Shown one piece after another: positions 1 through 64,000 of a stretch of DNA of 64,000 nucleotides. Made by a program: the position numbers and the translations under genes. The notes beneath the pieces are model-generated. The model ran no database searches. It saw nothing but the letters and a program-made list of their open reading frames with translations, and had not been told where the DNA came from. Source of the stretch: an uncultured Verrucomicrobiae bacterium (GTDB taxonomy: Bacteria; Verrucomicrobiota; Verrucomicrobiia; Palsa-1439). Position 1 is the first letter of the stretch, and every line of letters begins with the position of its first letter. Location of the stretch: the NCBI GenBank assembly GCA_963812605.1, contig CAWEWF010000014.1, forward strand, positions 736,001 through 800,000, written 5' to 3'.

Positions 1-1
1 G

Positions 2-385
2 CCCTATCAATTCGAAAAACACTTCACGCTCGAAGAAGCACGGGCCCTGCTGCCTGAACTCCGCGCCATTTTCCGGGATGCGCACCGTCGCCGCGATGTC
101 GTACAAACGACGGACAAGGAACTCGGTCGAGACTTGAAGCAATCGGGCGCCGAAGTCGGTGGTGAAAAGGTTTCGGGCCTCCTGATGGACATGCTGCAGC
201 TCAACCTGCAGTTGCGTCGCATCCAGGAGCTGGGTGTGCAGATCAAGGATTTCGACCGCGGACTCGTTGATTTTCCCCACATCCGCGACGGTCGCGAGGT
301 GCACCTTTGTTGGGAACTCGAGGAAGACGACATTGAGTTCTGGCACGACATCGATACAGGCTACGCCGCGCGGGAACGACTGTAG
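2..385 (+). CDS. DUF2203-family protein, start codon just off the window edge
   Basis: Open frame PYQFEKHFTLEEARALLP...IKDFDRGLVDFP...VHLCWELEEDDIEFWH...GYAARERL matches the motifs of this family. Confidence 0.8.
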   Translation, partial: PYQFEKHFTLEEARALLPELRAIFRDAHRRRDVVQTTDKELGRDLKQSGAEVGGEKVSGLLMDMLQLNLQLRRIQELGVQIKDFDRGLVDFPHIRDGREVHLCWELEEDDIEFWHDIDTGYAARERL

Positions 386-415
386 CCGTCCATCAACTCC
401 GTCCTTCACGGACCG

Positions 416-1426
416 CTAGATCCTGCCTTTGTCAGCTTCCTTCGTCGAAAAGGATTCCGGTTTCCAGTCGCCATTCACGTCACGATGAAAAACATCGCGC
501 TGCAGAACCTTGGTGCCATCAGGTTGTCGGACTTCGTGTTCGACGACCTTGCGCTGCGGAACGAGAGGCTCCTGAAGCGCGTTCCCGGTTTTCTCCGAAT
601 AGATCGAACGACCGCTTTCAATCGTTTCCCGGGTCAGGGAACCATTGGGGCCAGTTGTTTCCGTGGTGGTCGTGCGACCGCTCAACTCCCAGCCGGTTCG
701 ACCGGGAGTGAGTGTGGTACTTTCAATCTGTTTGGTCCCACCCTGCGTAGTAATAGAAGTGGTCTCTTGTGCGGTGACCGCGAGCTTCCCGGTAAGATGA
801 TCCGTCTCCACGGTTTTAGAAGTGATGATCTTGTCATTCGGCCCGTGGTCGACGGCCACCTCTTCTTTCTGCGTCTTGAGCACCAGGTTGCCGTTGATAT
901 CCGGAACTCTCTCCTGGCTTGTCGTGGTGGCCGTGCCATTCGCGCCCTTCACCGTGTTCGCGTCCACGACCCGATCCAGGACAAGCTGCCCGCTACTGTT
1001 GCGGGTATACATTTTGGTTTGATCAATGTCCCCCGAGGGTGACTTGGTAACCGTCTCGTCCGTGTGCCGGGAAACGCGATCCTGTCCCTGCCGGTCTTTT
1101 TCGACGACATCGGTAGAACTGACCGACACGTCGGGCGAGAGATCTTTCTTGGTGGCCGTGCTCCGTTGCCACTCAAAGTAACTGCCGTCGTTGAGGCGGG
1201 CCCGCGTGACCGATTCCGTGCGTTGGGTCGTGGGGTCAACTTTCGTTTCCTTGCTCTCTTTGATGAGCGGAACAATATTCCGATCGCCGGTATTGATAGT
1301 GACCTCGGAATGCGTGGCGGAGTTGTCCGCCGATTCGGTGCCGCGGACGATCACCTGCGCGGAAGTCGTGCTGGTGGCCGCGAAAGCAGCTAAACCAAAG
1401 GCTAGAACAATGGTGCGTAGCTTCAT
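416..1426 (-). CDS. Secreted Thr-rich hypothetical protein
   Basis: 336-aa ORF with N-terminal signal peptide (MKLRTIVLAFGLAAFAATSTTSA) and repetitive beta-strand-like segments. Confidence 0.65.
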   Translation of the reverse strand: MKLRTIVLAFGLAAFAATSTTSAQVIVRGTESADNSATHSEVTINTGDRNIVPLIKESKETKVDPTTQRTESVTRARLNDGSYFEWQRSTATKKDLSPDVSVSSTDVVEKDRQGQDRVSRHTDETVTKSPSGDIDQTKMYTRNSSGQLVLDRVVDANTVKGANGTATTTSQERVPDINGNLVLKTQKEEVAVDHGPNDKIITSKTVETDHLTGKLAVTAQETTSITTQGGTKQIESTTLTPGRTGWELSGRTTTTETTGPNGSLTRETIESGRSIYSEKTGNALQEPLVPQRKVVEHEVRQPDGTKVLQRDVFHRDVNGDWKPESFSTKEADKGRI

Positions 1427-1602
1427 AATGGTTTCCTATCTAAAGGCAAACTACCTACATTTCCGGGCATTTCGCAAGTGCCAAAGCTAAATGAATCTAC
1501 CGACAAGCCAAGGCTTTTAATGATGAACTGGAGGTCGTGAGTCGCATAGGGCCGATACCCGATAAGATTATACATGCCCGGACTCCCGGCCTCAACATAA
1601 CG

Positions 1603-2334
1603 TCACCGCTGGCACTGTGGGCAGAAATACGTGCTACGCTGCGCCTGTATCATTCGGCGGATCGCTTTCCCACAACGACGACACGGCTTTCCCGCCCGCT
1701 CGTACGCGGCAAATTGTTGCACCTCGAAAATGCGCGGGCCATACTTGATCGCCTTCCGCAACGATGTCACAATGGCCCGTTCCAGCGCACGCACTTCCCT
1801 CGGGCGCAGCCGATCGGCGCGGCGTCCTGGATGGACCCGTGCCCGCCAGAGCGACTCGCTTGCGTAAATATTACCGACACCCGCCACCATCCGTTGATCG
1901 AGCAGGGCGACTTTGACCGGACGGGAGGTCTGGCGCAATCGCGAAAGATCGCAGCCGTCCGCAATCGGATCAGGTCCCAGCGCGGCCAAAGCTTGTTGAA
2001 GTTTCGTAGATGTCATCACTTGCATCACCCCGAATCGTCGACCATCCTCAAAATACGCCGTCCCCTTCCCCGTTCGAATCGCCACGCGGTACCGCTTCGG
2101 TTCTGTGAACTCGAACCAACCCGTCATGCGCAGGTGCACGAGCAAATGCAGCCCGCCCGACAGGTCGAAGATAATGTTCTTGCCGCGGCGCCAGACACGC
2201 AAAATCCTCCGACCGACAACATCCTGCCGCAGCTTGATCTTGGGATCGCGAACGTCAACCGTCTGTATCCGCGCCCCCTCCAGACGCGGCCGCAGTTGAT
2301 TCACCAGGATTTGCACTTCAGGAAGTTCCGGCAT
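1603..2334 (-). CDS. mutM: Formamidopyrimidine-DNA glycosylase (Fpg/Nei family)
   Basis: N-terminal MPELPEV, HLRMTG, H2TH motif GVGNIYASE, C-terminal zinc finger CRRC...CPQCQ. Confidence 0.93.
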   Translation of the reverse strand: MPELPEVQILVNQLRPRLEGARIQTVDVRDPKIKLRQDVVGRRILRVWRRGKNIIFDLSGGLHLLVHLRMTGWFEFTEPKRYRVAIRTGKGTAYFEDGRRFGVMQVMTSTKLQQALAALGPDPIADGCDLSRLRQTSRPVKVALLDQRMVAGVGNIYASESLWRARVHPGRRADRLRPREVRALERAIVTSLRKAIKYGPRIFEVQQFAAYERAGKPCRRCGKAIRRMIQAQRSTYFCPQCQR

Positions 2335-2371
2335 TGTCGGTTCGCTGTCTTCCACTTCATCACTGTGGCAA

Positions 2372-2403
2372 GCCTGCCCGCCGTAGCTGCGAGTGAAGGC
2401 GGG
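2372..2403. repeat. REP-like palindrome just past the tRNA 3' end
   Basis: CCCGCC-GTAGCTGCGAGTGAA-GGCGGG imperfect inverted repeat. Confidence 0.4.
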
Positions 2404-2490
2404 TGCCCGGGGAGGGATTCGAACCCACACGGTGATGTAACTCACCTTCGGATTTTAAGTCCGATGCGTCTGCCGTTCCGCCACCCGGGC
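2404..2490 (-). tRNA. tRNA-Leu(TAA), canonical housekeeping type
   Basis: Reverse complement folds as GCCCGGG acceptor, GG-containing D loop, anticodon loop CTTAAAA, long variable arm, T loop TTCGAAT. Confidence 0.95.
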
Positions 2491-2726
2491 ATTTAGCTCG
2501 TGCTGATTTTGCGCCCTGCCAATTCTTGCACAGTGCGCACTTCCATGCCAGTCATAATCAGGCGCAAGAGCGGGGTTGGCATGGTACTGCACGACGTTCG
2601 GCTTCGGCAGCGGTGTTTCTGCAACCTGGGCGCAATGAGTCAAAAGGTCTTCCTTCGGCTATGCATTCTTGATAGATTGTTGTCTCGAAATCACTTTCAC
2701 CGTCAGAGCCAAAGGGCCGGTACCCA

Positions 2727-5700
2727 ATGCTTGAATGGTTAAAAGCACAGTTCGGCGGGCACGATTTTCAGAACCGGGCCGGCCTCACTTCGCCGCATCT
2801 CAATCTGCTGGTCGATGACCTCCGGCAACTGGACACCGTACGCGCCGGGTTATCAGGCCGGGCAACCCGATATGTCCTGGATCATGAAGGGGCGGAGGTG
2901 TTGCTGGAATTGGGAGGGCTTAAGGGCTGCGGTACGGCGCTGGATCTCTCCTGCTGCGCCCGTTTCGGTCTTTCAAAGAACAAGAACCAAAGTCGGCAAC
3001 AACTCCTGGGAACCACCGAGTATTCCGACGCGCACTTCTATCTCCGCCTCGCCAAGGTCTATGAAGCCGCTGCTCGCCGCGAACAAAACCATTTCCTGTT
3101 CCCAACGCTGTCTGGTGGCGCCGAGTGGATGGAGATTCTGCTGCGCGAAGCGACGATGCCCAAACCCAACACGTGGCCCCGAAAACATTTGCCACCGGCC
3201 CTTCCAATCGATGTCTTCGAAGCCATGTTGGTGGCCGACGACCGGCCGGCAGATTTGCTCATGCGGGCCGCGTTTTTGCCTGACTTGAAGCATAATTACT
3301 CACTGCATCTGTCAGGTTTGTTCACCTGCCTTAAGGGTTTCGCGGAGAATGTACTGAAACACCCGCAAGTGGTCATCGAGACGATGAACCAAAAGGATTT
3401 CAATCTTCGTGTTCATGCTCTGCACCTGCTCAGCAAGTACCAGGTCCCGTCAGAAATCTTTGCCGGACAAATCGTGGAACTGGCGGTCAGTCAATCCAAG
3501 CAGGTCCGTGAAGCCGCGGAAGTGGTCTTGAACCGGATACCGGAAACTGCGGTGCCGTTGATTGAAAAAATGACCATTGAAGGGACCAACGAACAGCGCG
3601 CTTTGGCCGTGCGTCGGCTGTGGGCGACGCAGGGTGAAACCTGCCGGAGCTTTCTCGAATCGAGAATAGAGCGGGACTCGTCGAAAAAGGTCGCTCAGAT
3701 AATTCGAGATCTGCTGACTGTGCCAGCAACAACGGCCGTCACGGCACAAGAGCCTGCCATTGAACTACCACCGCTGCCACCGGTAAAGGTCCGCGCGCCG
3801 CTTGGGGACGAGGCGCGCGCCGTGTTAATCAACTGCTACGAAGAGGCAAATCACGAAGCGAAACAAGCCCACGCGCGACACGTGGCTACCAGCAAAGGAC
3901 AACATAAGGCCGCTCCGCCCTGGCTGGTGACCCGGTCCAATCTCGATCAGGGATTCGAACTGCTGGAGTGCATGACTTGTTCCAAAATCCAGATTCAGCC
4001 GATTCTCCGACTGCCTGCGTGGTCCTCGGGGTTGAAAGGGATCAAGACCTTCCTGGCCCGGCCCGAGGTCGAGTTGATTCATTGCACGCGGTTGTTGATT
4101 CTGATGGGGATCATTCATCCTTGGGATGAGAATCAGCGGCGCATACTAAGTTGGAATTACGATCAACTACTGAACCATTACCGGCGCCATCATCGACCGC
4201 CGTTTGGCATGCGTGAGTTGGCAGCTGTATTCAAGGCGATCGGCTTAGACGACACGGTGATTGGCTGGGCGAAAGTGGATGCGTCTTACCGGCCCGTAAT
4301 GCAGTGGGAAACCGATGCGATCTGGCCGTACTTCGCCGAACGGGTGAACCTTCTTCAGGAGGCGTTCCAAAATGTGTCCACAGGCGAGCGGTTCGAAGAT
4401 TACCTGCGCCGTGACCGGCGAATCAACGCGTTCGAGATTCTTGCCATGTTTCCCCAACTGCCACCGGTATTCCTGCCCATGCTCTGGGAGGTGGCGCTCG
4501 GTTCGTCAAAGACAGAGCGTCCGCTTGCCCAGCAATGTCTCGACAAGCTGCCGGGCAAGGAAGAGAAGATCGTCAACGCGCTCGCCAGCGGCCAGCAGGA
4601 GACGCGCGCCGTTGCCGCCGAATGGCTGGGCCGACTGAAGACACCAGAGGCGATTCCCCATCTACAAGCGGCCTTGAAGAAGGAGAAAAGTGAAGTTGCC
4701 AAGGGCGCGATGATGGGCGCCCTGGAGGCCATGGGCGTTCCCATTGAACAGTTTCTTGACCGCGCGAGCCTCGTGAAAGAAGCCCAAAAGGGCCTGGCGA
4801 AAGGTGTGCCGCCAGGATTGAGCTGGGTTCCATTTCAACTTCTGCCGGCGGCCCATTGGGAGGACACAGGCGCACCCGTGCCAGCCGAGGTACTTACGTG
4901 GTTCATTGTGCAGGGCTACAAACTCAAAAGCGCCGAACCAAATCCGTTGCTGCGCCGGTATTGTTCGTACTTTCGAAAGCATGAACGCGAGGCGCTGGGA
5001 CAATTCATTCTTCAAAGTTGGATCGCGCAGGACACGTTACCCGCCCACACTCACGAAGAAGCCGCGCAACTGGCCGAACAACAGGCAAACCGATCCCTCT
5101 CGTTCTGGACGCAATACGCCCAGCGGCACGCGAAATTGAATCCCACCCAACCAGTCGCGCAGGCACCGACCAAGGATGATCTGTACCGTCAGTTTCTCAA
5201 CGGATTGTTGTCCAAATGCAAAGCTTCGGCGATTGACCAAAAGGGCGTTTTGGCGCTGGCCGGCGCGTGCTGCGGCGCGCCCGCTGTCCCCGTCGTCAAA
5301 CGGTACCTAAAGGAGTGGTATGGTATCCGCGGCGCGCAATGCAAGGCGTTGATCCAAATGCTCGCGTGGGTCGAGCATCCTGCTGCGATTCAACTGCTGC
5401 TATCGGTGGGAAACCGGTTCCGAACGAAGGGGATTCGGGAAGAGGCTGAAAAGTATGTCCAGTTATTGGCTGAGCGCAAGGGCTGGACGCGCGATGAACT
5501 GGCCGACCGCACTATCCCGACCGCCGGATTCGACGAGGAAGGAAAACTCGAAATCGACTATGGCGCCCGGAAATTCTTCGCGACACTCGGACCTGAGTTC
5601 GAGTTGGTCCTCACCAACGAGGAGGGCAAGGCCATTACTTCCCTGCCGGAACCGCGCCAGGACGAGGACGTAGCGAAAGTCAAGGAGGCCAAACAGAAAC

Positions 5701-6479
5701 TGTCGGCCGCCAGGAAGGAATTAAAGTCCGTACTCCAGTTGCAAAAGGAGCGCTTGTACGAAGCCATGTGCACGCAACGGAGTTGGCCGTTCCACGAGTG
5801 GGAGACCTATCTCAACCGCCATTCCATTGCCGGCCGGTATTGCCAGGGTCTCGTGTGGACCGCGTTCCGTAATGACCAGGCGGCATCGACATTTCGGCCG
5901 CTGGCCGACGGCAGCCTGACCGATTGCGAGGATAATGCGGTCAGCGTCGAGCCAAATGCGGTCATCCGGTTGGCGCATGACTGCAATACAACGGAAGCCT
6001 TGCGACGCGGTTGGCGGCAGCATTTCTCCGACTACAATGTTGCCCCACTTTTCGAACAGTTTGACAAGCAGGGTTACACGCTATCGGAGGAAAACAAGGG
6101 GGAAACAACCATCACCGGCTTCGAGGGCCATCTTGTGGAGGCTTTCAAACTCCGCGGTCGCGCTACCAAACTCGGTTACACGCGCGGTCAAGCCCAGGAT
6201 GGCGGGTGGTTTTTCGAGTACAAAAAGAACTTTCCCAGCCTTGGCTTGGAAGCGATCGTTGAATTCACCGGTAACGGCCTGCCCGAGGAGAACCGTACCG
6301 TGGCACTGCGCAACCTGCGATTTGAGCGGCGCGCCACCGGTGAGTCCACCGAATCCGAAGGTGTTCCGCTAGGTGAGATTCCGCCGGTATTGCTGAGCGA
6401 ATGTTGGAACGATCTGCGCCTGGCTGCCGCTGAAGGGACTGGATTCGACCCCGATTGGGAAAAGAAAACCGCTTACTGA
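2727..6479 (+). CDS. HEAT-repeat and DUF4132 domain protein (YehI/MolR-like)
   Basis: HEAT-like repeats (RAVAAEWLGRL...AIPHLQAAL); C-terminal ELADRTIPTAGFD...ERLYEAMCTQRSW...PLFEQF typical of DUF4132; operon context. Confidence 0.8.
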   Translation: MLEWLKAQFGGHDFQNRAGLTSPHLNLLVDDLRQLDTVRAGLSGRATRYVLDHEGAEVLLELGGLKGCGTALDLSCCARFGLSKNKNQSRQQLLGTTEYSDAHFYLRLAKVYEAAARREQNHFLFPTLSGGAEWMEILLREATMPKPNTWPRKHLPPALPIDVFEAMLVADDRPADLLMRAAFLPDLKHNYSLHLSGLFTCLKGFAENVLKHPQVVIETMNQKDFNLRVHALHLLSKYQVPSEIFAGQIVELAVSQSKQVREAAEVVLNRIPETAVPLIEKMTIEGTNEQRALAVRRLWATQGETCRSFLESRIERDSSKKVAQIIRDLLTVPATTAVTAQEPAIELPPLPPVKVRAPLGDEARAVLINCYEEANHEAKQAHARHVATSKGQHKAAPPWLVTRSNLDQGFELLECMTCSKIQIQPILRLPAWSSGLKGIKTFLARPEVELIHCTRLLILMGIIHPWDENQRRILSWNYDQLLNHYRRHHRPPFGMRELAAVFKAIGLDDTVIGWAKVDASYRPVMQWETDAIWPYFAERVNLLQEAFQNVSTGERFEDYLRRDRRINAFEILAMFPQLPPVFLPMLWEVALGSSKTERPLAQQCLDKLPGKEEKIVNALASGQQETRAVAAEWLGRLKTPEAIPHLQAALKKEKSEVAKGAMMGALEAMGVPIEQFLDRASLVKEAQKGLAKGVPPGLSWVPFQLLPAAHWEDTGAPVPAEVLTWFIVQGYKLKSAEPNPLLRRYCSYFRKHEREALGQFILQSWIAQDTLPAHTHEEAAQLAEQQANRSLSFWTQYAQRHAKLNPTQPVAQAPTKDDLYRQFLNGLLSKCKASAIDQKGVLALAGACCGAPAVPVVKRYLKEWYGIRGAQCKALIQMLAWVEHPAAIQLLLSVGNRFRTKGIREEAEKYVQLLAERKGWTRDELADRTIPTAGFDEEGKLEIDYGARKFFATLGPEFELVLTNEEGKAITSLPEPRQDEDVAKVKEAKQKLSAARKELKSVLQLQKERLYEAMCTQRSWPFHEWETYLNRHSIAGRYCQGLVWTAFRNDQAASTFRPLADGSLTDCEDNAVSVEPNAVIRLAHDCNTTEALRRGWRQHFSDYNVAPLFEQFDKQGYTLSEENKGETTITGFEGHLVEAFKLRGRATKLGYTRGQAQDGGWFFEYKKNFPSLGLEAIVEFTGNGLPEENRTVALRNLRFERRATGESTESEGVPLGEIPPVLLSECWNDLRLAAAEGTGFDPDWEKKTAY

Positions 6480-6487
6480 CTCGATCT

Positions 6488-7588
6488 ATGACATCCGCTA
6501 CCACGCCAAACATCGTACGCCAACCAGCCGAAGTTCAATTCGCTGCGGAACTTGCGGCGCTGGCCACGCAAGATGCCGGGCCGAAACCGCCGGGTTGGAA
6601 GCTGTCGCCGCAATCGGTGCGCAAGTTTATTCTCGGTTCCGGCACGGACATCCGAAGAAAATTCTACGGCGATGACGCGTTGATCGATCGCTGCATCGTC
6701 ACGCTGATCGGCAATCGCGGTCTCATGCTGGTCGGCGAACCCGGAACGGCCAAGTCGATGCTCTCCGAATTGCTTGCGGCTGCCATATCGGGCGACTCCA
6801 CCAACACGATTCAGGGTACGGCTGGTACGACGGAGGACCAGATCAAGTATTCGTGGAACTATGCCCTGCTGCTCGCGGAAGGCCCCAGCGAGCGCGCCCT
6901 GGTGCCGTCGCCACTTTACATCGGCATGAAACAGGGCGCTGTAGTGCGGTTTGAGGAGATTACCCGGTGCCAGCCGGAGATTCAGGATTCGATGGTTAGC
7001 ATCCTGTCGGACAAAATCATGCACATCGCGGAGCTTGGCAATGACCATTCGGTGATGTTCGCCGCGAAAGGCTTCAACGTCCTTGCCACCGCCAACATTC
7101 GTGACCGCGGCGTGCACGAGATGTCCAGCGCTCTGAAACGGCGTTTTAACTTCGAGACCGTCAACCCGATTGCGGACAAGTCGCTGGAATTGCAGTTGGT
7201 GAAGGAACAAGCCGAGATGTTGCTGACAGAAGCCCAGGTCAGCGTCGAATGCTCGCTCGACGTGATTGATCTGTTGGTGACGACGTTCCACGATCTTCGC
7301 CAGGGACAAACGGAGGAAGGCACGGTTGTGGACCGTCCTTCCACTGTCATGTCCACGGCGGAAGCCGTCGCCGTGGGTTTTTCCGCGGGCCTGGACGCGT
7401 ACTATTTTGGTAACGGCAAGCTCCAGAGCGAACACATTGCTCGTCAACTCGTCGGGACGGTTCTCAAGGACAACCCCGAGGACGCCAAGAAGTTGAAGCA
7501 CTACTTCGACGTGGTGGTCAAGGCGCGCTCGAAAAAGAACAAGGCCTGGAGCGCGTACTTCGAGGCTCGCAAGTGGTTGACCGGCTGA
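6488..7588 (+). CDS. MoxR-type AAA+ ATPase (YehL-like)
   Basis: Walker A GEPGTAKS, Walker B region RFEEITRC, ATANIRDRGVHEMSSALKRRF. Confidence 0.88.
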   Translation: MTSATTPNIVRQPAEVQFAAELAALATQDAGPKPPGWKLSPQSVRKFILGSGTDIRRKFYGDDALIDRCIVTLIGNRGLMLVGEPGTAKSMLSELLAAAISGDSTNTIQGTAGTTEDQIKYSWNYALLLAEGPSERALVPSPLYIGMKQGAVVRFEEITRCQPEIQDSMVSILSDKIMHIAELGNDHSVMFAAKGFNVLATANIRDRGVHEMSSALKRRFNFETVNPIADKSLELQLVKEQAEMLLTEAQVSVECSLDVIDLLVTTFHDLRQGQTEEGTVVDRPSTVMSTAEAVAVGFSAGLDAYYFGNGKLQSEHIARQLVGTVLKDNPEDAKKLKHYFDVVVKARSKKNKAWSAYFEARKWLTG

Positions 7589-7593
7589 ACCGC

Positions 7594-10051
7594 ATGTCCT
7601 ACGCACCGGAACTCGAACGCCTCCTTGGTCAGCTCATTAGCGGCGATATCCTGTTCTTTCCGATCCGGCACCATAGTCCGGCCTGTGCCTGGCATCTGCA
7701 GCGGCTAATCGAGCAGTACCGGCGAACGTCGATCCTGGTGGAAGGCCCGGCCAACTTTACTCCGCTTATCCCGTTGATCTTACATCCGCGTACCCGCACT
7801 CCGTTTGCGGTCTACACTACTTACGTGGACACAACCCGTCGCGTCAACAAAAGCCTGGCTAAGGAGCGTGGTGATTTCGGTCCGGCGCGCTTTGCGGCCT
7901 ACTACCCCTTCTGTAACTATTCGCCGGAGTTGGTCGCCTTGCGCTCGGGAATAGCGGCGGGCGCGCGTCTGCAGTTCATCGATCTGGATTATCCTCGCCA
8001 GGTTCTCTCCGAGAAGCCAGCGGATGACCTTCCCGCAGCGCCCCGGGTCGATTCGTTGCTGGAGGAGCGCCATCTCAAACGCAGCGCGTATTTGAAACAA
8101 TTGGCCAAGCGGACCGGCTGTCGGGACCAGGACGAGTTGTGGGACCACTTGTTCGAGGTGAACTATGCCGAGGTTTCGACCGAGACTTTTGTAAAGAACG
8201 TCGCCGCCTACTGCTACATGGCGCGCCACGACTACCTGCCGGACGAACTGGCTGCCGATGGAACACGGGCGCGCGAACAATCAATGGCCAAAGCCATCCG
8301 GGAGGAACGGGCGGCGGGCCGCAGCGGAAACATCCTCGTTGTGACCGGTGGGTTTCACACCGTGGTGCTGCCTGATATGCTTCACAGTGAAACTGACGAG
8401 CAGAAGTTGCCGATACCCGACGGCGAGAGCATTTCGCCGGTACTGATCCGCTACAGCTTTGACCAACTCGATTCGCTGAACGGTTACGCCGCCGGCATGC
8501 CATCCCCGCACTATTACGATCAGTTCTGGGATCGGGCGATCGAAGGCCAGCCGCGCCCGTTCCTGGAAACCGCCGCGAACCTGCTTGTCGAGATCGGCCG
8601 GCTGACACGGGAGAAGTCATTGCCGAACGCGCTGTCCACCGCTGATGAAATCGCAGCCCTGGAGCAGGCGCGGCGCCTGGCGCTCTTGCGCGGTCACGTG
8701 GGCCCGACCCGCGAAGATCTGTTGGATGGCGTGCGCAGTTGTTTCGTCAAGGGTTCGATGGATGCCGAAGGCGCGGTCTTGATGGGGATCGCGCGGCACG
8801 TTCTCTCCGGCACGGCCATCGGCGATATTCCTCCCGAAGCCGGTGCGCCACCGTTGGTGGAGAACTTCCGCGCGGTGGCCATCGAACTGCGTCTCAACAT
8901 TACCGAGTCCGTGCGCCGCAAGCTCTCGCTGGACATCTACCGGAGCGTCGCACACCGGACAATCAGCCGCTTCTTCCATAGTTTGAGTTTTCTTCAAGCG
9001 CCCTTTGCGGCCCTGGTCGCCGGGCCGAACTTCGTGCAGGGCACGGGACTGCAGCGCCTCCAGGAACACTGGGATTACTTCTGGAGTCCACGCACGGAGA
9101 GTGCCCTGGTCGAAGCCTCGGTGTATGGTTCGACGGTTGAAGAGGCTGCCGCCAACCGACTGCGACAGGACGTCATCAATTTGGAGCAACAGGGCCGCGG
9201 CCGTAGCGCCCTGGAAGCGGTCAGGATGCTGGTCATGGCGTGCCGGATGGGGCTGCATCGGCATACGAAGCAGTTGCTCGATCTCATCGCCGGCAATGTC
9301 GTGGAGGATTCCTCTTTCGTGTCCGTCGTGCAGGCAATGAACCAGCTTTTGTTGCTGTGGCAGTCGCGCGAGCCGTTGGAAGCGCATCATCTGCCGGAGA
9401 TTCCATCCCTGTTGCGCATCGCCTACGAACGCGCGTGTTATCTCGTGCGCGGCCTTGCCAGTTCTCCGCAGGAAGAAATCTACAGCGTCCTCCAAGCCTT
9501 CAACACCATTCGCGAAGCGCTGGCCGCCGTGAAAGACGATCTTCTGGACGCGGACCTCTTCTGGCAGGAAGTGGCCGCGCTGCCCGCTATCCGCCCGGCC
9601 AATTCGGCGGTAGTGGGTGGCGCCGCCGGGCTCGTTATACGGCGACAACCGCCTTAGCGAGAAGATGTTGCTCGAAATGATGCTCGGTCATTTGGATGCA
9701 GCAACCTCCGACAACCGATCAAAGGTCGGATTCGTCATCGGGCTGCTGCGAACGTGCCGGGAGGTGGCCTGGCAACAACACGCGTTGCTCGAAGCCATCG
9801 ACCAACTTCTTGCCTCGTGGGACGAGCACGAGTTCATTCGTCTTTTGCCGGAGCTGCGGATTGCGTTCGCCGGCCTCACACCGCGTGAGACCGACCGCGT
9901 GGCCGGTGCCGTTGCCGGGCTACACGGGCAAAAGGATCTCGGTGAGTTGATTCATTACGACATCAACCAGGCCGCTTTGTCCTTTCATCTGAACGTCACG
10001 CAGGAAGTGCTGCGCAGTCTGGAGCACGATCAATTGGCTGACTGGGCATGA
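7594..10051 (+). CDS. DUF5682/YehM-like protein, split by a frameshift near 9640
   Basis: IRHHSPACA, LVEGP, VTGGFH and GYAAGMPSP motifs; C-terminal part continues in ORF 9617-10051. Confidence 0.8.
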
Positions 10052-11178
10052 GTGTGATCTCCTCCAATCCGTTGAGCCGGTGGCGGCTGGTGCTGGGCAA
10101 GTATGCCGCCGATCGCCTGCCGTCCGGGCTCTCGGAGACGGAACAACGCATCGAGACCGCTCTCGATTATCTGTACTCACGCGAGTATCGGGGCCGCGGG
10201 ATGCGCGAAAAGGAAAAGGAGCCGGGCTCACTGGATGCCTCCCAGTTGAATATCCCCGCCTGGCTCGCCGAAGTACGGGAACTTTTTCCGAAAGAGACCG
10301 TGGAAGTCATCGAGAAACACGCGCTCGACCGTTATGGCATGACGGAATTGGTCACCGACCGGGAGGTCCTGAAAAAGCTCCAGCCAAATCTCGATTTACT
10401 CAAGGCCATCCTCACGTTCCGCGGGCATATGAAAGAAGACGTACTCGCCGAAGCGCGGCGGCTGGTGCGGCACGTTGTCGAGGAGATCAAACTGAAAATG
10501 GAACCGGAAGTTCGACGGGCTTTGGCCGGCAAGCTCAATCGATTTCGGCATTCCAATCTCAAGGTTGCGCAGAATTTCGACTGGCGCGGCTCGCTGCGAA
10601 AGAACCTCAAGAATTATGACCCGATCCGGCAGAAGATCATAGTGCAGGACGTGCAATTCTTCTCGCGCAACGAACGCCGGCTGCCCTGGCACATTATCCT
10701 GTGCATCGATCAGAGCGGCAGCATGGCCAGTTCGGTCATCCACAGCGCCGTGATGGCGGGTATTCTGACGAGTCTGCCCATGCTACGGGTGAAACTGGTC
10801 GTGTTCGACACTTCGATCGTCGATCTCAGCGAGCATGTGGACGATTCGGTGGAAGTTCTGATGAACGTACAACTCGGTGGCGGCACGGACATCGGGCAGG
10901 CGCTGACCTATTGCGAAGGTTTGGTCGAGAACCCCAAACGCACGGTCGTGGTGTTGGTCAGCGACTTCGCCGAAGGCGCATCGCCGGCGCGGCTGCTGGA
11001 TACATGCCGACGCTTGCGCGAGGCCGGCGTCATCCTGTTGGGACTGGCTGCGCTCGACGAACAAGCCAACGCGTCCTACGACGTGAAGATGGCCGAACGG
11101 CTGGCTGAAATCGGCATGGAAATCGCCGCACTGACCCCGAAACGATTGGCCCAATGGCTGGCGAAAGTCATATCCTAG
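10048..11178 (+). CDS. VWA domain protein (YehP/CoxE-like)
   Basis: RWRLVLG N-terminus, MIDAS motif DQSGSM, LGGGTDI, VLVSDFAEG. Confidence 0.88.
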   Translation: MSVISSNPLSRWRLVLGKYAADRLPSGLSETEQRIETALDYLYSREYRGRGMREKEKEPGSLDASQLNIPAWLAEVRELFPKETVEVIEKHALDRYGMTELVTDREVLKKLQPNLDLLKAILTFRGHMKEDVLAEARRLVRHVVEEIKLKMEPEVRRALAGKLNRFRHSNLKVAQNFDWRGSLRKNLKNYDPIRQKIIVQDVQFFSRNERRLPWHIILCIDQSGSMASSVIHSAVMAGILTSLPMLRVKLVVFDTSIVDLSEHVDDSVEVLMNVQLGGGTDIGQALTYCEGLVENPKRTVVVLVSDFAEGASPARLLDTCRRLREAGVILLGLAALDEQANASYDVKMAERLAEIGMEIAALTPKRLAQWLAKVIS

Positions 11179-13257
11179 GCAAACTGCAAACGCTGCTGGT
11201 GTCGTTCGATGACAGAGCGTTTGAAGCGTTGGCGAGCCGTGGGCTGTTGCGACGCGCGCAGAAGGATTTGGAGGGCGGCGTTCCTGTCGAGATTACCGGC
11301 GATGTGCCCGCTGGTCTTGCGGTCAAGGTTGCCAATTTCACTGTTACACTTCCCGAAGCTGGTCCCGCGAAAGCCAAATGCACGTGTCGTTCCCCGGGCA
11401 TCTGTCAGCATATTCTGATGGCCTGCCTGTTTCTCCAACGCACCGCTGCACTCCCCAAGCAAGCTGACCTCCTGACAGTGGAAGCGACTACTACCGGACG
11501 CGGGCGCGATGAACTGTTGGCATTCACCGCCGAGCAACTCGGGCAATGGGCTAGCAAGCCGGCATTGCGGGCGGCGTTCGCATTGCTCGCGGCGCAACCA
11601 CCAATCCAGATGGAAACCAAAGGCGCGATCATTGTCCGTTTCCCTGATCACGGTGCGGAGTGCCGCTATGTTGCCGGTGGCGGATTGGATGGAATGGTTG
11701 TGACCGCACCGCAGGGTGCTTCCATGAAGTTTGCCGTGGCAGCGGTGTTGGCGTTTCAGCAGTCCCAGGGCCTCAAGCTACCCGAAGCCGCAACGGCGGC
11801 ACCTGCCCTGGCGGAAACCCGGGGCGCACCACGCACGCGAGATGAAGTCCTCGGTACCAGCCGTCAACTCCTTGAAGAGTCTGTGTGCGTCGGTCTTTCC
11901 CACCTCTCGATCTCATTTGAGCAGCGGTTTGCCACGCTGGCGGTTTCCGCGTTGGGAGTCAATCTTCCTCGATTGTCACTGGCGCTGCGCGGAATTGGCG
12001 ACGAGATTTCGCTGATCGTCAAGCGCGACGCGCAGGCTGATGAAGCGCGCCTGCTGCAATCAGTGTCACGCGCCCACGCACTTTGTCATGCTTTGCGTAC
12101 AACCATTCCCCCGCCACGAGCCGACTTGATCGGGTGGCATCGCACCCAATATGAGGAGGTCGGCCATTTGGAACTACACGGTGTCGCCGCCTACCCGTGG
12201 CGGACAAGTTCTGGTTACGAAGGATTAACGGTTCTATTTTGGGAGAACACAGCCTGCCCGGTGGTACTCGTGGTCGGAAGCCCGACCACGCCACCAAGCC
12301 GGCAGTTTCAATCCCCGCGACCGCTACAAACAAGAAAGTCCATGGCAGGGCGCGACCAGTCCTGACCAGCTTTCGCGCTCGAGCTTCAAGCTCATGCATG
12401 CGCGACGGAATCCCCTGGGCCGATTGTCTGCTTCTGCGAAGAGCCGAGCGTTGATCGTTGGCCCGACATCGCCCGTGACGCTCAACTTTGGCAATAAAAT
12501 CTTCTCGCACTGGAGTTCTCTCCAGCAGTACGCGTGCGAACTCTCGCCTATCGGTCTCGGGGAGTTCAATCCACTCGAGGAGATTGTGGTCTTGCAACCG
12601 GCAAACTGGGGCCGGCGACATTTCGATCAGGTTTCACAGACTTTCACCTGGGCCATCCTCGACGAAGACGGTGACGCGCTGACCCTGGAAGTGCGGTTTA
12701 ACGACCTGAACGACATCACCATCAAGTTTCTTGAGAATCTCAATCCCCGCACTCCGCGCGTGAGCGCGTTAATCGCCAAAATCTCGCGTACCGGCCTGAC
12801 AATCGCTGCGCAACCGATTTCGTTGGTCATGCCGGATGCGACGGGCACGGCGATTCTGAATCTTGGATTCGATGCCGCGCCCCGCCAGACGGTCCTGGCA
12901 AAGATAAAAGACCTGGTAAACACCATGGCTGACGAAGAGCCTCTGCTGGCTGATGAAGAGGGCGAGGCAGAGGAGTTCGTTCTTCTGGGTTCCAGCTTCG
13001 ATCAGCTCGTCACCAATCTGGAATCATTGCTTCAGAAGATCGCGGAACGCGGCTGCCGAACTCTTACTACGGTAGCCAGCCATGAACTGAGCGCGACCGC
13101 CGCAAACATGGAAGCCGCAGGGTTCAACATTCTTTCAAAAGCCATCCATCACTTGATCGGCAACACAAAGTGGCCAGCGCCGGATCTGCTCCAACTTCGC
13201 TACCTCTGCCTCGTTCATCGTCAGGCCGGTCAGCGAGTTGCTGCGCGCAGGACATGA
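11154..13257 (+). CDS. SWIM zinc-finger protein (YehQ-like), frameshifted near 12260
   Basis: CTCRSPGICQH SWIM motif; coding continues into ORF 12394-13257; start codon uncertain. Confidence 0.72.
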
Positions 13258-13373
13258 TTTGTCCATCGCATCTGACTGACAAACCAGATGCGGGTACAAG
13301 AAAAAAACTTTCTTGAATGTGTTGAGAAGGTAGAGGTTACACCGGTCTTTTCAATGTCGTGAACAAAAAGTTG

Positions 13374-13402
13374 TTGACGAATGACCCTTGGGAAGTTAGC
13401 TT
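13374..13402 (+). promoter_or_regulatory. Putative sigma70 promoter of the tRNA/RNA-repair locus
   Basis: TTGACG (13374-79), 17-nt spacer, TAGCTT (13397-402), A-tract upstream. Confidence 0.6.
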
Positions 13403-13424
13403 ACGCAAGTTTTTGAGGACAGAC

Positions 13425-13568
13425 ATGCGAACGCTAAGACCACAACGTAAATGCGCGACAGCGAGGATGCTTATATCCTCGTTGACCCGTAGTGGTCTGT
13501 TCCCGTCCTTTGTGTCATTAGGCCATTACGTCGCCAAAGATAACACGGGAGGGCCGGGAAGCAGGTAG
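13425..13568 (+). CDS. Putative 47-aa leader peptide (attenuator uORF)
   Basis: GAGGA Shine-Dalgarno at 13415-19; MRTLRPQRKC...GGPGSR*; last codons are complementary to the terminator 5' arm. Confidence 0.6.
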   Translation: MRTLRPQRKCATARMLISSLTRSGLFPSFVSLGHYVAKDNTGGPGSR

Positions 13569-13591
13569 TTGTCACGTCCAGATGTTCCGTG

Positions 13592-13624
13592 AACCCTGCT
13601 TCCGAAAGGAACGCAGGGTTTTTT
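13592..13624 (+). terminator. Intrinsic terminator (attenuator)
   Basis: AACCCTGC-TTCC-GAAA-GGAA-C-GCAGGGTT followed by a T tract. Confidence 0.85.
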
Positions 13625-13687
13625 ATTGTCGCTATGCCGAAAAACGAAAGGAATCACAGTTAAAATGAAGATTTAAGGTGAAAAGAA

Positions 13688-14049
13688 TGCCGCGCCACCA
13701 GCGTCAACTGGCAGCGCGGCGGGATCGGTCACTACAACAGGACTCTTGTGAGGGCCACTGAGGAGCAACCTTGTACAAGGTTAGCCTCCTTGGTGCGAAG
13801 GTGTCAAGGGCTCGCCCTTTGCCCGCCGAACTGTCCTGCCGGAGTTGAACGTTTCCCACACCAATCAATAACAACGCCAAGGGCTTCATGGGAGGTGTGC
13901 CCGAAACACCAAAACGTTCCACCGAGAAATCCCGTGGCCACGCCAGCGTCAGGCTGGTGTGAAGGTGTTCGTTCTTTGTTGTGATCAGGGCAGGAACACA
14001 GGGCAACCAATCGAGTGCCGCATGAGGCGGCATTGTGTTCCTGCCCCCA
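13688..14049 (+). ncRNA. Unassigned large structured RNA heading the tRNA array
   Basis: Nested helices: 13689-13720 hairpin; 13727-43 pairs with 13971-86; internal hairpins; terminal 13-bp stem followed by CCA; no convincing ORF. Confidence 0.6.
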
Positions 14050-14057
14050 TTTTCCGG

Positions 14058-14131
14058 GCGCTTGTGGTTTAGCAGCAGAACACCGCGTTGCCAACGCGGA
14101 GGTGCGGGTGCGACTCCCGCCGAGCGCTCCA
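14058..14131 (+). tRNA. tRNA-Gly(GCC)
   Basis: Cloverleaf, acceptor GCGCTTG/CGAGCGC, U73, CCA encoded, T loop TGCGACT. Confidence 0.88.
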
Positions 14132-14142
14132 ATTCCAGTGCT

Positions 14143-14216
14143 ACGGCGTGCGCCAGTTCGCGCAGTTGAGTCTCCAAAACTCGGCGTGGTTGGGGCGGCA
14201 CCAACACGCCGTGCCA
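14143..14216 (+). tRNA. tRNA-Trp(CCA), degenerate D arm
   Basis: Acceptor ACGGCGT/ACGCCGT, G73, anticodon loop CTCCAAA, T loop GGCGGCA, CCA. Confidence 0.75.
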
Positions 14217-14220
14217 GTTT

Positions 14221-14296
14221 GGGGACACATGTGCCGTAGCGGCGAGACTGCCTTGCAAGCAGTTTGTGGTGGGTGCAACTCCCACTGTCTCCACCA
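14221..14296 (+). tRNA. tRNA-Ala(TGC)
   Basis: GGGGACA/TGTCTCC with G3:U70, A73, anticodon loop CTTGCAA, CCA. Confidence 0.85.
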
Positions 14297-14308
14297 GTTC
14301 GGACCCGC

Positions 14309-14399
14309 GGGTGATGTTCCGGTCAACGGTCTGTAGAACCGTGGTCGCTAAAACAAGGTCGGAAGACGACGAGTGGAGCGTTACCACCATCACCCACCA
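14309..14399 (+). tRNA. tRNA-Tyr(GTA)-like, no D arm, enlarged variable arm
   Basis: GGGTGAT/ATCACCC, A73, CCA; anticodon arm ACGGT-CTGTAGA-ACCGT; T loop AGCGTTA. Confidence 0.7.
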
Positions 14400-14406
14400 G
14401 TTTCAC

Positions 14407-14482
14407 GACTCGGAAGAGGAACAGCAGACTCGCCTGCCTGTCTAGCGGGAGATAACGGGGGCAGCACCCGTCCGGATCGCCA
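14407..14482 (+). tRNA. tRNA-Asp(GTC)
   Basis: CCTGC-CTGTCTA-GCGGG, G73, T loop GGCAGCA, CCA. Confidence 0.8.
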
Positions 14483-14487
14483 TTTCG

Positions 14488-14562
14488 CGGGCACGAGGAA
14501 GATAGCAATCCGCCCGGTTTGGAACCGGGAGACACTCGGGGCAGAACCGAGGTGCCCGACCA
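14488..14562 (+). tRNA. tRNA-Pro(TGG)
   Basis: CGGGCAC/GTGCCCG, A73, CCCGG-TTTGGAA-CCGGG, CCA. Confidence 0.87.
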
Positions 14563-14569
14563 ATTTCCA

Positions 14570-14645
14570 CTCCCCGTAGTTCAGATTATAGAATGCCGAG
14601 CTTCTAACTCGGAGGTCGCAGGTGCGAGTCCTGCCGGGGAGACCA
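14570..14645 (+). tRNA. tRNA-Arg(TCT)
   Basis: CTCCCCG/CGGGGAG, CCGAG-CTTCTAA-CTCGG, CCA. Confidence 0.88.
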
Positions 14646-14653
14646 GTTTTGAT

Positions 14654-14728
14654 TCCATCGTGGGATAACAGTAGTCCACCGTCCTGTTAAGGCGAGAGGT
14701 CGTGGTGCGAATCCACGCGATGGAGCCA
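14654..14728 (+). tRNA. tRNA-Asn(GTT)
   Basis: TCCATCG/CGATGGA, G73, anticodon loop CTGTTAA, CCA. Confidence 0.87.
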
Positions 14729-14729
14729 G

Positions 14730-14821
14730 GGAGTCCAGGCCGATACAAGCTGGCGGCACTCGTCTTGAAAACGAGATCTGGCGCAAGCCAGAGGCGGGAG
14801 CATTACCTGCGGACTCCGCCA
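14730..14821 (+). tRNA. tRNA-Ser(TGA)
   Basis: GGAGTCC/GGACTCC, G73, long variable arm TCTGGC-GCAA-GCCAGA, CCA. Confidence 0.88.
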
Positions 14822-14853
14822 ATTCAGAAACAACAACCGAAGGAGATAAGGCC

Positions 14854-15033
14854 ATGTACACCACCAAGACAGAAACGGTCGCTCGGATCCCCATCCAACG
14901 CTGGCGAAATACGCGCTTTGTCGTACCGGTGCGGGAAACGCGACGCCATCGGTCGCTGGCAATACCGGATCCGCCACACCGGAAGAGGACGCGTCGCGGA
15001 TCATTCACCGAAACTGACGCGCGCGCCCCATAA
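14854..15033 (+). CDS. Small Arg-rich protein (59 aa) inside the tRNA array
   Basis: AAGGAG Shine-Dalgarno at 14840-45; MYTTKTETVARIPIQRWRNTRFVVPVRETRRHRSLAIPDPPHRKRTRRGSFTETDARAP*; too short for the ORF track. Confidence 0.5.
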   Translation: MYTTKTETVARIPIQRWRNTRFVVPVRETRRHRSLAIPDPPHRKRTRRGSFTETDARAP

Positions 15034-15075
15034 CGCGCATTGTTTACCATGCCTGTCGCAAACGATGCGCCCTTC

Positions 15076-15149
15076 CCTTCCGTAGCTCAAGAGCAGAGCG
15101 GTCGGCTGATAACCGACAGATCACGGAGCGTTACCGTGCGGAAGGACCA
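15076..15149 (+). tRNA. tRNA-Ile(GAT)
   Basis: CCTTCCG/CGGAAGG, GTCGG-CTGATAA-CCGAC, T loop AGCGTTA, CCA. Confidence 0.87.
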
Positions 15150-15151
15150 AC

Positions 15152-15226
15152 GGCTCGGAAGCTCTCGGAGGAGAGCGTCCCGCTGAAAACGGGAAAGGGG
15201 CGGTGCAACTCCGTCGCGAGCCACCA
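15152..15226 (+). tRNA. tRNA-Phe(GAA)
   Basis: TCCCG-CTGAAAA-CGGGA, A73, CCA. Confidence 0.86.
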
Positions 15227-15235
15227 CTTTGTTTT

Positions 15236-15309
15236 GTTCTCGAAGTGTAAGAGATCTGCACGTCCCGTTGCGAACGGGAAGGTTCGGGGTGCGAATCCCT
15301 GCGAGAACA
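15236..15309 (+). tRNA. tRNA-Arg(GCG)
   Basis: GTTCTCG/CGAGAAC, TCCCG-TTGCGAA-CGGGA; CCA not encoded. Confidence 0.83.
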
Positions 15310-15338
15310 CTTTACCCCGAATTCTTTCGGGCCAGTTT

Positions 15339-15415
15339 GCCTCTGTGGCCGAGACTGTCCAGGCACGGCTTTCGTAAAGCCGACCACATCGGTGCAATTC
15401 CGATCGGAGGCCCCA
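15339..15415 (+). tRNA. tRNA-Thr(CGT)
   Basis: GCCTCTG/CGGAGGC, CGGCT-TTCGTAA-AGCCG, CCA. Confidence 0.85.
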
Positions 15416-15422
15416 GTTTGCT

Positions 15423-15497
15423 GGTGACCGTGGTGTAAGAGCAGCACCGCAGACCGTGAATCTGCAGGAGCGGGTGTAAGTCCCGTCGGTCGCCCCA
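15423..15497 (+). tRNA. tRNA-His(GTG)
   Basis: G-1:C73 pair, GCAGA-CCGTGAA-TCTGC, CCA. Confidence 0.87.
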
Positions 15498-15505
15498 ATT
15501 CGTTC

Positions 15506-15578
15506 GTCCCGCGAGGGAGCCAGTGAACCCGCCTGTCTGCAAAACAAGCACTGTGCGGTGCGACACCGCAGCGGGACT
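15506..15578 (+). tRNA. tRNA-Cys(GCA)
   Basis: GTCCCGC/GCGGGAC, U73, anticodon loop CTGCAAA; followed by TCA. Confidence 0.8.
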
Positions 15579-15588
15579 TCAATTTCAT

Positions 15589-15663
15589 GCCTCCAAAGAA
15601 TAGACAGCGATTCGCGTCATCGGTAATGACGACAGCACAGTGCGATTCTGTGTGGAGGCTCCA
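15589..15663 (+). tRNA. tRNA-Thr(GGT)
   Basis: GCCTCCA/TGGAGGC, CGTCA-TCGGTAA-TGACG, CCA. Confidence 0.85.
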
Positions 15664-15670
15664 ATTCGAT

Positions 15671-15749
15671 GCGGCAGTGATGTTGAACAGAATGAGCATG
15701 GCTGCCTTCCAAGCAGCTCGTGTGGGTGCGACTCCCATCTGCCGCACCA
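15671..15749 (+). tRNA. tRNA-Gly(TCC)
   Basis: GCGGCAG/CTGCCGC, GCTGC-CTTCCAA-GCAGC, CCA. Confidence 0.86.
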
Positions 15750-15755
15750 CTTCGA

Positions 15756-15829
15756 CGCGGGTGAGTAGCGTGGCACTACAGGAGGCTCATACCCTCCAGA
15801 CGCCGGTTCAATTCCGGCACCCGCTACCA
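15756..15829 (+). tRNA. Initiator-like tRNA-Met(CAT)
   Basis: C1/U72 mismatch, GGAGG-CTCATAC-CCTCC; the only array tRNA with a canonical TTC T loop, paired with a GG D loop. Confidence 0.82.
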
Positions 15830-15836
15830 ATTTTCT

Positions 15837-15911
15837 CGCTCCGTAGCACAAACGCAGTGCGCCGGTTTCATACGCCGGAGATTGCCAGTGCGAACCTGGC
15901 CGGAGCGACCA
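15837..15911 (+). tRNA. Elongator tRNA with CAT anticodon (Met; Ile2 not excluded)
   Basis: CGCTCCG/CGGAGCG, CCGGT-TTCATAC-GCCGG, CCA. Confidence 0.8.
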
Positions 15912-15915
15912 GTTC

Positions 15916-15990
15916 GGGTCGCAAGCATTGCAAGCGATGCAGCGGATTCTTACTCCGCAGAACACGGGGCGGTACCGTGGCGGCCCACCA
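15916..15990 (+). tRNA. tRNA-Lys(CTT)
   Basis: GGGTCGC/GCGGCCC, GCGGA-TTCTTAC-TCCGC, T loop GGCGGTA, CCA. Confidence 0.84.
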
Positions 15991-15998
15991 ATCCATTC

Positions 15999-16073
15999 GC
16001 CTGCGTGGCCGAAAAGTCAGGCACCGGTTTTGTAAACCGACCCATGCAGGTGCGACTCCTGCCGCAGGCTCCA
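15999..16073 (+). tRNA. tRNA-Thr(TGT)
   Basis: GCCTGCG/CGCAGGC, anticodon loop TTTGTAA, CCA. Confidence 0.86.
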
Positions 16074-16079
16074 ATTGAT

Positions 16080-16154
16080 TGCCTCGTGGTGTAACCAGCG
16101 GCACATCCGTCTCTGAAACGGAAAGTCCGGGTGCAATTCCAGGCGAGGCAGCCA
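16080..16154 (+). tRNA. tRNA-Gln(CTG)
   Basis: U1:A72, G73, TCCGT-CTCTGAA-ACGGA, CCA. Confidence 0.87.
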
Positions 16155-16161
16155 TCGTCAC

Positions 16162-16236
16162 GCCGCACTAGCCCAATGCAGAGGCACCAGTCTTAGAAAC
16201 TGGACAGTCCTGGTGCAAATCCAGGGTGCGGTACCA
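16162..16236 (+). tRNA. tRNA-Leu(TAG), short variable loop
   Basis: CCAGT-CTTAGAA-ACTGG, 5-nt variable loop, A73, CCA. Confidence 0.85.
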
Positions 16237-16240
16237 ATTC

Positions 16241-16316
16241 GCTCCCGTAGCTCAAAGTATAGAGCGCCCGGCTTCGAACCGGGAGGTTGCAGGTGAGATT
16301 CCTCCCGGGAGCACCA
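16241..16316 (+). tRNA. tRNA-Arg(TCG)
   Basis: GCTCCCG/CGGGAGC, CCCGG-CTTCGAA-CCGGG, T loop TGAGATT, CCA. Confidence 0.86.
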
Positions 16317-16325
16317 ACGTCCGAA

Positions 16326-16397
16326 GCTCGTGTAGCCCAACGCAGAGGCAGTCGGCTTAAACCCGATCCAGTGCCGGTGCAATCCCGGCCACGAGCA
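16326..16397 (+). tRNA. tRNA-Leu(TAA), short variable loop
   Basis: GCTCGTG/CACGAGC, GTCGG-CTTAAAC-CCGAT; followed by CCG. Confidence 0.84.
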
Positions 16398-16402
16398 CCG
16401 AT

Positions 16403-16478
16403 ACCGACGTAGCCCAACAGCAGAGGCACCAAGCTCAAACCTTGGCCAGTGTGGGTGCGACTCCCTCCGTCGGTACCA
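16403..16478 (+). tRNA. tRNA-Leu(CAA), short variable loop
   Basis: ACCGACG/CGTCGGT, CCAAG-CTCAAAC-CTTGG, CCA. Confidence 0.85.
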
Positions 16479-16484
16479 ATTCAC

Positions 16485-16577
16485 GGAGCATGAACCGGGC
16501 AAGCGAACCGGGACTGTTTGCTAAACAGATCGACCCGCATCCAGCGGATTGAGGCGCAAGCCCTCCGTGCTCCGCCA
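16485..16577 (+). tRNA. tRNA-Ser(GCT)
   Basis: GGAGCAT/GTGCTCC, G73, anticodon loop TTGCTAA, long variable arm, CCA. Confidence 0.82.
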
Positions 16578-16587
16578 GTTCCTTCTC

Positions 16588-16676
16588 CCGCCCGTAGTTC
16601 AAAGAGAACCGTCCGCCTTATAAGCGGAATCGCACTGGATGAGTGCCAGGCCTCGGAGCGTTACCGAGCGGGCGGA
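16588..16676 (+). tRNA. tRNA with TAT anticodon (Ile UAU) and a long variable arm
   Basis: CCGCCCG/CGGGCGG, TCCGC-CTTATAA-GCGGA, variable arm GCACT-GGATG-AGTGC; no CCA. Confidence 0.8.
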
Positions 16677-16677
16677 T

Positions 16678-16755
16678 GGCCGTGATCGCGAAGCAGCTCC
16701 AGCGACCTGTCTTTCAAGCAGGATCCAGCGGGTGCGAGACCCGCCACGGCTGCCA
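16678..16755 (+). tRNA. tRNA-Glu(TTC)
   Basis: GGCCGTG/CACGGCT, G73, CCTGT-CTTTCAA-GCAGG, CCA. Confidence 0.85.
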
Positions 16756-16757
16756 AC

Positions 16758-16834
16758 GGACTCGAAGCCACAGCAGACCGGCACCGGACTTTTAATCCGG
16801 CAGGGTGAGGTTGCAACTACCTCCGGGTCCACCA
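16758..16834 (+). tRNA. tRNA-Lys(TTT)
   Basis: GGACTCG/CGGGTCC, CCGGA-CTTTTAA-TCCGG, CCA. Confidence 0.86.
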
Positions 16835-16860
16835 ATTTCGCTCGTATTGCCCAATGCGTT

Positions 16861-16934
16861 TGCCGAGTCGTCCAATAGTAGGACATCTCGCTTTGAACGA
16901 GAAGATCGTGGTGCGAATCCACGCTCGGCAGCCA
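16861..16934 (+). tRNA. tRNA-Gln(TTG)
   Basis: TGCCGAG/CTCGGCA, G73, TCTCG-CTTTGAA-CGAGA, CCA. Confidence 0.88.
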
Positions 16935-16939
16935 ATTCC

Positions 16940-17013
16940 CGCCCGATGGTGAAATAGGATCACGCCTGGCTTACATCCAGGAATCCGGGGAGCATAACCT
17001 CGTCGGGCGACCA
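16940..17013 (+). tRNA. tRNA-Val(TAC)
   Basis: CGCCCGA/TCGGGCG, CCTGG-CTTACAT-CCAGG, T loop AGCATAA, CCA. Confidence 0.86.
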
Positions 17014-17023
17014 GTTTGATGAT

Positions 17024-17109
17024 TTGCGGAAGTGAGACGGGAGTTCCTTCGGAGCTCAATCACCGAGCACTGGCCTGTTAAGCCAGCCTCCCGGCAGGAT
17101 ACTCCGCAA
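17024..17109 (+). ncRNA. Y RNA-like gene 1 (D arm plus GTT anticodon arm module)
   Basis: Ends pair (TTGCGGA/TCCGCAA); shares the AGTGAG..GGAGTT.CTTC scaffold; lies upstream of TROVE. Confidence 0.7.
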
Positions 17110-17123
17110 TGCTCTTTCGGCGA

Positions 17124-17255
17124 TTTGAGGTAGTGAGATCGGAGTTACTTCGCATGACAAGCGAGAGGTTGCCGGTTCGATTCCGGTCGCGGCCAGCAAT
17201 GGCTGCGTAGCTCAATGGTAGAGCGCTTACGTCTCTGATCGATTTTCTCCTCAAA
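17124..17255 (+). ncRNA. Y RNA-like gene 2 (YrlA-type permuted tRNA-like domain)
   Basis: Scaffold stem plus T arm GCCGG-TTCGATT-CCGGT, loop-closed acceptor CGCGGCCA-GCAA-TGGCTGCG, D arm GCTC-AATGGTA-GAGC. Confidence 0.82.
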
Positions 17256-17258
17256 ACT

Positions 17259-17358
17259 TTTTGGGGTAGTGAGATTCGGGTTACTTCATGGTCCTGTTGG
17301 TTCGAATCCAACCTTCAGCCTTCCGGCTGATGTTCCCGGGTCGGTTTACTCCTCAAAA
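17259..17358 (+). ncRNA. Y RNA-like gene 3 (T arm plus acceptor-like hairpin)
   Basis: Same scaffold; GTTGG-TTCGAAT-CCAAC, then TCAGCC-TTCC-GGCTGA. Confidence 0.75.
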
Positions 17359-17380
17359 CAATCCAAACACAACCAAATCC

Positions 17381-17477
17381 GTGAGGCAGTGAGGTCAGGG
17401 CTACTTCGAAACTGGGATGGGTGAAAACCCCACCAGTCTGGCCGCAAGGCCGTTTCCCCGGCCGGTTTACTCCTCAC
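17381..17477 (+). ncRNA. Y RNA-like gene 4 (two-hairpin module)
   Basis: Same scaffold GTGAGG-CAGTGAGGTCAGGG-CTACTTC...CCCCGGCC-GGTTTACT-CCTCAC; ends 21 nt before the TROVE start codon. Confidence 0.7.
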
Positions 17478-17498
17478 ACAACCTGAAAGGAGCACGCA

Positions 17499-18931
17499 AT
17501 GAGATTCAACCTGCTCAAGAGACGCCGCACGGGCGCCGATACCGTCAACTTCGCTGGAGGCGAGGCGTTCACGGAATCCCCAAAGCTGGAACTGGCGGCG
17601 CTAATGTTGACCGCGACACTGCAGAACGACTTTTATCGTTCCGCCAACGCCACTGCTACGCGCTTGAAGGAACTCATCGGCAAGATCGACGACAAGAAGT
17701 TTGTCGCCAAGACTGCGCTCTACGCCCGCAACAAGGCGGGGATGCGTTCGGTTTCACATCTGACTGCCGGTGAGTTGGCCCGCACCGTGAAGGGGCAGCC
17801 GTGGACTGCGAAGTTCTACGAACAAGTGGTCCGCCGCCCGGATGACGCGTTGGAAATCCTCGCGTACTACCTGGCGATGCACGGTCGGCCCATCCCAAAC
17901 GCGTTGAAGAAGGGCCTGGGCGCTGCCTTGGCGCGTTTCGACGAGTACCAGTTGGCCAAGTATCGCAAGAGCGCTGCGGAAATCTCGCTCGTGGACGCGG
18001 TAAACCTCGTTCACCCGAGACACACCGAGGCATTGAAGAAGCTGGTCAACGGCACTCTCGCGCCGGCAGAAACCTGGGAAACCAGACTGACGGAGGCGGG
18101 TGCGGCGGCGGAGTCGGAAGACGAACTCGCCGAGTTGAAGAAGGACGTGTGGACGAAGCTGATCGAGAGTCGCAAGCTCGGTTACTTCGCGCTGTTGCGC
18201 AACCTGCGCAACATTCTCCAAGCCGCGCCTGAGTCAATGGATGCGGCCATCACAATGTTGACGGATGAGAGGCTCATCCGGCGCTCGTTGGTGCTGCCAT
18301 TCCGTTATCCTCACGGCGCTCGAAGCAATGCAGGCGACTAAGCCTGCCGAATGTCAGCAAGGTACTCGTTGCTCTCAGCGAGGCGGTGGACAAGTCTCTT
18401 GTTAACGTGCCGCAGTTCGATGGCAAGACGCTGGTTGCGCTGGATGGCTCTGGTTCGATGCAGGGGCGTCCCCTGAAGATCGGCTCGCTGTTTGCCGCAA
18501 CGCTGGCGAAGGCCAACGATGCGGACGTAATGCTGTTCAGTAACGACGCGAAGTATGTCTCCCTGAACCACCGTGACAGCACGTTGACGCTGGCGCAGTG
18601 GCTGGAGAGCCAGGCCCAGTCGGCGGGAACCGACTTCCATTGCATCTTCCAGACGGCGAAGCGCGGTTATGATCGCGTGATCATCCTGTCGGATATGCAG
18701 GGTTGGATCGGTCACTACGCTCCGACCAAGACCTATGAGGCGTACAGGAGACAGTTCGGGGTTGACCCGAAGGTTTTCTCGTTCGATCTCAAGGGTTACG
18801 GCACGTTGATGTTCCCCGAACGCAGCATCTATTGTTTGGCCGGCTTCTCCGACAAGACAATGGACATGCTGAAGTTCCTCGACTCGGATAAGTCCGCATT
18901 GCTTCGAGAAATCGAGGCCGTCGAGTTGTAA
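17499..18931 (+). CDS. rsr: Ro60/Rsr TROVE-domain RNA-binding protein with C-terminal VWA; two apparent 1-nt insertions near 18309 and 18340
   Basis: VNFAGGEAF, YARNKAGMRS, FDEYQLAKY, ETWET, YFALLRNLRN, LPFRY, DGSGSM, GTDF, IILSDMQ. Confidence 0.88.
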
Positions 18932-18935
18932 CCTC

Positions 18936-18978
18936 GGGAGCTTCCTGACCACGGTTGGGAAGCTCCCTTCTCTTTCCA
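18936..18978 (+). terminator. Hairpin or possible terminator after TROVE
   Basis: GGGAGCTTCC...GGAAGCTCCC followed by TTCTCTTT. Confidence 0.55.
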
Positions 18979-19063
18979 GTAATTTGAAGCATCCGGCAAC
19001 GACAACCGAGCTGCGTCGTCTGTCATTACACAAATCAACCCGCTCGGAGAAAGGAGCCACATC

Positions 19064-19307
19064 GTGAGATTCAACATCCTGAAGAGACGCAGCACGAACG
19101 CCGATTCCGTCAACTTTGCCGGCGGGGAGGCATTTACCGAGTCGCCAAAGGTGGAACTGGCGGCGCTGATGTTGGGCGCAGGCAACCAGCTTGGTCTTGG
19201 GCAACCACCATTGACATTGGTTGCGTTTTCACTAATCCGCAATCGCGAAGTTCCTCGACTCGGACAAGACGGCGCTGCTGCGAGAAATCGAAGCGGTGGA
19301 GTTGTAA
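19064..19307 (+). pseudogene. Internally deleted second TROVE copy
   Basis: MRFNILKRRSTNADSVNFAGGEAFTESPKVELAALML matches the TROVE N-terminus; 19248-19307 encodes KFLDSDKTALLREIEAVEL*, matching its C-terminus. Confidence 0.85.
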
Positions 19308-19380
19308 ACAAACCCGGTGGAGGAGTAGCTTGAAGGCGTGCTCCTCCATCCCATTGAATGATAGGAAAGGAAACACCAAC

Positions 19381-20550
19381 ATGAAGCCAGTAATCTTCGG
19401 TCAGCATGACGAGGCGACGATCCGGCAGATCGAAACCTGCCTGGCGGCGGGCGGCGAAAAGGCCGTGCTGTGCGCGGATGGCCACAAGGGCTACGCCCAA
19501 CCAATCGGCGGCGTGGTCGCCTACAAGGACAAGGTGTCGATCTCGGGTGTCGGTTTCGACATCGCCTGCGGCAACCTTGCCATCCGCACCGACGCCATGG
19601 AAGCCGACATCCAGCCAAAGATGGACGCGATCATGGACGACGTGGTGCGCCACATCTCGTTCGGCGTCGGCCGCACGAACAAGAACAGGGTTGACCATGA
19701 ACTGTTCGACGACGAAGCGTGGAACATTCGCGCGATTGGCCAACTGAAGCACCTGGCGCAGGAGCAGCTCGGCACGGTCGGCAGCGGCAACCATTATGTG
19801 GATGTCTTTGCCGATGAGGGTGGCGTGGTCTGGGTCGGCGTGCACTTCGGTTCGCGCGGGCTCGGTCACCGGTCGGCGACGCACTTCCTGAAGGTTGCGG
19901 GTGGAAAGGACGGCATGGATGTACCACCTACCGTTCTCGATCTGCGGGTTCAGGTCGGTCAGGATTACCTCGCGGCGATGAGGCTGGGCGGTCGTTACGC
20001 CTACGCCGGCCGCGAGTACGTCGCCCGTTTCGTCGTGCGTGAGATTCTCCAGGCGAACATCGTGGAAGAAGTTCACAACCACCACAACTTCGCCTGGGAA
20101 GAAGAACACTACGGCGAAAAGTTCTGGGTCGTGCGCAAGGGCGCTACGCCGGCGTTTCCCGGTCAAAAGGGATTCGTCGGCGGCAGCATGGGCGACGACG
20201 CCGTAATCATCGAGGGCATTGACACGGCAAGATCGCGCGAGGCCTTGTTCTCGACCGTCCACGGCGCTGGACGCGTCATGTCGCGCACGGCAGCCAAGGG
20301 CAAGTTCGAGAACGTCGGCGGAAAGCGTATCCGCCAACCCGGGCGAATCCGTCATGATGAAATGATGGCCTGGCTCAAGAACAAGGGCGTCGTCCTGCGA
20401 GGTGGCGACCTTGACGAAGCGCCCCAGGCCTATCGTCGCCTGACGGATGTACTCGCGGCACAGGGTCGCACGATTCGCGTTCTCCATACGCTCCGCCCGC
20501 TGGGCGTGGCCATGGCCGGACGAAACATCGTCGATCCCTACAAGGACTGA
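19381..20550 (+). CDS. rtcB: RtcB RNA ligase
   Basis: ADGHKGY, GFDIACG, GTVGSGNHY, HFGSRGLG, HNHHNFAW, VVRKGATPA, GGSMG, STVHGAGR, DEAPQAY. Confidence 0.95.
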   Translation: MKPVIFGQHDEATIRQIETCLAAGGEKAVLCADGHKGYAQPIGGVVAYKDKVSISGVGFDIACGNLAIRTDAMEADIQPKMDAIMDDVVRHISFGVGRTNKNRVDHELFDDEAWNIRAIGQLKHLAQEQLGTVGSGNHYVDVFADEGGVVWVGVHFGSRGLGHRSATHFLKVAGGKDGMDVPPTVLDLRVQVGQDYLAAMRLGGRYAYAGREYVARFVVREILQANIVEEVHNHHNFAWEEEHYGEKFWVVRKGATPAFPGQKGFVGGSMGDDAVIIEGIDTARSREALFSTVHGAGRVMSRTAAKGKFENVGGKRIRQPGRIRHDEMMAWLKNKGVVLRGGDLDEAPQAYRRLTDVLAAQGRTIRVLHTLRPLGVAMAGRNIVDPYKD

Positions 20551-20617
20551 AGGCAAGCTGCCCGCGGTTGGAGCGATGTCAGCCACATCCTGTGCATTGT
20601 TCCAACCTCCCCTTTTC

Positions 20618-20692
20618 GCTCCCATAGCTCAACAGACAGAGCCTTCCTCTCCTAAGGGAAAGATTTGGGTGCAACTCCTGATGGGAGCACCA
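20618..20692 (+). tRNA. tRNA-Arg(CCT), array type (T loop TGCAACT)
   Basis: GCTCCCA/TGGGAGC, TTCCT-CTCCTAA-GGGAA, CCA. Confidence 0.86.
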
Positions 20693-20746
20693 TTTATTTG
20701 GCGATCACAACAAATAGCGAACACCATCGAGGAACAGAGGAATGAT

Positions 20747-21334
20747 ATGAACGACATACTAAATAAAGCGACGGTATTGGTACTGAATCGCAACTGGCAG
20801 GCCATCAACGTGCGCACGCCGGCAGAAGCGTTTTGCCAGATGGCAATCAACGCGGCAACCGGCTTGGACATCGAGGGCGAGGATCGCATGGGTCCCGTCC
20901 CGTGGGATGGGTGGCTCAAGCTGCCGATTCGGCCCCACGATAACGCCGTCGGCACACCACGCGGACGTATTCGTGTGCCCACGGTCATCGTGTGCGCGAA
21001 CTACGCGTGGGTGCCCCAGAAGCGACCGAAGCTCTCCGCGCGGAACATCCGCGAGCGCGACGGTCACCGCTGCCAATACACCGGCAAAGTATTGCGCGCG
21101 GAAGAGGGCAGCATTGACCACGTCCTTCCCCGCTCACGCGGCGGGAAGACGACATGGGAGAACTGTGTCTTCGCCAGCAAGCAGATCAATACAAAGAAAG
21201 GCAATCGACTGCCCCAGGAAGCTGGGCTGCAACTCTTGGCGCGTCCCCGAGTACCGCGGGCGCTGCCGGTGACCCTGACCATTCGCAATGCCCACGGTAT
21301 TCGAGACTGGAAGCCCTTTCTGGGTGATTCATGA
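20747..21334 (+). CDS. HNH endonuclease (McrA-like)
   Basis: VLVLNRNWQA, RDGHRCQYTG, SIDHVLPRSRGGKTTWENCV...NTKKGNRLP. Confidence 0.9.
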   Translation: MNDILNKATVLVLNRNWQAINVRTPAEAFCQMAINAATGLDIEGEDRMGPVPWDGWLKLPIRPHDNAVGTPRGRIRVPTVIVCANYAWVPQKRPKLSARNIRERDGHRCQYTGKVLRAEEGSIDHVLPRSRGGKTTWENCVFASKQINTKKGNRLPQEAGLQLLARPRVPRALPVTLTIRNAHGIRDWKPFLGDS

Positions 21335-22645
21335 CGCCGGGAATTTCTTCGGAGGCTGCTCGTGGAGTTTGCCGAGCCTGCGAATCCCGGGCCACATCCA
21401 GGCGGTCAGTGCCACCACAACAATCGTTCCGACCCCGCCACTGACTACCGAGGCCACCGGGCCGAAGAAACGGGCGACGGTGCCGGACTCGAACTCGCCC
21501 AATTCGTTGGAGGCGCTGATGAAAACGCTGTTGACCGCGGAAACACGGCCGCGCATTTCATTGGGCGTGCGCAACTGTACCAGGCTGTGCCGCACCACGA
21601 CGCTGATGTTGTCCGCTGCTCCGCACGCAGCCAACATCAGGAGCGACAACCAGAATGATGAAGAAAGGCCGAACACGATGGTCACAATACCGAACACCAA
21701 CACTGCCAGCAGTAGCGCCCGACCAGCCTGACGCAGTGGCGGCAAATGCGATAGTGTGACAGCCATGCAGATTGCTCCGACGGCCGGCGCCGCGCGCAGC
21801 CAGCCCAAACCGGTCGGCCCCACGCGCAGAATGTCCTTGGCGTAAATGGGTAACAACGCCGTAGCGCCTCCCAATAGGACCGCGAAGAGATCCAGGGTAA
21901 TGGCGGCCAGAATGAGTCCGTCATTGAGCACGTACCGGAACCCCGCCAAAACTGTTTTGAGCGAAGCAGTCTCCGTCAATTGCGTTACGGGACGGGCGGT
22001 GATCGCCGCCACGCAACAGCAATTCACCAGGGCCATGCCCGCGTCCACGAGATAGACCCCCATGGTCGCCTTTTGCAGACCAATCATAAACCCACCCAAT
22101 GCTGGTCCCAAAACGGAAGCGAGTTGATAGCTGGTGCTCCTCCAGGTAACGGCGCTGCTAAAGACATCGTTCGGCACCAACTGGGGGAGCAACGCTTGGC
22201 TGGCCGGCCAAAAGAAAGCCCGGCCCATCGCGCCGAGCAGCAGCATCGCATACATCCATCCGATGGGGCCGCGCGCATGAGAGGTAATCGCCAAACCCAG
22301 TGAGGCCATGGCCATCACCAGCACGCCAACCAGCACGATCCATCGTCGATCCAGGCGATCGGCTAACTGGCCGGACGGGAGGGCCAAAAGTATAATCGGC
22401 AGGGCCTGGACCAGGCCAACCCACGCAAGGGCCATTGCCGAACCGGTACGCTCATAGAGTTCCCAACCGACCGCGACAGACTGCATATTGCTGCCGATGC
22501 TGATTGCCAGATTCCCGAAAAGGTAAAGGCGATACTCGCGCAATCGCAAGGGCGCATAGGGATCGTGGGGTTTCTGCTTGCCCGCCACCGATGTCTCGGG
22601 TAGCGGAGTCTCAAACAATTCCTCCGGATCGGGAACTTCATCCAT
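21329..22645 (-). CDS. MFS transporter (MFS_3/EntS-like)
   Basis: About 12 hydrophobic segments, GQLADRLDRR, LDLFAVLLGG, MRGRVSAVNSVFI. Confidence 0.88.
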   Translation of the reverse strand: MDEVPDPEELFETPLPETSVAGKQKPHDPYAPLRLREYRLYLFGNLAISIGSNMQSVAVGWELYERTGSAMALAWVGLVQALPIILLALPSGQLADRLDRRWIVLVGVLVMAMASLGLAITSHARGPIGWMYAMLLLGAMGRAFFWPASQALLPQLVPNDVFSSAVTWRSTSYQLASVLGPALGGFMIGLQKATMGVYLVDAGMALVNCCCVAAITARPVTQLTETASLKTVLAGFRYVLNDGLILAAITLDLFAVLLGGATALLPIYAKDILRVGPTGLGWLRAAPAVGAICMAVTLSHLPPLRQAGRALLLAVLVFGIVTIVFGLSSSFWLSLLMLAACGAADNISVVVRHSLVQLRTPNEMRGRVSAVNSVFISASNELGEFESGTVARFFGPVASVVSGGVGTIVVVALTAWMWPGIRRLGKLHEQPPKKFPAS

Positions 22646-22766
22646 GCAACGAAGTCTTTACCATTTACTCTGGCAAGCGGCAAACTGTTGAGATGGAATC
22701 CTGGCGGTGAAGGCAACGCACGAGTAGTCGCCTTTCGGAATGCGCAATGAGGCCGACCCAGCGACT

Positions 22767-23531
22767 TCAATCCTTGAAAAACGTCACTTTGCCGGTTTCG
22801 AGGTCGTAGATGCCCCCAACCAGTCCGATCTGGCCCCGCTCGATCATATCGTTCAAAATGGGATCTTGCTCGCGAATGGCCTTGAGAGTAAGGCGCACAT
22901 GCATCTCCGCGACTTTTTCGACAAAGTCGCGATTCTTGGACGAACGCGCCTCCCCCGGCGCAGTTTGCACGGCATTGACCGCAGGCTGAATGCGGGCGAG
23001 TAGCGAAGTCAGATGCCCCAGTTGCACATCATCACATGCGCCCTTGATCGCGCCGCAATTGGTGTGACCGATGACGGCGATCAGCTTCGCTCCGGAGACC
23101 TTCGTCGCGAACTCCAGGCTGCCGAGAATGTCGTCGTTGATGATGTTCCCGGCGACGCGGGCGCTAAAAATATCGCCTAGGCCCTGATCGAACATAAATT
23201 CGGGCGCGGTACGCGAATCCAGACAGGTAACCACCGCGGCGAACGGATATTGGCCACCGCTCGTTTGTTTGATCTGGCGTTGAAGATCGCGATGGATCAT
23301 TTGGCCGGAGACGAAGCGTTCGTTGCCGGCTTCCAGCACCGCCAGCGCTTGAGCGGGTGTAATGGCGGCCTGGTTCTCGCGGGTCTGAGTGGTGACCGCA
23401 GTCGAACTACCGTTGCCATTCGGGGTCGTGCATCCAGTGAGGAACAGCGCATTCGCAAGGAATGCCAGAAGCGTGACGATTTTTGACGTTCTGCGACTAA
23501 AAGAGATAGATCGGAGTTGCGGCTTCGTCAT
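22767..23531 (-). CDS. Beta-class carbonic anhydrase, lipoprotein signal
   Basis: CLDSR and GHTNCGA zinc motifs; LTGC lipobox. Confidence 0.9.
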   Translation of the reverse strand: MTKPQLRSISFSRRTSKIVTLLAFLANALFLTGCTTPNGNGSSTAVTTQTRENQAAITPAQALAVLEAGNERFVSGQMIHRDLQRQIKQTSGGQYPFAAVVTCLDSRTAPEFMFDQGLGDIFSARVAGNIINDDILGSLEFATKVSGAKLIAVIGHTNCGAIKGACDDVQLGHLTSLLARIQPAVNAVQTAPGEARSSKNRDFVEKVAEMHVRLTLKAIREQDPILNDMIERGQIGLVGGIYDLETGKVTFFKD

Positions 23532-23669
23532 TGCGTAAATGTTCATCAGGGTCGTACCTAATGATGCGCCTAAAATGTCACAAGCGTCGCATGCCTTTCG
23601 GACATGCAACGCTTGTTGTTCAATCGCTACGACTCACACCCAAGGTGAGAATCGATTTTGAACGAATCG

Positions 23670-24362
23670 CTAGCTGCGAACCAGCTTGCGTCCACGAAGG
23701 AAAATGCCGAAACCGATTCCCATGGCTACGAGCACCCATGTGCTAGGTTCAGGAACTACAATAACTCCAGAATACGACGCCGTCTGGACGCTGGTCGCGG
23801 CGGCCAGTTGCATGAGCGTTTGCGCAGGGTTGAATTGGAAGGTCACGACATCGGATGCAGAGCCCGCTGCTGCCAGAGTACTCAAGTCGCTATTTGCGCC
23901 ACCATAAGTAATGCCGGTGAGATTGACGCTGCCCTGAAGGTCAAGGTCCCCACCCGTGCCGATGGTCGTGATATTAATCCAATGGATTGAACCCGTAAGA
24001 TCGACTGAGTTAGCGTCCGTAATGTGCAGCGTAGCCGAACCGAATACCGGCGCCATCTGCACTGGGCCGAACGGGGTATTAAAGTTTGTAATTGTCCCAA
24101 TCGTGAATAAATCGGTATTGATCAGATAGCCTTGGAGACCCACTGAAGGCCCGTTTCCACCGTCGAACTGAGTGACGTTAAACTGATAGCCGTTGGTGTT
24201 GCTCGAGAAGGTAAATGTGCCCCCGATAAAGTTCACGCTTGTCCCGGGCAAATTGGCAAAACTAAGAGATTGTGCGTTTGCTTGGAACGAAAGGGAAAGC
24301 AATGCCAAAGTAGCTACAACACAGGAACGAAAACCCGCCCACCATTTAGAACTCGCCATCAT
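23670..24362 (-). CDS. PEP-CTERM surface protein
   Basis: Signal peptide; C-terminal VPEPST, transmembrane helix and basic tail. Confidence 0.85.
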   Translation of the reverse strand: MMASSKWWAGFRSCVVATLALLSLSFQANAQSLSFANLPGTSVNFIGGTFTFSSNTNGYQFNVTQFDGGNGPSVGLQGYLINTDLFTIGTITNFNTPFGPVQMAPVFGSATLHITDANSVDLTGSIHWINITTIGTGGDLDLQGSVNLTGITYGGANSDLSTLAAAGSASDVVTFQFNPAQTLMQLAAATSVQTASYSGVIVVPEPSTWVLVAMGIGFGIFLRGRKLVRS

Positions 24363-24926
24363 AATCACCCAGCCTCGCTGATCCCTCAACGACTGTTAGG
24401 TTTCGTAAGCTACCCCCTTGGCTGCCGCAAGTCTCCATCCATTCCAACGGGGGCCCTTTTCTCGCTGTCACGAGTTGTAGGGGAAACCATGTAGGAACGC
24501 AAGCGAAAAATGCATTTTTTAAAAGATTTTTCTGGAGAAGGCCAAAAATGTGGATTTCGCCTGGCAATCCATCGCCAAGATCCGAGGTCAGGCGCGGTGA
24601 TTCTGGCAGTGTGAATTGACCCACGTACCAACGTATATAAGGGTTGCACGATGATACACATATCCAGTAGTGTGAAACTCGCTACGCGCGACCGCGATCA
24701 AAGCCGATCATCATTCTCCCACCCGCTCCCACCCGAATTCTGGGAGCTCTATCCAAAAAGATTGTGGAGATTCGCACGGAAGAAGATGGAAGTTGGTCTG
24801 ACTGCGCTCTAAATCCTTCGCTAAACCTGTTTCTCGATCCCTAGCCGAAGCGGGCAAATCTATGAGATAGATAGCAAGATCACGGATCGAGTCATCGGAG
24901 CACGCAACGGTTGCAGCCTTGTTCGC

Positions 24927-25892
24927 TTACGGATGGGCACCGACGCGGTAGAATTGTTGGGGGCCAGCACTGGAACCGCAGTTGAAATTGGTCAGCCCGC
25001 CAGTGCCCGGAACATTGCTAAAAATGCTGCTCCACGTCCCCGATACCAAGTCCGTAGTGGTTTGCACGTCATAATGAGCATTGGTGGAGGTGGTCAGACC
25101 AACCAGAACATTCGCGCCATTGAAAGAGATCCCCGAAATGTTGGGCACAGGCACGGCAACCAGTACGATGTTGTCGATCCCACCACTGCCGCCGGTACCC
25201 AGGTCGCTTGTGGCACCGATACTGATCTCCGCCTGATTGATGGGCCGGTGAAAGCCAATGGGCGCGTTGCTGGCCAGGGAGACGCCGTTAACAGTCAGGT
25301 TGAACGTAGCCGCCGGTAGATTCAGGCGGAAACTGATGGTTTGGAGGTTGCTGCGAACCAGGCTTGTCGAAAATGAGTACAATACCGTAGGCGAATTGGT
25401 GAGGCCATCCAGCGACTGCACTTGCATGATATTGGTGGAGGTCTCGGGAAAACTCAGGGCGATCAACGTCACGTTGGACCCCGGCGGGCCGGATTGTCCG
25501 AAGGCGACTGTGGCGCCGACTGTTGTATCGAGCATCAATTGCATATCCAGGGTCACGACACTCGAGGAGACATTATCCATCTGCATCGAGAAATTACCGA
25601 CGCCCTGACCGGCGTTGTTGCATACGAGCGGTTGATTGGTCAGATTGGCTGTGAAAGCGCCGACTATGAAAGAAGAAACCCCACTAGGGTTTGATCCACT
25701 CACGGCATAGGCGGAAAAGTCATTGGGTGGGCCACTCGCGTTGGTATAGGCTGTCCCTTGCGTAAATTGACTAAAGTTGATGCTATACAGGGTCTGGGCG
25801 TTGGAGTTTCCAAGACCCAGCAGTTGGATCAGAAGGCCAATAGCCACGGGAAGCCAAGATCTCTTAGTAGGCGTCTTTAGGGTCAATCCCAT
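24927..25892 (-). CDS. Secreted protein with a C-terminal TTDLVSGTW...QFYRV domain
   Basis: Signal peptide, Ser/Thr/Asn-rich body, C-terminal motif of a type common in verrucomicrobial exoproteins. Confidence 0.7.
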   Translation of the reverse strand: MGLTLKTPTKRSWLPVAIGLLIQLLGLGNSNAQTLYSINFSQFTQGTAYTNASGPPNDFSAYAVSGSNPSGVSSFIVGAFTANLTNQPLVCNNAGQGVGNFSMQMDNVSSSVVTLDMQLMLDTTVGATVAFGQSGPPGSNVTLIALSFPETSTNIMQVQSLDGLTNSPTVLYSFSTSLVRSNLQTISFRLNLPAATFNLTVNGVSLASNAPIGFHRPINQAEISIGATSDLGTGGSGGIDNIVLVAVPVPNISGISFNGANVLVGLTTSTNAHYDVQTTTDLVSGTWSSIFSNVPGTGGLTNFNCGSSAGPQQFYRVGAHP

Positions 25893-25931
25893 TACGCAAC
25901 CCTTTAACCCCCGTTGCCTCAGAGGATGCGG

Positions 25932-26639
25932 TTATTGCCGTCGGCGGCGCAATAGAGCGAATCCGGCAAATCCTGCCGCCACCAAAACCAGCACGCTCGG
26001 CTCAGGAACCTGCGTGAATGTCTGGTCGATTTCCGAAATACTCGCGAACGCCGGCAAGGTAGCATCGACAACCACATCCTTGGAGAGGGCCAAGAGCGGC
26101 TGGGGCGGTGTAATCGCCAAACTGTCTGAGAATTTATTCGACGTTGCCGTGGCAAAAACAGACATCTCCCCGGCAAACAAGTTGTTGGTTTCCACTTCTT
26201 CCGTAACTTCTGCGAAACCCGGGCCGCCGTTCACCGACCCAATGAAAGACAAATTCGCCGCCGAAATCAAATTGGCTGAATTGGTCACGCTTACCTGATA
26301 ATTGAGAATCAAGTCCGCGCCCCCAGCTGTAGCGTCGATCGGGCCGCTGAATCGAATGCCAAAGTCGCCGTTCTTGGTGATTGGGGTAACGCCTATCTCA
26401 CCGGCAGTGAAATCGAGACTTTGGATACTGAAATCCGTGAAGTCCTTGTCGCCAACGACAAGGTCTCCGCCAGTATTCGTCAGACTCGCCAAACTAACGG
26501 TTGGGCCATCGATGACTGTTTGCGCCAAGGAAGCGGGCGCATATGCAAGAGTAACGGCAAACGCGATACAAATGAGGAAGATGCCTTGGTTGGAAAAAGG
26601 GCCCCGAACTTCTCGCTGATTGACCCGCTCAATCGCCAT
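25932..26639 (-). CDS. PEP-CTERM surface protein
   Basis: C-terminal VPEPSVLVLVAAGFAGFALLRRRRQ. Confidence 0.88.
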   Translation of the reverse strand: MAIERVNQREVRGPFSNQGIFLICIAFAVTLAYAPASLAQTVIDGPTVSLASLTNTGGDLVVGDKDFTDFSIQSLDFTAGEIGVTPITKNGDFGIRFSGPIDATAGGADLILNYQVSVTNSANLISAANLSFIGSVNGGPGFAEVTEEVETNNLFAGEMSVFATATSNKFSDSLAITPPQPLLALSKDVVVDATLPAFASISEIDQTFTQVPEPSVLVLVAAGFAGFALLRRRRQ

Positions 26640-27029
26640 ATTTTTACCCGTACCTAACTGATCCCGTGACGACGTTTACGTTTAGCAATCCATGCCCGCC
26701 GTTCCCAAATCTTCGTGAGTCAGGGAATTACTTTCTCGCTGGGACAAGTTGTAGCGGAAGCAGGGGAGAAACGCAAGAGAAAAACGCAGCGATTAACAGG
26801 TTTTTACGGCGACTGGCGGGTGCGTAGAACGAGCCTGAAAGCGCTAAAGCGGGGACTCGCGGTGCTTGATGTGCCTGCACCTGAATGGCGTCCGGGCTCT
26901 AATGTTGTATCTATTTTGTCAGCAATATGATACATAAGTCTCAAAACTTGGAAATACTACAATCGATACACTCTTTCTACTGCTGCACCCGCACTTCCGT
27001 CCTCTTTGACGCGAGGTGCTATAAAACCC

Positions 27030-27473
27030 TCATTGATTCGGGCTTGGGTTCAGCATCTCGTCGAGACGTTCCCTTTTCTGCTCCTCTTCTTGATCATGTG
27101 CCCTGCCCTTGCGAATGATGTGGCTGGCGACAAGATCCTTCCCGATCTCTGCGTAGGTCACACCGACAGCATCCCCGGCCTTCAATTCAGTCAGTACGGC
27201 GCTGGCATTCGTCAGGATATCGATTTGACAGTCAGGCGTGACTTTGAACGTCTTGGATAAGGGCCAATGCTCAACGGTAATGAACCCGGCCTCGGCATCG
27301 ACCCTGCCAATCGTACCTTCAAATTCAGTATTCGCGGGTACGGTTTTGCCTTTGTCTGTCACGGTGGCCGACGCCGGTGTCGGTTTGAGCACGGATGACT
27401 GCTCCGCGCACGAGAACGATAGAAGAATCGCGACGCCGAGCCCAATGGTAATTTGAATCACGGAGCGTTTCAT
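27030..27473 (-). CDS. Putative lipoprotein with an OB-fold-like domain
   Basis: LSFSC lipobox-like signal; EGTIGRVD...LKAGDAVGVTY pattern. Confidence 0.6.
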   Translation of the reverse strand: MKRSVIQITIGLGVAILLSFSCAEQSSVLKPTPASATVTDKGKTVPANTEFEGTIGRVDAEAGFITVEHWPLSKTFKVTPDCQIDILTNASAVLTELKAGDAVGVTYAEIGKDLVASHIIRKGRAHDQEEEQKRERLDEMLNPSPNQ

Positions 27474-27667
27474 CGTACAATCTCCTCCCTGGTTCGTGTT
27501 CACGTTCACGACCTCATCTGTAAGCTTCGTCTTATCTCCCCCAATATTCAAGTCCCGGATTTGCAGTTGCAGCCATCGACCGACGAATCGGATGTTTCTT
27601 CTTGAGTCGTCAACCGTTTCAGTTCTATTCTTCCGCCTCACGGCAAATTTAGGGGGCCGCCACCATC

Positions 27668-28726
27668 ATGAAAAGACATGCTCGCTCACTCGTCAACTTG
27701 GTCGCCGTCGGTGTTTTCAGCATCGCATGTGTTCCCATTTCTCGCGCCGATGGCCCCTACCATCTTTTGAAGGAAATTGCCATTGGCGGCGATGGTGGTT
27801 GGGACTACCTCTCCATCGATGAGGCCGCTCGTCGCCTCTACGTCTCCCATGCCACCAAGATTGTCATAATCGACATCGACAAGGACGAAGTCGCTGGCGA
27901 GATCGCCGATACCCCGGGGGTCCATGGTCTTGCTCCCGCGCCAGAACTTCAACGCGGCTTTTCCAGTAACGGCCGCGAATCCAAAGCCAGCATCGTCGAT
28001 CTGAAGACCCTCAAAACGCTTTCCAAAGTCGACACCGGCGAGAACCCGGACGCGATCTTGTATGATCCGGGCCAGCAGGAGGTCTACACGTTTAACGGAC
28101 GCGGACAATCGGCCACGGTCTTCGAAGCCAAGACAGGCAAAGTGTTGGCCACCATCGCACTCCCCGGGAAACCAGAATTTGCCGCTGCCGATCCGCAGGC
28201 GGGGCGCGTCTACGACAACATCGAGGATAAGAGCGTAGTGGTTGCCATCGATACCAAGACACATCAGGTCACGAATACGTGGGAGATCGCGCCTGGCGAG
28301 GAAGCTTCCGGCATGGCGATCGACACGGCGCATCATCGACTCTTCCTTGGCTGCCACAACAAACTAATGGTGATGATGGACAGCACCACCGGCAAAGTGG
28401 TCGGCTCGGTGCCCATCGGGGACAGGGTGGACGCCAATGCGTTCGATCCCGGCACCCAATTCGCCTTCAGCTCCAACGGCGACGGCACTGTCACCATCGC
28501 CCACGAGGAATCGCCAGACAAACTCGTCGTGGTGCAAACGCTAACGACCGAACGGGGAGCGCGCACCATGGCGCTCGATCCAAAAACCCACAGGATTTAC
28601 CTCGCTTCCGCCAAATACGAACCGCCGAAAGCGCCCATCTCCGGTGCTCCTCCGCAGCGTCCGAAGATAATCGCGGGCAGCTTCAAGATCCTGGTGTACG
28701 GCATGGATAAAGCGGCAGCTCATTAG
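27668..28726 (+). CDS. YncE/YVTN beta-propeller protein
   Basis: GGWDYL, GVHG, TGENPDAILYDP and GARTMALDP blade repeats; signal peptide. Confidence 0.85.
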   Translation: MKRHARSLVNLVAVGVFSIACVPISRADGPYHLLKEIAIGGDGGWDYLSIDEAARRLYVSHATKIVIIDIDKDEVAGEIADTPGVHGLAPAPELQRGFSSNGRESKASIVDLKTLKTLSKVDTGENPDAILYDPGQQEVYTFNGRGQSATVFEAKTGKVLATIALPGKPEFAAADPQAGRVYDNIEDKSVVVAIDTKTHQVTNTWEIAPGEEASGMAIDTAHHRLFLGCHNKLMVMMDSTTGKVVGSVPIGDRVDANAFDPGTQFAFSSNGDGTVTIAHEESPDKLVVVQTLTTERGARTMALDPKTHRIYLASAKYEPPKAPISGAPPQRPKIIAGSFKILVYGMDKAAAH

Positions 28727-28763
28727 TCCCGGGATTTGGCCGCGCCGGTAAGACTTGGATCCC

Positions 28764-29360
28764 TCACCCACCCTTACCGAACGGAATGGCCAGTTTCAGG
28801 CCGATGAATGCCTCACCGGTTTGGGGGTCGTGGATGGTAACTTCCGATTTGATTTGTGCATGGCCGAATTTGCCAAACATCGGAAGTGAATACTGCGGGG
28901 TCACGTCTTGAAGAGCAGTATCGCCCGATGGTTCATCCGCGATGTTGTGAGTGAACTCCAGACTCTTGGCCCCCTCCTGTGCGGTAAAGGTCATTCGATC
29001 CAGTCCATACTTGGCTGCTTGAAACATTCTTCCGATCGGCGAGGGGCTCGCGTCCTGGATCCCGTATTCGCTCTCGAAGATCATCCACCGGTCCGCCGCC
29101 GTCGCGCATGCGGGCTTCAGGCAATCGCCCAGGTCGCATACCTTCGCCTCCGCGGCAGGGGTTGCGTTCGTTCGTATGGCGGGGCGCGCCGCGCAGGGCG
29201 CCGACAGGAGAGACGGAGAAACGTAATCCACCAGTCGGGTGTTTGGCGTTGCTTGCGCGAAGAGGCAGGGAGCCATACCAAAGTACGCGGCGGTGCCTGT
29301 TACGGCTCCCAAGAGGACCGCCCGTGATGAACCGTTGATGCTTCTCGGCTTCAACTTCAT
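28764..29360 (-). CDS. Hypothetical exported protein
   Basis: 198-aa ORF with a hydrophobic N-terminus. Confidence 0.5.
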   Translation of the reverse strand: MKLKPRSINGSSRAVLLGAVTGTAAYFGMAPCLFAQATPNTRLVDYVSPSLLSAPCAARPAIRTNATPAAEAKVCDLGDCLKPACATAADRWMIFESEYGIQDASPSPIGRMFQAAKYGLDRMTFTAQEGAKSLEFTHNIADEPSGDTALQDVTPQYSLPMFGKFGHAQIKSEVTIHDPQTGEAFIGLKLAIPFGKGG

Positions 29361-29474
29361 CTAAAACACCCTGCCGTAATCTACACCTTTTGCGCCATTT
29401 TACAACTGGGCGCAGGCTCGGCATGAGTGTCAGGTAGCCGCTATCCGGTTGCCATCAGACACCTTACAATCGAT

Positions 29475-29568
29475 CCCCTCACCTTAATCCTCTCCCCCGG
29501 AGGGGAGAGGAAAACATTGCGCCCATCGATCATTCACCTCTCCCCTTGAGGGAGAAGGTTAGGGTGAG
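29475..29568. repeat. Inverted pair of REP-like elements
   Basis: CCCCTCACCTTAATCCTCTCCCC-CGGA-GGGGAGAGG and the inverted copy CCTCTCCCCTTGAGGGAGAAGGTTAGGGTGAG. Confidence 0.65.
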
Positions 29569-29670
29569 TGGTTCTGTCCGTAGTAGGCTGGCATCCCCGA
29601 CGTACCAGTTTTTCCGCGCCGCTGGCCGTTGTAGGCCGCGTGCCCCCACGGGGCGATCTCTCCTGGCGCC

Positions 29671-30072
29671 TTAACCCCGGTAGCTCGCGGAGGAAGTGGG
29701 CGTCTCCCACAGTTGCACTTCGACAACCGGCAGCCCCTCCGCACGGGCGTGATTGAAAATGAGCTTCGCGATATTCTCGGCGGTGGGATTCTCGTCCATC
29801 ACAAAAAACAACTCGCCACGCTGTTTCAGCAGCGGTAGGAGTGGATCATCCTTGTGCAGCAACATCCGATGGTCCAGCGTCTCATCGACCCAATTCTTGA
29901 CGGCTTCCTTGATATCGGAAAAATCCTGCACCATCCCCCGCGCATCCAGCTTGTCCGCCTCGATGTGCACTTCCACCCGTCCGTTATGCCCATGCAAATG
30001 CCGACACTTCCCCGCGTAATTGAGCAGCCGATGCCCATAACAAAAATCAATATGCTTCGTCACCCGGAACAT
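29671..30072 (-). CDS. queD: 6-carboxytetrahydropterin synthase
   Basis: FCYGHRL, CRHLHGHN, LDHR, NPTAENIA, WETP. Confidence 0.9.
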   Translation of the reverse strand: MFRVTKHIDFCYGHRLLNYAGKCRHLHGHNGRVEVHIEADKLDARGMVQDFSDIKEAVKNWVDETLDHRMLLHKDDPLLPLLKQRGELFFVMDENPTAENIAKLIFNHARAEGLPVVEVQLWETPTSSASYRG

Positions 30073-30835
30073 GCCCGCAATGATGCCGCACTTCACTTCG
30101 GAAGGCAATCCTGGAGGGCTGCGTTCCCCGGCGCGTCATTCCGAGCTTGTCGAGGAATCTCTTGCCGTCCCCAATGCAAGGCAGGATCACAGTCTTCTCG
30201 AATTGAACGTCTTGAGCGGCATCGTTAATAATCCCGTTGATCCGATTGTTGCTATCGAAGAACCTTACCCATACCTTCGTGCCCGGAGGGATCTCCGGTA
30301 ACGTGAACGACACGTTGGTTTTGATCGGTTCGTATTCCTTAAAGACTTTCGGCACTAAGTATTCGTCCCTGCCTTCCACTTGTATGACGCAATAGAGGTT
30401 CGGATCGGACCACCAAGCAGAAGCATGACAATCAAATTCGATCGAATAAACCGCGTCGCCAGGGTCACCATATTTCTGTCCTTGAGCTAGAAATAACTCG
30501 AATGCATCTGCCTTCTCAACAGGGCCTGGGGTATCCGCGGCCGTTGGCCAGTAAATGCCATACGTGTAGATCCGGACAACTTTCTGCGCAATGTTCACAG
30601 AAGGCCGTGGATCGTCAGCGCGGATTTGATCTCCGTCGCACCACAATCGAGGTCCAAGCGTGTAGCTCTCCTGCGTGGGCCAGTCTCCAGCCGTTGCGGT
30701 GAACAACCACATACTCCAAAACAAACTGGCACAGACCCAGCCGCGGCGGTTGGGAACAAGCGCTGTTCGCCGGGAGAAACTTGGCGCAGATCTTGTCATA
30801 AATGCGATTACGCCCCAATAGACCGTACACGTCAA
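30047..30835 (-). CDS. Hypothetical protein (lower GC)
   Basis: 262-aa ORF with a possible signal peptide; both ends uncertain. Confidence 0.45.
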   Translation of the reverse strand: MTCTVYWGVIAFMTRSAPSFSRRTALVPNRRGWVCASLFWSMWLFTATAGDWPTQESYTLGPRLWCDGDQIRADDPRPSVNIAQKVVRIYTYGIYWPTAADTPGPVEKADAFELFLAQGQKYGDPGDAVYSIEFDCHASAWWSDPNLYCVIQVEGRDEYLVPKVFKEYEPIKTNVSFTLPEIPPGTKVWVRFFDSNNRINGIINDAAQDVQFEKTVILPCIGDGKRFLDKLGMTRRGTQPSRIAFRSEVRHHCGHVPGDEAY

Positions 30836-30859
30836 ACTAATCCCGCGCCCTAATGGGGC

Positions 30860-31090
30860 GTGCCATTAACGAAACAAGCAGCGGCAGAGTTGAGCCAATT
30901 TGGAGCGAATGTTCGCCGCGAACGAGTGCTTCGCGGTGTAACACAAGAGCGCCTTGCAGAACTCGCTGACTTGAATCTTCGGACCATACAGAAGATTGAG
31001 GCAGGAAAGATCAACATTCTCGTTACAACCGTAATCAGAATTCAACGGGCTTTGACTTGTTCCTGGACTAAGCTGTTGAAAGAGAAGTAG
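30860..31090 (+). CDS. XRE-family HTH regulator
   Basis: TQERLAELADLNLRTIQKIEAGKIN. Confidence 0.82.
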   Translation: MPLTKQAAAELSQFGANVRRERVLRGVTQERLAELADLNLRTIQKIEAGKINILVTTVIRIQRALTCSWTKLLKEK

Positions 31091-31194
31091 TCCCCGCTGT
31101 TGTTGGTCTCGGGTGAAATTGCCTCAAGATTTCCGTGTCTTAGAGCTCGAACATGAGTTGATTTCACGTTCAAAAACTGGCATCTTGCCAGTGC

Positions 31195-31476
31195 ATGAAA
31201 GTCGCCACTCTCAAGGAAGCCAAATCACGTTTGGATGAGCTCGTCGTTCGCGCCGAGCAGGGCGAGACTATCATCATCAAGCGTAACGGCAAAGCTGCCG
31301 TGCGCCTGACGATCCTGGTAGAACCGGAGTTGGAACTCAGTCCTGAGGAAGCGCGGAAGCTCAATGCTTGGGCTAATGGAGAGCGCGCCGCCGGTCGCAC
31401 GCGTGTTTCGGAATCACCGACGGCGTACACCGCCCGTGTTCGCGCGAAGAGCGTACGCAAGGGCAAGTCTCGGTGA
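31195..31476 (+). CDS. Phd/YefM-family antitoxin
   Basis: TLKEAKSRLDELVVRAEQGETIIIKRNGK. Confidence 0.82.
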   Translation: MKVATLKEAKSRLDELVVRAEQGETIIIKRNGKAAVRLTILVEPELELSPEEARKLNAWANGERAAGRTRVSESPTAYTARVRAKSVRKGKSR

Positions 31477-31742
31477 GAATCGAGACCACGCGGCACTACG
31501 ACCGGAAATTCGAATCATTCCCGCAGTCAGTTCAAGACCAGGTTCTCAAGGCCATCCCGTCTTTGGTTGAATCGTTTGGAAAGCCCCACGCACATTTGGG
31601 ATTGCGAAAGCTGGCTGGCCGACTGTACGAGTTCCGTGTCGGACTTCACCTGCGGATCGTCTTCCGCCATGACCGCGACACGCTCTATCTCTTGCTCATT
31701 GGCACACACGATGAAGTGAAACGCTTCATCCGGTCGCTATAG
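31473..31742 (+). CDS. RelE/ParE-superfamily toxin
   Basis: GTGA overlap with the antitoxin; LRKL...YEFRVGLHLRIVF...IGTHDEV. Confidence 0.75.
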   Translation: MRIETTRHYDRKFESFPQSVQDQVLKAIPSLVESFGKPHAHLGLRKLAGRLYEFRVGLHLRIVFRHDRDTLYLLLIGTHDEVKRFIRSL

Positions 31743-31758
31743 CAAACGGTTAATCACT

Positions 31759-32502
31759 TCACGCTCCCGCAATCAAGCGGCCACCGTCGACAACCAGCGT
31801 GTGGCCGGTGATGAAGTCGCTGCCTTCGATCAGGAACAGCACGGAGTTCACAATATCTTTCGGCGACCCGAGCCGCTTGACCACCGTCGCGTCGATGACC
31901 GCCTGCGTCTCCTCTTCCGTGAAATCCGGCGGCAGCAAGATGGGTCCCGGCGCGATGGCGTTGACCTGGACCCGGGGGCCGAGCGCTTTCGCCAGCGATT
32001 TTGTCAGGCAGATCACTCCCGCCTTGGAAACGCAATACGGCAGATAGTCCGCGTACGGCCGAATGGCTGACCAATCGGCGAAATTGATGATCTTGCCGTC
32101 GATCTTCCGCTTCAGCATGTGTCGGCCGACTTCGAGCCCGAACAGAAAAGGCCCTTTCAGGTTGGCGTCGATGTGAAAATCCCAATCGCGTTCGGTCAAT
32201 GTGTCGAAGGGCGTCTTTTGGTACACGGCGGCGCTGGCCACGAGCACATGGATCTCGCCGAAGTGCTTCGCCGCTTTGCCCACTGCCGCGCGAACCTCCC
32301 GCATCTTGGCCTGGTCCGCGCCGACCGCAATGGCATCCACCCCTAGCGCCTTGATTTCCGCGACTGTCCGGCGGGCGTCCGCGGCCGACGAGTTGTAGTG
32401 AACAACGATGTTCGCGCCGCGTCGGGCCAGGCCCAGGGCGATTTCGCGCCCGACCCGTTTCGCCGCGCCCGTGACCAACGCCGTCTTGCCTTTGAGCTTC
32501 AT
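31759..32502 (-). CDS. SDR oxidoreductase (pteridine reductase/FolM-like)
   Basis: TGAAKRVG, YCVSK, VNAIAPG. Confidence 0.85.
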   Translation of the reverse strand: MKLKGKTALVTGAAKRVGREIALGLARRGANIVVHYNSSAADARRTVAEIKALGVDAIAVGADQAKMREVRAAVGKAAKHFGEIHVLVASAAVYQKTPFDTLTERDWDFHIDANLKGPFLFGLEVGRHMLKRKIDGKIINFADWSAIRPYADYLPYCVSKAGVICLTKSLAKALGPRVQVNAIAPGPILLPPDFTEEETQAVIDATVVKRLGSPKDIVNSVLFLIEGSDFITGHTLVVDGGRLIAGA

Positions 32503-32588
32503 AGTGCCGATCAGCTTACCGGAGGCCCGCAATCATACGCAAGGGAAAGAAATTGAAGCGCAGCCAACAACCCGCTATAGTGAAATGC

Positions 32589-32939
32589 ATGAAAGCCAAA
32601 CTACTCGGTTTGTTGCTGGTCTTTGCGCTTCTCCTTCCTTTCCGCGCGCACGCCGAACTTGACGAAGCTCCCCGGGGCCAGAATGCTTTGCGCAAATTCG
32701 GCCGCGGCATCGCCAATGTTCTTTTTGGCATTGTGGAAGTTCCCAATCAGATCACCAAGGTGACTTCGGAACACGGCGGCGGCGCGGGCGCGACCTACGG
32801 CGTGGGAAAAGGCATCGCCCGCTGGATCGGACGCGAATTCACCGGGGTCTATGACATCGTCACTTTCCCCGTTCCGTATCCGAAGGGCTACAAGCCCATC
32901 ATGCACCCGGAATTTCCCGTGGAAGATTATGAGCCGTAG
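32589..32939 (+). CDS. Exosortase-system-associated protein (TIGR04073-like)
   Basis: LRKFGRGIANVLFGIVEVP...GVYDIVTFPVP. Confidence 0.75.
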   Translation: MKAKLLGLLLVFALLLPFRAHAELDEAPRGQNALRKFGRGIANVLFGIVEVPNQITKVTSEHGGGAGATYGVGKGIARWIGREFTGVYDIVTFPVPYPKGYKPIMHPEFPVEDYEP

Positions 32940-33686
32940 CCTCTGGCTTGCGCTCTGTCTTTTCGGCGCGATGGCCAGTGTGCGCGCGGACCAGGATCTG
33001 GCCATCGGCGATGCTGCGCTCGCGAAATTCGATCTCCCTGCGGCCCTCAAAGCCTATCGAGCGGCGCACGCGCAGTCGCCCGACAGCTACGAGGCGACTT
33101 GGAAACTGGCGCGAGCACTCGCCGACACCAGCACGCTTTCCAAGGATCCAGCCGAGCAGAAGCAGTGCTGCATTGATGCCGAGCAACTGGCTCGCACCGC
33201 CGTGAAACTCAATCCCGACGACTCGAAGGGACACGCTTATCTGGCCGTGGCTGTCGGCAAGCTGGCGCTTTATGAAGGCGGTAAACGCAAGGTCGAACTG
33301 GCCAGTGAAGTGCAGACGGAAGCCGAACGGGCCATCAAGCGCAACGATAAGGAAGACCTCGCCTATCATGTCCTCGGCGTCTGGAATCGCGAAATGGTCG
33401 AGTTGAACTGGGTCTTGCGCAAGTTCGCCGAGTTGATCTACGGCAAATTCCCAGCCGCCTCCTGGATGATGCGATACATGATCTCACACGGGCCACCCAG
33501 ATCGCGCCCCAGACGGTGGCGCATCGTGTTGAACTTGGCCTCACTTTCGTCTCGGGACGACAATGGCCGGAAGCCAACGCCAGCTTGGAAAAGGCGCTGG
33601 CCATGCCGAGGGCCTGGGTCACGGACGATTATTACTGGGATAAAGCGCGCCAGGCGCTCCCGCGGGTGAAATCGCATCTCGACTAG
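32929..33686 (+). CDS. Secreted TPR-like protein, frameshifted near 33460
   Basis: Signal peptide and helical repeats; continues in another frame as AHRVELGLTF...KSHLD*. Confidence 0.65.
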
Positions 33687-33693
33687 CGCGTCC

Positions 33694-35058
33694 ATGGCAG
33701 TCCTCCCGGCACAAGTTCTCAGCGTCACCGAATTGACGCACCGCGTCAAAGACCTGCTCGAAGAACGATTCCCGAGTGTCTGGGTCGAAGGCGAGATTTC
33801 CAATGTTCGTTCGCCTTCGTCCGGCCACGTCTATTTCACGCTCAAAGATGCCGGGGCACAATTGGCCGTAGTGGTCTTTCGTGGCGTTGCGGCCAAGGTC
33901 GGATTCAAACTGAAAGACGGCTTGCAGGTCATCACTTTCGGCGACATCAGTGTCTACGAGAAGAGCGGGCAATACCAGCTCGTCGCCCGACAGTTGCTGC
34001 CGAAGGGACTGGGCGCGCTCCAACTGGCCTTCGAAGAGTTAAAGCAGCGCCTCGCCAAGGAGGGCCTTTTTGATTCGTCCCGCAAGCGACCAATCCCCGT
34101 CCTGCCCCAGCGCATCGGCCTGGTCACCTCCCCCACCGGCGCGGCGATCCGCGACTTCCTCAATATCATCAACCGCCGCTTTCCCAATGTGCGCATCGTC
34201 ATCTACCCCGTGCGCGTGCAGGGCGAAGGCGCCGCCGCGGAGATCGCCGCAGCCATCGATGATTTCAACGCCCTCCACGCCTCCGGCCGCCTGCCGCTCG
34301 ATGTGTTGATTGTAACGCGCGGTGGCGGTTCGCTCGAAGATCTATGGGCTTTCAATGAAGAAGTGCTGGCCCGCGCCCTCGCCCGGTCCCAAATCCCAAC
34401 GATTTCCGCCGTCGGCCACGAGATTGATTTCACCATTGCCGATTTTGTTGCGGACCTTCGTGCGCCGACCCCCAGCGCTGCCGCGGAATTGGTCGTGAAG
34501 GCCAAGGAGGAATTCAAACAACGAATGACGCAGTATCAGTCCCGTCTGCATGGCAATTTGCGGCTCCAGGTCGCGGCCGCCCGCCAGCGCTTTTCCGATT
34601 TGGCTTCCAACTACGTCTTTCGCCGACCAACGGAGGTCATTCGCCAATACCAGCAGCAAGTTGACGACTCCGGCCATCGCCTGACCCGGGCCGCCGCAGC
34701 GACTCTTGCTAGCCAGCGAGCAAGATGGGCGACGGCTGCCGGGAAATTCAAGCTCCTCAGTCCCGAGGCGCTGCTGGCCAATGGACGGCAACGCATCGGT
34801 TCCAACGAACAGAGCCTCCGTACCGCGTGGGCCCGCCGCTGGCAGGAAACCGGTCATCGACTCATCCAGGTCAGTGCCAAACTGGAGCTGCTCAGTCCCA
34901 AGGCCACGTTACAGCGCGGTTACAGTATTACGCTCGTCCCCGAAACCGGCGAAATCGTCCGCAGCGTAACCCGCGTCAAGCCAGGGACTAAGATTTCCAC
35001 CAAGGTGCTTGATGGAGCGTTCGGTTCTGTGGTATCTTCCCCATCAGATGTGCAATGA
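33694..35058 (+). CDS. xseA: Exodeoxyribonuclease VII large subunit
   Basis: WVEGEISN, SGHVYFTLKD, RGGGSLEDLWAFN, SAVGHEID. Confidence 0.95.
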   Translation: MAVLPAQVLSVTELTHRVKDLLEERFPSVWVEGEISNVRSPSSGHVYFTLKDAGAQLAVVVFRGVAAKVGFKLKDGLQVITFGDISVYEKSGQYQLVARQLLPKGLGALQLAFEELKQRLAKEGLFDSSRKRPIPVLPQRIGLVTSPTGAAIRDFLNIINRRFPNVRIVIYPVRVQGEGAAAEIAAAIDDFNALHASGRLPLDVLIVTRGGGSLEDLWAFNEEVLARALARSQIPTISAVGHEIDFTIADFVADLRAPTPSAAAELVVKAKEEFKQRMTQYQSRLHGNLRLQVAAARQRFSDLASNYVFRRPTEVIRQYQQQVDDSGHRLTRAAAATLASQRARWATAAGKFKLLSPEALLANGRQRIGSNEQSLRTAWARRWQETGHRLIQVSAKLELLSPKATLQRGYSITLVPETGEIVRSVTRVKPGTKISTKVLDGAFGSVVSSPSDVQ

Positions 35059-35369
35059 AAGGTAAGAAAAAGGGAGCCGAGCCCGTTCCGGCCAGGAACG
35101 GGCTAACGTTTGAGTCGGCCATCCAGCGGCTCGAGAAGATCGTGGCCGATATGGAGGAGGCGGAATTGCCGCTGGAGGACGTTCTCAAGAAGTACGAGGA
35201 AGGGACGCGCTTGGTGCGGTTCTGCAGCCAAAAACTGGACGAAGCCGAGAAGAAGATCGAGGTCCTCACCAAGAAGACCGATGGCAGTGTCGTGTTGGAG
35301 CCGTTTGAAGCCGAACTTGGGGAAAGCGGTGAAGAAGAGTCCGCGGATGAAAGCGGGAAGCTCTTCTGA
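35055..35369 (+). CDS. xseB: Exodeoxyribonuclease VII small subunit
   Basis: TFESAIQRLEKIVADME...YEEG. Confidence 0.92.
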   Translation: MKGKKKGAEPVPARNGLTFESAIQRLEKIVADMEEAELPLEDVLKKYEEGTRLVRFCSQKLDEAEKKIEVLTKKTDGSVVLEPFEAELGESGEEESADESGKLF

Positions 35370-35387
35370 CAAACGAAGGAGCGTGAA

Positions 35388-37337
35388 ATGGGACGTTATC
35401 TTGACATGATCAATAAGCCGGCCAACGTCAAGCTGCTCACGATGGAGCAACTGCAAACGCTGGCACAAGAAATCCGTGACGAACTGATCACGGTGTTGAG
35501 CAAAACCGGCGGCCATCTCGCGCCGAATCTCGGAGTGGTCGAACTGACCATCGCCTTGCACCGTGTCTTCGATTCTCCCAAAGACAAATTTGTCTGGGAC
35601 GTCAGCCATCAGGTGTATGTCCACAAGCTTTTGACCGGCCGGCGCGCGGCCTTTTCCAAGATTCGCCAGACCGGCGGCCCGATGGGGTTCGCCTTTCGCG
35701 CCGAGAGTCCCTACGATTGCTTTGGCGCCGGCCACGCCGGCACCGCGCTTTCCGCCGCGCTCGGGATGGCCGCCGCACGTGACCATGGCAAGACCGATGA
35801 GAACGTCGTCTGCATCGCGGGCGATGCCGCCCTCACCAATGGGATCACCTACGAGGCGCTCAACAACATCAAGGCCACTACCAAGCGTTTCATTGCCATC
35901 CTCAATGATAACGAGTGGAGCATCGCGAAGAACGTCGGCGCGATCGCCGAATACCTCAATCGCATCGTGCGGCATCCGTCTTACGCCGCGGCGCACAAGC
36001 GGATCGATCACTTTTTGGAGCGCTTCCCCCGCGTTGGTCCTGAACTGGCGCAAATCGGCCACAAGGTGGAAGAAGCTGTCAAAGGCATCATTGTCCCCAG
36101 CCTCCTGTTCGAGGAGTTTGGTCTCCGCTACATCGGCCCCATTGACGGGCATAACACCGCATTGCTCATCGAAACCCTGACCTGGGCCAAGCAACAAACG
36201 GTGCCCGTGCTCATACACATCCTCACCAAAAAGGGCAAAGGCTATGAGAAGGCCATCGAAGACCCGCAAACATTCCACGGTTGCGGACCCTTTGATGTCG
36301 CCACCGGTAAGTCCCCGCCGAAGAAGGATGGCGTGCCGCCCAGTTACCAGGATGTTTTTGCCGACGCGCTCGTGCGGTTCTGTGACGTAAACAGCAAGCT
36401 TGTGGGCATCACCGCCGCCATGCCCAGCGGCACCAGCCTCATCAAATTGCAGAAGGCGAAGCCCGACCGCTATTTTGACGTGGGCATCGCCGAGGAACAC
36501 GGGGTCATTTTTGCGGCGGGCATGGCGACCATGGGCTACCGTCCCGTCTGCGCGATCTATTCAACATTCCTCCAACGCGCCTACGATTGTATCATCCACG
36601 ATGTCGCGTTGCAGAACCTGGACGTGATCTTCGCGATGGATCGCGCCGGCCTTTCGGCCAACGACGGCCCAACCCATCATGGCGTCTTTGACATCGCCTA
36701 TGCGCGCTGCATACCGCGGGCCATTCTCATGGCGCCCAAGGACGAGGACGAATTTGTCGATATGCTGTGGACAGCGTTGCAGAACCACGGCCCCATTTTC
36801 GTCCGTTACCCGCGCGGCCCCGGTGAAGGTGTGCCCATCAAGGACCATCCGGCGATCCTGCCGCTTGGCAAAGCCGAGGTCTTGCAGCACGGCACCGACG
36901 TCGCGGTGATCTTCTATGGCGCCATGACCAAGGTGGCACGGGAAACGGTTGCCGCTTTGCAGGCCGACGGCTTGTCTGTTGCCCTGATCAATGCGCGCTT
37001 CTGTAAGCCCATGGACCGTGAGATAATTGAAAAATATGGTCGCATCTGCAAGGTCCTTTGCACCTTGGAAGACCATGTGCTGATGGGCGGGTTCGGCAGC
37101 GCAGTGCTGGAAACACTCGAAGACCTGCGAATCGACATCCCCGTCGCCCGCGTCGGTTGGCCCGATAATTTCATCGAGCACGCGTCCAGCAACAAAGATC
37201 TTCAGGACAAGTACGGCTTGAACTCCAAGACTGCGACTGCCAAGGTTAAGGAATTGCTCGCGGAATCCTCAGCCCAGCATGAGAAGCCCCAGCAATTCCG
37301 CGTGCTGGGCGCCGCCGCCACGGCGCGCACGGCATAA
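35388..37337 (+). CDS. dxs: 1-deoxy-D-xylulose-5-phosphate synthase
   Basis: GGHLAPNLGVVELT, WDVSHQ, FDVGIAEEH, YSTFLQRAYD. Confidence 0.96.
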   Translation: MGRYLDMINKPANVKLLTMEQLQTLAQEIRDELITVLSKTGGHLAPNLGVVELTIALHRVFDSPKDKFVWDVSHQVYVHKLLTGRRAAFSKIRQTGGPMGFAFRAESPYDCFGAGHAGTALSAALGMAAARDHGKTDENVVCIAGDAALTNGITYEALNNIKATTKRFIAILNDNEWSIAKNVGAIAEYLNRIVRHPSYAAAHKRIDHFLERFPRVGPELAQIGHKVEEAVKGIIVPSLLFEEFGLRYIGPIDGHNTALLIETLTWAKQQTVPVLIHILTKKGKGYEKAIEDPQTFHGCGPFDVATGKSPPKKDGVPPSYQDVFADALVRFCDVNSKLVGITAAMPSGTSLIKLQKAKPDRYFDVGIAEEHGVIFAAGMATMGYRPVCAIYSTFLQRAYDCIIHDVALQNLDVIFAMDRAGLSANDGPTHHGVFDIAYARCIPRAILMAPKDEDEFVDMLWTALQNHGPIFVRYPRGPGEGVPIKDHPAILPLGKAEVLQHGTDVAVIFYGAMTKVARETVAALQADGLSVALINARFCKPMDREIIEKYGRICKVLCTLEDHVLMGGFGSAVLETLEDLRIDIPVARVGWPDNFIEHASSNKDLQDKYGLNSKTATAKVKELLAESSAQHEKPQQFRVLGAAATARTA

Positions 37338-37379
37338 AAGGAGACTGAGCAGGATCATCGTGAGTTTGGGGACGCAACC

Positions 37380-38111
37380 ATGCGTGACCGTATCGATACC
37401 CAACTCGTCGCCCGTGGCCTGGCGGAAAGTCGCGAGAAAGCGAAGCGCTTCATTCTCGCGGGAGCAGTGCGCGTTAACGGCCAACTCGCCCACAAACCCA
37501 GCGACCTGGTCGCGGAAGATGCGGTGCTCCTTGTCGAGGCTGCGGAAAAATACGCAAGCCGCGGCGGCTTTAAGCTCGAAGCTGCCCTCGACGCGTTTTC
37601 CATCTCCTGCCGTGGCCTCGTTTGCGCCGATCTCGGCGCGTCCACCGGTGGCTTTACGGATTGTCTGCTCCAGCGTGACGCGGCGCGCGTGCACGCTGTC
37701 GATGTTGGCAAGGGCCAACTCGACTGGAGATTGCGCCGCGATCCGCGGGTCGTCGTGCATGACGGAGTCAATGTGCGCAACCTCACGGTGGCCACTCTTG
37801 GCGAATCCGTTGATCTTGCCACCATCGATGTTTCGTTCATCTCGTTGACCAAGGTGCTCCCTGCGGCTGTCGCCGTCCTCCAGGCCGGCGGCACGCTCGT
37901 AGCGCTTATTAAGCCCCAATTCGAAGCGGGAAAAAAGCTCGTGAAAAAAGGCGGTGTTGTGCGAGACTCGCGGGTGCACGAGGCTGTGACGAAGATGATC
38001 CAGGATTTTGCAACGGAAACGCTCGGGTTGACCCTGCGGGGAGTCACCGCGTCGCCCCTGCTCGGCCCGGCGGGTAACAAGGAATTTCTCATCGTGCTTC
38101 GCAAACCGTGA
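37380..38111 (+). CDS. tlyA: TlyA family rRNA methyltransferase
   Basis: S4 domain, YASRGGFKL, DLGASTGGFTD, LIKPQFE. Confidence 0.93.
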   Translation: MRDRIDTQLVARGLAESREKAKRFILAGAVRVNGQLAHKPSDLVAEDAVLLVEAAEKYASRGGFKLEAALDAFSISCRGLVCADLGASTGGFTDCLLQRDAARVHAVDVGKGQLDWRLRRDPRVVVHDGVNVRNLTVATLGESVDLATIDVSFISLTKVLPAAVAVLQAGGTLVALIKPQFEAGKKLVKKGGVVRDSRVHEAVTKMIQDFATETLGLTLRGVTASPLLGPAGNKEFLIVLRKP

Positions 38112-38986
38112 AACCGCACATTCCAAAGACCGTGGGCGTCGCTGCGCATGCCGGGAAACCGCAATCGCGCGACCGTTTGTTCGAATTGCTTGCCTTGCTC
38201 CACGAGGGCAAGGTCAATGTTCTCCTCGAACAGGAGGCGGCCGCCCTTGTGGCCAAACCGGACTCCGCGCACACCCTCAAGGACATGGGGAAAGTGGCCG
38301 ATCTCATTATCGTGCTCGGTGGCGATGGCACGATTCTTCGTGTCGCTCGTGAACTGGAAGGCTCCGCTACGCCGCTCCTGGGGGTGAACCTGGGTAATCT
38401 TGGGTTCCTCACCAGCGTTCGCGGGGATAAACTGGCTGGCGCGGTGCGTGAGGTCCTTCGCGGCGAGTATCAGGTCAGCGAGCGTCAGGCGCTGCAAGCT
38501 ACGTTAGTGCGCGCCGGCGAGCGCAAGCAAGCCTACCGGGCCCTCAATGATGTTGTGGTTTCCCGCGGCGCGGTCTCGCGTATCGTGCGCCTCCGATTAT
38601 CAATCGACGGCGAGTTGTTGACAGAATATGTATGCGACGGCATGATATTCGCCACGGCCACGGGTTCGACCGCGTATTCACTGAGCGCGGGCGGGCCAAT
38701 TATGGTGCCGACAGCACGGGCGCTGATTATCACGCCAATCTGTCCGCATGCCTTGAGCAACCGCTCCGTTATCGCCGGGGAGAACTCAGTGGTTCGTTGC
38801 CAGGTGGTGGGCGCGGCGGGTGAATTGCTGTTAACAGTGGATGGCCAGGTGCAATTGGGAATGGAAGTGGGTGACGAGGTGGAAGTTAGCCAGTCGCCGC
38901 AGACGGTCCAAATGGTCGCCCCAAAGAATCATACGTATTTTGAAGTCCTAAGAGAGAAATTGAAATGGAGTGGTGCAAATGTCTAA
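38108..38986 (+). CDS. nadK: NAD kinase
   Basis: GGDGTIL, NLGNLGFL, TATGSTAYSLSAGGP. Confidence 0.94.
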   Translation: MKPHIPKTVGVAAHAGKPQSRDRLFELLALLHEGKVNVLLEQEAAALVAKPDSAHTLKDMGKVADLIIVLGGDGTILRVARELEGSATPLLGVNLGNLGFLTSVRGDKLAGAVREVLRGEYQVSERQALQATLVRAGERKQAYRALNDVVVSRGAVSRIVRLRLSIDGELLTEYVCDGMIFATATGSTAYSLSAGGPIMVPTARALIITPICPHALSNRSVIAGENSVVRCQVVGAAGELLLTVDGQVQLGMEVGDEVEVSQSPQTVQMVAPKNHTYFEVLREKLKWSGANV

Positions 38987-39461
38987 AGGACCGAAGGCTT
39001 CTCCGTCAAAGATTGCGTCGCTGTTAAGCCCCGAGGCAATCCGACTGGAACTGCAGGCCAGCCAAAAAACTGAAGCCCTGCGCGAAGTGGCAGAATTGCT
39101 GGCGCAAAGCAAATGCGTCGGCAATTTCGAGGCGTTCTTCAATGAAATCCTGCAGCGCGAGCGTGTTAGCAACACCGCGCTCGGCCATGATGTCGCGATT
39201 CCCCACGCCCGTACGGACCAGTGTTCCGACATTCTGATCGCCGTGGGTCGCAGCCGCGGCGGGATTGATTTCGAAGCCAAGGACGGCCAACCCGTAAGGC
39301 TGATTTTCCTGATTGGCACGCCGAAGCAGATGGTGACCGATTACCTGCGGGTAGTAGGCACTCTCGCGCGTCTCTTACGGCAGGACGATCTGCGTCAGCG
39401 GCTGTTGGATGCATCCGATGCTGCTGGATTCATCAAGATCATCGAGGTGGCCGAGTCGTAA
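38979..39461 (+). CDS. PTS EIIA component (PtsN/fructose type)
   Basis: RERVSNTALGHDVAIPHAR. Confidence 0.88.
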   Translation: MSKGPKASPSKIASLLSPEAIRLELQASQKTEALREVAELLAQSKCVGNFEAFFNEILQRERVSNTALGHDVAIPHARTDQCSDILIAVGRSRGGIDFEAKDGQPVRLIFLIGTPKQMVTDYLRVVGTLARLLRQDDLRQRLLDASDAAGFIKIIEVAES

Positions 39462-39485
39462 CAAGAGACGTCGCATCCGTCCGCG

Positions 39486-40418
39486 TCAACTGTGCAGTGA
39501 GGCCAGGTAGCGCTCTGCATCGATCGCCGCAGCACAGCCCGTTCCGGCCGCCGTGACCGCCTGCCGGTACACACGGTCCACGCAGTCGCCGGCTGCGAAT
39601 ACACCCGGCACGTTCGTATACGTTCCCTTGTGGCAGAGAATGAACCCGTCGGCGTCCCTGTCAATTTGGCCCTTGAAAAGGCCGGTCGAGGGCACGTGGC
39701 CGATGGCTACAAACACGCCTGTGCATGGCAGTTCAGAAGTTACTCCCGTCTTGAGATTTTTGAGTTGCACACCAGTCACCATGTCCTTGCTGGAATCGTA
39801 AATGTCCGTAACCACCGTGTCCCACACCGGCTGAATCTTGGGGTTCGAGAGAGCGCGATCCGCCATGATCTTTGAGGCGCGAAGGCTATCGCGCCGGTGA
39901 ACCAGGTACACCTTCGACGCGAAGTGGGTCAGATAAGTTGCCTCCTCGCACGCGGAGTCTCCGCCCCCGACAACGACCAGGGTCTGTTTGCGAAACATGG
40001 GCAGGGCTCCATCGCACGTGGCGCAATACGTCACGCCCTTGCGCTCCAGCAACTCCTCGTTCTTCAGTCCCAGGTGCCGATGCGAAGCCCCAGTCGCGAT
40101 GATGACCGCCTTCGTTTCGATAACCTCGTCGTGCAGCCACAATCGGAATGGTGGCTTGCTGAAATCAACTTTTGTCACTGTCGTGCCGTAGCGCGTCTGT
40201 GTGCCGAAACGCTCCGCCTGTTTCTGCATTCCCATCATCAGTTCGGTGCCATCGATACCCTCGGGAAAGCCGGGATAGTTCTCGACAATACTCGTCGTGG
40301 TGAGCAATCCACCGGGCTGTTCGCCGGTGAGCAGGAGCGGGTGCAGATCTGCGCGCGCGGTGTACAGCGCCGCCGTCCAGCCAGCGCAACCCGAGCCAAT
40401 AATAACAACGTTTTCCAT
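39486..40418 (-). CDS. trxB: Thioredoxin reductase
   Basis: IIGSGCAG, CATCDG, GGGDSA, FAAGD. Confidence 0.94.
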   Translation of the reverse strand: MENVVIIGSGCAGWTAALYTARADLHPLLLTGEQPGGLLTTTSIVENYPGFPEGIDGTELMMGMQKQAERFGTQTRYGTTVTKVDFSKPPFRLWLHDEVIETKAVIIATGASHRHLGLKNEELLERKGVTYCATCDGALPMFRKQTLVVVGGGDSACEEATYLTHFASKVYLVHRRDSLRASKIMADRALSNPKIQPVWDTVVTDIYDSSKDMVTGVQLKNLKTGVTSELPCTGVFVAIGHVPSTGLFKGQIDRDADGFILCHKGTYTNVPGVFAAGDCVDRVYRQAVTAAGTGCAAAIDAERYLASLHS

Positions 40419-40478
40419 GTGCGGTTCCAATTTTCTCCGAGTAGGATGCTTCGGACAGGCGGCCGGTTGCAGCGACCA

Positions 40479-41102
40479 TCAAGACCGGCCGTGACCGTGT
40501 GGCGCGGCTGGCTTCACGCTGTCGCGGCGAACTTGCTCGGCCAGGATGATGGCGCGAGCCACCTCGACCAGTTTTCGATTCTCATTGCGGGCCGTTTTTT
40601 GCAGTTTGAGGTAGGCGGCTTCTTCGTCGATGCCCGTTTGCCGCATCAGGATGCCTTTGGCGCGTTCGACGATCTTGCGCGATTCCAGGGCCTCGTTCAT
40701 CTGTTGGATTTTTGCCTCCAGCTCCTTTGACTTCTCGAAATTCACCAGTGCCAACTCGATGGCGGGCTTGAGCTGTTCACCGGTGAACGGTTTGACGAGG
40801 TAGGCATTGGCCCCGGCGCCCGCAGCCTCGCTCCCGAGACCGGACTCGGTATGAGCACTGAGGATGATGATGGGCGTCGGTCGTTGGCTCTGGATCAATC
40901 GCGCAGCTTCCAAGCCATCCATTTTCGGCATGCGAATGTCTAGAATAACGAGGTCCGGACTGGTTGCACGCGCGAGGGCCACTGCCTGCTGGCCGTCACC
41001 AGCTTCGCCGACGACCGCATGTCCCATCGCCATGAGTATCTTTCTCACCACCATCAAAGTGAGGCCGTCATCATCGGCAATAAGGACTCGAAGAGATTTC
41101 AT
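40479..41102 (-). CDS. Receiver-ANTAR response regulator (PdtaR/EutV-like)
   Basis: REC domain (ADDD, LDIRMP, KPF) plus ANTAR RKIVERAKGILM...AYLKLQKTA. Confidence 0.9.
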   Translation of the reverse strand: MKSLRVLIADDDGLTLMVVRKILMAMGHAVVGEAGDGQQAVALARATSPDLVILDIRMPKMDGLEAARLIQSQRPTPIIILSAHTESGLGSEAAGAGANAYLVKPFTGEQLKPAIELALVNFEKSKELEAKIQQMNEALESRKIVERAKGILMRQTGIDEEAAYLKLQKTARNENRKLVEVARAIILAEQVRRDSVKPAAPHGHGRS

Positions 41103-41159
41103 TGTGGATCCCAACACCGTCGCTTCTCCGCTCTTATCTTAAGACGAGCCCTCTCAAAG

Positions 41160-43763
41160 TCAAGCCCGCGCCGCGACGAGTGTGGACGGGTTGCGCTCGG
41201 CCGGCCCCGGTCCGTGTAGTACCACCTCAAATCGCAGTTCGGCACAGACCCCACCATCGCGCGAGTGAATTTGCAGATCGCCGCGTAGATTCACTTGCGC
41301 CAATTGCGCCACGATATTCATCCCCTGCCCTTCGAATTCACGCCAGTCCTTGCCATCGCCAAGGCCACCGCCGTTGTCGGCCACCACCAAGTGCACCTGA
41401 CCTTCCTGCTGCCGGCATCGAATCTGGGTGCGCAACAGCTGTCCGACGGGAGGACGGCCATGAAGCAGAGTGTTGGAAACCAGTTCGTTGACAATCAGCG
41501 CCAGTGGTACGGCCTGGTCGGCCCCCAGCCACAACTGCTCTACCTCGACCGTCACCTCGGGCACTCCGCTTGTTCCCGGCGTGGAACTGACGAGCGTGTG
41601 GACAATGGTCGTGATTAACGTATGTAGGTCTACTTTCTCCGGCATCTCTTCGCTCAACAGGTTGTGCACTTGCGCAATTGCCTGGATTCGCGTAATCGCT
41701 GTCCGCAGGAATTCCGTTGTTGGTCCAACCTGGGCCGTGTCGGCTTCCAACTGCAATAATCCCGAGATCATCTGTAGGTTGTTCTTGATGCGGTGGTGCG
41801 CTTCCTCGATGAGCAACTGCAGAAGATGGTTCTTGCGGCCGAGATCCTTCAATAACTGCGCGTTGTCAATGGCCACAGCGGCCCGGCTCGCGAAAGCCTC
41901 CATGAGCTCGAGGTTGGCCGGCGTGAATTCCGCCGTGTCCGCGCCGTGCCTTGTCAGGCTCAGTGCGCCGATAAGTTCATTGCGGGAAATCAAGGGCACA
42001 ACCAGGGCCGAACGAACATCCGCCTCGCGCAGTACCGGACTATATCCATGCTCCACCACTTCCTGGCGCGTGAAGATTCGCCCCTGACGCCGCGGGCGAA
42101 TCTGCCCGAAGAGACCGAGTCTCGCCGGATACCGCATGCCGATGAGCCGCATGAAGTTGGCGCTGGCCGCGACGATCTGCGCCTGTTCGTCCGTCGCATC
42201 GTAATGGGAAATGTAGGCCGCGCCGGCCCCGAGCAGCGCCGCGGCGCGCTCCAGGATTCGTTGCAACAGTGGTTCCAGTTCAAGTTGCTGTGCGCTGCCA
42301 CTGCTGATATCCACCAGCGCGGTGAGCTTCTCGTTCTCACGGAGTTGCGTCTCGTACAACCTTGCGTTGGCCAGCGCGATGCCCAATTGGTTGCCCATGG
42401 CCGTGATCATCTCCACAACTTCAGGGGTAAACACAATCGGTTGGCGATTCACAAGCGCGAGTGTCCCCAGCAATTCCCCTTTCGCCTTCACCGGCACCAC
42501 GATGACCGCCCGGAAGCCGTGTGGCGCCGCCATCGATGGAACAGCGGGCGGGTGCACTGTCATGTCGCCGATCACCACCGCCTGTCCGGATGCCGCAACG
42601 TAGCCGGGCGTACCTTCGCCCCACTTCAGCACGCCGACTTCTTCGACAAACTTGTCGGGCAGTCCCATTTGCACGTACAGGCGCAGTTGCTGGATCTTCA
42701 GATCCGCGAGATAGATAGCGCCGCCATTCATGCCCGCGCTTTCCAAGGCGACCGCCAGGGTGTTGCGGGCAATCTCGTCGATATTCAGGGAAGAATTGGC
42801 CACCCCGGCCAATGCGGTGAGCGCCGCAAGCTGCCGATTGCGTCGGAGCAATTGCTGCTGACGCTGACGGGCCTGGGTAACGTCGCGGACGATGAACTGC
42901 AATTCGATCACGCGCTCTCCTTCACGTGAAAACACGCTGCCGCTGCACTGCAGGTCGATCCACAACCCATCCTTGCGATGAAACCGGTATTCGAGATTAT
43001 GAATGGCTTCCCCCCTCAGCAAGACGCTGAGTGCGCGCCTCACGGTCTCAATATCCTCCGGATGGATATATTCCAATAGACCCGTCCGCGCCACCTCGTA
43101 CAAGGCATAACCAAAGATCCGCGGAAAGGCGCTGTTGGCGAACCGCGGTCGTCCGGACGTGTCCGCGATATAGATCGCATCGTCGGAATTCTCGACCAGG
43201 GCCCGATATTGCTCTTCGCTCGCCCGCAGATCGGCCTGCAACTGCGCGTGGACCATCGCGTTGCCAATCTGGTTGCTGACCACTTCGATAAGATCCACGT
43301 CAGCCTCGTCGAACTTTCGCAACTTGTACGTGCCCAATCCCAGTAATCCAACCACGAACCCATGCGCCCGAATCGGCACCAGCACCGCCGAATGGAACCC
43401 GGCCCGCACGGCGTCGGAAGTGACCAGGCGCGCGTTCACAGTGAAGTCCTCAATGATCCGTGCCTCGCCATTCAGGACGGCATCGATGACCGGGGTGCCC
43501 TTGTGCAGCACGGTCACTTGACGGACGAACGCTTCGTTTAGCCCGCGCCACGCAAACATATGCAGAGCCTTGTCCGTGTCCTGCCAGATATACACCGCGC
43601 CCGCGTCCACTTTCATCACGGCCAGGATGGCATCGAGGGCATTGTCCGCAATTTCCTTGAGGTTGAGGGTGCGGTTGATGGCGTCGGCGACGAAATTGAT
43701 CGCCGTCAAGCGCGGGTCGCGCAAGGGCTTCGGCGGAGACGCGGTGGGATCAGGGAATTTCAT
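41160..43763 (-). CDS. GAF-PAS-GAF-GAF sensor kinase, HisKA_2 type (PdtaS-like)
   Basis: EAHHRIKNNLQMI, NELVSN, DNGGG. Confidence 0.88.
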   Translation of the reverse strand: MKFPDPTASPPKPLRDPRLTAINFVADAINRTLNLKEIADNALDAILAVMKVDAGAVYIWQDTDKALHMFAWRGLNEAFVRQVTVLHKGTPVIDAVLNGEARIIEDFTVNARLVTSDAVRAGFHSAVLVPIRAHGFVVGLLGLGTYKLRKFDEADVDLIEVVSNQIGNAMVHAQLQADLRASEEQYRALVENSDDAIYIADTSGRPRFANSAFPRIFGYALYEVARTGLLEYIHPEDIETVRRALSVLLRGEAIHNLEYRFHRKDGLWIDLQCSGSVFSREGERVIELQFIVRDVTQARQRQQQLLRRNRQLAALTALAGVANSSLNIDEIARNTLAVALESAGMNGGAIYLADLKIQQLRLYVQMGLPDKFVEEVGVLKWGEGTPGYVAASGQAVVIGDMTVHPPAVPSMAAPHGFRAVIVVPVKAKGELLGTLALVNRQPIVFTPEVVEMITAMGNQLGIALANARLYETQLRENEKLTALVDISSGSAQQLELEPLLQRILERAAALLGAGAAYISHYDATDEQAQIVAASANFMRLIGMRYPARLGLFGQIRPRRQGRIFTRQEVVEHGYSPVLREADVRSALVVPLISRNELIGALSLTRHGADTAEFTPANLELMEAFASRAAVAIDNAQLLKDLGRKNHLLQLLIEEAHHRIKNNLQMISGLLQLEADTAQVGPTTEFLRTAITRIQAIAQVHNLLSEEMPEKVDLHTLITTIVHTLVSSTPGTSGVPEVTVEVEQLWLGADQAVPLALIVNELVSNTLLHGRPPVGQLLRTQIRCRQQEGQVHLVVADNGGGLGDGKDWREFEGQGMNIVAQLAQVNLRGDLQIHSRDGGVCAELRFEVVLHGPGPAERNPSTLVAARA

Positions 43764-43841
43764 CGCAGCCGACCACACGACTACCTATAGCAGAAAAGCA
43801 GTGTCTTTTCACCAACTTCTCTTGATAGTATGGGATACCAT

Positions 43842-44222
43842 ATGAGCAATCCCGACAAACTGGAAGAGATTTTTCGCCTGCAGGAGCAACTCAACAAACG
43901 CATCGGCGTGGATACCGCCAACATGACTGACGAACAGCGCCAGCACTGGGTTCTCAACTATTGCCGCGCCATGACGCAGGAGGTCGCCGAATTGACGGAT
44001 AGCGTCCCGTGGAAGTGGTGGGCCAAGTACCAGAAGTTCGACAAACAGAATGCCCGTGTCGAAGTCATCGACCTCTTGCATTTTCTTGTTTCCATCGCCC
44101 AGGTCCTTGAGATGACCCCCGCTGACTTCTCAGAAGCATACGCCAAGAAACACCAGGTCAATCTCGCCCGACAGGACAGCGGCTATCAGATCAAAGACGA
44201 ACACGACAGCAAACACATTTGA
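43842..44222 (+). CDS. Dimeric all-alpha dUTPase-like protein
   Basis: QEVAEL, WKWW, VEVIDLLHF, VNLARQDSGY. Confidence 0.8.
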   Translation: MSNPDKLEEIFRLQEQLNKRIGVDTANMTDEQRQHWVLNYCRAMTQEVAELTDSVPWKWWAKYQKFDKQNARVEVIDLLHFLVSIAQVLEMTPADFSEAYAKKHQVNLARQDSGYQIKDEHDSKHI

Positions 44223-44295
44223 GGGAATCGCGCGTCGTGCTTGGAAATGACAACGGCTTCCCTTTTGAGGAAGCCGTGTCGGCGGTAATTCTTGC

Positions 44296-44784
44296 CTAAA
44301 AGCGTCCTAGGACTCCGCAGCGCCTTCTTTCTTCTTGCTGGGCGCCTTCTTTCGCCTTGGGAGCCTTCGCTTCTTTCGCCTTCGGCTCCTCGGTCTTGCC
44401 ACCCTTCTCCGGCTCGGGCGCGGCGGTAACGGTGCCGGTCCACTCGAGAATGGCTATCTCGGCGGCGTCACCCATGCGCTGGCCGATGCGCACGATGCGT
44501 GTATAGCCGCCGTTGCGATCGCCGTGCTGTTTCCCAAGCTCCGCAAAGAGCTTCTCGACGGCAGGCTTGTGCCGCAGAAACGCGATGGCCTGGCGACGGT
44601 GATGTAGCGAGCCTTTCTTGGCGAGCGTGATCATCTTGTCGGCATAACGACGCGCAACCTTGGCTTTGGCAATCGTGGTCCGGATCCGGCTGTGTTCAAT
44701 CAGGCTGCACACCAGGTTGGCCAGGGTGGCGCGCCGATGCTGGGATTTCATCCCGAGCTTGGCTGTACGTTTACGATGTCGCAT
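44296..44784 (-). CDS. rplQ: 50S ribosomal protein L17 (tail probably frameshifted; true stop about 44307)
   Basis: MRHRK...RNGGYTRI. Confidence 0.95.
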   Translation of the reverse strand: MRHRKRTAKLGMKSQHRRATLANLVCSLIEHSRIRTTIAKAKVARRYADKMITLAKKGSLHHRRQAIAFLRHKPAVEKLFAELGKQHGDRNGGYTRIVRIGQRMGDAAEIAILEWTGTVTAAPEPEKGGKTEEPKAKEAKAPKAKEGAQQEERRRCGVLGRF

Positions 44785-44814
44785 GGCGTTGGGTCCCTTG
44801 TGTCAATCTGACGG

Positions 44815-45864
44815 TTATTCCATCGCCGGTGCCGGGCCGGAAAGTACGGCCTCCACGCCCTTGTTTGGATCCACTGCCTCAAGCAGGGCCGCGTCGAACT
44901 TCATGCCCAGCGTCAGGCCCAGCGCGGAGAGCTTCTCCTTGATCTCATTCAGCGATTTCTTGCCGAAGTTGCGGTACTTGAGCATTTCCTGCTCGCTCTT
45001 CATGGCCAATTGACCAACGGTGGTGATGTTGGCATTGTTCAGGCAGTTGGCCGCCCGCACACTGAGCTCAATCTCGTTGACGCTCATGTTCAGGACCTTC
45101 TTCAGCTTCGCCTGTTCGGCGCTGACCTTCTCGCCCGCCTCTTCGAATTCAATCACAACGTTCTTGTCATAATCACAAAAGACGTCGAGATGATGGCGCA
45201 GGATGTTCGTCGATTGCACCATGGCATCTTCGGGGGTGATGCGGCCATCGGTCCAGACTTCGATGATCAACTTGTCATAATCCGTGCGCTGGCCAACACG
45301 CGTGTCTTCAATACTGTAGCGCACGCGACGCACCGGTGAAAATAACGAGTCGATGGCGATCACGCCGATCGTCTGTTCGGCCTTCTTGTTCTCTTCCGCC
45401 GGGCAAAAACCACGGCCGACTTTGATCTCCAGCTCGGCTTCGAAGTGCATCTTCTTGTCGATGGTGCAGATATGCTGCTCGGGATTGAGTACTTCCACGA
45501 CCTGGTCGCTTTTGATGTCCGCCGCCGTCACGGCGCCTTCCTTGTTGGCCGAAAGATAGACCACGTGCGCTTCGCGGCTGTGGGACTTCAACAACACCCT
45601 CTTCAGGTTAAGCACAATGTCGGTCACATCCTCAACGACCCCGGGAATGCTCGTGAACTCGTGCGGCGCGCCTTCGATTTTAACGGAACTGACGGCGGCG
45701 CCTTCCAACGAACTAAGCAGCACGCGGCGCAGCGAGTTGCCAATGGTATGGCCGTAGCCGGCTTCGAGCGGTTCGGCGATGAACTTGGCGTATGTGGGCG
45801 TGGCGGTGGCGTCATCGCGCACCAACCGTTTGGGCATTTCAAAACGACCTAGACGAACTGGCAT
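44815..45864 (-). CDS. rpoA: RNA polymerase alpha subunit
   Basis: GHTIGNSLRRVLLSS, LSVRAANCL, NFGKKSL. Confidence 0.97.
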   Translation of the reverse strand: MPVRLGRFEMPKRLVRDDATATPTYAKFIAEPLEAGYGHTIGNSLRRVLLSSLEGAAVSSVKIEGAPHEFTSIPGVVEDVTDIVLNLKRVLLKSHSREAHVVYLSANKEGAVTAADIKSDQVVEVLNPEQHICTIDKKMHFEAELEIKVGRGFCPAEENKKAEQTIGVIAIDSLFSPVRRVRYSIEDTRVGQRTDYDKLIIEVWTDGRITPEDAMVQSTNILRHHLDVFCDYDKNVVIEFEEAGEKVSAEQAKLKKVLNMSVNEIELSVRAANCLNNANITTVGQLAMKSEQEMLKYRNFGKKSLNEIKEKLSALGLTLGMKFDAALLEAVDPNKGVEAVLSGPAPAME

Positions 45865-45957
45865 GGTGAACTTCCTCCTGTGAGTCGGGTTTCCCGCGCC
45901 CTAGAAACGCGGACCAACGACTCGTTGTTGCGTCCGTTAAGCGGACGCCGGTTCTGG

Positions 45958-46569
45958 TTATCTAGAATAAAATTCGACGATCAACTGTTCGTTAACGATT
46001 GGCTGAATGTCATCCCGTGATGGAATGCGAACAACCTGTCCTTTGAAGGCATCCCGGGTAAAATTGATCCAACTGGGCACGGGACGCACCTGCGCTGACT
46101 CCAAACTCTTCGTGGCCAATTGGCGGGTGGCAGGGGTTTCACGGACCTCAATCACATCGCCCGGTTTCACATTGAATGACGGGGACGATACCTTGCGGCC
46201 GTTTACGCGAATGTGGCCATGGGTGACCATCTGCCGGGCCGCGGGGCGCGTCGTTGCAAAACCGATGCGAAAAACGACGTTGTCGAGACGTGTTTCGAGC
46301 AACTGGAGCAGCGTTTCTCCTGTAACACCCCGTTTTTTCAGCGCTTTTTCGAACATGCGGCGGAATTGCGCCTCCATCAGTCCGTATTGGTAACGCAACT
46401 TTTGCTTCTCCGCCAAACCCAGGCCGTAATCGCTCTGCTTGCGACGTGACTTTTTCGGCCCATGCACACCGGGTGGATACGCGCGGCGCTCCAGGTACTT
46501 CGATGGGCCGAATATCGGTTGACCGAATCGGCGGCTGATGCGAACTCGTGGTCCTTTATATCGTGCCAT
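45958..46569 (-). CDS. rpsD: 30S ribosomal protein S4
   Basis: EKQKLR, LETRLDNVVFR, IVEFYSR. Confidence 0.97.
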   Translation of the reverse strand: MARYKGPRVRISRRFGQPIFGPSKYLERRAYPPGVHGPKKSRRKQSDYGLGLAEKQKLRYQYGLMEAQFRRMFEKALKKRGVTGETLLQLLETRLDNVVFRIGFATTRPAARQMVTHGHIRVNGRKVSSPSFNVKPGDVIEVRETPATRQLATKSLESAQVRPVPSWINFTRDAFKGQVVRIPSRDDIQPIVNEQLIVEFYSR

Positions 46570-46587
46570 GGTAACGAAATCTCCTGC

Positions 46588-47139
46588 TTAGACGCGGCGG
46601 CGCTTCGGCGGCCGACAGCCGTTGTGTGGGACCGGCGTTACGTCCTTGATTACTGTGATCTCCAAGCCGATGGCCTGCAGCGCGCGGATCGCGGCTTCAC
46701 GTCCGGTCCCAGGCCCTTTTACCCATACCTCAATTTCCTTCAGTCCATGCGCCATCCCCTGCCGCGCAGCGTCCTGCGCCACCAATTGCGCCGCATACGC
46801 CGTGCTTTTGCGGGAGCCTTTGAAGCCGACACGACCCGCGCTCGACCATCCGATCACCTTGCCCTTGAGATCGGTAATCGACACCACCGTGTTGTTGAAT
46901 GTCGCCATAATGTGGGCGATGCCCTGAAAGACATTCTTACTGTGCTTGGCCTTGACGACCTTCTTGGCCACTTCGCCTTCCGCCAGCGCCTCGGCAGCCG
47001 TCGTCGGCACCGTGGACACTACAGGCGCGGCAACGGCTCCCGTCGCCTCGGCCTTCGGCGCGGGGGCGCCGGCCTCGACAGCGGGGGCCGCGGATTTCGC
47101 TTTTGGTTCTTCAGGTTTCTTTTGTGCTTCTTTAGCCAT
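46588..47139 (-). CDS. rpsK: 30S ribosomal protein S11 with N-terminal extension
   Basis: [24 protein letters not shown]. Confidence 0.97.
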
Positions 47140-47165
47140 CGGGCTCCTTCAAATTGGCACCACGA

Positions 47166-47558
47166 TCAGGCCTTGGGGGCCGACTTGGATTCCTTGGCGC
47201 GAACAACGCCGACCGTCTTGCGCGGTCCTTTGCGTGTGCGCGCGTTCGTCGATGTGCGCTGACCGCGTACCGGCAGGCCCTTCTTGTGGCGCGTGCCGCG
47301 GTAACAATTAATGCTCATCAACCGTTTGATATTGGTCTGTAACTCCCGGCGCAGGTCGCCTTCGATTCGATAGGTCTGCAGCACGGTCGACAAGTGCGAA
47401 AGCTGTTCGTCATTCAAGTCCTTCGACCGAACGTTCGGATCAACCTTCGCCTTGTCGCACACCTGCAGCGCGGTCGTTGGACCGATTCCGTAAATGTAAC
47501 GGAGAGCGATCCCGATTTTCTTTTGGTCCGGTACTTCCACACCGATCAAACGTGCCAT
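47166..47558 (-). CDS. rpsM: 30S ribosomal protein S13
   Basis: [18 protein letters not shown]. Confidence 0.97.
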
Positions 47559-47568
47559 AGCTACACCT

Positions 47569-47682
47569 CTACCCTTGACGCTGTTTGTGACGCGGATTGG
47601 TGCAAATGACGCGCACCACTCCTTTGCGCCGCACGACTTTGCAGCGCTCGCACAACCGCTTCACCGAAGGTTTGACTTTCAT
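47569..47682 (-). CDS. rpmJ: 50S ribosomal protein L36
   Basis: Translated by hand: [37 protein letters not shown]. Confidence 0.95.
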
Positions 47683-47707
47683 AGTTCTCTTGTTTCCTTA
47701 CCGCTCG

Positions 47708-47923
47708 TTACTGCCGAAATGTAATCCGGCCCTTGCCCAAATCGTACGGTGACATCTCAATCATCACCTTGTCGCCCGGCAGCAGCCGAATGAAATGCAG
47801 CCGCATCTTACCTGAAATGTGCGCCAAAATTCGATGTTTATTCGGCAACTCCACCCGAAACATCGTGTTCGGCAACAATTCGACTACCGTGCCTTCGACT
47901 CGTATGGGCTCTTCCTTAGCCAC
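47708..47923 (-). CDS. infA: Translation initiation factor IF-1
   Basis: GTG start, [10 protein letters not shown]...AHISGKMR...SPYDL. Confidence 0.95.
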
Positions 47924-48660
47924 GTCAAAATCTCTGCATCTCCGTCCGTTACGAGTACCGTGTGCTCGAAGTGCGCGCTGGGCGCCCCGTCGGCAGACAC
48001 CACGGTCCAACCATCACTCAACATCACCACATCGCTCGTGCCGGCGTTGATCATCGGCTCGATCGCCAGCGTCATTCCCGCCTTCAACTTCGGCCCGTCC
48101 CCGGACCGGCCGTAGTTCGGAATCTGCGGCTCTTCGTGCATTTTCCGTCCCACGCCATGACCGACAAACTCACGCACCACCGAAAACCCGTGCGACTCTA
48201 CCATCGTCTGCACCGCGTACGAGATGTCGCCCACCCGATTCCCCGCCCGCGCCGCCGCGATGCCGGCCTGCAACGCCCGTTGCGTCACCTGTAACAACTG
48301 CTGTGTTCGCGCCTCGACAACGCCGACGGCCACTGTCGTCGCATTATCACCGACAAATCCATCCAAAATGATGCCGATATCGAGACTGACAATGTCACCA
48401 TACTGCACGCGCCGCTTGCTCGGGATGCCGTGCACGACTTCCTCGTTCACGGAAACGCAAATGTGCCCCGGATACCCTTTGTATCCAAGGAACGGGCTTT
48501 TGCCCCCGACCTTCGCGATCAATGCCGCCGCAACGTCATTCAATTCCGCGGTCGTGCGTCCGGGTTGAACCTCCCGTGCCACCGCAGCCAGCGTCTCCGC
48601 CGCCGCGTTGCAGGCGGCCCGCATCCTTTCAATCTCTTCTGGCGTCTTGATCACGATCAC
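47884..48660 (-). CDS. map: Methionine aminopeptidase
   Basis: [26 protein letters not shown]. Confidence 0.95.
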
Positions 48661-49311
48661 GTCGGCAGCAATCCCACAATGTCCGCAAGCACCTTGTCCT
48701 TGGCCTGGCCACCGTCCACGCGCTTCAGGACCCCCGCCCGCTCGTAGTACTTTACCACATCCAGGGTCAACTCGCGGTAGACATCCAGCCGCTTCCGCAC
48801 CGTTTCAGCCGTATCGTCCGCGCGCTGGGTAAGCTGGCCGCCACATTTGTCGCAAATCCCCGCGCGTTGTGGCGGCACAAACTCGCTATGATACAGGCCG
48901 CCGCATTTTTCACAACTCAGCCGGCCGAGCACTCGCCGCACAATGTCGGCCTCCCGGACATCAAGCAGGATGGCAACCGTGACGGGCATCCCTTTCTCGC
49001 CCAGCACACGGTCAAATGCCTCCGCCTGGGCTCGAGTTCGCGGAAATCCATCGAAGATGAAACCGCCCTCCCGGCCATGTTCGTCCAGCCAAAGCCGTAC
49101 GACTTCAATCGTGATTTTGTCAGGCACCAACTGCCCTTTGTCAATGAACTGCTTCGCCGCTTCACCCACCGGCCCACCTTTGCGAATCGCCTCGCGGAAC
49201 ATCTGTCCCGTCGAGACGTGCGGCAGGCCATACACCGTACTGAGCGCGGCCGCCGCCGTGCCCTTGCCCGATGCCGGGCGGTCCCAAAAATACCAGGCGC
49301 TGGTGACCCAC
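48657..49311 (-). CDS. adk: Adenylate kinase, frameshift in the P-loop near 49275
   Basis: LVFLGPP and ASGKGT lie in different frames; HVSTG, DGFPRT, Cys4 lid. Confidence 0.9.
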
Positions 49312-49333
49312 GTCAGTCACCCTCTTACCGCCG

Positions 49334-50678
49334 TTAGAGGCGACCCCGCAATTTGCCTTTGCGCAAAAAACCATCGTAGTGACGCATCACCAGATGCGAC
49401 TCGACCTGGCGCATCGTATCCAACATCACGCCGACCGTAATCAACAAACTCGTTCCGCCAAAAAAACTCGCCGTCAAATACGGCAGCCGAAAATCGTGTG
49501 ACAAAATGTAAGGAATCACCGCAATGACCGTCAAGAAGACCGCGCCGGCCAACGTGATGCGTGTCATCGTATGATCCAGGTATTCCGCTGTCGGCCAGCC
49601 CGCAGATCCCCGGCACGTAGCCACCGTACCGCTTTAAATCGTCCGCGATTTGCAGCGGATTGAATTGCGTGGCCACCCAAAAATACGAGAAGAACAAAAT
49701 CATCGTGCCGTAAATCGTGAGATAGAGCACCTCGCCTTCCGTCAAGGCGCGTGACAGCTTCTGAAATGTCGGCATTTGCAACATGGAAAACAATTTCGCG
49801 GGGAAAAGCAAAATCGCCTGGGCGAAAATAATGGGCATGACACCTGAATAGTTGATTTTCAAGGGCATAAAGGTCTGCCCGCCGCCCAGCATCTTGCGCC
49901 CCACCATTCGCTTTGCATATTGGACGGGAATCTTCCGCTCCGCTTCGGTCACCGCAATGACGGCGGCGGTCACCGTGACCGCCATGACCAGGAGCAAAAT
50001 CGCATGGAGTGCATTAAACTGGCTTTGGGGTCCGATAAACAAACGCCACGTAAGACCGATTGCCCGCGGCAAACGATCGACAATACCCACGGTGATAATG
50101 ATCGACATCCCGTTGCCAATCCCGCGCTCCGTGATTTGCTCGCCCACCCACATCAGCAAAACCGTCCCACTGGTAATCGTAATGACTGTTAAGATCTCAA
50201 AGCCCAGTCCGGGATGGGCCACCAGTACACCCCGGAAGCCTTGAAAAAGTTGCCCCGGGTTTTCGAACATCCTCGCCAAAAACCAGCTCTGGACAATGCA
50301 AAGGGCGACGGTCATATAGCGCGAGTACTGGATGATTTTTGCGCGACCGGTCTCACCCTCCTGCTTGAGGCGTTCCAACGATGGCATCACTGCCGTCAGC
50401 AGCATCATGATGATCGAGGCGCTGATATACGGCATGACGCCAAGGGCGAAGACAGCGCATTGTTGCAGCGCGCCACCGGTCAGCATGTCCGCCAATCCAA
50501 CGATGCTGCCGCCCACTTGCTTTTGCACGTCCGCCATGTAGACGTTCAATTCGGTGGGATTTACGCCCGGGCAGGGAATATTCGCGCCGAGTCGCGCAAT
50601 CGCAACCATGCCGAGCGTAAAGAGAATCCGTCGACGCAGTTCGGGGATTTTCCAGCAGTTGAGGAACGCGGAGAACAT
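49334..50678 (-). CDS. secY: Preprotein translocase SecY, frameshift near 49605
   Basis: LGVMPYISASII, GIGNGMS, GVMPIIFA; C-terminus (GGTSLLITVGV) in ORF 49334-49624. Confidence 0.93.
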
Positions 50679-50698
50679 ACGTGGTCAACAATCGCCCG

Positions 50699-51220
50699 CT
50701 ACTTGTCCCCCGCGGGTGGCTTCGCCGCGGCCGCTGGCACGACCGCTTCCTTATGGTGAATGCTGCGCAGCGGCAGATCTTCACACTGGCCGCCCGCTTT
50801 CGTGATTTTTTCGCGCGCTGCTGCGCTGAAGCGTTGGGCTTTCACCGTCAACTTCTTCTTCAACTCACCATTGCCGAGCACCTTCACGCCTTCAAACAGT
50901 TTGTCAGCAAGACCGGCCTCCGTGAGCGCTTCCGGTGTGACCGTCGCGCCGTTATCGAATGCGTTGAGCTGCTCGACGTTGACGATCGCGTAAATCGTCC
51001 GAAAGTTGGCGTTGTTAAAGCCCCGCTTCGGAATTCGGCGCAGCAAGGGCATCTGGCCACCTTCGAACCCAAGCCGAATCGAACCGCCAGAGCGCGCGGT
51101 CTGGCCTTTGCCGCCCCGGCCGCTCGTCTTGCCGTGTCCCGAACTCTCGCCGATGCCCAGGCGCTTCGTCCGGTGCTTCGCACCGGGCCGCGGCTTCAAA
51201 TTGTGCAATCGCATCGTCAT
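50699..51220 (-). CDS. rplO: 50S ribosomal protein L15
   Basis: [18 protein letters not shown]. Confidence 0.96.
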
Positions 51221-51221
51221 C

Positions 51222-51815
51222 TTAGCTGACCCCCGCGGCCGCTTGTCTCGCCAAACCACGCACGCGGAAAATCTCTTCCCGTGGACGCAACTGCAACAGC
51301 GCATCGATCGTCGCCTTCACTACGTTCACGGCATTGCTCGAACCCAGCGATTTCGTCAACACATCCCGGACCCCGGCGGCTTCGATGACCGCACGCACGC
51401 CGCCGCCCGCGATGACGCCCGTGCCCGGCGACGCGGGACGCAGCAACACGCGACCGCCGCCAAACACGCCAAGTACTTCGTGCGGAATCGTCGAGTTTCT
51501 TCGATTGATCGACACCATGGATTTCTTCGCCTGATCGGTGCCCTTGCGGATGGCATCCGCGACTTCATTGGCTTTGCCGAAGCCCCAGCCCACGTGACCG
51601 CGACGGTCGCCCGCGACCACCAGGGCGCTAAAATGAAAACGGCGCCCGCCTTTGACGACCTTGGCGCTGCGGTTGACATAGACAACCTTCTCAATGATCT
51701 CGCCGCCCCCGCGTTCGAGTTCGACACCCAATTCCTCAACGACCGCCACGGGCAAGCCGTCCTTGTCCTTGGGAGCTATCGGTTTTGCAATCTTCGGTCT
51801 CTTGTCAGGTGCCAT
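51222..51815 (-). CDS. rpsE: 30S ribosomal protein S5
   Basis: [17 protein letters not shown]. Confidence 0.96.
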
Positions 51816-51816
51816 A

Positions 51817-52173
51817 TTAGAATTTCAATCCTGCTTCGCGCGCCGCGTCCGCCAACGCCTTGACACGCCCGTGATACCGCAACCCACCGCGGTCGAAAAC
51901 GACCTCGGTGATCTTTTTCGCCTTGGCGTTTTCCGCAGCCAGTTGCCCAACCTTCTTCGCGCCCTCGACCGTGCCCTTCGCGCCCTTCAACTCCGTCGCC
52001 ACCGTGCTGGCAGCGGCCAGGGTCACGCGCTTGACGTCGTCGATAAATTGGACGTAGATGTGCTTGCTCGTAACGCAAACGCTCATCCGCGGCCGTTGCG
52101 CCGTGCCCCGGATCTTCTGCCGCAACCGCAGATGTCGGCGTTGTCGTGCTTCAACTCTGTTTCTTGGAATCAT
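51817..52173 (-). CDS. rplR: 50S ribosomal protein L18
   Basis: [27 protein letters not shown]. Confidence 0.96.
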
Positions 52174-52187
52174 GCTCTTACACCCAA

Positions 52188-52746
52188 TTAGCCCGCCGTG
52201 GTGACGGTCTTCCCCGCCTTGCGGCGCACTTGCTCGCCGACATAGCGGATACCCTTGCCCTTGTACGGCTCGGGCGGATAGAAGCGCCGAATGCGCGCCG
52301 CCACCTCGCCGACCATCTGTTTGTCCGGACCTTCAATCGTAATCTCCGGTTTCTTGTCCGCGGTGTCCGCCACCGAAACCTTCACACCCTTCGGAATCGC
52401 GAAGACGATCGGATGCGAATAACCGAGGGACATCTGCAAATTCGTTCCCTGCACGGCCGCGCGGAAGCCCACGCCCTCCACATGCAGTTTCTTCATGTAA
52501 CCTTCGTTGACGCCCTTGACCATGTTGGCGATCAAACTCCGCGACAATCCCCAACGGGACTTGCCGACACGGTCAAGCTGCGCCGTGGTCACGATAACCT
52601 TGCCGTCTTTCACTTCGATTTTGATCGGCGAGGGCACGATCCACTCCAACTTGCCCTTCGGCCCTTCGACATGAGATCGCCTGGCCCTTCACCTCGACCT
52701 TGGTCTTGGCCGTGATCTCAACAGGTTTTTTGCCAATCCGTGACAT
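52188..52746 (-). CDS. rplF: 50S ribosomal protein L6, frameshift near 52675
   Basis: MSRIGKKP start at 52746; [11 protein letters not shown]. Confidence 0.93.
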
Positions 52747-52752
52747 AATGCA

Positions 52753-53151
52753 TCACCAAACGTACGCCAAAAGCTCTCCCCCCACCCTGGCCTTCTTGGC
52801 CTCGTGGCCGGTCATAATCCCGCGTGAAGTCGTGAGAATCGAAATCCCCATCCCGCCCAGCACACGCGGTACATCCTGCGAACCGACATACCGCCGCAAG
52901 CCCGGTCGGCTGATGCGCTTGATGCCGACGATCGCTCGCTCCTTGCCAATAATCTTGAGCTGGATCTTCAACACCTGGCGGCCGTTCTCCAGCTTTTCCG
53001 CGTAAAAATCCGCGATATACCCCTGCCGTTTCAGCACTTTTGCAATCTCCGCCTTCAGGCGGGAGTAGGGCACCAGCACGTCGGGTTTGAGCGCGCTGTT
53101 CGCGTTGCGAATCCGCGTCAACATATCGCCAATGGAATCAGTTACGTTCAT
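52753..53151 (-). CDS. rpsH: 30S ribosomal protein S8
   Basis: DMLTRIRNA, SRPGLRRY. Confidence 0.96.
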   Translation of the reverse strand: MNVTDSIGDMLTRIRNANSALKPDVLVPYSRLKAEIAKVLKRQGYIADFYAEKLENGRQVLKIQLKIIGKERAIVGIKRISRPGLRRYVGSQDVPRVLGGMGISILTTSRGIMTGHEAKKARVGGELLAYVW

Positions 53152-53155
53152 CGAA

Positions 53156-53341
53156 TCACCAGCTCGCTTTCACCACGCCGGGGACTTTGCCCTGGCTGGC
53201 CAACTCGCGAAAGCAAATGCGGCAAATCTGGAAACGTCGGATGTAGGCGTGCCGGCGACCGCAGTTCTGGCAGCGGTTGTACTGCCGCGAACTGAATTTT
53301 GCGGGCCGACGCTGCTTCACTTCCCAGGTTACTTTCGCCAT
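53156..53341 (-). CDS. rpsN: 30S ribosomal protein S14, zinc-binding type Z
   Basis: CQNCGR...CRICFRE. Confidence 0.95.
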
Positions 53342-53352
53342 AGCTCGATCCT

Positions 53353-53889
53353 TTAACTGCTGAACGGCATCCCCAGCAGCTTCAAAAGCTCCTTCGCTTC
53401 CGCATCCGTGTTTGCCGTGGTTACAATCGTTACGTCCATGCCCAGGTTGTGCTTGATCTTGTCCAGCTCAACCTCGGGGAAAATCGTTTGGTCTTTCACA
53501 CCCATCGTATAGCTGCCCCGGCCATCGAATCCACGCGGGTTCATCCCGCGAAAATCGCGAATGCGTGGCAACGCGGCGTTGAAGAACCGCTCAAGGAACT
53601 CGTACATCCGCGCCCCCCGCAAGGTCACCTTCGCGCCGACGGGCATGCCTTCGCGAACTTTGAAATTGGAGATGCTCTTCTTCGCCTTGGTGACCAGGGC
53701 CTTCTGGCCGGTGATCGTGGCCAACTCCTGCTGGGCCTCGTTGATCACGTCCTTGTCGTGGTTGGCGTTGACGCCCATGTTGAGCACAACCTTCTCAACC
53801 TTCGGCACCTGCATCCGATTGGTGTAACGACCGCCCTTCAGAAGCTGCTCGACCACATCCTTCTTATAGAATTCGTAAAGCTGGACCAT
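53353..53889 (-). CDS. rplE: 50S ribosomal protein L5
   Basis: [13 protein letters not shown]. Confidence 0.96.
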
Positions 53890-53898
53890 ATAAATCGA

Positions 53899-54177
53899 TT
53901 ACGCCTCTGCGGTTGCCGGCGCCGCATGCTTCTTGCGTCGCGCCTCGTACCGCTCTTGTTTCATCACCTTGGAAATCTGGATCGGCGCTTCCTTGGTAAT
54001 AATCCCACCCCGGGGATTGTCCTGGCTCTTTCGCATCGCCTTTTTGATGACGTTAACCCCTTCGACCAGCACACGGTTCTTTTCCGGATAAGTCGCCAGC
54101 ACCTTGCCGATCTTGCCCCGTTCCTCGCCGGCGATTACCACTACCATGTCGTCGCGTTTCACGTGCAAGTTCTTCAT
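53899..54177 (-). CDS. rplX: 50S ribosomal protein L24
   Basis: KOW motif, VEGVN, EAPI. Confidence 0.95.
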
Positions 54178-54180
54178 GAC

Positions 54181-54546
54181 CTAGAGCACCTCGGGGGCGA
54201 GAGAAATGATCTTCGTAAAGTTCTTGTCGCGCAGCTCACGCGCCACAGGTCCAAAAATACGCGTTCCCTTCGGGTTCTGCTGATCGTCAATGATCACGAC
54301 GGCGTTGTTGTCGAATCGCACGTAGGAACCGTCGGACCGTCGTAGTGGCGAACGCGTGCGCACCACCACACAGGTTACAACTTCGCCCTTCTTCACCGTT
54401 CCATCGGGCGCCGCTTCCTTGACGTGGGCCTTGATGACATCGCCAATCCGCGCATAGCGCTTCTGGTGTCCCAGCACGCCTATCGCCCATGCCACCCGAG
54501 CGCCAGTGTTGTCCGCGACATCCAGATGGGTGCGAATCTGGATCAT
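54181..54546 (-). CDS. rplN: 50S ribosomal protein L14
   Basis: [26 protein letters not shown]. Confidence 0.97.
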
Positions 54547-54833
54547 ACTTCGACCTTCTCAATCCCCGTCGCCTTCTCCACGACCTGTACCAGGCGCCAC
54601 CGCTTCAGCTTGCTCAGCGGCCGGGATTCCACGATGCGCACTTTGTCACCCACGCCGGCCTCGCTTTTTTCATCATGCGCGTAGAATTTCTTGTACAACA
54701 TCATGACCTTCTGGTACCGCGGATGGCGGACACGGCGCGCCACCTCGACGACAATGGTCTTATCCATTTTGTCGCTGATGACTTCACCCACCAACTGCCG
54801 TTTCTTGCTCTCGCTTGTCGCTTGGTCCGTCAT
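54543..54833 (-). CDS. rpsQ: 30S ribosomal protein S17
   Basis: [21 protein letters not shown]. Confidence 0.95.
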
Positions 54834-54867
54834 GTTGAATCCGAAATCTTTCCGTCGGTCTGGGTCT

Positions 54868-55080
54868 TTACCTGGCCGCTGCCGCAGCGGCCGGGAGTTG
54901 TCGCTCCCGCAAAATGGTTTCGATCCGCGCCATGGCACGCCGCACTTCCCGGATGCGACTCGGGCGCTCAAGCCTCGCGGTCTGTTGCTGAAGCCGCAGG
55001 TTGAACAACTCCTGCCGAAGGTCACGTAGTTTGGCCTGTGCCTCCGCATCTGTCAACTCACGGATTTCTTTTGCTTTCAT
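54868..55080 (-). CDS. rpmC: 50S ribosomal protein L29
   Basis: [10 protein letters not shown]...ELFNLRLQ. Confidence 0.95.
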
Positions 55081-55088
55081 GTCGCTGT

Positions 55089-55499
55089 CTACCGCCTGGT
55101 TACAAACCGTGTCGCAATCGGTAGCTTGGACGCCGCCAATCGAAATGACTCGCGCGCCAGGACTTCCGTTACGCCGCCCAACTCGAACAACACATTTCCC
55201 GGCCGCACCACCGCCACCCATGTCTCCGGCGGGCCTTTGCCCTTGCCCATGCGCGTTTCGGGCGGTCGCTTGGTGATCGGCTTGTCCGGGAACACGCGAA
55301 TCCACAATTTCCCCCGACGTTTCATATTACGCGACAGGGCGACGCGACAAGCTTCGAGTTGCGTCGTGGTCACCCAGGCGCGGTCCAAAGCTTGCAAACC
55401 GTATTCGCCAAAGGCGACCGTGGCGCCGCGCCACGCGGTACCAGTACGGCTGCCCCGTTGGGCTTTCCGGTACTTCACTCTTTTGGGCATCATTGCCAT
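55089..55499 (-). CDS. rplP: 50S ribosomal protein L16
   Basis: RMGKGKG. Confidence 0.96.
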
Positions 55500-55533
55500 A
55501 ATTTCGAAATTCCTCGGCGACTTCTTCCCTCCG

Positions 55534-56220
55534 CTAGAGCGACGGGGCCGGGCCCACCGGCAACGGCGTGGCCTGCGGCGGTTGCACCGCCCGCAAGGGA
55601 CGTTCGCCCTTGCAGATCCAAACCTTCACGCCAATCTTGCCGTAAACCGTCTGGGCTTCGGCGAATCCATAATCGATGTCCGCGCGCAACGTGTGCAGCG
55701 GAATTTTGCCGACACGGTACTTCTCGTGCCGCGCCAATTCAGCGCCGCCGAGCCGACCGCCACAGGCGACCTTGATCCCCTGCGCACCAAAATCCATCGC
55801 CGTCTGCACGGACTTCTTCATCGCGCGACGGAAACTGATGCGGCGCTCCAGTTGCAACGCGATATTTTCCGCCACCAACTGCGCGTCGGTTTCCGGTGTC
55901 TTGACCTCAAGAATATCGACGTAAATCTCCTTGCCCGTAAGCGCTGCCAACTCCTCTTTCAGTTTGTCGATCTCCGCGCCTTTGCGTCCGATGACAATCC
56001 CCGGACGAGCGGTCGAAATTGTAATGCGCGCACGGTTGGCATAGCGTTCGATGGCGATCTTCGGGACGGCCGCTGACGCCAGCTTCTTCTTCACGATCTC
56101 GCGAATCTTGATGTCTTCGAGTAACAGTGGCGCGTAGTCCTTCTTGTCGGCATACCACTTGGAGAGCCAGTCCTTGGTGACGGCCACGCGAAAACCAATC
56201 GGATTCGTTTTTTGTCCCAT
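55534..56220 (-). CDS. rpsC: 30S ribosomal protein S3
   Basis: [22 protein letters not shown]. Confidence 0.97.
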
Positions 56221-56223
56221 AAT

Positions 56224-56565
56224 TTATTGTCCGTCTGTCAATATGATCTGGATGTGCGCTGTCCGTTTGATGATCGGACCCGCACTGCCGCGCGCCTTCG
56301 GTTGCCAGCGTTTGAGCCGCGGCCCTTCGTTGGCAACCGCTTCTTTGACGCGCAAGAGCGCCGGGTCGAGCTTGTGACTGTTCGGATCGGTCGCGTTGGC
56401 GATCGCCGACTTCAATGTCTTTTCAATCATCCGCGCCGATTTGCGTGGAATAACCCGCAGCACTTCCAGCGCGCTCGAGGCGCTCAAGCCCTGGATCAAA
56501 CGCGTCACTTCGCCGACTTTCGACGGACTCATGCGCGCATATTTCGTTATCGCTCTTACTTCCAT
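56224..56565 (-). CDS. rplV: 50S ribosomal protein L22
   Basis: LKSAIANA, PKARG, KRTAHI. Confidence 0.96.
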   Translation of the reverse strand: MEVRAITKYARMSPSKVGEVTRLIQGLSASSALEVLRVIPRKSARMIEKTLKSAIANATDPNSHKLDPALLRVKEAVANEGPRLKRWQPKARGSAGPIIKRTAHIQIILTDGQ

Positions 56566-56575
56566 AAAATCACTT

Positions 56576-57333
56576 TCACGAACTCTTCGTCACCCGCGCG
56601 ACATCTCTTGTCTTGAGGGTGACTTTCCTATCCAACCGCTCGATCAACGCGCCGCAAATCCGCTGGCGCACTTCAACGATCCTTAATTCCGCCACTACCC
56701 GATCGCCCCGCACACCGCCAATGGCATACCGACCCGCGCTCCTTGAAGCAACCCGATATTCAATACCACAACCCGCAGATTCGGGTTCACGTCCAACACC
56801 GTCGCCGCTTCCAGCGTCCCCTCGGCGGCTTTCCCCGCGGGAGCAGCCGGTGGTTGTTCACTCGTCGCCAGCAGCGCCCTTGACCGCGCGAGTTCGCCGG
56901 CCACATCCCCCGACTTCTGGATTGCGCCCAGCAATCGCTGCAGTTGCTCAATCAAGCGCTGTCGCTCGGCCTCCGCGAGATACAACGCGCGGACGCTTTC
57001 GACGAGTTGGCGCTGCGCCTGCGTCGTTGTCTCATCGGCAAAATTCACGCCGAGCGTCTGCGCCCGAAGCTGCGCGTCGCTCCACTTTTTCTGGAACAAC
57101 TCGCTCTCCGTTCGGGCAATCGCCAGATTCTCGGTGAGCAGGCGAATGATCGTCTCACGTTGCTCTAACTCCGTCTTGAGCCGTTGATTGTCGCCGGTGA
57201 GTTTTTCAACCAACACCCGCAACTCTTCCATGGCCGCCGCCGGTGGCTGCGCTTCTTCAGCCGCCAACAGCCCTGTTGCTACAAAGAACAAACAAACCGT
57301 GCACACTCTCGTTCGCCTGCCAGGCACGGACAC
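56576..57333 (-). CDS. Exported coiled-coil hypothetical protein between rpsS and rplV, frameshift near 56715
   Basis: Signal peptide, heptad-rich core, C-terminal beta domain continuing as RGDRVVAELRIVEVR...VTKSS* in another frame. Confidence 0.7.
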
Positions 57334-57351
57334 AACCGCCTCCCGGCCGCG

Positions 57352-57630
57352 TTACTTCGCGACCGCCTTCTCAGTATGGGCTCCGTGCGCCTTAAAGGTG
57401 CGCGTCGGCGAAAATTCACCCAGGCGATGGCCCACCATATTTTCCGTCACAAAAACCGGCGTGTGCTGCCGTCCGTTGTGGACCAGAAACGTCTGGCCAA
57501 CAAATTCAGGGATAATCATCGACCGTCTTGACCAGGTCTTGATCGGCTTTTTCTCGCCGGCCTTTAGTGCTTCGACCTTCTTTAGAAGGTGATCATCGAC
57601 AAACGGGCCTTTTTTGAGCGACCGTCCCAT
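57352..57630 (-). CDS. rpsS: 30S ribosomal protein S19
   Basis: [17 protein letters not shown]. Confidence 0.97.
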
Positions 57631-58467
57631 TTATTTCTTCCTTCTCTCCAAAATCAACGAGTTCGAATACTTTTTCTTCCGCCGCGTTTTGCCGCCCTTG
57701 GCCAGCTTGCCCCACGGCGACACCGGGTGATGCCAGCCGCCGCCGCCCTTGCTCTTACCCTGACCGCCGCCCATCGGGTGGTCCACCGGATTGCGTGCCA
57801 TGCCGCGTGAAATGCCGCGACGACCCAGCCAGCGATTACGCCCGGCCTTGCCCAGCATGATGTTGATGTGGTCGGTGTTGCCAATCTGCCCGATCGTGCA
57901 GTAGCATTCACGGTTAATCAGGCGAAGCTCACCCGACGGCATCTTAACGGTGACGTAATCCCCTTCACTGGCTGTGACTTGCGCTGCCATGCCCGCGCTG
58001 CGGCAAATCTGTCCGCCGCGACCTCGATGCAGCTCGACATTGTGAATCGGCATACCGGGAATGATCTTCTTTAGCGGCAGTGCATTGCCCACGGACAATT
58101 CCGCATCGGGACCGCTCATCAGCTTCGCGCCGACTTGCAAACCTAGTGGCGCGATAATGTAACGCTTCTCGCCATCGGCATACTTCAGCAGCGCGATGCG
58201 CGCGGAACGATTTGGATCGTACTCGATCCCCTCGACAATCGCGACGACACCAACTTTATCGCGTTTGAAATCAATAATGCGATAGCGCTGCTTGTGACCG
58301 CCACCGATGCCGCGCGAGGTCATGCGCCCGTGATGATTGCGTCCGCCTGTGCGGCGCCGCGCCACGGTGAGCTTTTTTTCGGGTTTGTGCTTCGTGATCT
58401 CCGAGAAATCGGAAAGCACGGTCCCGCGCAGTGATGGCGTCAACGGCCTAAATGTCTTGAGTCCCAT
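57631..58467 (-). CDS. rplB: 50S ribosomal protein L2
   Basis: [18 protein letters not shown]. Confidence 0.97.
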
Positions 58468-58473
58468 AAATCG

Positions 58474-58758
58474 TCATGCCAAATCAATCTTGTCGCCCTC
58501 TTTGAGGGTGACAACTGCCTTCTTCCAACTGGGCGTGCGCCCGAACTGCGCCGTCCGTTCGCGCCGCGCCTTGCCCTGCACGTGCATCGTGTTCACGTGA
58601 AGCACCTTGACCTTGAACAATTGCTCGACCGCGCGCTTCACATCGACCTTGTTCGCGTGCTTATCGACGACCATCTGATACTGATTCAATTTCTCGATTT
58701 GCGCCGTGCCCTTCTCGGTAACGCGCACGGTCTTGACCACGGTGTAGGGATCCTTCAT
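58474..58758 (-). CDS. rplW: 50S ribosomal protein L23
   Basis: VTEKG, WKKAVVTL. Confidence 0.96.
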   Translation of the reverse strand: MKDPYTVVKTVRVTEKGTAQIEKLNQYQMVVDKHANKVDVKRAVEQLFKVKVLHVNTMHVQGKARRERTAQFGRTPSWKKAVVTLKEGDKIDLA

Positions 58759-58763
58759 CAGTC

Positions 58764-59390
58764 TTATCCCAGGCGCGCGCCCAATTTCTCAAGCGCGGCT
58801 TTGGTGGTCACGATTTTCTCGAAGCGTAACAGCTCGTAGACGTTCACGGAACCCACCGGCTCGACCTGCACATTCGGGAGATTTCGCGCCGCCAACTTCA
58901 AATTCTTCTCCACCTGCTCGGTGACAACGAGCGTATGTTTATTCTTGCCGCCCAGCGCCGTTACAATGGCCGCCAGGTCTTTGGTCTTGTGGGTCGTCAA
59001 ACTCAACTCGTCAACCACAACGATATCGCCCGCCAACAGGCGTTCGCTCAATGCCTTGCGAAACGCCAGGGCCTTCACCTTTTTCGGTACATTGATTGTG
59101 TAATCGCGCGGCTTCGGGCCGAAGACCACGCCACCGCCACGCCACAGCGGCGAGGCGAAGGATCCCGCGCGCGCACGACCCGTGCCCTTCTGCTTCCACG
59201 GCTTCTTGCCGCTACCGTGCACCTCGCTGATTTGCTTGGTGCTCGCTGTGCCGAGACGCTGGTTCGCCATGTAGGCCGTAACCGTGTCATGCACCGCCTG
59301 CGTGCCTTTGCCATTCTTGATGAGCAACTCGTCGGCGAATTCAACTTCGCCCTTGGACTGACCGGAAATGTTAATGACAGGCAGCTTCAT
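58764..59390 (-). CDS. rplD: 50S ribosomal protein L4
   Basis: KPWKQKGTGRARAG. Confidence 0.97.
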   Translation of the reverse strand: MKLPVINISGQSKGEVEFADELLIKNGKGTQAVHDTVTAYMANQRLGTASTKQISEVHGSGKKPWKQKGTGRARAGSFASPLWRGGGVVFGPKPRDYTINVPKKVKALAFRKALSERLLAGDIVVVDELSLTTHKTKDLAAIVTALGGKNKHTLVVTEQVEKNLKLAARNLPNVQVEPVGSVNVYELLRFEKIVTTKAALEKLGARLG

Positions 59391-60040
59391 TTCGCCGCCT
59401 TCGCTACCGGTTTGGTTTTCTTCAACGCATGCCGGACAATAACAAACGCGCCAGTTGCCCCGGGCACCGCACCCTCGATGAACAACAGGTTGTCGGGTTC
59501 GCGCACCTGTACCACGCGTAAATTCTGCGTCGTGACACGGCGGTCACCCATGTGACCGGGCATCCGCATGTTCTTGAACACGCGGCCTGGGAATAGACGC
59601 TGACCAATCGCCCCACCGCGGCGATGCCAGCCCTTCGCGCCGTGGGTCATGTCGCCACCGGCAAACTTGTGGCGTCGCACTACGCCCTGAAAGCCCTTGC
59701 CTTTGCCGACGCCGATCACATCCACGTATTGACCCGACTGAAATTCCTTCACGGTGATCTTGTCGCCAACATTGAATTGCACCGGCTCTTCCGTGCGATA
59801 CTCACGGATAAATCGTGCTGGTGGTGTGTTGGCCTTCTGGCAGTGGCCGATCAACGCTTTGGAAGCGTTCTTTTCCTTGCGGGCGCCCAGACCGATCTGC
59901 ACCGCATGGTAGCCATCATTCTCCGGCGTCTTTTTCTGCAAGACGGTGCAGGGACCCAGTTCAATCACGGTCACGCCAACGAAATTGCCGTTCGCGTCGA
60001 ACAACTGCGCCATGCCAAGTTTTTTGCCGAGAAGTTCCAT
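59387..60040 (-). CDS. rplC: 50S ribosomal protein L3
   Basis: KGKGFQGVVRRH, MPGHMG. Confidence 0.97.
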   Translation of the reverse strand: MELLGKKLGMAQLFDANGNFVGVTVIELGPCTVLQKKTPENDGYHAVQIGLGARKEKNASKALIGHCQKANTPPARFIREYRTEEPVQFNVGDKITVKEFQSGQYVDVIGVGKGKGFQGVVRRHKFAGGDMTHGAKGWHRRGGAIGQRLFPGRVFKNMRMPGHMGDRRVTTQNLRVVQVREPDNLLFIEGAVPGATGAFVIVRHALKKTKPVAKAAK

Positions 60041-60042
60041 GA

Positions 60043-60351
60043 CTAAATCTTGATCGTAATGTCCACGCCCGCGGGAAGGTTCAGTTTCTTCAACTCGTCA
60101 ACCGTTTTGGCCGTCGGGTCAATGATGTCGAGCAACCGCTTGTGGGTGCGCATCTCGAATGACTCCATCGACTTCTTGTCGGCATGCGGCGAACGGTTCA
60201 CGGTGTGACGCCAGATATCGGTCGGCAGCGGGATCGGGCCGGCCACCTTCGCGCCGGTGCGCTTGGCGGTTTCGACGATGTCATGCGCTGATTGGTCGAG
60301 CAAGCGGTGGTCGTAGCCTTTGAGGCGGATGCGTATGCGCTGATTGTTCAT
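60043..60351 (-). CDS. rpsJ: 30S ribosomal protein S10
   Basis: [16 protein letters not shown]. Confidence 0.97.
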
Positions 60352-62516
60352 TTCTTCTGCTGCCCCGCCCTTGGGTTGCTGTTACCGCTGTTTTTGTCCA
60401 AAATGGTGGCCAGAATATTCTCCGGTACCTTCTCAAACGCCGCCGGCTCCATCGAGTAGCTCGCGCGCCCTTTGCTCAGTGAACGCAGGGCCGTGGCGTA
60501 ACCAAACATCTCCGCCAGCGGCACGGTGGCGTGCACAATGGTGGAACTCGCCCGCGATTCGATGTGGCTGATCTTGCCCCGTCGGCTGTTCAGGTCGCCG
60601 ACAACGTCGCCCATGTGCTCCTCGGGGGTAATGGCCTCAACGTCCATGATCGGTTCCAACATGATCGCGCCGGCTTTCCGGGCTGCTTCCTTGAAGGCAA
60701 AACTGCCGGCCATCTTGAATGCGATTTCCGAACTGTCCACCTCGTGGTAGGTGCCGTCGATGATCTGGATCTTGATATCCACCATCGGGTAACCGCCCAG
60801 CACACCGGTCTGCGCCGCTTCGACAATGCCGTCTTCGACCGCGCCAATGTATTCCCGCGGGATCGCGCCGCCGACGACTTCATCCTCGACTACAATGCCG
60901 CTGCCTTTTTCGCCGGGCTCAACAGTAACGACCGCGTGCCCGTACTGACCACGGCCACCCGATTGACGGATAAATTTACCTTCGGCCTCGGCGGACTTGG
61001 TGATTGTTTCACGATAGGCAACCTGCGGTTTGCCCGCGGTCGCGCCAACATTGAATTCGCGGAACATGCGATCTTTGATGATATCGAGATGCAACTCGCC
61101 CATCCCGGAAATGATGGTCTGGCCGGTCTCCTGGTCGGTTGTGAGGCGGAACGTTGGGTCTTCTTCGGCGAGTCGCTGCAACGCGGTAGACATCTTGTCG
61201 CGGTCGGCCTTCGTGTTTGGTTCGATGGCCATGGAAATAACCGGCTCCGGAAACGTGATCGATTCGAGCAGGATTGGATGATCGTCGTCCGAAACTGTGT
61301 CGCCCGTCGTGACGTTTTTCAGCCCGACGAGCGCGCCAATGTCACCCGAGTAACACACATCAATTTCCTGTCGATGATTCGCATGCATCTCCAGCAGGCG
61401 GCCAATACGTTCGCGCTTATTATTACGCGGATTATAGACCGTCATGCCCTTGGTCACTTTGCCCGAATAGACTCGGAAGAAAATCAACCGGCCGGCGTAC
61501 GGATCCGTCCAAATTTTGAATGCCAGCGCGCAGAAAGCGCCGTTATCATTCGCCGAGCGCTTCTCGGGCTCTTTGCTATCCGGGTTCGTTCCGACAATTT
61601 CTGGAATATCAAGCGGGGAGGGAAGGTAATCGACAACGGCATCGAGCAACGGCTGTACACCTTTGTTCTTGAATGCCGCACCGCAAATCACGGGCACCAT
61701 CTCATTCTTGATCGTGAGCCGACGAATGCCGTCCTGCAGTTGCTGCTGGTTGATCTCTTTGCCTTCGAGGTAAAGATGCATCAACTCCTCGTCCTTCTCC
61801 GAGACCGCTTCCACGAGTTTCGCGTGCGCCGCGTCCGCGGCGGCTTTCAAGTCGGCAGGAATATCGACCACCTCAAACTCCGCACCGAGTTCCTCACCCG
61901 ACCAAAGGACGGCCTTCATCCTAACGAGATCGATGACACCCTTGAAATCAGCTTCCTTGCCGATCGGAATTTGAATCGGCACGGCATTCGCCGCCAGCCG
62001 CTCGCGCATCTGCGCCACGGCGGCTTCAAAATCGGCGCCCGTGCGGTCCATCTTGTTGACGAAAGCGATGCGCGGAACCTTGTACTTGTTGGCCTGACGC
62101 CACACGGTTTCCGATTGGGGCTCTACGCCTCCCACCGCGCAAAACACAGCACAGGCGCCATCCAGCACGCGCAGGCTGCGCTCGACCTCGACCGTGAAGT
62201 CCACATGCCCGGGAGTATCGATGATATTGACGCGATGGTCGCGCCAGAAGCAGGTCGTCGCGGCACTGGTGATCGTGATGCCACGTTCACGCTCCTGTTC
62301 CATCCAGTCCATGGTCGTCGTGCCCTCATGCACCTCGCCAACCTTGTAGACCTTCCCGGTATAGAAAAGGATCCGCTCGGTCGTCGTGGTCTTGCCGGCG
62401 TCGATGTGCGCGCAAATCCCAATGTTGCGGGTGCGCTCCAACGGCACGAGTCGGCCTGTCGACGATCTCGACTTGTCTTCGCCTGTCTGTTTCGCTTGTT
62501 CTAGCACGGCCTGCAT
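60348..62516 (-). CDS. fusA: Elongation factor G
   Basis: [24 protein letters not shown]. Confidence 0.97.
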
Positions 62517-62602
62517 TTTCTAATTACTGCTTGTTTGTTGTTCCACCAAATTTCACAAAAGCACAACCATGGCTTGTCCTGACGGGTGAATTCACCTTCG
62601 GA

Positions 62603-63073
62603 CTACCAGCGGTAGTGCGCAAACGCACGATTGGCCTGCGCCATCTTGTGCGTGTCCTCACGCTTCTTCACGGACGCGCCCGTATTGTTTGACGCATCCA
62701 GAATCTCTGCGGCCAGGGCGTCCATCATCGCGGTGCCCTTGCGGGCACTGGCGTACTGGATCATCCAGCGCATCGCCAGCGCTTCCTGGCGATCAGACGA
62801 AACTTCGACCGGCACCTGGTAGTTCGCGCCGCCAACCCGGCGTGACTTGACCTCCAGCCTCGGCTTTACGTTTTCCAACGCCGTCTGCAATACGTCCAGC
62901 GGGCTCTTTTCCTTGGCCTTCTGCGCGATCCGGTCGAACGCGCCGTAGACAATCCGCTCCGCCACGGACTTCTTCCCACTCTGCATGATACAAGTGATCA
63001 GTCGCGTGACGGTTTCGCTGTTGAAACGCACGTCTCTGATTCTCGGTCGTCGATCTGCTCTTCGTCTGCGCAT
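62603..63073 (-). CDS. rpsG: 30S ribosomal protein S7
   Basis: SRRVGGANYQVP, ANRAFAHYRW. Confidence 0.97.
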   Translation of the reverse strand: MRRRRADRRPRIRDVRFNSETVTRLITCIMQSGKKSVAERIVYGAFDRIAQKAKEKSPLDVLQTALENVKPRLEVKSRRVGGANYQVPVEVSSDRQEALAMRWMIQYASARKGTAMMDALAAEILDASNNTGASVKKREDTHKMAQANRAFAHYRW

Positions 63074-63094
63074 ACTCGAATTATCTCAAATTGA

Positions 63095-63505
63095 TCAGGC
63101 CGCCTTTGCGCCCGTATCCTTCTTCGCACCAGTGTCCTTCGGACGTTTGACGCCATACTTGCTGCGACTGCGGCGGCGTTTTTCCACACCCATCGCATCC
63201 AATGTCCCACGCACAATATGATAACGAACGCCGGGCAAATCCTTCACGCGTCCGCCCCGCACAAGCACAATCGAGTGCTCCTGTAGATTATGTCCCTCGT
63301 CCGGGATATACGCAATGACCTCAATGCCATTCGTCAGCCGCACCTTGGCCACTTTCCGCAGCGCCGAATTCGGTTTCTTCGGCGTACGCGTCATCACCTG
63401 GAGACAAACGCCACGCCGCTGGGGACATTTGTCCAGTGCCGGTGCCTTGGACTTCGCCTTCAACTGGCGACGGCCTTTCCGAACAAGTTGATTAATTGTT
63501 GGCAT
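63095..63505 (-). CDS. rpsL: 30S ribosomal protein S12
   Basis: [23 protein letters not shown]. Confidence 0.98.
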
Positions 63506-63604
63506 CTGTTAACCCGTTAAACGCCACTTCCCTAGTGGCTCCAAAGGAACGCGAAACCTAACACACGCTCCGGTGCAACGCAAGACCTTTTGAGCACCCG
63601 ACTT

Positions 63605-64000
<396 letters not shown>

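Follow-up and report, generated by a model that had tools for sequence, protein, structure and literature searches.

A long tRNA array with a candidate A18-G55 elbow beside Ro60 and RtcB genes in an uncultured Verrucomicrobiae bacterium

The tRNA array and its neighbours

The window analysed here, a stretch of 64,000 nucleotides from an uncultured Verrucomicrobiae bacterium (GCA_963812605.1, contig CAWEWF010000014.1, positions 736,001 to 800,000), carries 33 tRNA genes, all on the + strand like the neighbouring genes described below: 32 of them, 31 with G55, form a long array of 2956 bases at 14058-17013 (ARAGORN and parse), and the last lies at 20618-20692. The gene set combines our own cloverleaf parse with ARAGORN (default and relaxed) and Rfam. 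Default ARAGORN called 18 of the 33 tRNAs and missed 15, the Rfam gathering score was reached by 18 of the 33, and the genes beyond these sets depend on relaxed ARAGORN and on the parse. No sigma-70-like promoter was found upstream of the array.

An earlier note on this DNA had counted G55 in 32 of the 33 tRNAs and had sorted positions 54/58 into four classes (T/A 23, A/T 5, G/G 4, C/A 1); the cloverleaf parse reproduced these tallies. The T54/A58 class includes tRNA-Gly(GCC) (14058-14131; T loop TGCGACT, D loop AGCAGCA, U73, CCA), tRNA-Ala(TGC) (14221-14296; TGCAACT), whose register is ambiguous (ARAGORN starts it at 14223), tRNA-Arg(TCT) (14570-14645; TGCGAGT, D loop AGATTATA, 19:56 partner unclear), tRNA-Asn(GTT) (14654-14728; TGCGAAT, D loop AACAGTA), tRNA-Phe(GAA) (15152-15226; TGCAACT), tRNA-Arg(GCG) (15236-15309; TGCGAAT), tRNA-Thr(CGT) (15339-15415; TGCAATT), tRNA-His(GTG) (15423-15497; TGTAAGT, G-1 and C73), tRNA-Cys(GCA) (15506-15578; TGCGACA), tRNA-Thr(GGT) (15589-15663; TGCGATT) and tRNA-Gly(TCC) (15671-15749; TGCGACT, 12-nt D loop, A73). 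The initiator-like tRNA-Met(CAT) (15756-15829), with a 1:72 mismatch, is the sole U55 member and has the sole canonical elbow (T loop TTCAATT, GG kept in the D loop), as had been claimed; it is followed by another CAT-anticodon tRNA, either elongator Met or Ile2 (15837-15911; TGCGAAC, D loop AAACGCA), by tRNA-Thr(TGT) (15999-16073; TGCGACT) and by tRNA-Gln(CTG) (16080-16154; TGCAATT), which has the same acceptor stem as the host tRNA-Gln(CTG). The class is completed by three tRNA-Leu with short variable loops, TAG (16162-16236; 5 nt, TGCAAAT), TAA (16326-16399; TGCAATC) and CAA (16403-16478; TGCGACT), together with tRNA-Arg(TCG) (16241-16316; TGAGATT), tRNA-Glu(TTC) (16678-16755; TGCGAGA), tRNA-Lys(TTT) (16758-16834; TGCAACT), tRNA-Gln(TTG) (16861-16934; TGCGAAT, D loop AATAGTA) and the outlying tRNA-Arg(CCT) (20618-20692; TGCAACT, D loop AACAGACA).

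A54/T58 is found in a Tyr(GTA)-like element (14309-14399; AGCGTTA), possibly degenerate, whose D arm is nearly absent and whose variable region measures 29 nt, and in tRNA-Ser(TGA) (14730-14821; AGCATTA, long variable arm), tRNA-Ile(GAT) (15076-15149; AGCGTTA), the TAT-anticodon tRNA (Ile-TAT; 16588-16676; AGCGTTA, 23-nt variable arm) and tRNA-Val(TAC) (16940-17013; AGCATAA). The G54/G58 members are tRNA-Trp(CCA) (14143-14216; GGCGGCA), in which the D arm is irregular and the 8-9 linker missing, tRNA-Asp(GTC) (14407-14482; GGCAGCA), tRNA-Pro(TGG) (14488-14562; GGCAGAA) and tRNA-Lys(CTT) (15916-15990; GGCGGTA), and C54/A58 is represented by tRNA-Ser(GCT) (16485-16577; CGCAAGC, long variable arm). 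Four of the 33 genes are structurally irregular: the 'Tyr' at 14309, Trp at 14143, Gly-TCC and Ala. Position 56 is C in 31 tRNAs, U in His and A in Arg-TCG, whose A56 and GT D loop (AAAGTATA) had been pointed out before. AG does mostly replace GG in the D loops: among the 32 G55 tRNAs, 26 have AG without GG, four both, two neither and none GG only. CCA is encoded in 29 of the 33, again the number given earlier, and is lacking in Arg-GCG, Cys, Leu-TAA (CC alone) and Ile-TAT.

The window contains 18 copies of the motif GGTGCRANNCC where 1.9 would be expected, and 17 of these copies fall inside the array; none of 100 shuffles reached 18, and a chance origin of the enrichment is excluded. The 47 non-array ARAGORN calls of the same genome show TTCRA in 46, GTGCRA in none and G55 in none.

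Downstream of the array lie four tandem Y-RNA-like units (17021-17480; Rfam and sequence), one of which (17125-17257) matches YrlA in Rfam below threshold and contains a tRNA-like module whose T arm, GGTTCGATTCC, is canonical. They are followed by a Ro60 gene (TROVE and vWA; 17499-18931) in two frames, 17499-18341 and 18386-18931, by a short duplicate comprising the beginning and the end of this gene, located by eye (19065-19308, end approximate), by the RNA ligase RtcB (19330-20550) and, past the last tRNA, by an HNH endonuclease of about 195 aa (20747-21334). Among the matches listed, the same HNH family adjoins arrays in 68 of 236 loci, and RtcB stands beside arrays in 19 of 70 G55-rich versus 3 of 73 U55-rich loci; TROVE is also found beside arrays outside the window. 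The host genome encodes TruB.

Positions 18 and 55 covary across bacterial and phage tRNAs

A paired-motif scan found paired G55 motifs in at least 119 bacterial genome stretches and at least 116 viral stretches, one of them lying in a complete 205-kb phage that carries such an array, and the reversed control pattern gave no match in 401 genomes. Synteny links the window array to other arrays from Verrucomicrobiota and to viral contigs; identity is only 66-92%, and yet the elbow is retained. The covariation sample comprised 2266 unique tRNAs from 235 loci other than the window (among the matches listed), which were picked by the G55 motif and so inform on covariation rather than on frequency; the ARAGORN-called sets are skewed to good cloverleaves. 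Throughout this sample the base at 18 goes with that at 55 (A18 with G55, G18 with U55 or C55), and the base at 19 with that at 56; the support for the central inference of the earlier note reaches well past the window. Where the D loop is 7 nt long (657 unique tRNAs), the combinations at 18-19/55-56 are AG/GC in 334, GG/TC in 196 and GG/CC in 16, and the crossed ones are rare (AG/TC 1, GG/GC 1). Mutual information with position 55 peaks at position 18 alone among D-arm columns (0.62 bit, every other column at most 0.04), and rarer classes obey the same rule (TTT-GA, TTA-GT, TTG-GC, TGG-AC or AT, TGA-AT). The association also holds over phylogenetically independent pairs, taken from a tree for which the D and T loops had been left out: 10 were supported, 18 following 55 in 9.9 and opposing it in 0 (p ~0.002). 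The same tree, poorly resolved, gives at least 50 elbow changes as a minimum. In an alignment of 133 tRNAs, 93.3% of the stem cells hold pairs, and double changes number 1145.

Identity elements are retained. Among the matches listed, G55 tRNAs are known for all 20 amino acids, all 31 comparison tRNA-Ala have G3:U70, the discriminator bases match the canonical ones (Cys U 72/72, Leu A 169/172, Pro A 66/66, Asn G 63/64), U33 is present in 1149 and G53:C61 in 1244 of 1256, and CCA is encoded by 672 of 742 bacterial and 575 of 614 viral G55 tRNAs; the array tRNAs retain R37. For the window itself, the earlier statement that identity elements are intact stood for His, with G-1 opposite C73, and was slightly too strong for Ala, Gly-TCC and 'Tyr': in Ala, G3:U70 requires a start at 14221, leaving a 5-nt linker.

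The G55-rich loci have G55 in 773 of 811 tRNAs, across all identities, and many arrays, viral ones above all, mix G55 and U55 tRNAs (both among the matches listed). Among the listed loci with at least six tRNAs, all 164 of which had been selected for two adjacent G55 genes, 73 are below 50% G55. The G55 share varies by identity, the viral loci listed having 2 TGC versus 31 TTC for Ser-GCT and 30 versus 11 for Cys. Such mixed arrays fit a tolerated alternative and a selected one alike.

The proposed elbow and its alternatives

The reading that we favour, and hold on balance to be probable, is that a horizontally spread L-array here supplies functional spare tRNAs with an A18-G55 elbow. The array would provide an almost full complement of such tRNAs, fit for charging, and would adjoin a putative RNA-repair and quality-control module of Y-RNA-like units, Ro60, RtcB and HNH nuclease. 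The tRNAs would keep the normal L shape with the elbow built otherwise: judging from the sequences, the tertiary pair A18-G55 very probably replaces G18-pseudouridine-55, and the outer pair would be retained as G19:C56 or, where 56 varies, as other Watson-Crick pairs, so that the T loop reads UGCRA, or CGCRA, AGCRU or GGCRG. U55, among the best-conserved bases in tRNA, gives way to G along with a matching change in its folding partner. A:G is a non-standard pair, and we count this against our reading. G55 is no substrate for TruB, and the earlier claim that the pseudouridine-55 target is removed follows from the known action of this enzyme; the array tRNAs could not receive pseudouridine-55 and would be TruB-independent. 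By analogy with the Anabaena L-array, they are probably processed, charged and used in translation. A review describes a tRNase that cuts the T loop between T and pseudouridine (PMC9086364, available text). Escape from enzymes or toxins that read this loop is a plausible conjecture, raised for elbow readers in the earlier note. That the altered elbow shields the array tRNAs from T-loop-cutting tRNases and other readers of U55, pseudouridine-55 or G18 is a tentative part of the proposal, to which we give somewhat less than even chances; with such insulation, the array could replenish the supply of tRNAs once the housekeeping set suffers damage.

The array might instead consist of decaying pseudogenes, the odd loops being mutational debris, and the low Rfam scores (21-63 bits versus up to 79 for host tRNAs), the genes missed by default ARAGORN, the four irregular members and the split Ro60 gene would agree with this. 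Debris would not, however, be expected to covary at 18:55 and 19:56 only, to keep its stems paired through so many double changes, to retain identity elements or to conserve one elbow design among arrays of such modest identity; these observations and the independent pairs contradict decay, which we consider hardly credible, and support the earlier view of a selected alternative tertiary structure. Part of the window copy may be decaying, because four genes are irregular and the adjoining Ro60 is split.

A near-neutral elbow, in which A18-G55 is structurally equivalent to G18-pseudouridine-55 and is tolerated in mobile or phage tRNAs through weaker or shorter-term constraint than on housekeeping tRNAs, deserves more weight and is still unlikely in our view. 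Near-fixation in Verrucomicrobiota arrays would then reflect shared ancestry and the homogenisation of adjacent genes, with no evasion; mixed arrays and the identity-dependent G55 share are in line with this, and the homology of the window array to other G55-rich arrays means that few founding events are needed. Against it stand the lack of G55 in the non-array tRNAs of the genome, the near-uniform G55 of the G55-rich loci across all identities, which requires some 30 genes to have undergone double changes in parallel, and the near-absence of single intermediates (2 of 657), which implies that every switch crosses a fitness valley; many switches are also suggested by the poorly resolved tree. 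A role outside translation seems quite improbable, be it as tRNAs that are charged and kept off the ribosome, like the staphylococcal cell-wall tRNA-Gly, or as decoys that absorb toxins aimed at tRNAs and supply the adjoining Ro60/Y RNA and RtcB machinery. The proximity of these genes speaks for it, as does the fact that the sole described natural tRNAs without U55 and G18G19 are non-proteogenic (available text of PMC13443448), whereas the coverage of all 20 amino acids with an initiator-like tRNA, the retention of U33, R37, discriminators and G53:C61, and the covarying 18/19 partner kept for the T loop, which those staphylococcal tRNAs lack, speak for translation. The array of the complete phage likewise fits translation of phage genes.

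Comparison with known systems

Salmonella is said to have an rsr-yrlA-rtcB RNA repair operon that encodes a Ro60 orthologue, a Y RNA containing a tRNA-like module, and the ligase RtcB. The window has the same three side by side; unlike the operon, it adds a 33-gene tRNA array, its Ro60 is split and its Y-RNA match is sub-threshold in Rfam. Phage tRNAs reportedly escape anticodon nucleases via altered anticodon loops, and the array tRNAs would resemble them as mobile-element tRNAs differing from the host's at a site read by nucleases; in phages the site is the anticodon loop and escape is experimental, whereas here it is the elbow and escape is inferred only.

The array resembles L-arrays as described in the available texts of Santamaria-Gomez et al. 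2021 (PMC8421152) and Tran et al. 2016 (PMC4758250): dozens of head-to-tail tRNA genes for nearly all amino acids, a patchy distribution pointing to horizontal transfer with Verrucomicrobia among the named carrier phyla, rtcB either adjacent or under shared regulation, and an extra tRNA set alongside the canonical housekeeping one. The former (PMC8421152) reports horizontal spread, co-regulation with rtcB and, in Anabaena, aminoacylation in vivo of 23 of 26 array tRNAs. G55, U55, G18, T-loop, tertiary and elbow in this sense are absent from the available main texts of both papers, which places the rewired 18:55 pair outside the published L-array description as given there, and we found no published description of a rewired tRNA elbow of arrays in the literature.

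The array T loop would correspond to the YGNRA form of the riboswitch T-loop motif. YGNRA is the consensus in FMN and cobalamin riboswitches (UGNRA 88.7%, CGNRA 10.9%), matching TGCRA and CGCRA of the array; unlike the latter, riboswitch loops dock on T-loop receptors within the riboswitch, and tRNA T loops are said to differ from them by a U in second position (bioRxiv 10.1101/2022.12.26.521914, available text). [quoted passage not shown] They differ in serving one amino acid only, with an extra 31-38 pair, and in being excluded from EF-Tu and kept out of translation for cell-wall synthesis (PMC13443448). Their D loops, CTTT or CTCTT, offer no 18/19 partner, whereas the array tRNAs have A18 and G19, which vary along with the T loop, and their set spans every identity.

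The array and its elbow

The host assembly (4.17 Mb in 15 contigs, 58% G+C; the window is positions 736001-800000 of contig C14) carries a head-to-tail row of 32 tRNA genes on its + strand (14058-17013), and a 33rd tRNA gene lies at 20618-20692. The genes were drawn from default ARAGORN, relaxed ARAGORN, Rfam, a custom scanner blind to loop sequence and a final hand-checked parse. Default ARAGORN under-calls tRNA genes with G at position 55 (G55 tRNAs): it found 18 of the 33 here, an under-calling by standard finders that a class of tRNAs with an A18-G55 elbow explains. The whole-window Rfam scan also placed 18 of the 33 at or above the gathering score of RF00005 (29 bits), while Thr-CGT (45 bits) and Lys-TTT (39 bits) exceeded 29 bits in other Rfam scans. 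The remaining members are backed by relaxed ARAGORN and by our own parse, in which 29 of the 33 have all seven acceptor pairs and at least four of the five T-stem pairs.

Across all life, few tRNA bases vary as little as G18 and U55, the latter present as pseudouridine-55, and the textbook L-shape includes the pair they form. The earlier note had counted, by hand, G55 in 32 of the 33 genes, positions 54/58 as T/A (23), A/T (5), G/G (4) and C/A (1), and an encoded CCA in 29 of 33; the parse returned exactly these figures. Position 56 is C in 31 genes, U in His and A in Arg-TCG. The D loops of the 32 G55 genes contain AG without GG in 26 cases, both in four, neither in two, and GG alone in none. 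The canonical elbow (U54-U55-C56-R57-A58 with G18 G19) is not that of the array, where U55 occurs once in 33 genes, in the initiator-like Met-CAT at 15756 (TTCAATT with GG), the sole canonical elbow. Outside the array, 46 of the 47 tRNAs called by ARAGORN in the host show TTCRA and none of the 47 shows GTGCRA; the host genome encodes TruB. A tRNA-Leu(TAA) of the host type, its elbow canonical, is encoded at 2401-2491 on the - strand, 11.5 kb upstream of the array.

Measured against the bacterial discriminator rules, the earlier claim of intact identity elements stands for the discriminators of nearly all members and for His G-1/C73; it does not stand for Gly-TCC, which has A73 and a D loop of 12 nt, nor in full for Ala, whose G3:U70 appears only in a register giving a 5-nt linker. 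Two other members are irregular: the 'Tyr' gene at 14309, whose D arm is nearly missing, and Trp, which lacks the 8-9 linker. Several array members look damaged, as does the neighbouring Ro60 gene.

Some features of the array stand apart from the elbow. A long variable arm is usual for bacterial tRNA-Leu; all three Leu genes of the window (16162-16478) have a short variable loop of 5 nt, together with a Leu-type D arm and A73, and short-loop Leu genes account for 87 of 109 G55 Leu and 32 of 36 U55 Leu in the bacterial comparison loci, where Ser and Tyr retain long arms. The tRNA at 16588-16676 has anticodon TAT, a 23-nt variable arm unexpected for an Ile-type anticodon, and A73 without CCA. 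A very arginine-rich ORF of 59 amino acids, with a Shine-Dalgarno-like AAGGAG, sits inside the array (14854-15033), with no relatives among the other 235 loci. A simple scan upstream of the array gave no sigma-70-like promoter, a negative that carries no information for this phylum.

Covariation and spread of the G55 elbow

The spread of the elbow was followed with a paired motif, built from two neighbouring T arms with G55 and a CCA after each. The window holds three matches, and 100 shuffles of it none. At least 119 stretches with the motif exist in a GTDB collection with one genome per species, and at least 116 in IMG/VR. Among the 119 GTDB matches listed, 82 are by their titles from Verrucomicrobiota, and Planctomycetota, Myxococcota, Acidobacteriota, Gemmatimonadota, Chloroflexota, Cyanobacteria and Steroidobacteraceae are represented in the remaining 37; some of those listed are noise, since the single isolate-derived verrucomicrobial match (locus L003) is a chance match without any tRNA. 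In 401 sampled genomes of the window's phylum the motif was present in 10, the window's own included, and a reversed control pattern in none; all 10 belong to the window's class, two of whose families provide 7 of 35 and 2 of 26 genomes. On the viral side, locus L209 comes from a virus of 205 kb with direct terminal repeats (CheckV 100% complete), a terminase match and 18 tRNA matches, and all 14 tRNAs called by ARAGORN in L209 itself are G55. The window array is collinear, at 66-92% identity, with an array on another Verrucomicrobiae chromosome (L074) and with three viral ones (L183, L134 and L195). Similarity searches with the array returned only single tRNA-sized matches, in five phage records and one plasmid; the phages Phaeobacter MD18 and Klebsiella vB_Kpn_3, when inspected, had U55 throughout.

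The comparison loci were chosen by the G55 motif itself, so they do not tell how frequent G55 is in nature. Among the 164 loci with at least six tRNAs, 70 are G55-rich (at least 80% G55), with G55 in 773 of their 811 tRNAs; Met-CAT leads the exceptions (n = 8). The earlier observation that the initiator keeps U55 therefore describes the window and a tendency, not a rule, since 27 other CAT tRNAs of these 70 loci carry G55.

G55 genes keep sequence features expected of working tRNAs. They cover all 20 amino acids in the bacterial and in the viral collection, and most of them encode CCA (672 of the 742 bacterial genes, 575 of the 614 viral ones). Across 1256 unique G55 genes we counted U33 in 1149, R37 in 1223, G53:C61 in 1244 and R57 in 1254, and G3:U70 in 31 of 31 Ala genes. 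Their discriminators are canonical, with G in Asn (63/64), Asp (34/35) and Trp (17/17), U in Cys (72/72), and A in Leu (169/172), Lys (40/40), Pro (66/66), Tyr (29/29) and Val (41/42).

The link between the two loops was studied on default ARAGORN calls (1129 tRNAs from bacterial loci and 1458 from viral ones), of which 2415 passed stem filters and 2266 were unique. Each T-loop class, named by positions 54-56, comes with a particular D-loop reading: TGC goes with AG, TTC and TCC with GG, TTT with GA, TTA with GT, TTG with GC, TGG with AC or AT, and TGA mostly with AT. The register is fixed in the 657 unique tRNAs with a 7-nt D loop, where the combinations 18-19/55-56 were AG/GC in 334 tRNAs, GG/TC in 196, GG/CC in 16, and AG/TC and GG/GC in one each. 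Another 62 tRNAs of this set, in which 'GC', 'GA', 'GT' or 'CG' seem to pair with GC, mostly have a Leu-type D arm whose stem is 3 bp long, so that the fixed register is off by one. The covariation described in the earlier note persisted in this larger set: the mutual information of position 55 is 0.62 bit with position 18, with at most 0.04 bit for the other D-arm columns, and that of position 56 peaks at position 19 with 0.13 bit. Positions 54:58 in the 2266 unique tRNAs are T:A in 2055, A:T in 97, C:A in 53, A:A in 36, G:G in 12 and others in 13.

A gap-free alignment of 133 tRNAs combined four from the window with 129 of the 265 unique tRNAs whose D arm measures 15 nt and whose variable loop measures 5 nt; the rarer classes are represented in full (33 tRNAs), TGC by 48 of 158 and TTC by 48 of 74. 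Its cells are paired at 93.3%, against 56.8% in shuffles, with stems paired partly by construction because the set was called by ARAGORN. The pair count scores A:G as unpaired, and is thereby informative on 19:56, paired in 83.5%, and on 54:58 (U:A in 112, A:U in 13), not on 18:55. Close pairs of G55 and U55 genes (12 differences or fewer) were limited to one, Leu-GAG of loci L021 and L013, in which both 18 and 55 are among the eight differences, so that the double change is seen directly. Since this was the single close pair found, an independent-pairs test was adopted to take account of relatedness; its tree was built from the same 265 tRNAs after removal of both loops (254 rows bear both traits). 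In ten independent pairs, all joined by supported branches, the base at 55 differs; position 18 follows in 9.9 of them (mean) and opposes in none (sign test, about 0.002).

These data point to a large natural class of tRNAs with the A18-G55 swap: no fewer than 1256 unique genes were counted, from bacteria and phages, and together they serve all 20 amino acids. The class will surprise tRNA specialists because near-universal positions are affected. It constitutes a natural experiment on the purpose of pseudouridine-55, of TruB and of the 18:55 contact, lets mobile tRNA sets be recognized by a simple mark in their sequence, and might supply a natural scaffold on which to build orthogonal tRNAs.

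Elbow structure, neighbouring genes and possible role

Because A18 accompanies G55 so strictly, with single-change forms nearly absent, bases 18 and 55 are predicted to touch: the covariation says that A18 and G55 are probably in contact, like G18 and pseudouridine-55 of canonical tRNA, in an exact geometry that we infer. Passages of a preprint (bioRxiv 10.1101/2022.12.26.521914) give YGNRA as the T-loop motif consensus of FMN and cobalamin riboswitches and contrast it with UUCRA of tRNA; the TGCRA and CGCRA loops of the array match YGNRA, so the T-loop fold itself accepts a G as its second base. G55 tRNAs keep 19:56, the outer pair that serves for stacking. RNase P, the L1 stalk of the ribosome and T-boxes are shape-reading partners that stack on 19:56, so they should still fit. 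Anything requiring U55 itself would have to change: TruB could not make pseudouridine-55 on these tRNAs, and the A54 and G54 variants would leave no place for T54.

The genes 3' of the array follow the order Y-RNA-like units, Ro60, partial Ro60 copy, RtcB, last tRNA, HNH endonuclease. Four Y-RNA-like units in tandem, with common 5' and 3' boxes, come directly after the array and upstream of the Ro60 gene (17021-17480); one of them scores 40.6 bits against Rfam YrlA (gathering score 69). Unlike the 32 neighbouring G55 tRNAs, the tRNA-like module of this unit retains GG in the D loop and a T arm, GGTTCGATTCC, of the canonical kind. The Ro60 gene, recognized by profile matches, occupies two frames (17499-18931), with TROVE (E 2.9e-19) and vWA (E 3.8e-6; 27.4 bits, cut-off 27.7) on separate frames; this split may reflect either a genuine frameshift or a misassembly of the metagenome-assembled genome. 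A short, partial second copy comprising the first and last parts of the gene (about 19065-19308) separates Ro60 from the RtcB ligase (E 2.5e-62), which completes a TROVE and RtcB module, and an HNH endonuclease of about 200 amino acids, identified by Pfam, lies at 20747-21334.

HNH endonucleases are the commonest protein neighbours of G55-motif arrays, bacterial and viral (68 of 236 loci). When the 4152 ORFs of these 236 loci were clustered in search of a dedicated G55 enzyme, the recurring families with a Pfam name were HNH, TROVE, RtcB and SPFH only, and the idea of such an enzyme was dropped; five more representatives had no Pfam match. RtcB adjoins 19 of 70 G55-rich and 3 of 73 U55-rich loci, and Ro60 18 of 70 and 7 of 73, both comparisons being confounded by lineage and by the 8-kb limit of the loci. 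Just upstream of the array, a cluster of DUF4132 (HEAT repeats), a MoxR-type AAA_5 ATPase, DUF5682, a CoxE-like VWA protein and a SWIM zinc-finger protein (2727-12365) resembles MoxR-VWA conflict-type systems. The downstream flank consists of housekeeping-type genes, and Pfam revealed neither phage structural genes nor integrases in 20 flanking ORFs; a prophage reading was abandoned on these grounds, and the window copy is taken as a chromosomal island because phage structural genes are absent.

The neighbourhood and the literature point to array tRNAs meant for use when the normal tRNA pool is damaged. Passages of PMC8421152 on the published long tRNA arrays (L-arrays) describe co-regulation with rtcB and, for Anabaena, silence in normal growth, induction by translational stress and charging in vivo of 23 of 26 array tRNAs. 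A contact-dependent toxin is described in PMC9086364 as cutting the T loop between T and pseudouridine, and an elbow without that dinucleotide could escape the cut; protection by G55 against T-loop-cutting toxins is our conjecture. The evidence is equally at home with an elbow that is simply a tolerated, near-neutral alternative: arrays mixing G55 and U55 are many, and the G55 share depends on amino-acid identity, both of which fit near-neutrality just as well.

A stronger form of the protection idea, which we regard as rather unlikely, sees in the A18-G55 elbow a 'private' tRNA design, proper to phages and mobile arrays, that makes the whole set orthogonal to attack on the universal T-pseudouridine-C loop. 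Such an attack could come from a host defence, or from the toxin of a competitor, that cuts or blocks canonical elbows. Alternatively it could come from the element's own nuclease, the array-linked HNH protein being a candidate: the element would disable host tRNAs and translate with its own immune set, and RtcB with Ro60/Y RNA would take care of the debris. The protection idea is testable, and would extend the arms race of phage, toxin and host over tRNAs to the elbow, beyond the anticodon loop.

Comparison with known systems

Supplementary material aside, our literature search turned up nothing on arrays or phage tRNAs with G55, U55G or A18-G55, and the main texts of PMC8421152 and PMC4758250, taken apart from their supplementary sequence tables, do not describe the rewired elbow. 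The one other natural tRNA without U55 that we found described is the staphylococcal non-proteogenic tRNA-Gly, which, according to passages of PMC13443448, lacks U55 and its 18/19 partner and is kept out of translation. Four tandem tRNA-Gly(TCC) genes of Staphylococcus petrasii (locus L056, 3979-4317), whose T loops read TGCAAAT, TGCAAGT or TGTAAGT and whose D loops have no GG, are this known cell-wall tRNA-Gly, caught by the paired-motif scan. G55 is common to both systems. The staphylococcal tRNA, as described in those passages, has an extra 31-38 pair and serves one amino acid only, whereas the array tRNAs have A18/G19 covarying with the T loop, 7-nt anticodon loops and all identities. A non-proteogenic tRNA of the staphylococcal type was rejected for the array on these three features: it is a different solution from the array elbow.

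The arrangement of the genes is that of a known system. PMC4758250 defines a tRNA array unit, or L-array, by a minimum of 20 tRNA genes and a minimum density of two per kb, and the window has 32 genes in 2956 bases. The distribution is patchy, like that left by horizontal transfer, with carriage by mobile elements and phages, since the motif occurs in 10 of 401 genomes of the phylum and in one class, homologous arrays are viral and one G55 array lies in a complete phage. By its density and its patchy distribution, the window array is of the known L-array kind.

Follow-up and report, generated by a model that had tools for sequence, protein, structure and literature searches.

The question raised by this locus is whether a long run of tRNA genes, in a Verrucomicrobiae bacterium with 46 other tRNAs, could read the whole genetic code with little dependence on modification enzymes, as the initial annotation of the window (the whole 64,000-nucleotide stretch of DNA analysed) proposed. 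Combining relaxed ARAGORN, Rfam, folding and sequence reading, we count 33 same-strand tRNA units within 14058-20692. Default ARAGORN reports 18 tRNAs there, for only 9 amino acids; relaxed ARAGORN yields 28 plus-strand units, 20 units reach the gathering score of Rfam RF00005, and five further units (Tyr, Asp, Pro TGG, Ser GCT and Lys TTT) emerged from sequence reading and RNAfold. The array is not a chance pattern: three T-arm/CCA elements in a row gave one match in the window and none in 100 shuffles. All 20 amino acids and an initiator-like tRNA are covered by exactly the anticodons first listed, which are non-redundant except for CAT (32 elongators plus the initiator-like tRNA).

The order of units 1-9 is Gly GCC, Trp CCA, Ala TGC, Tyr GTA, Asp GTC, Pro TGG, Arg TCT, Asn GTT and Ser TGA. 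After the small reading frame orf59 there follow Ile GAT, Phe GAA, Arg GCG, Thr CGT, His GTG, Cys GCA, Thr GGT, Gly TCC, Met CAT (initiator-like), Met CAT, Lys CTT, Thr TGT, Gln CTG, Leu TAG, Arg TCG, Leu TAA, Leu CAA, Ser GCT, Ile TAT, Glu TTC, Lys TTT, Gln TTG and Val TAC.

Table 1. Features of the tRNA array and its surroundings (window positions).
Feature	Position	Strand	Basis or remark
Promoter-like box, structured ~230-nt element, intrinsic-terminator hairpin	13385..13640	+	alignment, fold
32-tRNA array	14058..17013	+	ARAGORN, Rfam, folding, sequence reading
tRNA Tyr GTA	~14309-14399	+	sequence reading, RNAfold
tRNA Asp GTC	~14405-14480	+	sequence reading, RNAfold
tRNA Pro TGG	~14488-14563	+	sequence reading, RNAfold
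orf59, small arginine-rich ORF, 59 aa	14854..15033	+	ORF, Shine-Dalgarno-like AGGAG upstream
Initiator-like tRNA-Met, C1 x U72 mismatch	15756..15829	+	ARAGORN
tRNA Ser GCT	~16484-16580	+	sequence reading, RNAfold
tRNA with anticodon UAU, 89 nt	16588..16676	+	ARAGORN, RNAfold z -2.97
tRNA Lys TTT	16758-16835	+	sequence reading, RNAfold; Rfam (gathering score reached) for 16758-16831
Four Y-RNA-like modules	17018..17492	+	YrlA RF02553, folds
Y-RNA-like module 1	17018-17122	+	folds
Y-RNA-like module 2	17124-17262	+	folds
Y-RNA-like module 3	17262-17372	+	folds
Y-RNA-like module 4	17378-17492	+	folds
rsr (Ro60), two ORFs in different frames	17499..18931	+	Pfam
rsr TROVE ORF	17499-18341	+	Pfam TROVE 70 bits
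rsr vWA ORF	18386-18931	+	Pfam vWA_Ro60 27.4 bits
Terminator-like hairpin, 14 pairs, then T-rich tail	18936..18967	+	directly after rsr
rtcB RNA ligase	19330..20550	+	Pfam RtcB 211.9 bits
tRNA-Arg CCT, 33rd unit, T-loop TGCAACT	20618..20692	+	ARAGORN, Rfam
HNH endonuclease	20720..21334	+	Pfam HNH_5/HNH_4/HNH

The G18-U55 pair is the universal tRNA elbow contact. In the array, G55 stands in place of U55 in 32 of the 33 units, and the 28 units parsed by ARAGORN include only one with a TTC T-loop and three with a GG D-loop, the two occurring together only in the initiator-like tRNA-Met, whereas all 46 host tRNAs have both. Among 1,621 tRNAs from pattern-hit loci, sampled for tertiary covariation, the G55 class lacks GG in 1034 cases and has it in 114, while the U55 class has GG in 277 and lacks it in 16, an association that persists within 28 mixed loci (19/219 vs 236/10). 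In 7-nt D-loops the G55 class carries A (96%) G (98%) and the U55 class G (98%) G (92%); positions 54:58 also co-vary (U:A 882, A:U 135). The array tRNAs retain the outer pair G19-C56 and an encoded CCA, the latter missing from the TAT and Cys units. A18-G55 replaces the G18-U55 elbow across a large tRNA lineage, of which we found no description in the literature searched, and the aminoacylation identity marks are retained. For instance, G3.U70 occurs in 34 of 42 G55-class Ala tRNAs vs 7 of 1100 others, and in the G55 class the discriminator base is G in Asn (52/52), U in Cys (44/44), G in Asp (24/25), A in Pro (53/53) and A in Leu (140/144); by manual reading, 31 of the 33 window discriminators are those of the host isoacceptors. 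Stems are preserved as the related arrays diverge: 202 changes are double-compensatory and 81 are single but keep the pair, vs 138 breaks.

Several units are nonetheless weak. The Tyr, Asp and Trp units, each the sole representative of its amino acid, are structurally deviant: the Tyr minimum-free-energy fold is not a cloverleaf and its D-arm is truncated, the fold of the Asp unit is not better than that of its shuffles (z +0.57), and the Trp D-arm is odd, Tyr and Asp being the weakest of the 33. In the UAU tRNA the D-loop measures 5 nt, the variable arm forms a long stem-loop and position 73 is A; this type of tRNA is kept in the lineage, 24 of 28 being 89-94 nt long with a variable-arm sequence in common.

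With regard to decoding, the anticodon choices listed in the initial annotation are present: Val, Pro, Ala, Ser-UCN and Leu-CUN are served only by TAC, TGG, TGC, TGA and TAG, Arg CGN by GCG and TCG without ACG, and AUA by the UAU tRNA, with no A34 anywhere in the array. The host's normal set does not follow the same anticodon scheme; it is canonical, serves each of the five boxes with GNN, CNN and UNN tRNAs, and has no GCG or TAT. All parsed array anticodon loops have A37, whereas G37 is found in the host's Pro, Leu GAG/TAG, Arg CCG/TCG, His and Gln tRNAs. The host genome encodes both TilS and TadA (above NCBIfam cut-offs), together with TrmD and TruB; a search of the host for CmoB gave no convincing match. 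Given the A18-G55 elbow, A37, GCG/UCG and UAU, the modifications I34, k2C34, m1G37, Psi55 and Gm18 would be impossible on array tRNAs. Lineage-wide, the preference for Arg GCG over ACG (40 vs 1) and the TAT anticodon (19) hold. The UNN-only boxes are not conserved, since related arrays include Ala GGC, Leu CAG/GAG and Glu CTC, and Leu CAG (29) and GAG (22) outnumber TAG (5) lineage-wide. Moreover, by Crick wobble the array reads only 51 of the 61 sense codons, and the ten missing NNY codons amount to 16.6% of host codons, among them the commonest Ala, Val and Leu codons, so self-sufficiency would need four-way U34 reading at these ten. The modification-sparing interpretation is therefore partly supported: the absence of A34, UAU for AUA, A37 and the G55 elbow bear it out, and the unconserved UNN-only boxes, the wobble shortfall and the weak sole units tell against it.

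Mycoplasma and organelles employ superwobble, with one UNN tRNA per family box and no A34 tRNA-Arg, and the tRNA-Ile(UAU) of Mycoplasma mobile reads AUA; their TilS/TadA-free decoding accompanies loss of the enzymes from the whole genome. The array resembles these systems in its UNN boxes, its lack of an A34 tRNA-Arg and its use of UAU for AUA. Unlike them, the host retains TadA and TilS, the sparing set is accessory, and the UAU tRNA has a long variable arm.

The structured element directly upstream of the array (fold z -3.05) aligns in six genomes, three of them without the array; an Rfam scan of it gave no match at E<=1, and no sigma-70-like promoter was found on the plus strand ahead of the array. 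Within the array, orf59 matches no Pfam family; a related array has a counterpart in the corresponding position, with 58.6% identity across 58 aa. Every Y-RNA-like module has a bulged terminal stem, and module 2 also contains a tRNA-like domain whose D-arm carries the canonical GG and whose T-arm has TTCGA; the YrlA match (40.6 bits, E 2.8e-6) lies under the gathering score of 69, with equivalent sub-threshold matches in five of five related loci. The array appears to be co-transcribed with the Y-RNA-like genes and Ro60. The frameshift of rsr in this sequence may be an artefact of assembling a metagenome bin of low coverage. TROVE and vWA share one frame in two related loci (L131 and L118), and a related contig shows a net change of -2 nt at 18310-18339. 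The rtcB gene shows 81% identity in L131 and 70% in L016. An HNH gene lies downstream of all five related arrays and has homologues on Nostoc, Acaryochloris and Mycolicibacterium plasmids; in the longer ORF 20447-21334, HNH homology begins near residue 91.

The locus is a long tRNA array (of the L-array kind) that is horizontally mobile. It covers ~8 kb, about 13.6-21.3 kb in the window, and is carried by 3 of the 17 genomes from the same genus, as well as by two other families of the order. The tRNA lineage occurs in Verrucomicrobiota-titled genomes and on viral contigs of up to 266 kb. The neighbours at 69 genome loci (64 pattern loci of <=8 kb and L012-L016 of 16-17 kb) include HNH at 35, Ro60 at 27 and RtcB at 19; a tblastn count gives 35, 17 and 17.

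The best-studied L-array is the trn operon of Anabaena (Nostoc) sp. PCC 7120 plasmid delta (PMC8421152; PMC4758250); the available portions of PMC8421152 describe 23 of 26 tRNAs charged in vivo and in polysomes, induction by translational stress and co-regulation with rtcB. The present array is likewise long, dense, same-strand, non-periodic, supernumerary and patchy, with one tRNA per anticodon, an adjoining homologous HNH endonuclease and a link to rtcB. Anabaena too has UNN-only boxes (Ala TGC, Val TAC, Gly TCC, Thr TGT, Pro TGG, Leu TAG) and short Leu tRNAs (75-78 nt). Its elbows, however, are canonical TTC/GG (22 of 23 parsed), it has Arg ACG, no TAT and G37 in Pro, His and Gln TTG, as compared to the G55, Arg GCG, A37 and UAU tRNA described here, where the array also encloses Y-RNA-like genes, Ro60 and RtcB. 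Mycobacterial tRNA array units, for instance that of Mycolicibacterium sp. CBMA 213 plasmid pCBMA213_1 (PMC5966550, as far as available), similarly place ~30 tRNAs, which serve almost every amino acid, on a mobile replicon, and the array itself contains a related HNH endonuclease; unlike here, 29 of 29 parsed plus-strand units combine a TTC T-loop with a GG D-loop, and the set includes Arg ACG. The succession of multiple Y-RNA-like genes (one of them bearing a tRNA-like domain), TROVE/vWA Ro60 and RtcB recalls Salmonella rsr-yrlBA-rtcBA (PMC4201824) and bacterial Ro60/Y RNA modules (PMC7790460), going by the portions available. Unlike in Salmonella, no RtcA or RtcR was found among the scanned ORFs and the YrlA matches fall under the Rfam gathering score. 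A Ro60/RtcB module between the 32nd and 33rd array tRNAs is an arrangement that we did not find in the literature searched.

By sequence, the array tRNAs differ from host tRNAs at sites used by proteins that recognise canonical tRNAs, and the same pattern is also predicted by evasion of tRNA-targeting nucleases. It is possible, although we regard it as the lesser prospect, that such evasion was the driver, the array being phage-derived anti-defence cargo and modification independence a by-product. The altered elbow, A37, lack of A34, short Leu tRNAs and odd loops would then prevent cutting by defence or toxin nucleases that target tRNAs, or by a phage's own host-tRNA-destroying enzyme. The body plan is shared with viral contigs, where 31 of 48 pattern matches hold at least four G55 tRNAs, and because it is common there the array's features may reflect phage needs and not host stress. 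C33 occurs in 156 of 1142 G55 tRNAs, 84 of 144 Leu tRNAs of the lineage lack the long arm, and HNH homing endonucleases are associated with the arrays. Phage tRNAs escape tRNA-targeting defences (anticodon nucleases, PARIS, retron effectors and Septu) in the available portions of PMC10264068, PMC13056530, PMC11464382, PMC11555353 and PMC13096335, and, like the escape tRNAs of PMC10264068, PMC11464382 and PMC11555353, the array tRNAs are supernumerary and depart from the host's at positions recognised by proteins, with a body plan found on phage contigs. However, the escapes documented so far in those portions are single tRNAs with changes in anticodon loops, not elbows, as compared to a whole 20-amino-acid set here, and this analysis identified no nuclease that recognises G18/U55. 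The flanking ORFs scanned gave no integrase or phage structural family match, and no prophage was recognisable around the array. RtcB and Ro60 recur at genome loci while RtcB occurs at 0 of 31 viral loci, which fits a host-side repair context.

Alternatively, the array might be a selfish relic, silent and decaying in the host and persisting only through HNH activity. The frameshifted rsr, the weak units, the two lacking CCA and the undetected promoter would suit such a relic, as would the mostly silent, pseudogene-containing L-arrays described in the available part of PMC8421152; the double-compensatory stem changes and the identity marks kept lineage-wide argue against it, the rsr frameshift may be artefactual, and we consider it unlikely. 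More doubtful still is a non-translational role, in which tRNA-shaped decoys, sponges or substrates would engage toxin RNases, Ro60/Y RNA, RtcB signalling or tRNA-dependent enzymes without decoding. The embedded Y-RNA-like genes and Ro60, and an elbow unlike what the ribosome and processing enzymes usually meet, point that way, and the Anabaena authors raised a sponge role (PMC8421152, available part), but a decoy would need neither a one-per-anticodon set for 20 amino acids nor the Ala-restricted G3.U70 and amino-acid-specific discriminators, and G19-C56 and CCA are retained.

The 20-amino-acid coverage, the altered body plan and the link to RNA-repair genes make the array look like a stand-by decoding kit, and we lean modestly towards regarding this mobile spare-tRNA set, with its distinct body plan and RNA-repair neighbours, as a stand-by decoding pool. 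Beside the gene content and anticodons, the body plan and identity marks, the patchy distribution and the recurrent neighbours, all of them observed, we infer backup translation over nuclease evasion as the function, and likewise expression, charging, ribosome use, four-way U34 reading and a stress trigger. The array would form a second tRNA set for the host, its units being real aminoacylation substrates with standard bacterial identity marks, in which GCG and UCG would decode CGN without inosine and the UAU tRNA would decode AUA without lysidine. When ribotoxins, phage conflict or translational stress leave the housekeeping tRNAs damaged or under-modified, the array would provide tRNAs for decoding, RtcB would reseal cut tRNAs, Ro60/Y RNA would deal with misfolded ones, and the homing-type HNH would spread the array unit.

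We note that default tRNA finders undercount in this array. ARAGORN with default settings returned 18 tRNAs in 14058-20692, representing only nine amino acids, and although this count might be read as contradicting the initial annotation, which had described a self-sufficient set for all 20 amino acids, we did not treat it as a contradiction. The Rfam tRNA model reached its gathering score for 19 units in the window search and for one further unit in a whole-genome search, and ARAGORN with lowered thresholds gave 28 plus-strand units. The five remaining gap units were parsed by eye from the sequence and checked with RNAfold (see table), for a total of 33 units, of which 32 lie within 2,956 bases, all on the plus strand, a density within the definition of an L-array (at least 20 tRNA genes and at least 2 per kb). 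Spacers are mostly 1-28 nt, the exception being a 254-nt gap that holds orf59, and most units have a 7-bp acceptor stem and 5-bp anticodon and T stems, with Tyr, Asp and Trp deviating. The 33-unit set does cover all 20 amino acids, and the anticodons are as first described: a UNN tRNA alone in the Val, Pro, Ala, Ser-UCN and Leu-CUN boxes, Arg CGN served by GCG and TCG without ACG, a TAT anticodon, and an initiator-like tRNA, namely one Met CAT unit with a 1:72 mismatch. CAT is the sole anticodon present more than once in the array.

Coordinates of the array, its neighbours and comparable units in related loci (window positions unless a locus is named)
Feature	Coordinates	Description
Upstream gene cluster	2727-12365	DUF4132/HEAT (1,250 aa), AAA_5 MoxR-type ATPase, DUF5682, VWA CoxE-like and SWIM zinc-finger proteins
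Structured element	13385-13640	promoter-like TTGACG box, ~230-nt structured region (z -3.05), strong terminator
Main tRNA block	14058-17013	32 units, + strand
Pro TGG gap unit		cloverleaf, RNAfold z -3.18
Ser GCT gap unit		cloverleaf, RNAfold z -2.49
Lys TTT gap unit		cloverleaf, RNAfold z -1.70
Asp GTC gap unit		cloverleaf, but RNAfold z +0.57
Tyr GTA gap unit		8-bp acceptor, T-arm and GTA anticodon hairpin; D-arm truncated; MFE without cloverleaf
orf59	14854-15033	arginine-rich 59-aa ORF with ribosome-binding site; no known family matched
Leu-anticodon units	16162-16478	three units, 74-76 nt, no long variable arm
TAT unit	16588-16676	89 nt, long variable arm
Additional Rfam unit	16758-16831	gathering score reached in whole-genome search
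Ro60	17499-18931	TROVE and vWA ORFs, both present, in two frames; split near 18310-18386
Arg CCT unit	20618-20692	+ strand
UAU-anticodon tRNA, related array	L012 8114-8205	one of 25 copies in fetched loci
orf59 counterpart, G025 array	L015 10307-10477	58.6% identical, same place in array
CTA unit, G025 array	L015 10774-10848	75 nt, amber-reading, G55-type T-loop TGAGAAT
Leu tRNAs, Anabaena trn operon	L188 1054-1590	three units, no long variable arm
Glu CTC, Anabaena trn operon	L188 2507-2584	T-loop TGCAACT, D-loop without GG

Absent from the initial annotation is the body plan of these tRNAs, with its G55/A18 elbow. A G at T-loop position 55 is found in 27 of the 28 ARAGORN-parsed units and, as G55-C56, in all five hand-parsed ones, that is in 32 of 33 units, with C56 kept in 30 of 33. 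The T-loops of 25 of the 28 parsed units read N-G-C-R, mostly TGCGA or TGCAA with some AGCGT or GGCGG, and only 3 of the 28 have GG in the D-loop, so that the G18 G19/U54 U55 C56 feature of canonical elongators is lacking. The initiator-like Met alone has U55 (T-loop TTCAATT), and its D-loop contains GG. The G18-Psi55 contact is treated as near-universal in cytosolic tRNAs. Every anticodon loop parsed in the array has A37.

The host genome (4.17 Mb in 15 contigs, about 90% complete) carries 46 canonical tRNAs elsewhere, and the array is thus supernumerary to a dispersed housekeeping set. All 46 have a TTC T-loop and a GG D-loop, 41 have an encoded CCA, and G37 is present in three Pro tRNAs, Leu GAG and TAG, Arg CCG and TCG, His and both Gln. 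The initial annotation had proposed comparing the array with this set and looking for tadA and tilS, and had regarded identical host anticodons as contrary to its reading; the anticodons in fact differ, since the host has GNN, CNN and UNN tRNAs in all five boxes that the array serves by UNN alone, three CAT tRNAs, and neither GCG nor TAT. Both enzymes are encoded, TilS at 169.3 bits (TIGR02432, cut-off 93.6) and TadA at 157.5 bits (NF008113, cut-off 150), as are TrmD and TruB, in contrast to superwobble or modification-sparing minimal sets, where tadA and tilS are missing from the genome. Housekeeping Arg ACG, Thr TGT and Gly TCC were not found in the assembled host genome (~90% complete), which is probably a matter of assembly or bin incompleteness; the absence of Arg ACG in particular we take for an assembly gap because TadA is present and CGU and CGC make up 4.4% of codons. 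A CmoB search in the host gave weak partial methyltransferase matches only, none of them convincing.

The elbow defines a wider lineage. As a search pattern we took three GTGCRA T-arms in a row, each lying 15 nt ahead of CCA, with the D-loop forming no part of it; the window gave one match and 100 shuffles gave none. At least 120 stretches in one-genome-per-species contigs match it; among the matches listed, 64 hold at least four G55 tRNAs, 57 of these 64 being, as we read their record titles, Verrucomicrobiota lineages and one being an isolate, Verrucomicrobium sp. BvORR034, whose locus has 11 tRNAs of the G55 type. Viral contigs gave 48 stretches, 31 of which, on contigs of up to 266 kb, hold at least four G55 tRNAs, the label "viral" resting on the collection's own classification since ten ORFs near these arrays matched only a DNA methyltransferase, HNH and a PHROG "RNA-binding protein", and no phage hallmark genes. 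In 1,621 tRNAs from pattern loci (among the matches listed) the two sides of the elbow covary, with 1,034 G55 tRNAs lacking GG against 114 having it, and 277 U55 tRNAs having GG against 16 lacking it. The 7-nt D-loops of the G55 class read A (96%) then G (98%), the latter being the G19 equivalent, and those of the U55 class (canonical elbow) G (98%) then G (92%). The association persists within 28 loci that mix both classes (19/219 vs 236/10), and positions 54:58 also covary (U:A 882, A:U 135). We read these patterns as a replacement of G18-U55 by A18-G55, with the outer G19-C56 pair kept.

Identity marks have been kept as well. G3.U70 is found in 34 of 42 G55-class Ala tRNAs compared with 7 of 1,100 others (among the matches listed), and in the window Ala it forms in one of two possible registers. 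The lineage's discriminators, again among the matches listed, follow bacterial rules (Asn G 52/52, Cys U 44/44, Asp G 24/25, Pro A 53/53, Val A 45/45, Leu A 140/144, Trp G 20/22), and those of the window, read by eye, match host isoacceptors in 31 of 33 units. We take the G55-class units, judged by these features, to be real tRNAs. Arg GCG outnumbers ACG 40 to 1 across the lineage and TAT occurs 19 times, while A37 is seen in Arg (96/96), His (56/57), Gln (70/75) and Leu (127/144) and G37 in 36 of 53 Pro, all among the matches listed.

Several further peculiarities were seen among the matches listed. Phe tRNAs often have G37 (41/59), and C33 replaces U33, a near-universal residue in tRNAs, in 156 of 1,142 G55-class tRNAs, the window His and Thr GGT included. 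A long variable arm is missing in 84 of 144 G55-class Leu tRNAs. In the fetched loci the tRNA with anticodon UAU forms a special type of its own that is conserved: its D-loop has 5 nt (AAAGA), its variable stem-loop is conserved (GCACU-AGAUG-AGUGC), and 22 of 25 copies have A73. The idea that a canonical-elbow Met is always an initiator proved weak, the 1:72 mismatch being present in 7 of 21 canonical CAT units and in 4 of 47 G55 CAT units.

Of 40 relatives searched at the DNA level, five carry the array: three of the 17 in the same genus (G003, G010, G015) and two from other families within the order (G025, G026). Flanks differ between carriers, and the patchy distribution is consistent with horizontal transfer. 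Deposited plasmids and phages, searched for close DNA relatives of the array, gave single-tRNA matches only, and an empty-site comparison did not fix the island ends, as the left and right flanks of array-less relatives lie on different contigs. G55 T-loops, AG-type D-loops and encoded CCA are common to all five related arrays, Arg GCG and TCG without ACG are retained in all five, and the long-armed TAT tRNA in the three same-genus arrays. The anticodon sets otherwise differ (Ala GGC, Leu CAG and GAG, Glu CTC, Arg CCG and Ser CGA are among those present), so that serving a box by UNN alone is not a conserved trait. Between same-anticodon tRNAs of the window and four related arrays we counted 202 double-compensatory and 81 single pair-keeping stem changes, 138 breaks and 1,027 unchanged pairs, counts that lean towards structure because both tRNA sets came from a cloverleaf finder. 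The amber-reading CTA unit of the G025 array, together with a TTA-anticodon unit in another fetched locus, raises the possibility of suppressor tRNAs in arrays.

Downstream, Val TAC is followed by four Y-RNA-like modules, Ro60, a terminator-like hairpin, RtcB (PF01139, 211.9 bits), Arg CCT and HNH. With 40.6 bits the YrlA model falls short of its gathering score (69); the stem-plus-tRNA-like architecture is visible in folds, and sub-threshold YrlA matches recur at the array-rsr junction in all five related loci. The split of Ro60 is a frameshift or an assembly error, given that relatives have it in one frame and that a related-strain contig (short and of low depth) differs by net -2 nt at 18310-18339. 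Neither RtcA cyclase nor RtcR regulator was among the ORFs scanned in 416-26639. An HNH endonuclease lies 3' of the array in all five related arrays, whereas RtcB is present in one of them and orf59 in one; clustering over 69 genome loci and 31 viral G55 loci (among the matches listed) places HNH in 35 genome and 8 viral loci, Ro60 in 27 genome and 6 viral loci, and RtcB in 19 genome loci and no viral one, and a de novo search for other recurrent neighbours added no Pfam-named family except a Band_7 protein (9 loci). The adjoining Pfam HNH is a predicted homing-type enzyme of the all8564 kind. Plasmid records that hold homologues number 71; Nostoc accounts for 11 of them and Mycolicibacterium and Mycobacterium for 4 each, with Acaryochloris also represented. 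Upstream, the structured element directly precedes the array in the window, G003, G010 and G025, has no Rfam match, and contains small ORFs without a Pfam family. An array-specific leader or attenuator is ruled out for it, as it stands alone in the array-less relatives G001, G004 and G006. It could be a small RNA gene that has yet to be named, or mark the site where the array inserts. The gene cluster further upstream resembles MoxR-vWA conflict systems.

How far such a set could decode on its own depends on U34. Under Crick's wobble rules, 51 of the 61 sense codons are within reach of the 33 anticodons. The ten left over, all of them NNY (GCC, GTC and CTC included), account for 16.6% of the codons counted in 1,667 long ORFs of the host; all 61 are covered only if U34 reads four ways. 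Just five of the eight four-codon boxes (Val, Pro, Ala, Ser, Leu) have a single UNN tRNA, Thr, Gly and Arg having more. The self-sufficiency proposed by the initial annotation would need such four-way reading, and Tyr, Asp and Trp depend on deviant single units. The annotation's notion of a modification-sparing set gains strength at positions 34 (Arg, Ile), 37, 55 and 18 and loses strength for the UNN boxes, which related arrays do not conserve. Our main rival reading, evasion of tRNA-targeting nucleases (PMC10264068, PMC13056530), would lead one to expect an identical sequence pattern. Sequence alone cannot separate stand-by decoding from nuclease evasion.

There is a precedent. The Anabaena array is stress-induced, its tRNAs are charged and found on polysomes, and it is co-regulated with rtcB (PMC8421152). 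With moderate confidence we favour reading the window array as a mobile pool of tRNAs that stands by for decoding and is coupled to tRNA repair. Boxes served by UNN alone and short Leu tRNAs are common to the window and the Anabaena plasmid-delta trn operon, yet the latter has canonical elbows and Arg ACG, as does the Mycolicibacterium pCBMA213_1 array, where the window has G55 elbows and Arg GCG. HNH kinship and shared array traits, set against these canonical elbows and Arg ACG, mark the window array as one of the L-array kind whose lineage has its own, different body plan for tRNAs. One G55-type unit, a Glu CTC, does stand in the otherwise canonical Anabaena operon. We found no published account of G55/A18 tRNAs, phage-tRNA elbow variants or Verrucomicrobial arrays; such arrays may nonetheless be present, unremarked, in the lists of tRNAs given by PMC8421152 and PMC4758250.

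More speculatively, and in our estimate improbably as a whole, there might exist in nature a second, parallel tRNA architecture: a full 20-amino-acid set with an A18-G55 elbow in place of the universal G18-Psi55 and with anticodon loops without A34, without C34-Ile and mostly without G37, carried by phages and HNH-driven islands of Verrucomicrobiota and other bacteria. Such tRNAs would be aminoacylated by the usual synthetases and would decode on the usual ribosomes while being invisible to, or independent of, enzymes and nucleases keyed on canonical tRNA features, allowing the carrier to translate on while its standard tRNA pool is destroyed or unmodified. If true, an A18-G55 lineage that has kept its aminoacylation identity would show which elbow contacts translation really needs, and G55/A18 tRNAs would be ready-made scaffolds differing from host tRNAs at enzyme-recognised sites. 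The purpose of long tRNA arrays, and of complete tRNA sets in phages, be it backup decoding, escape from tRNA-targeting immunity or independence of modification enzymes, would become testable. The physical coupling of Ro60, Y-RNA-like genes and RtcB to the array places spare tRNAs and tRNA repair in a single unit.
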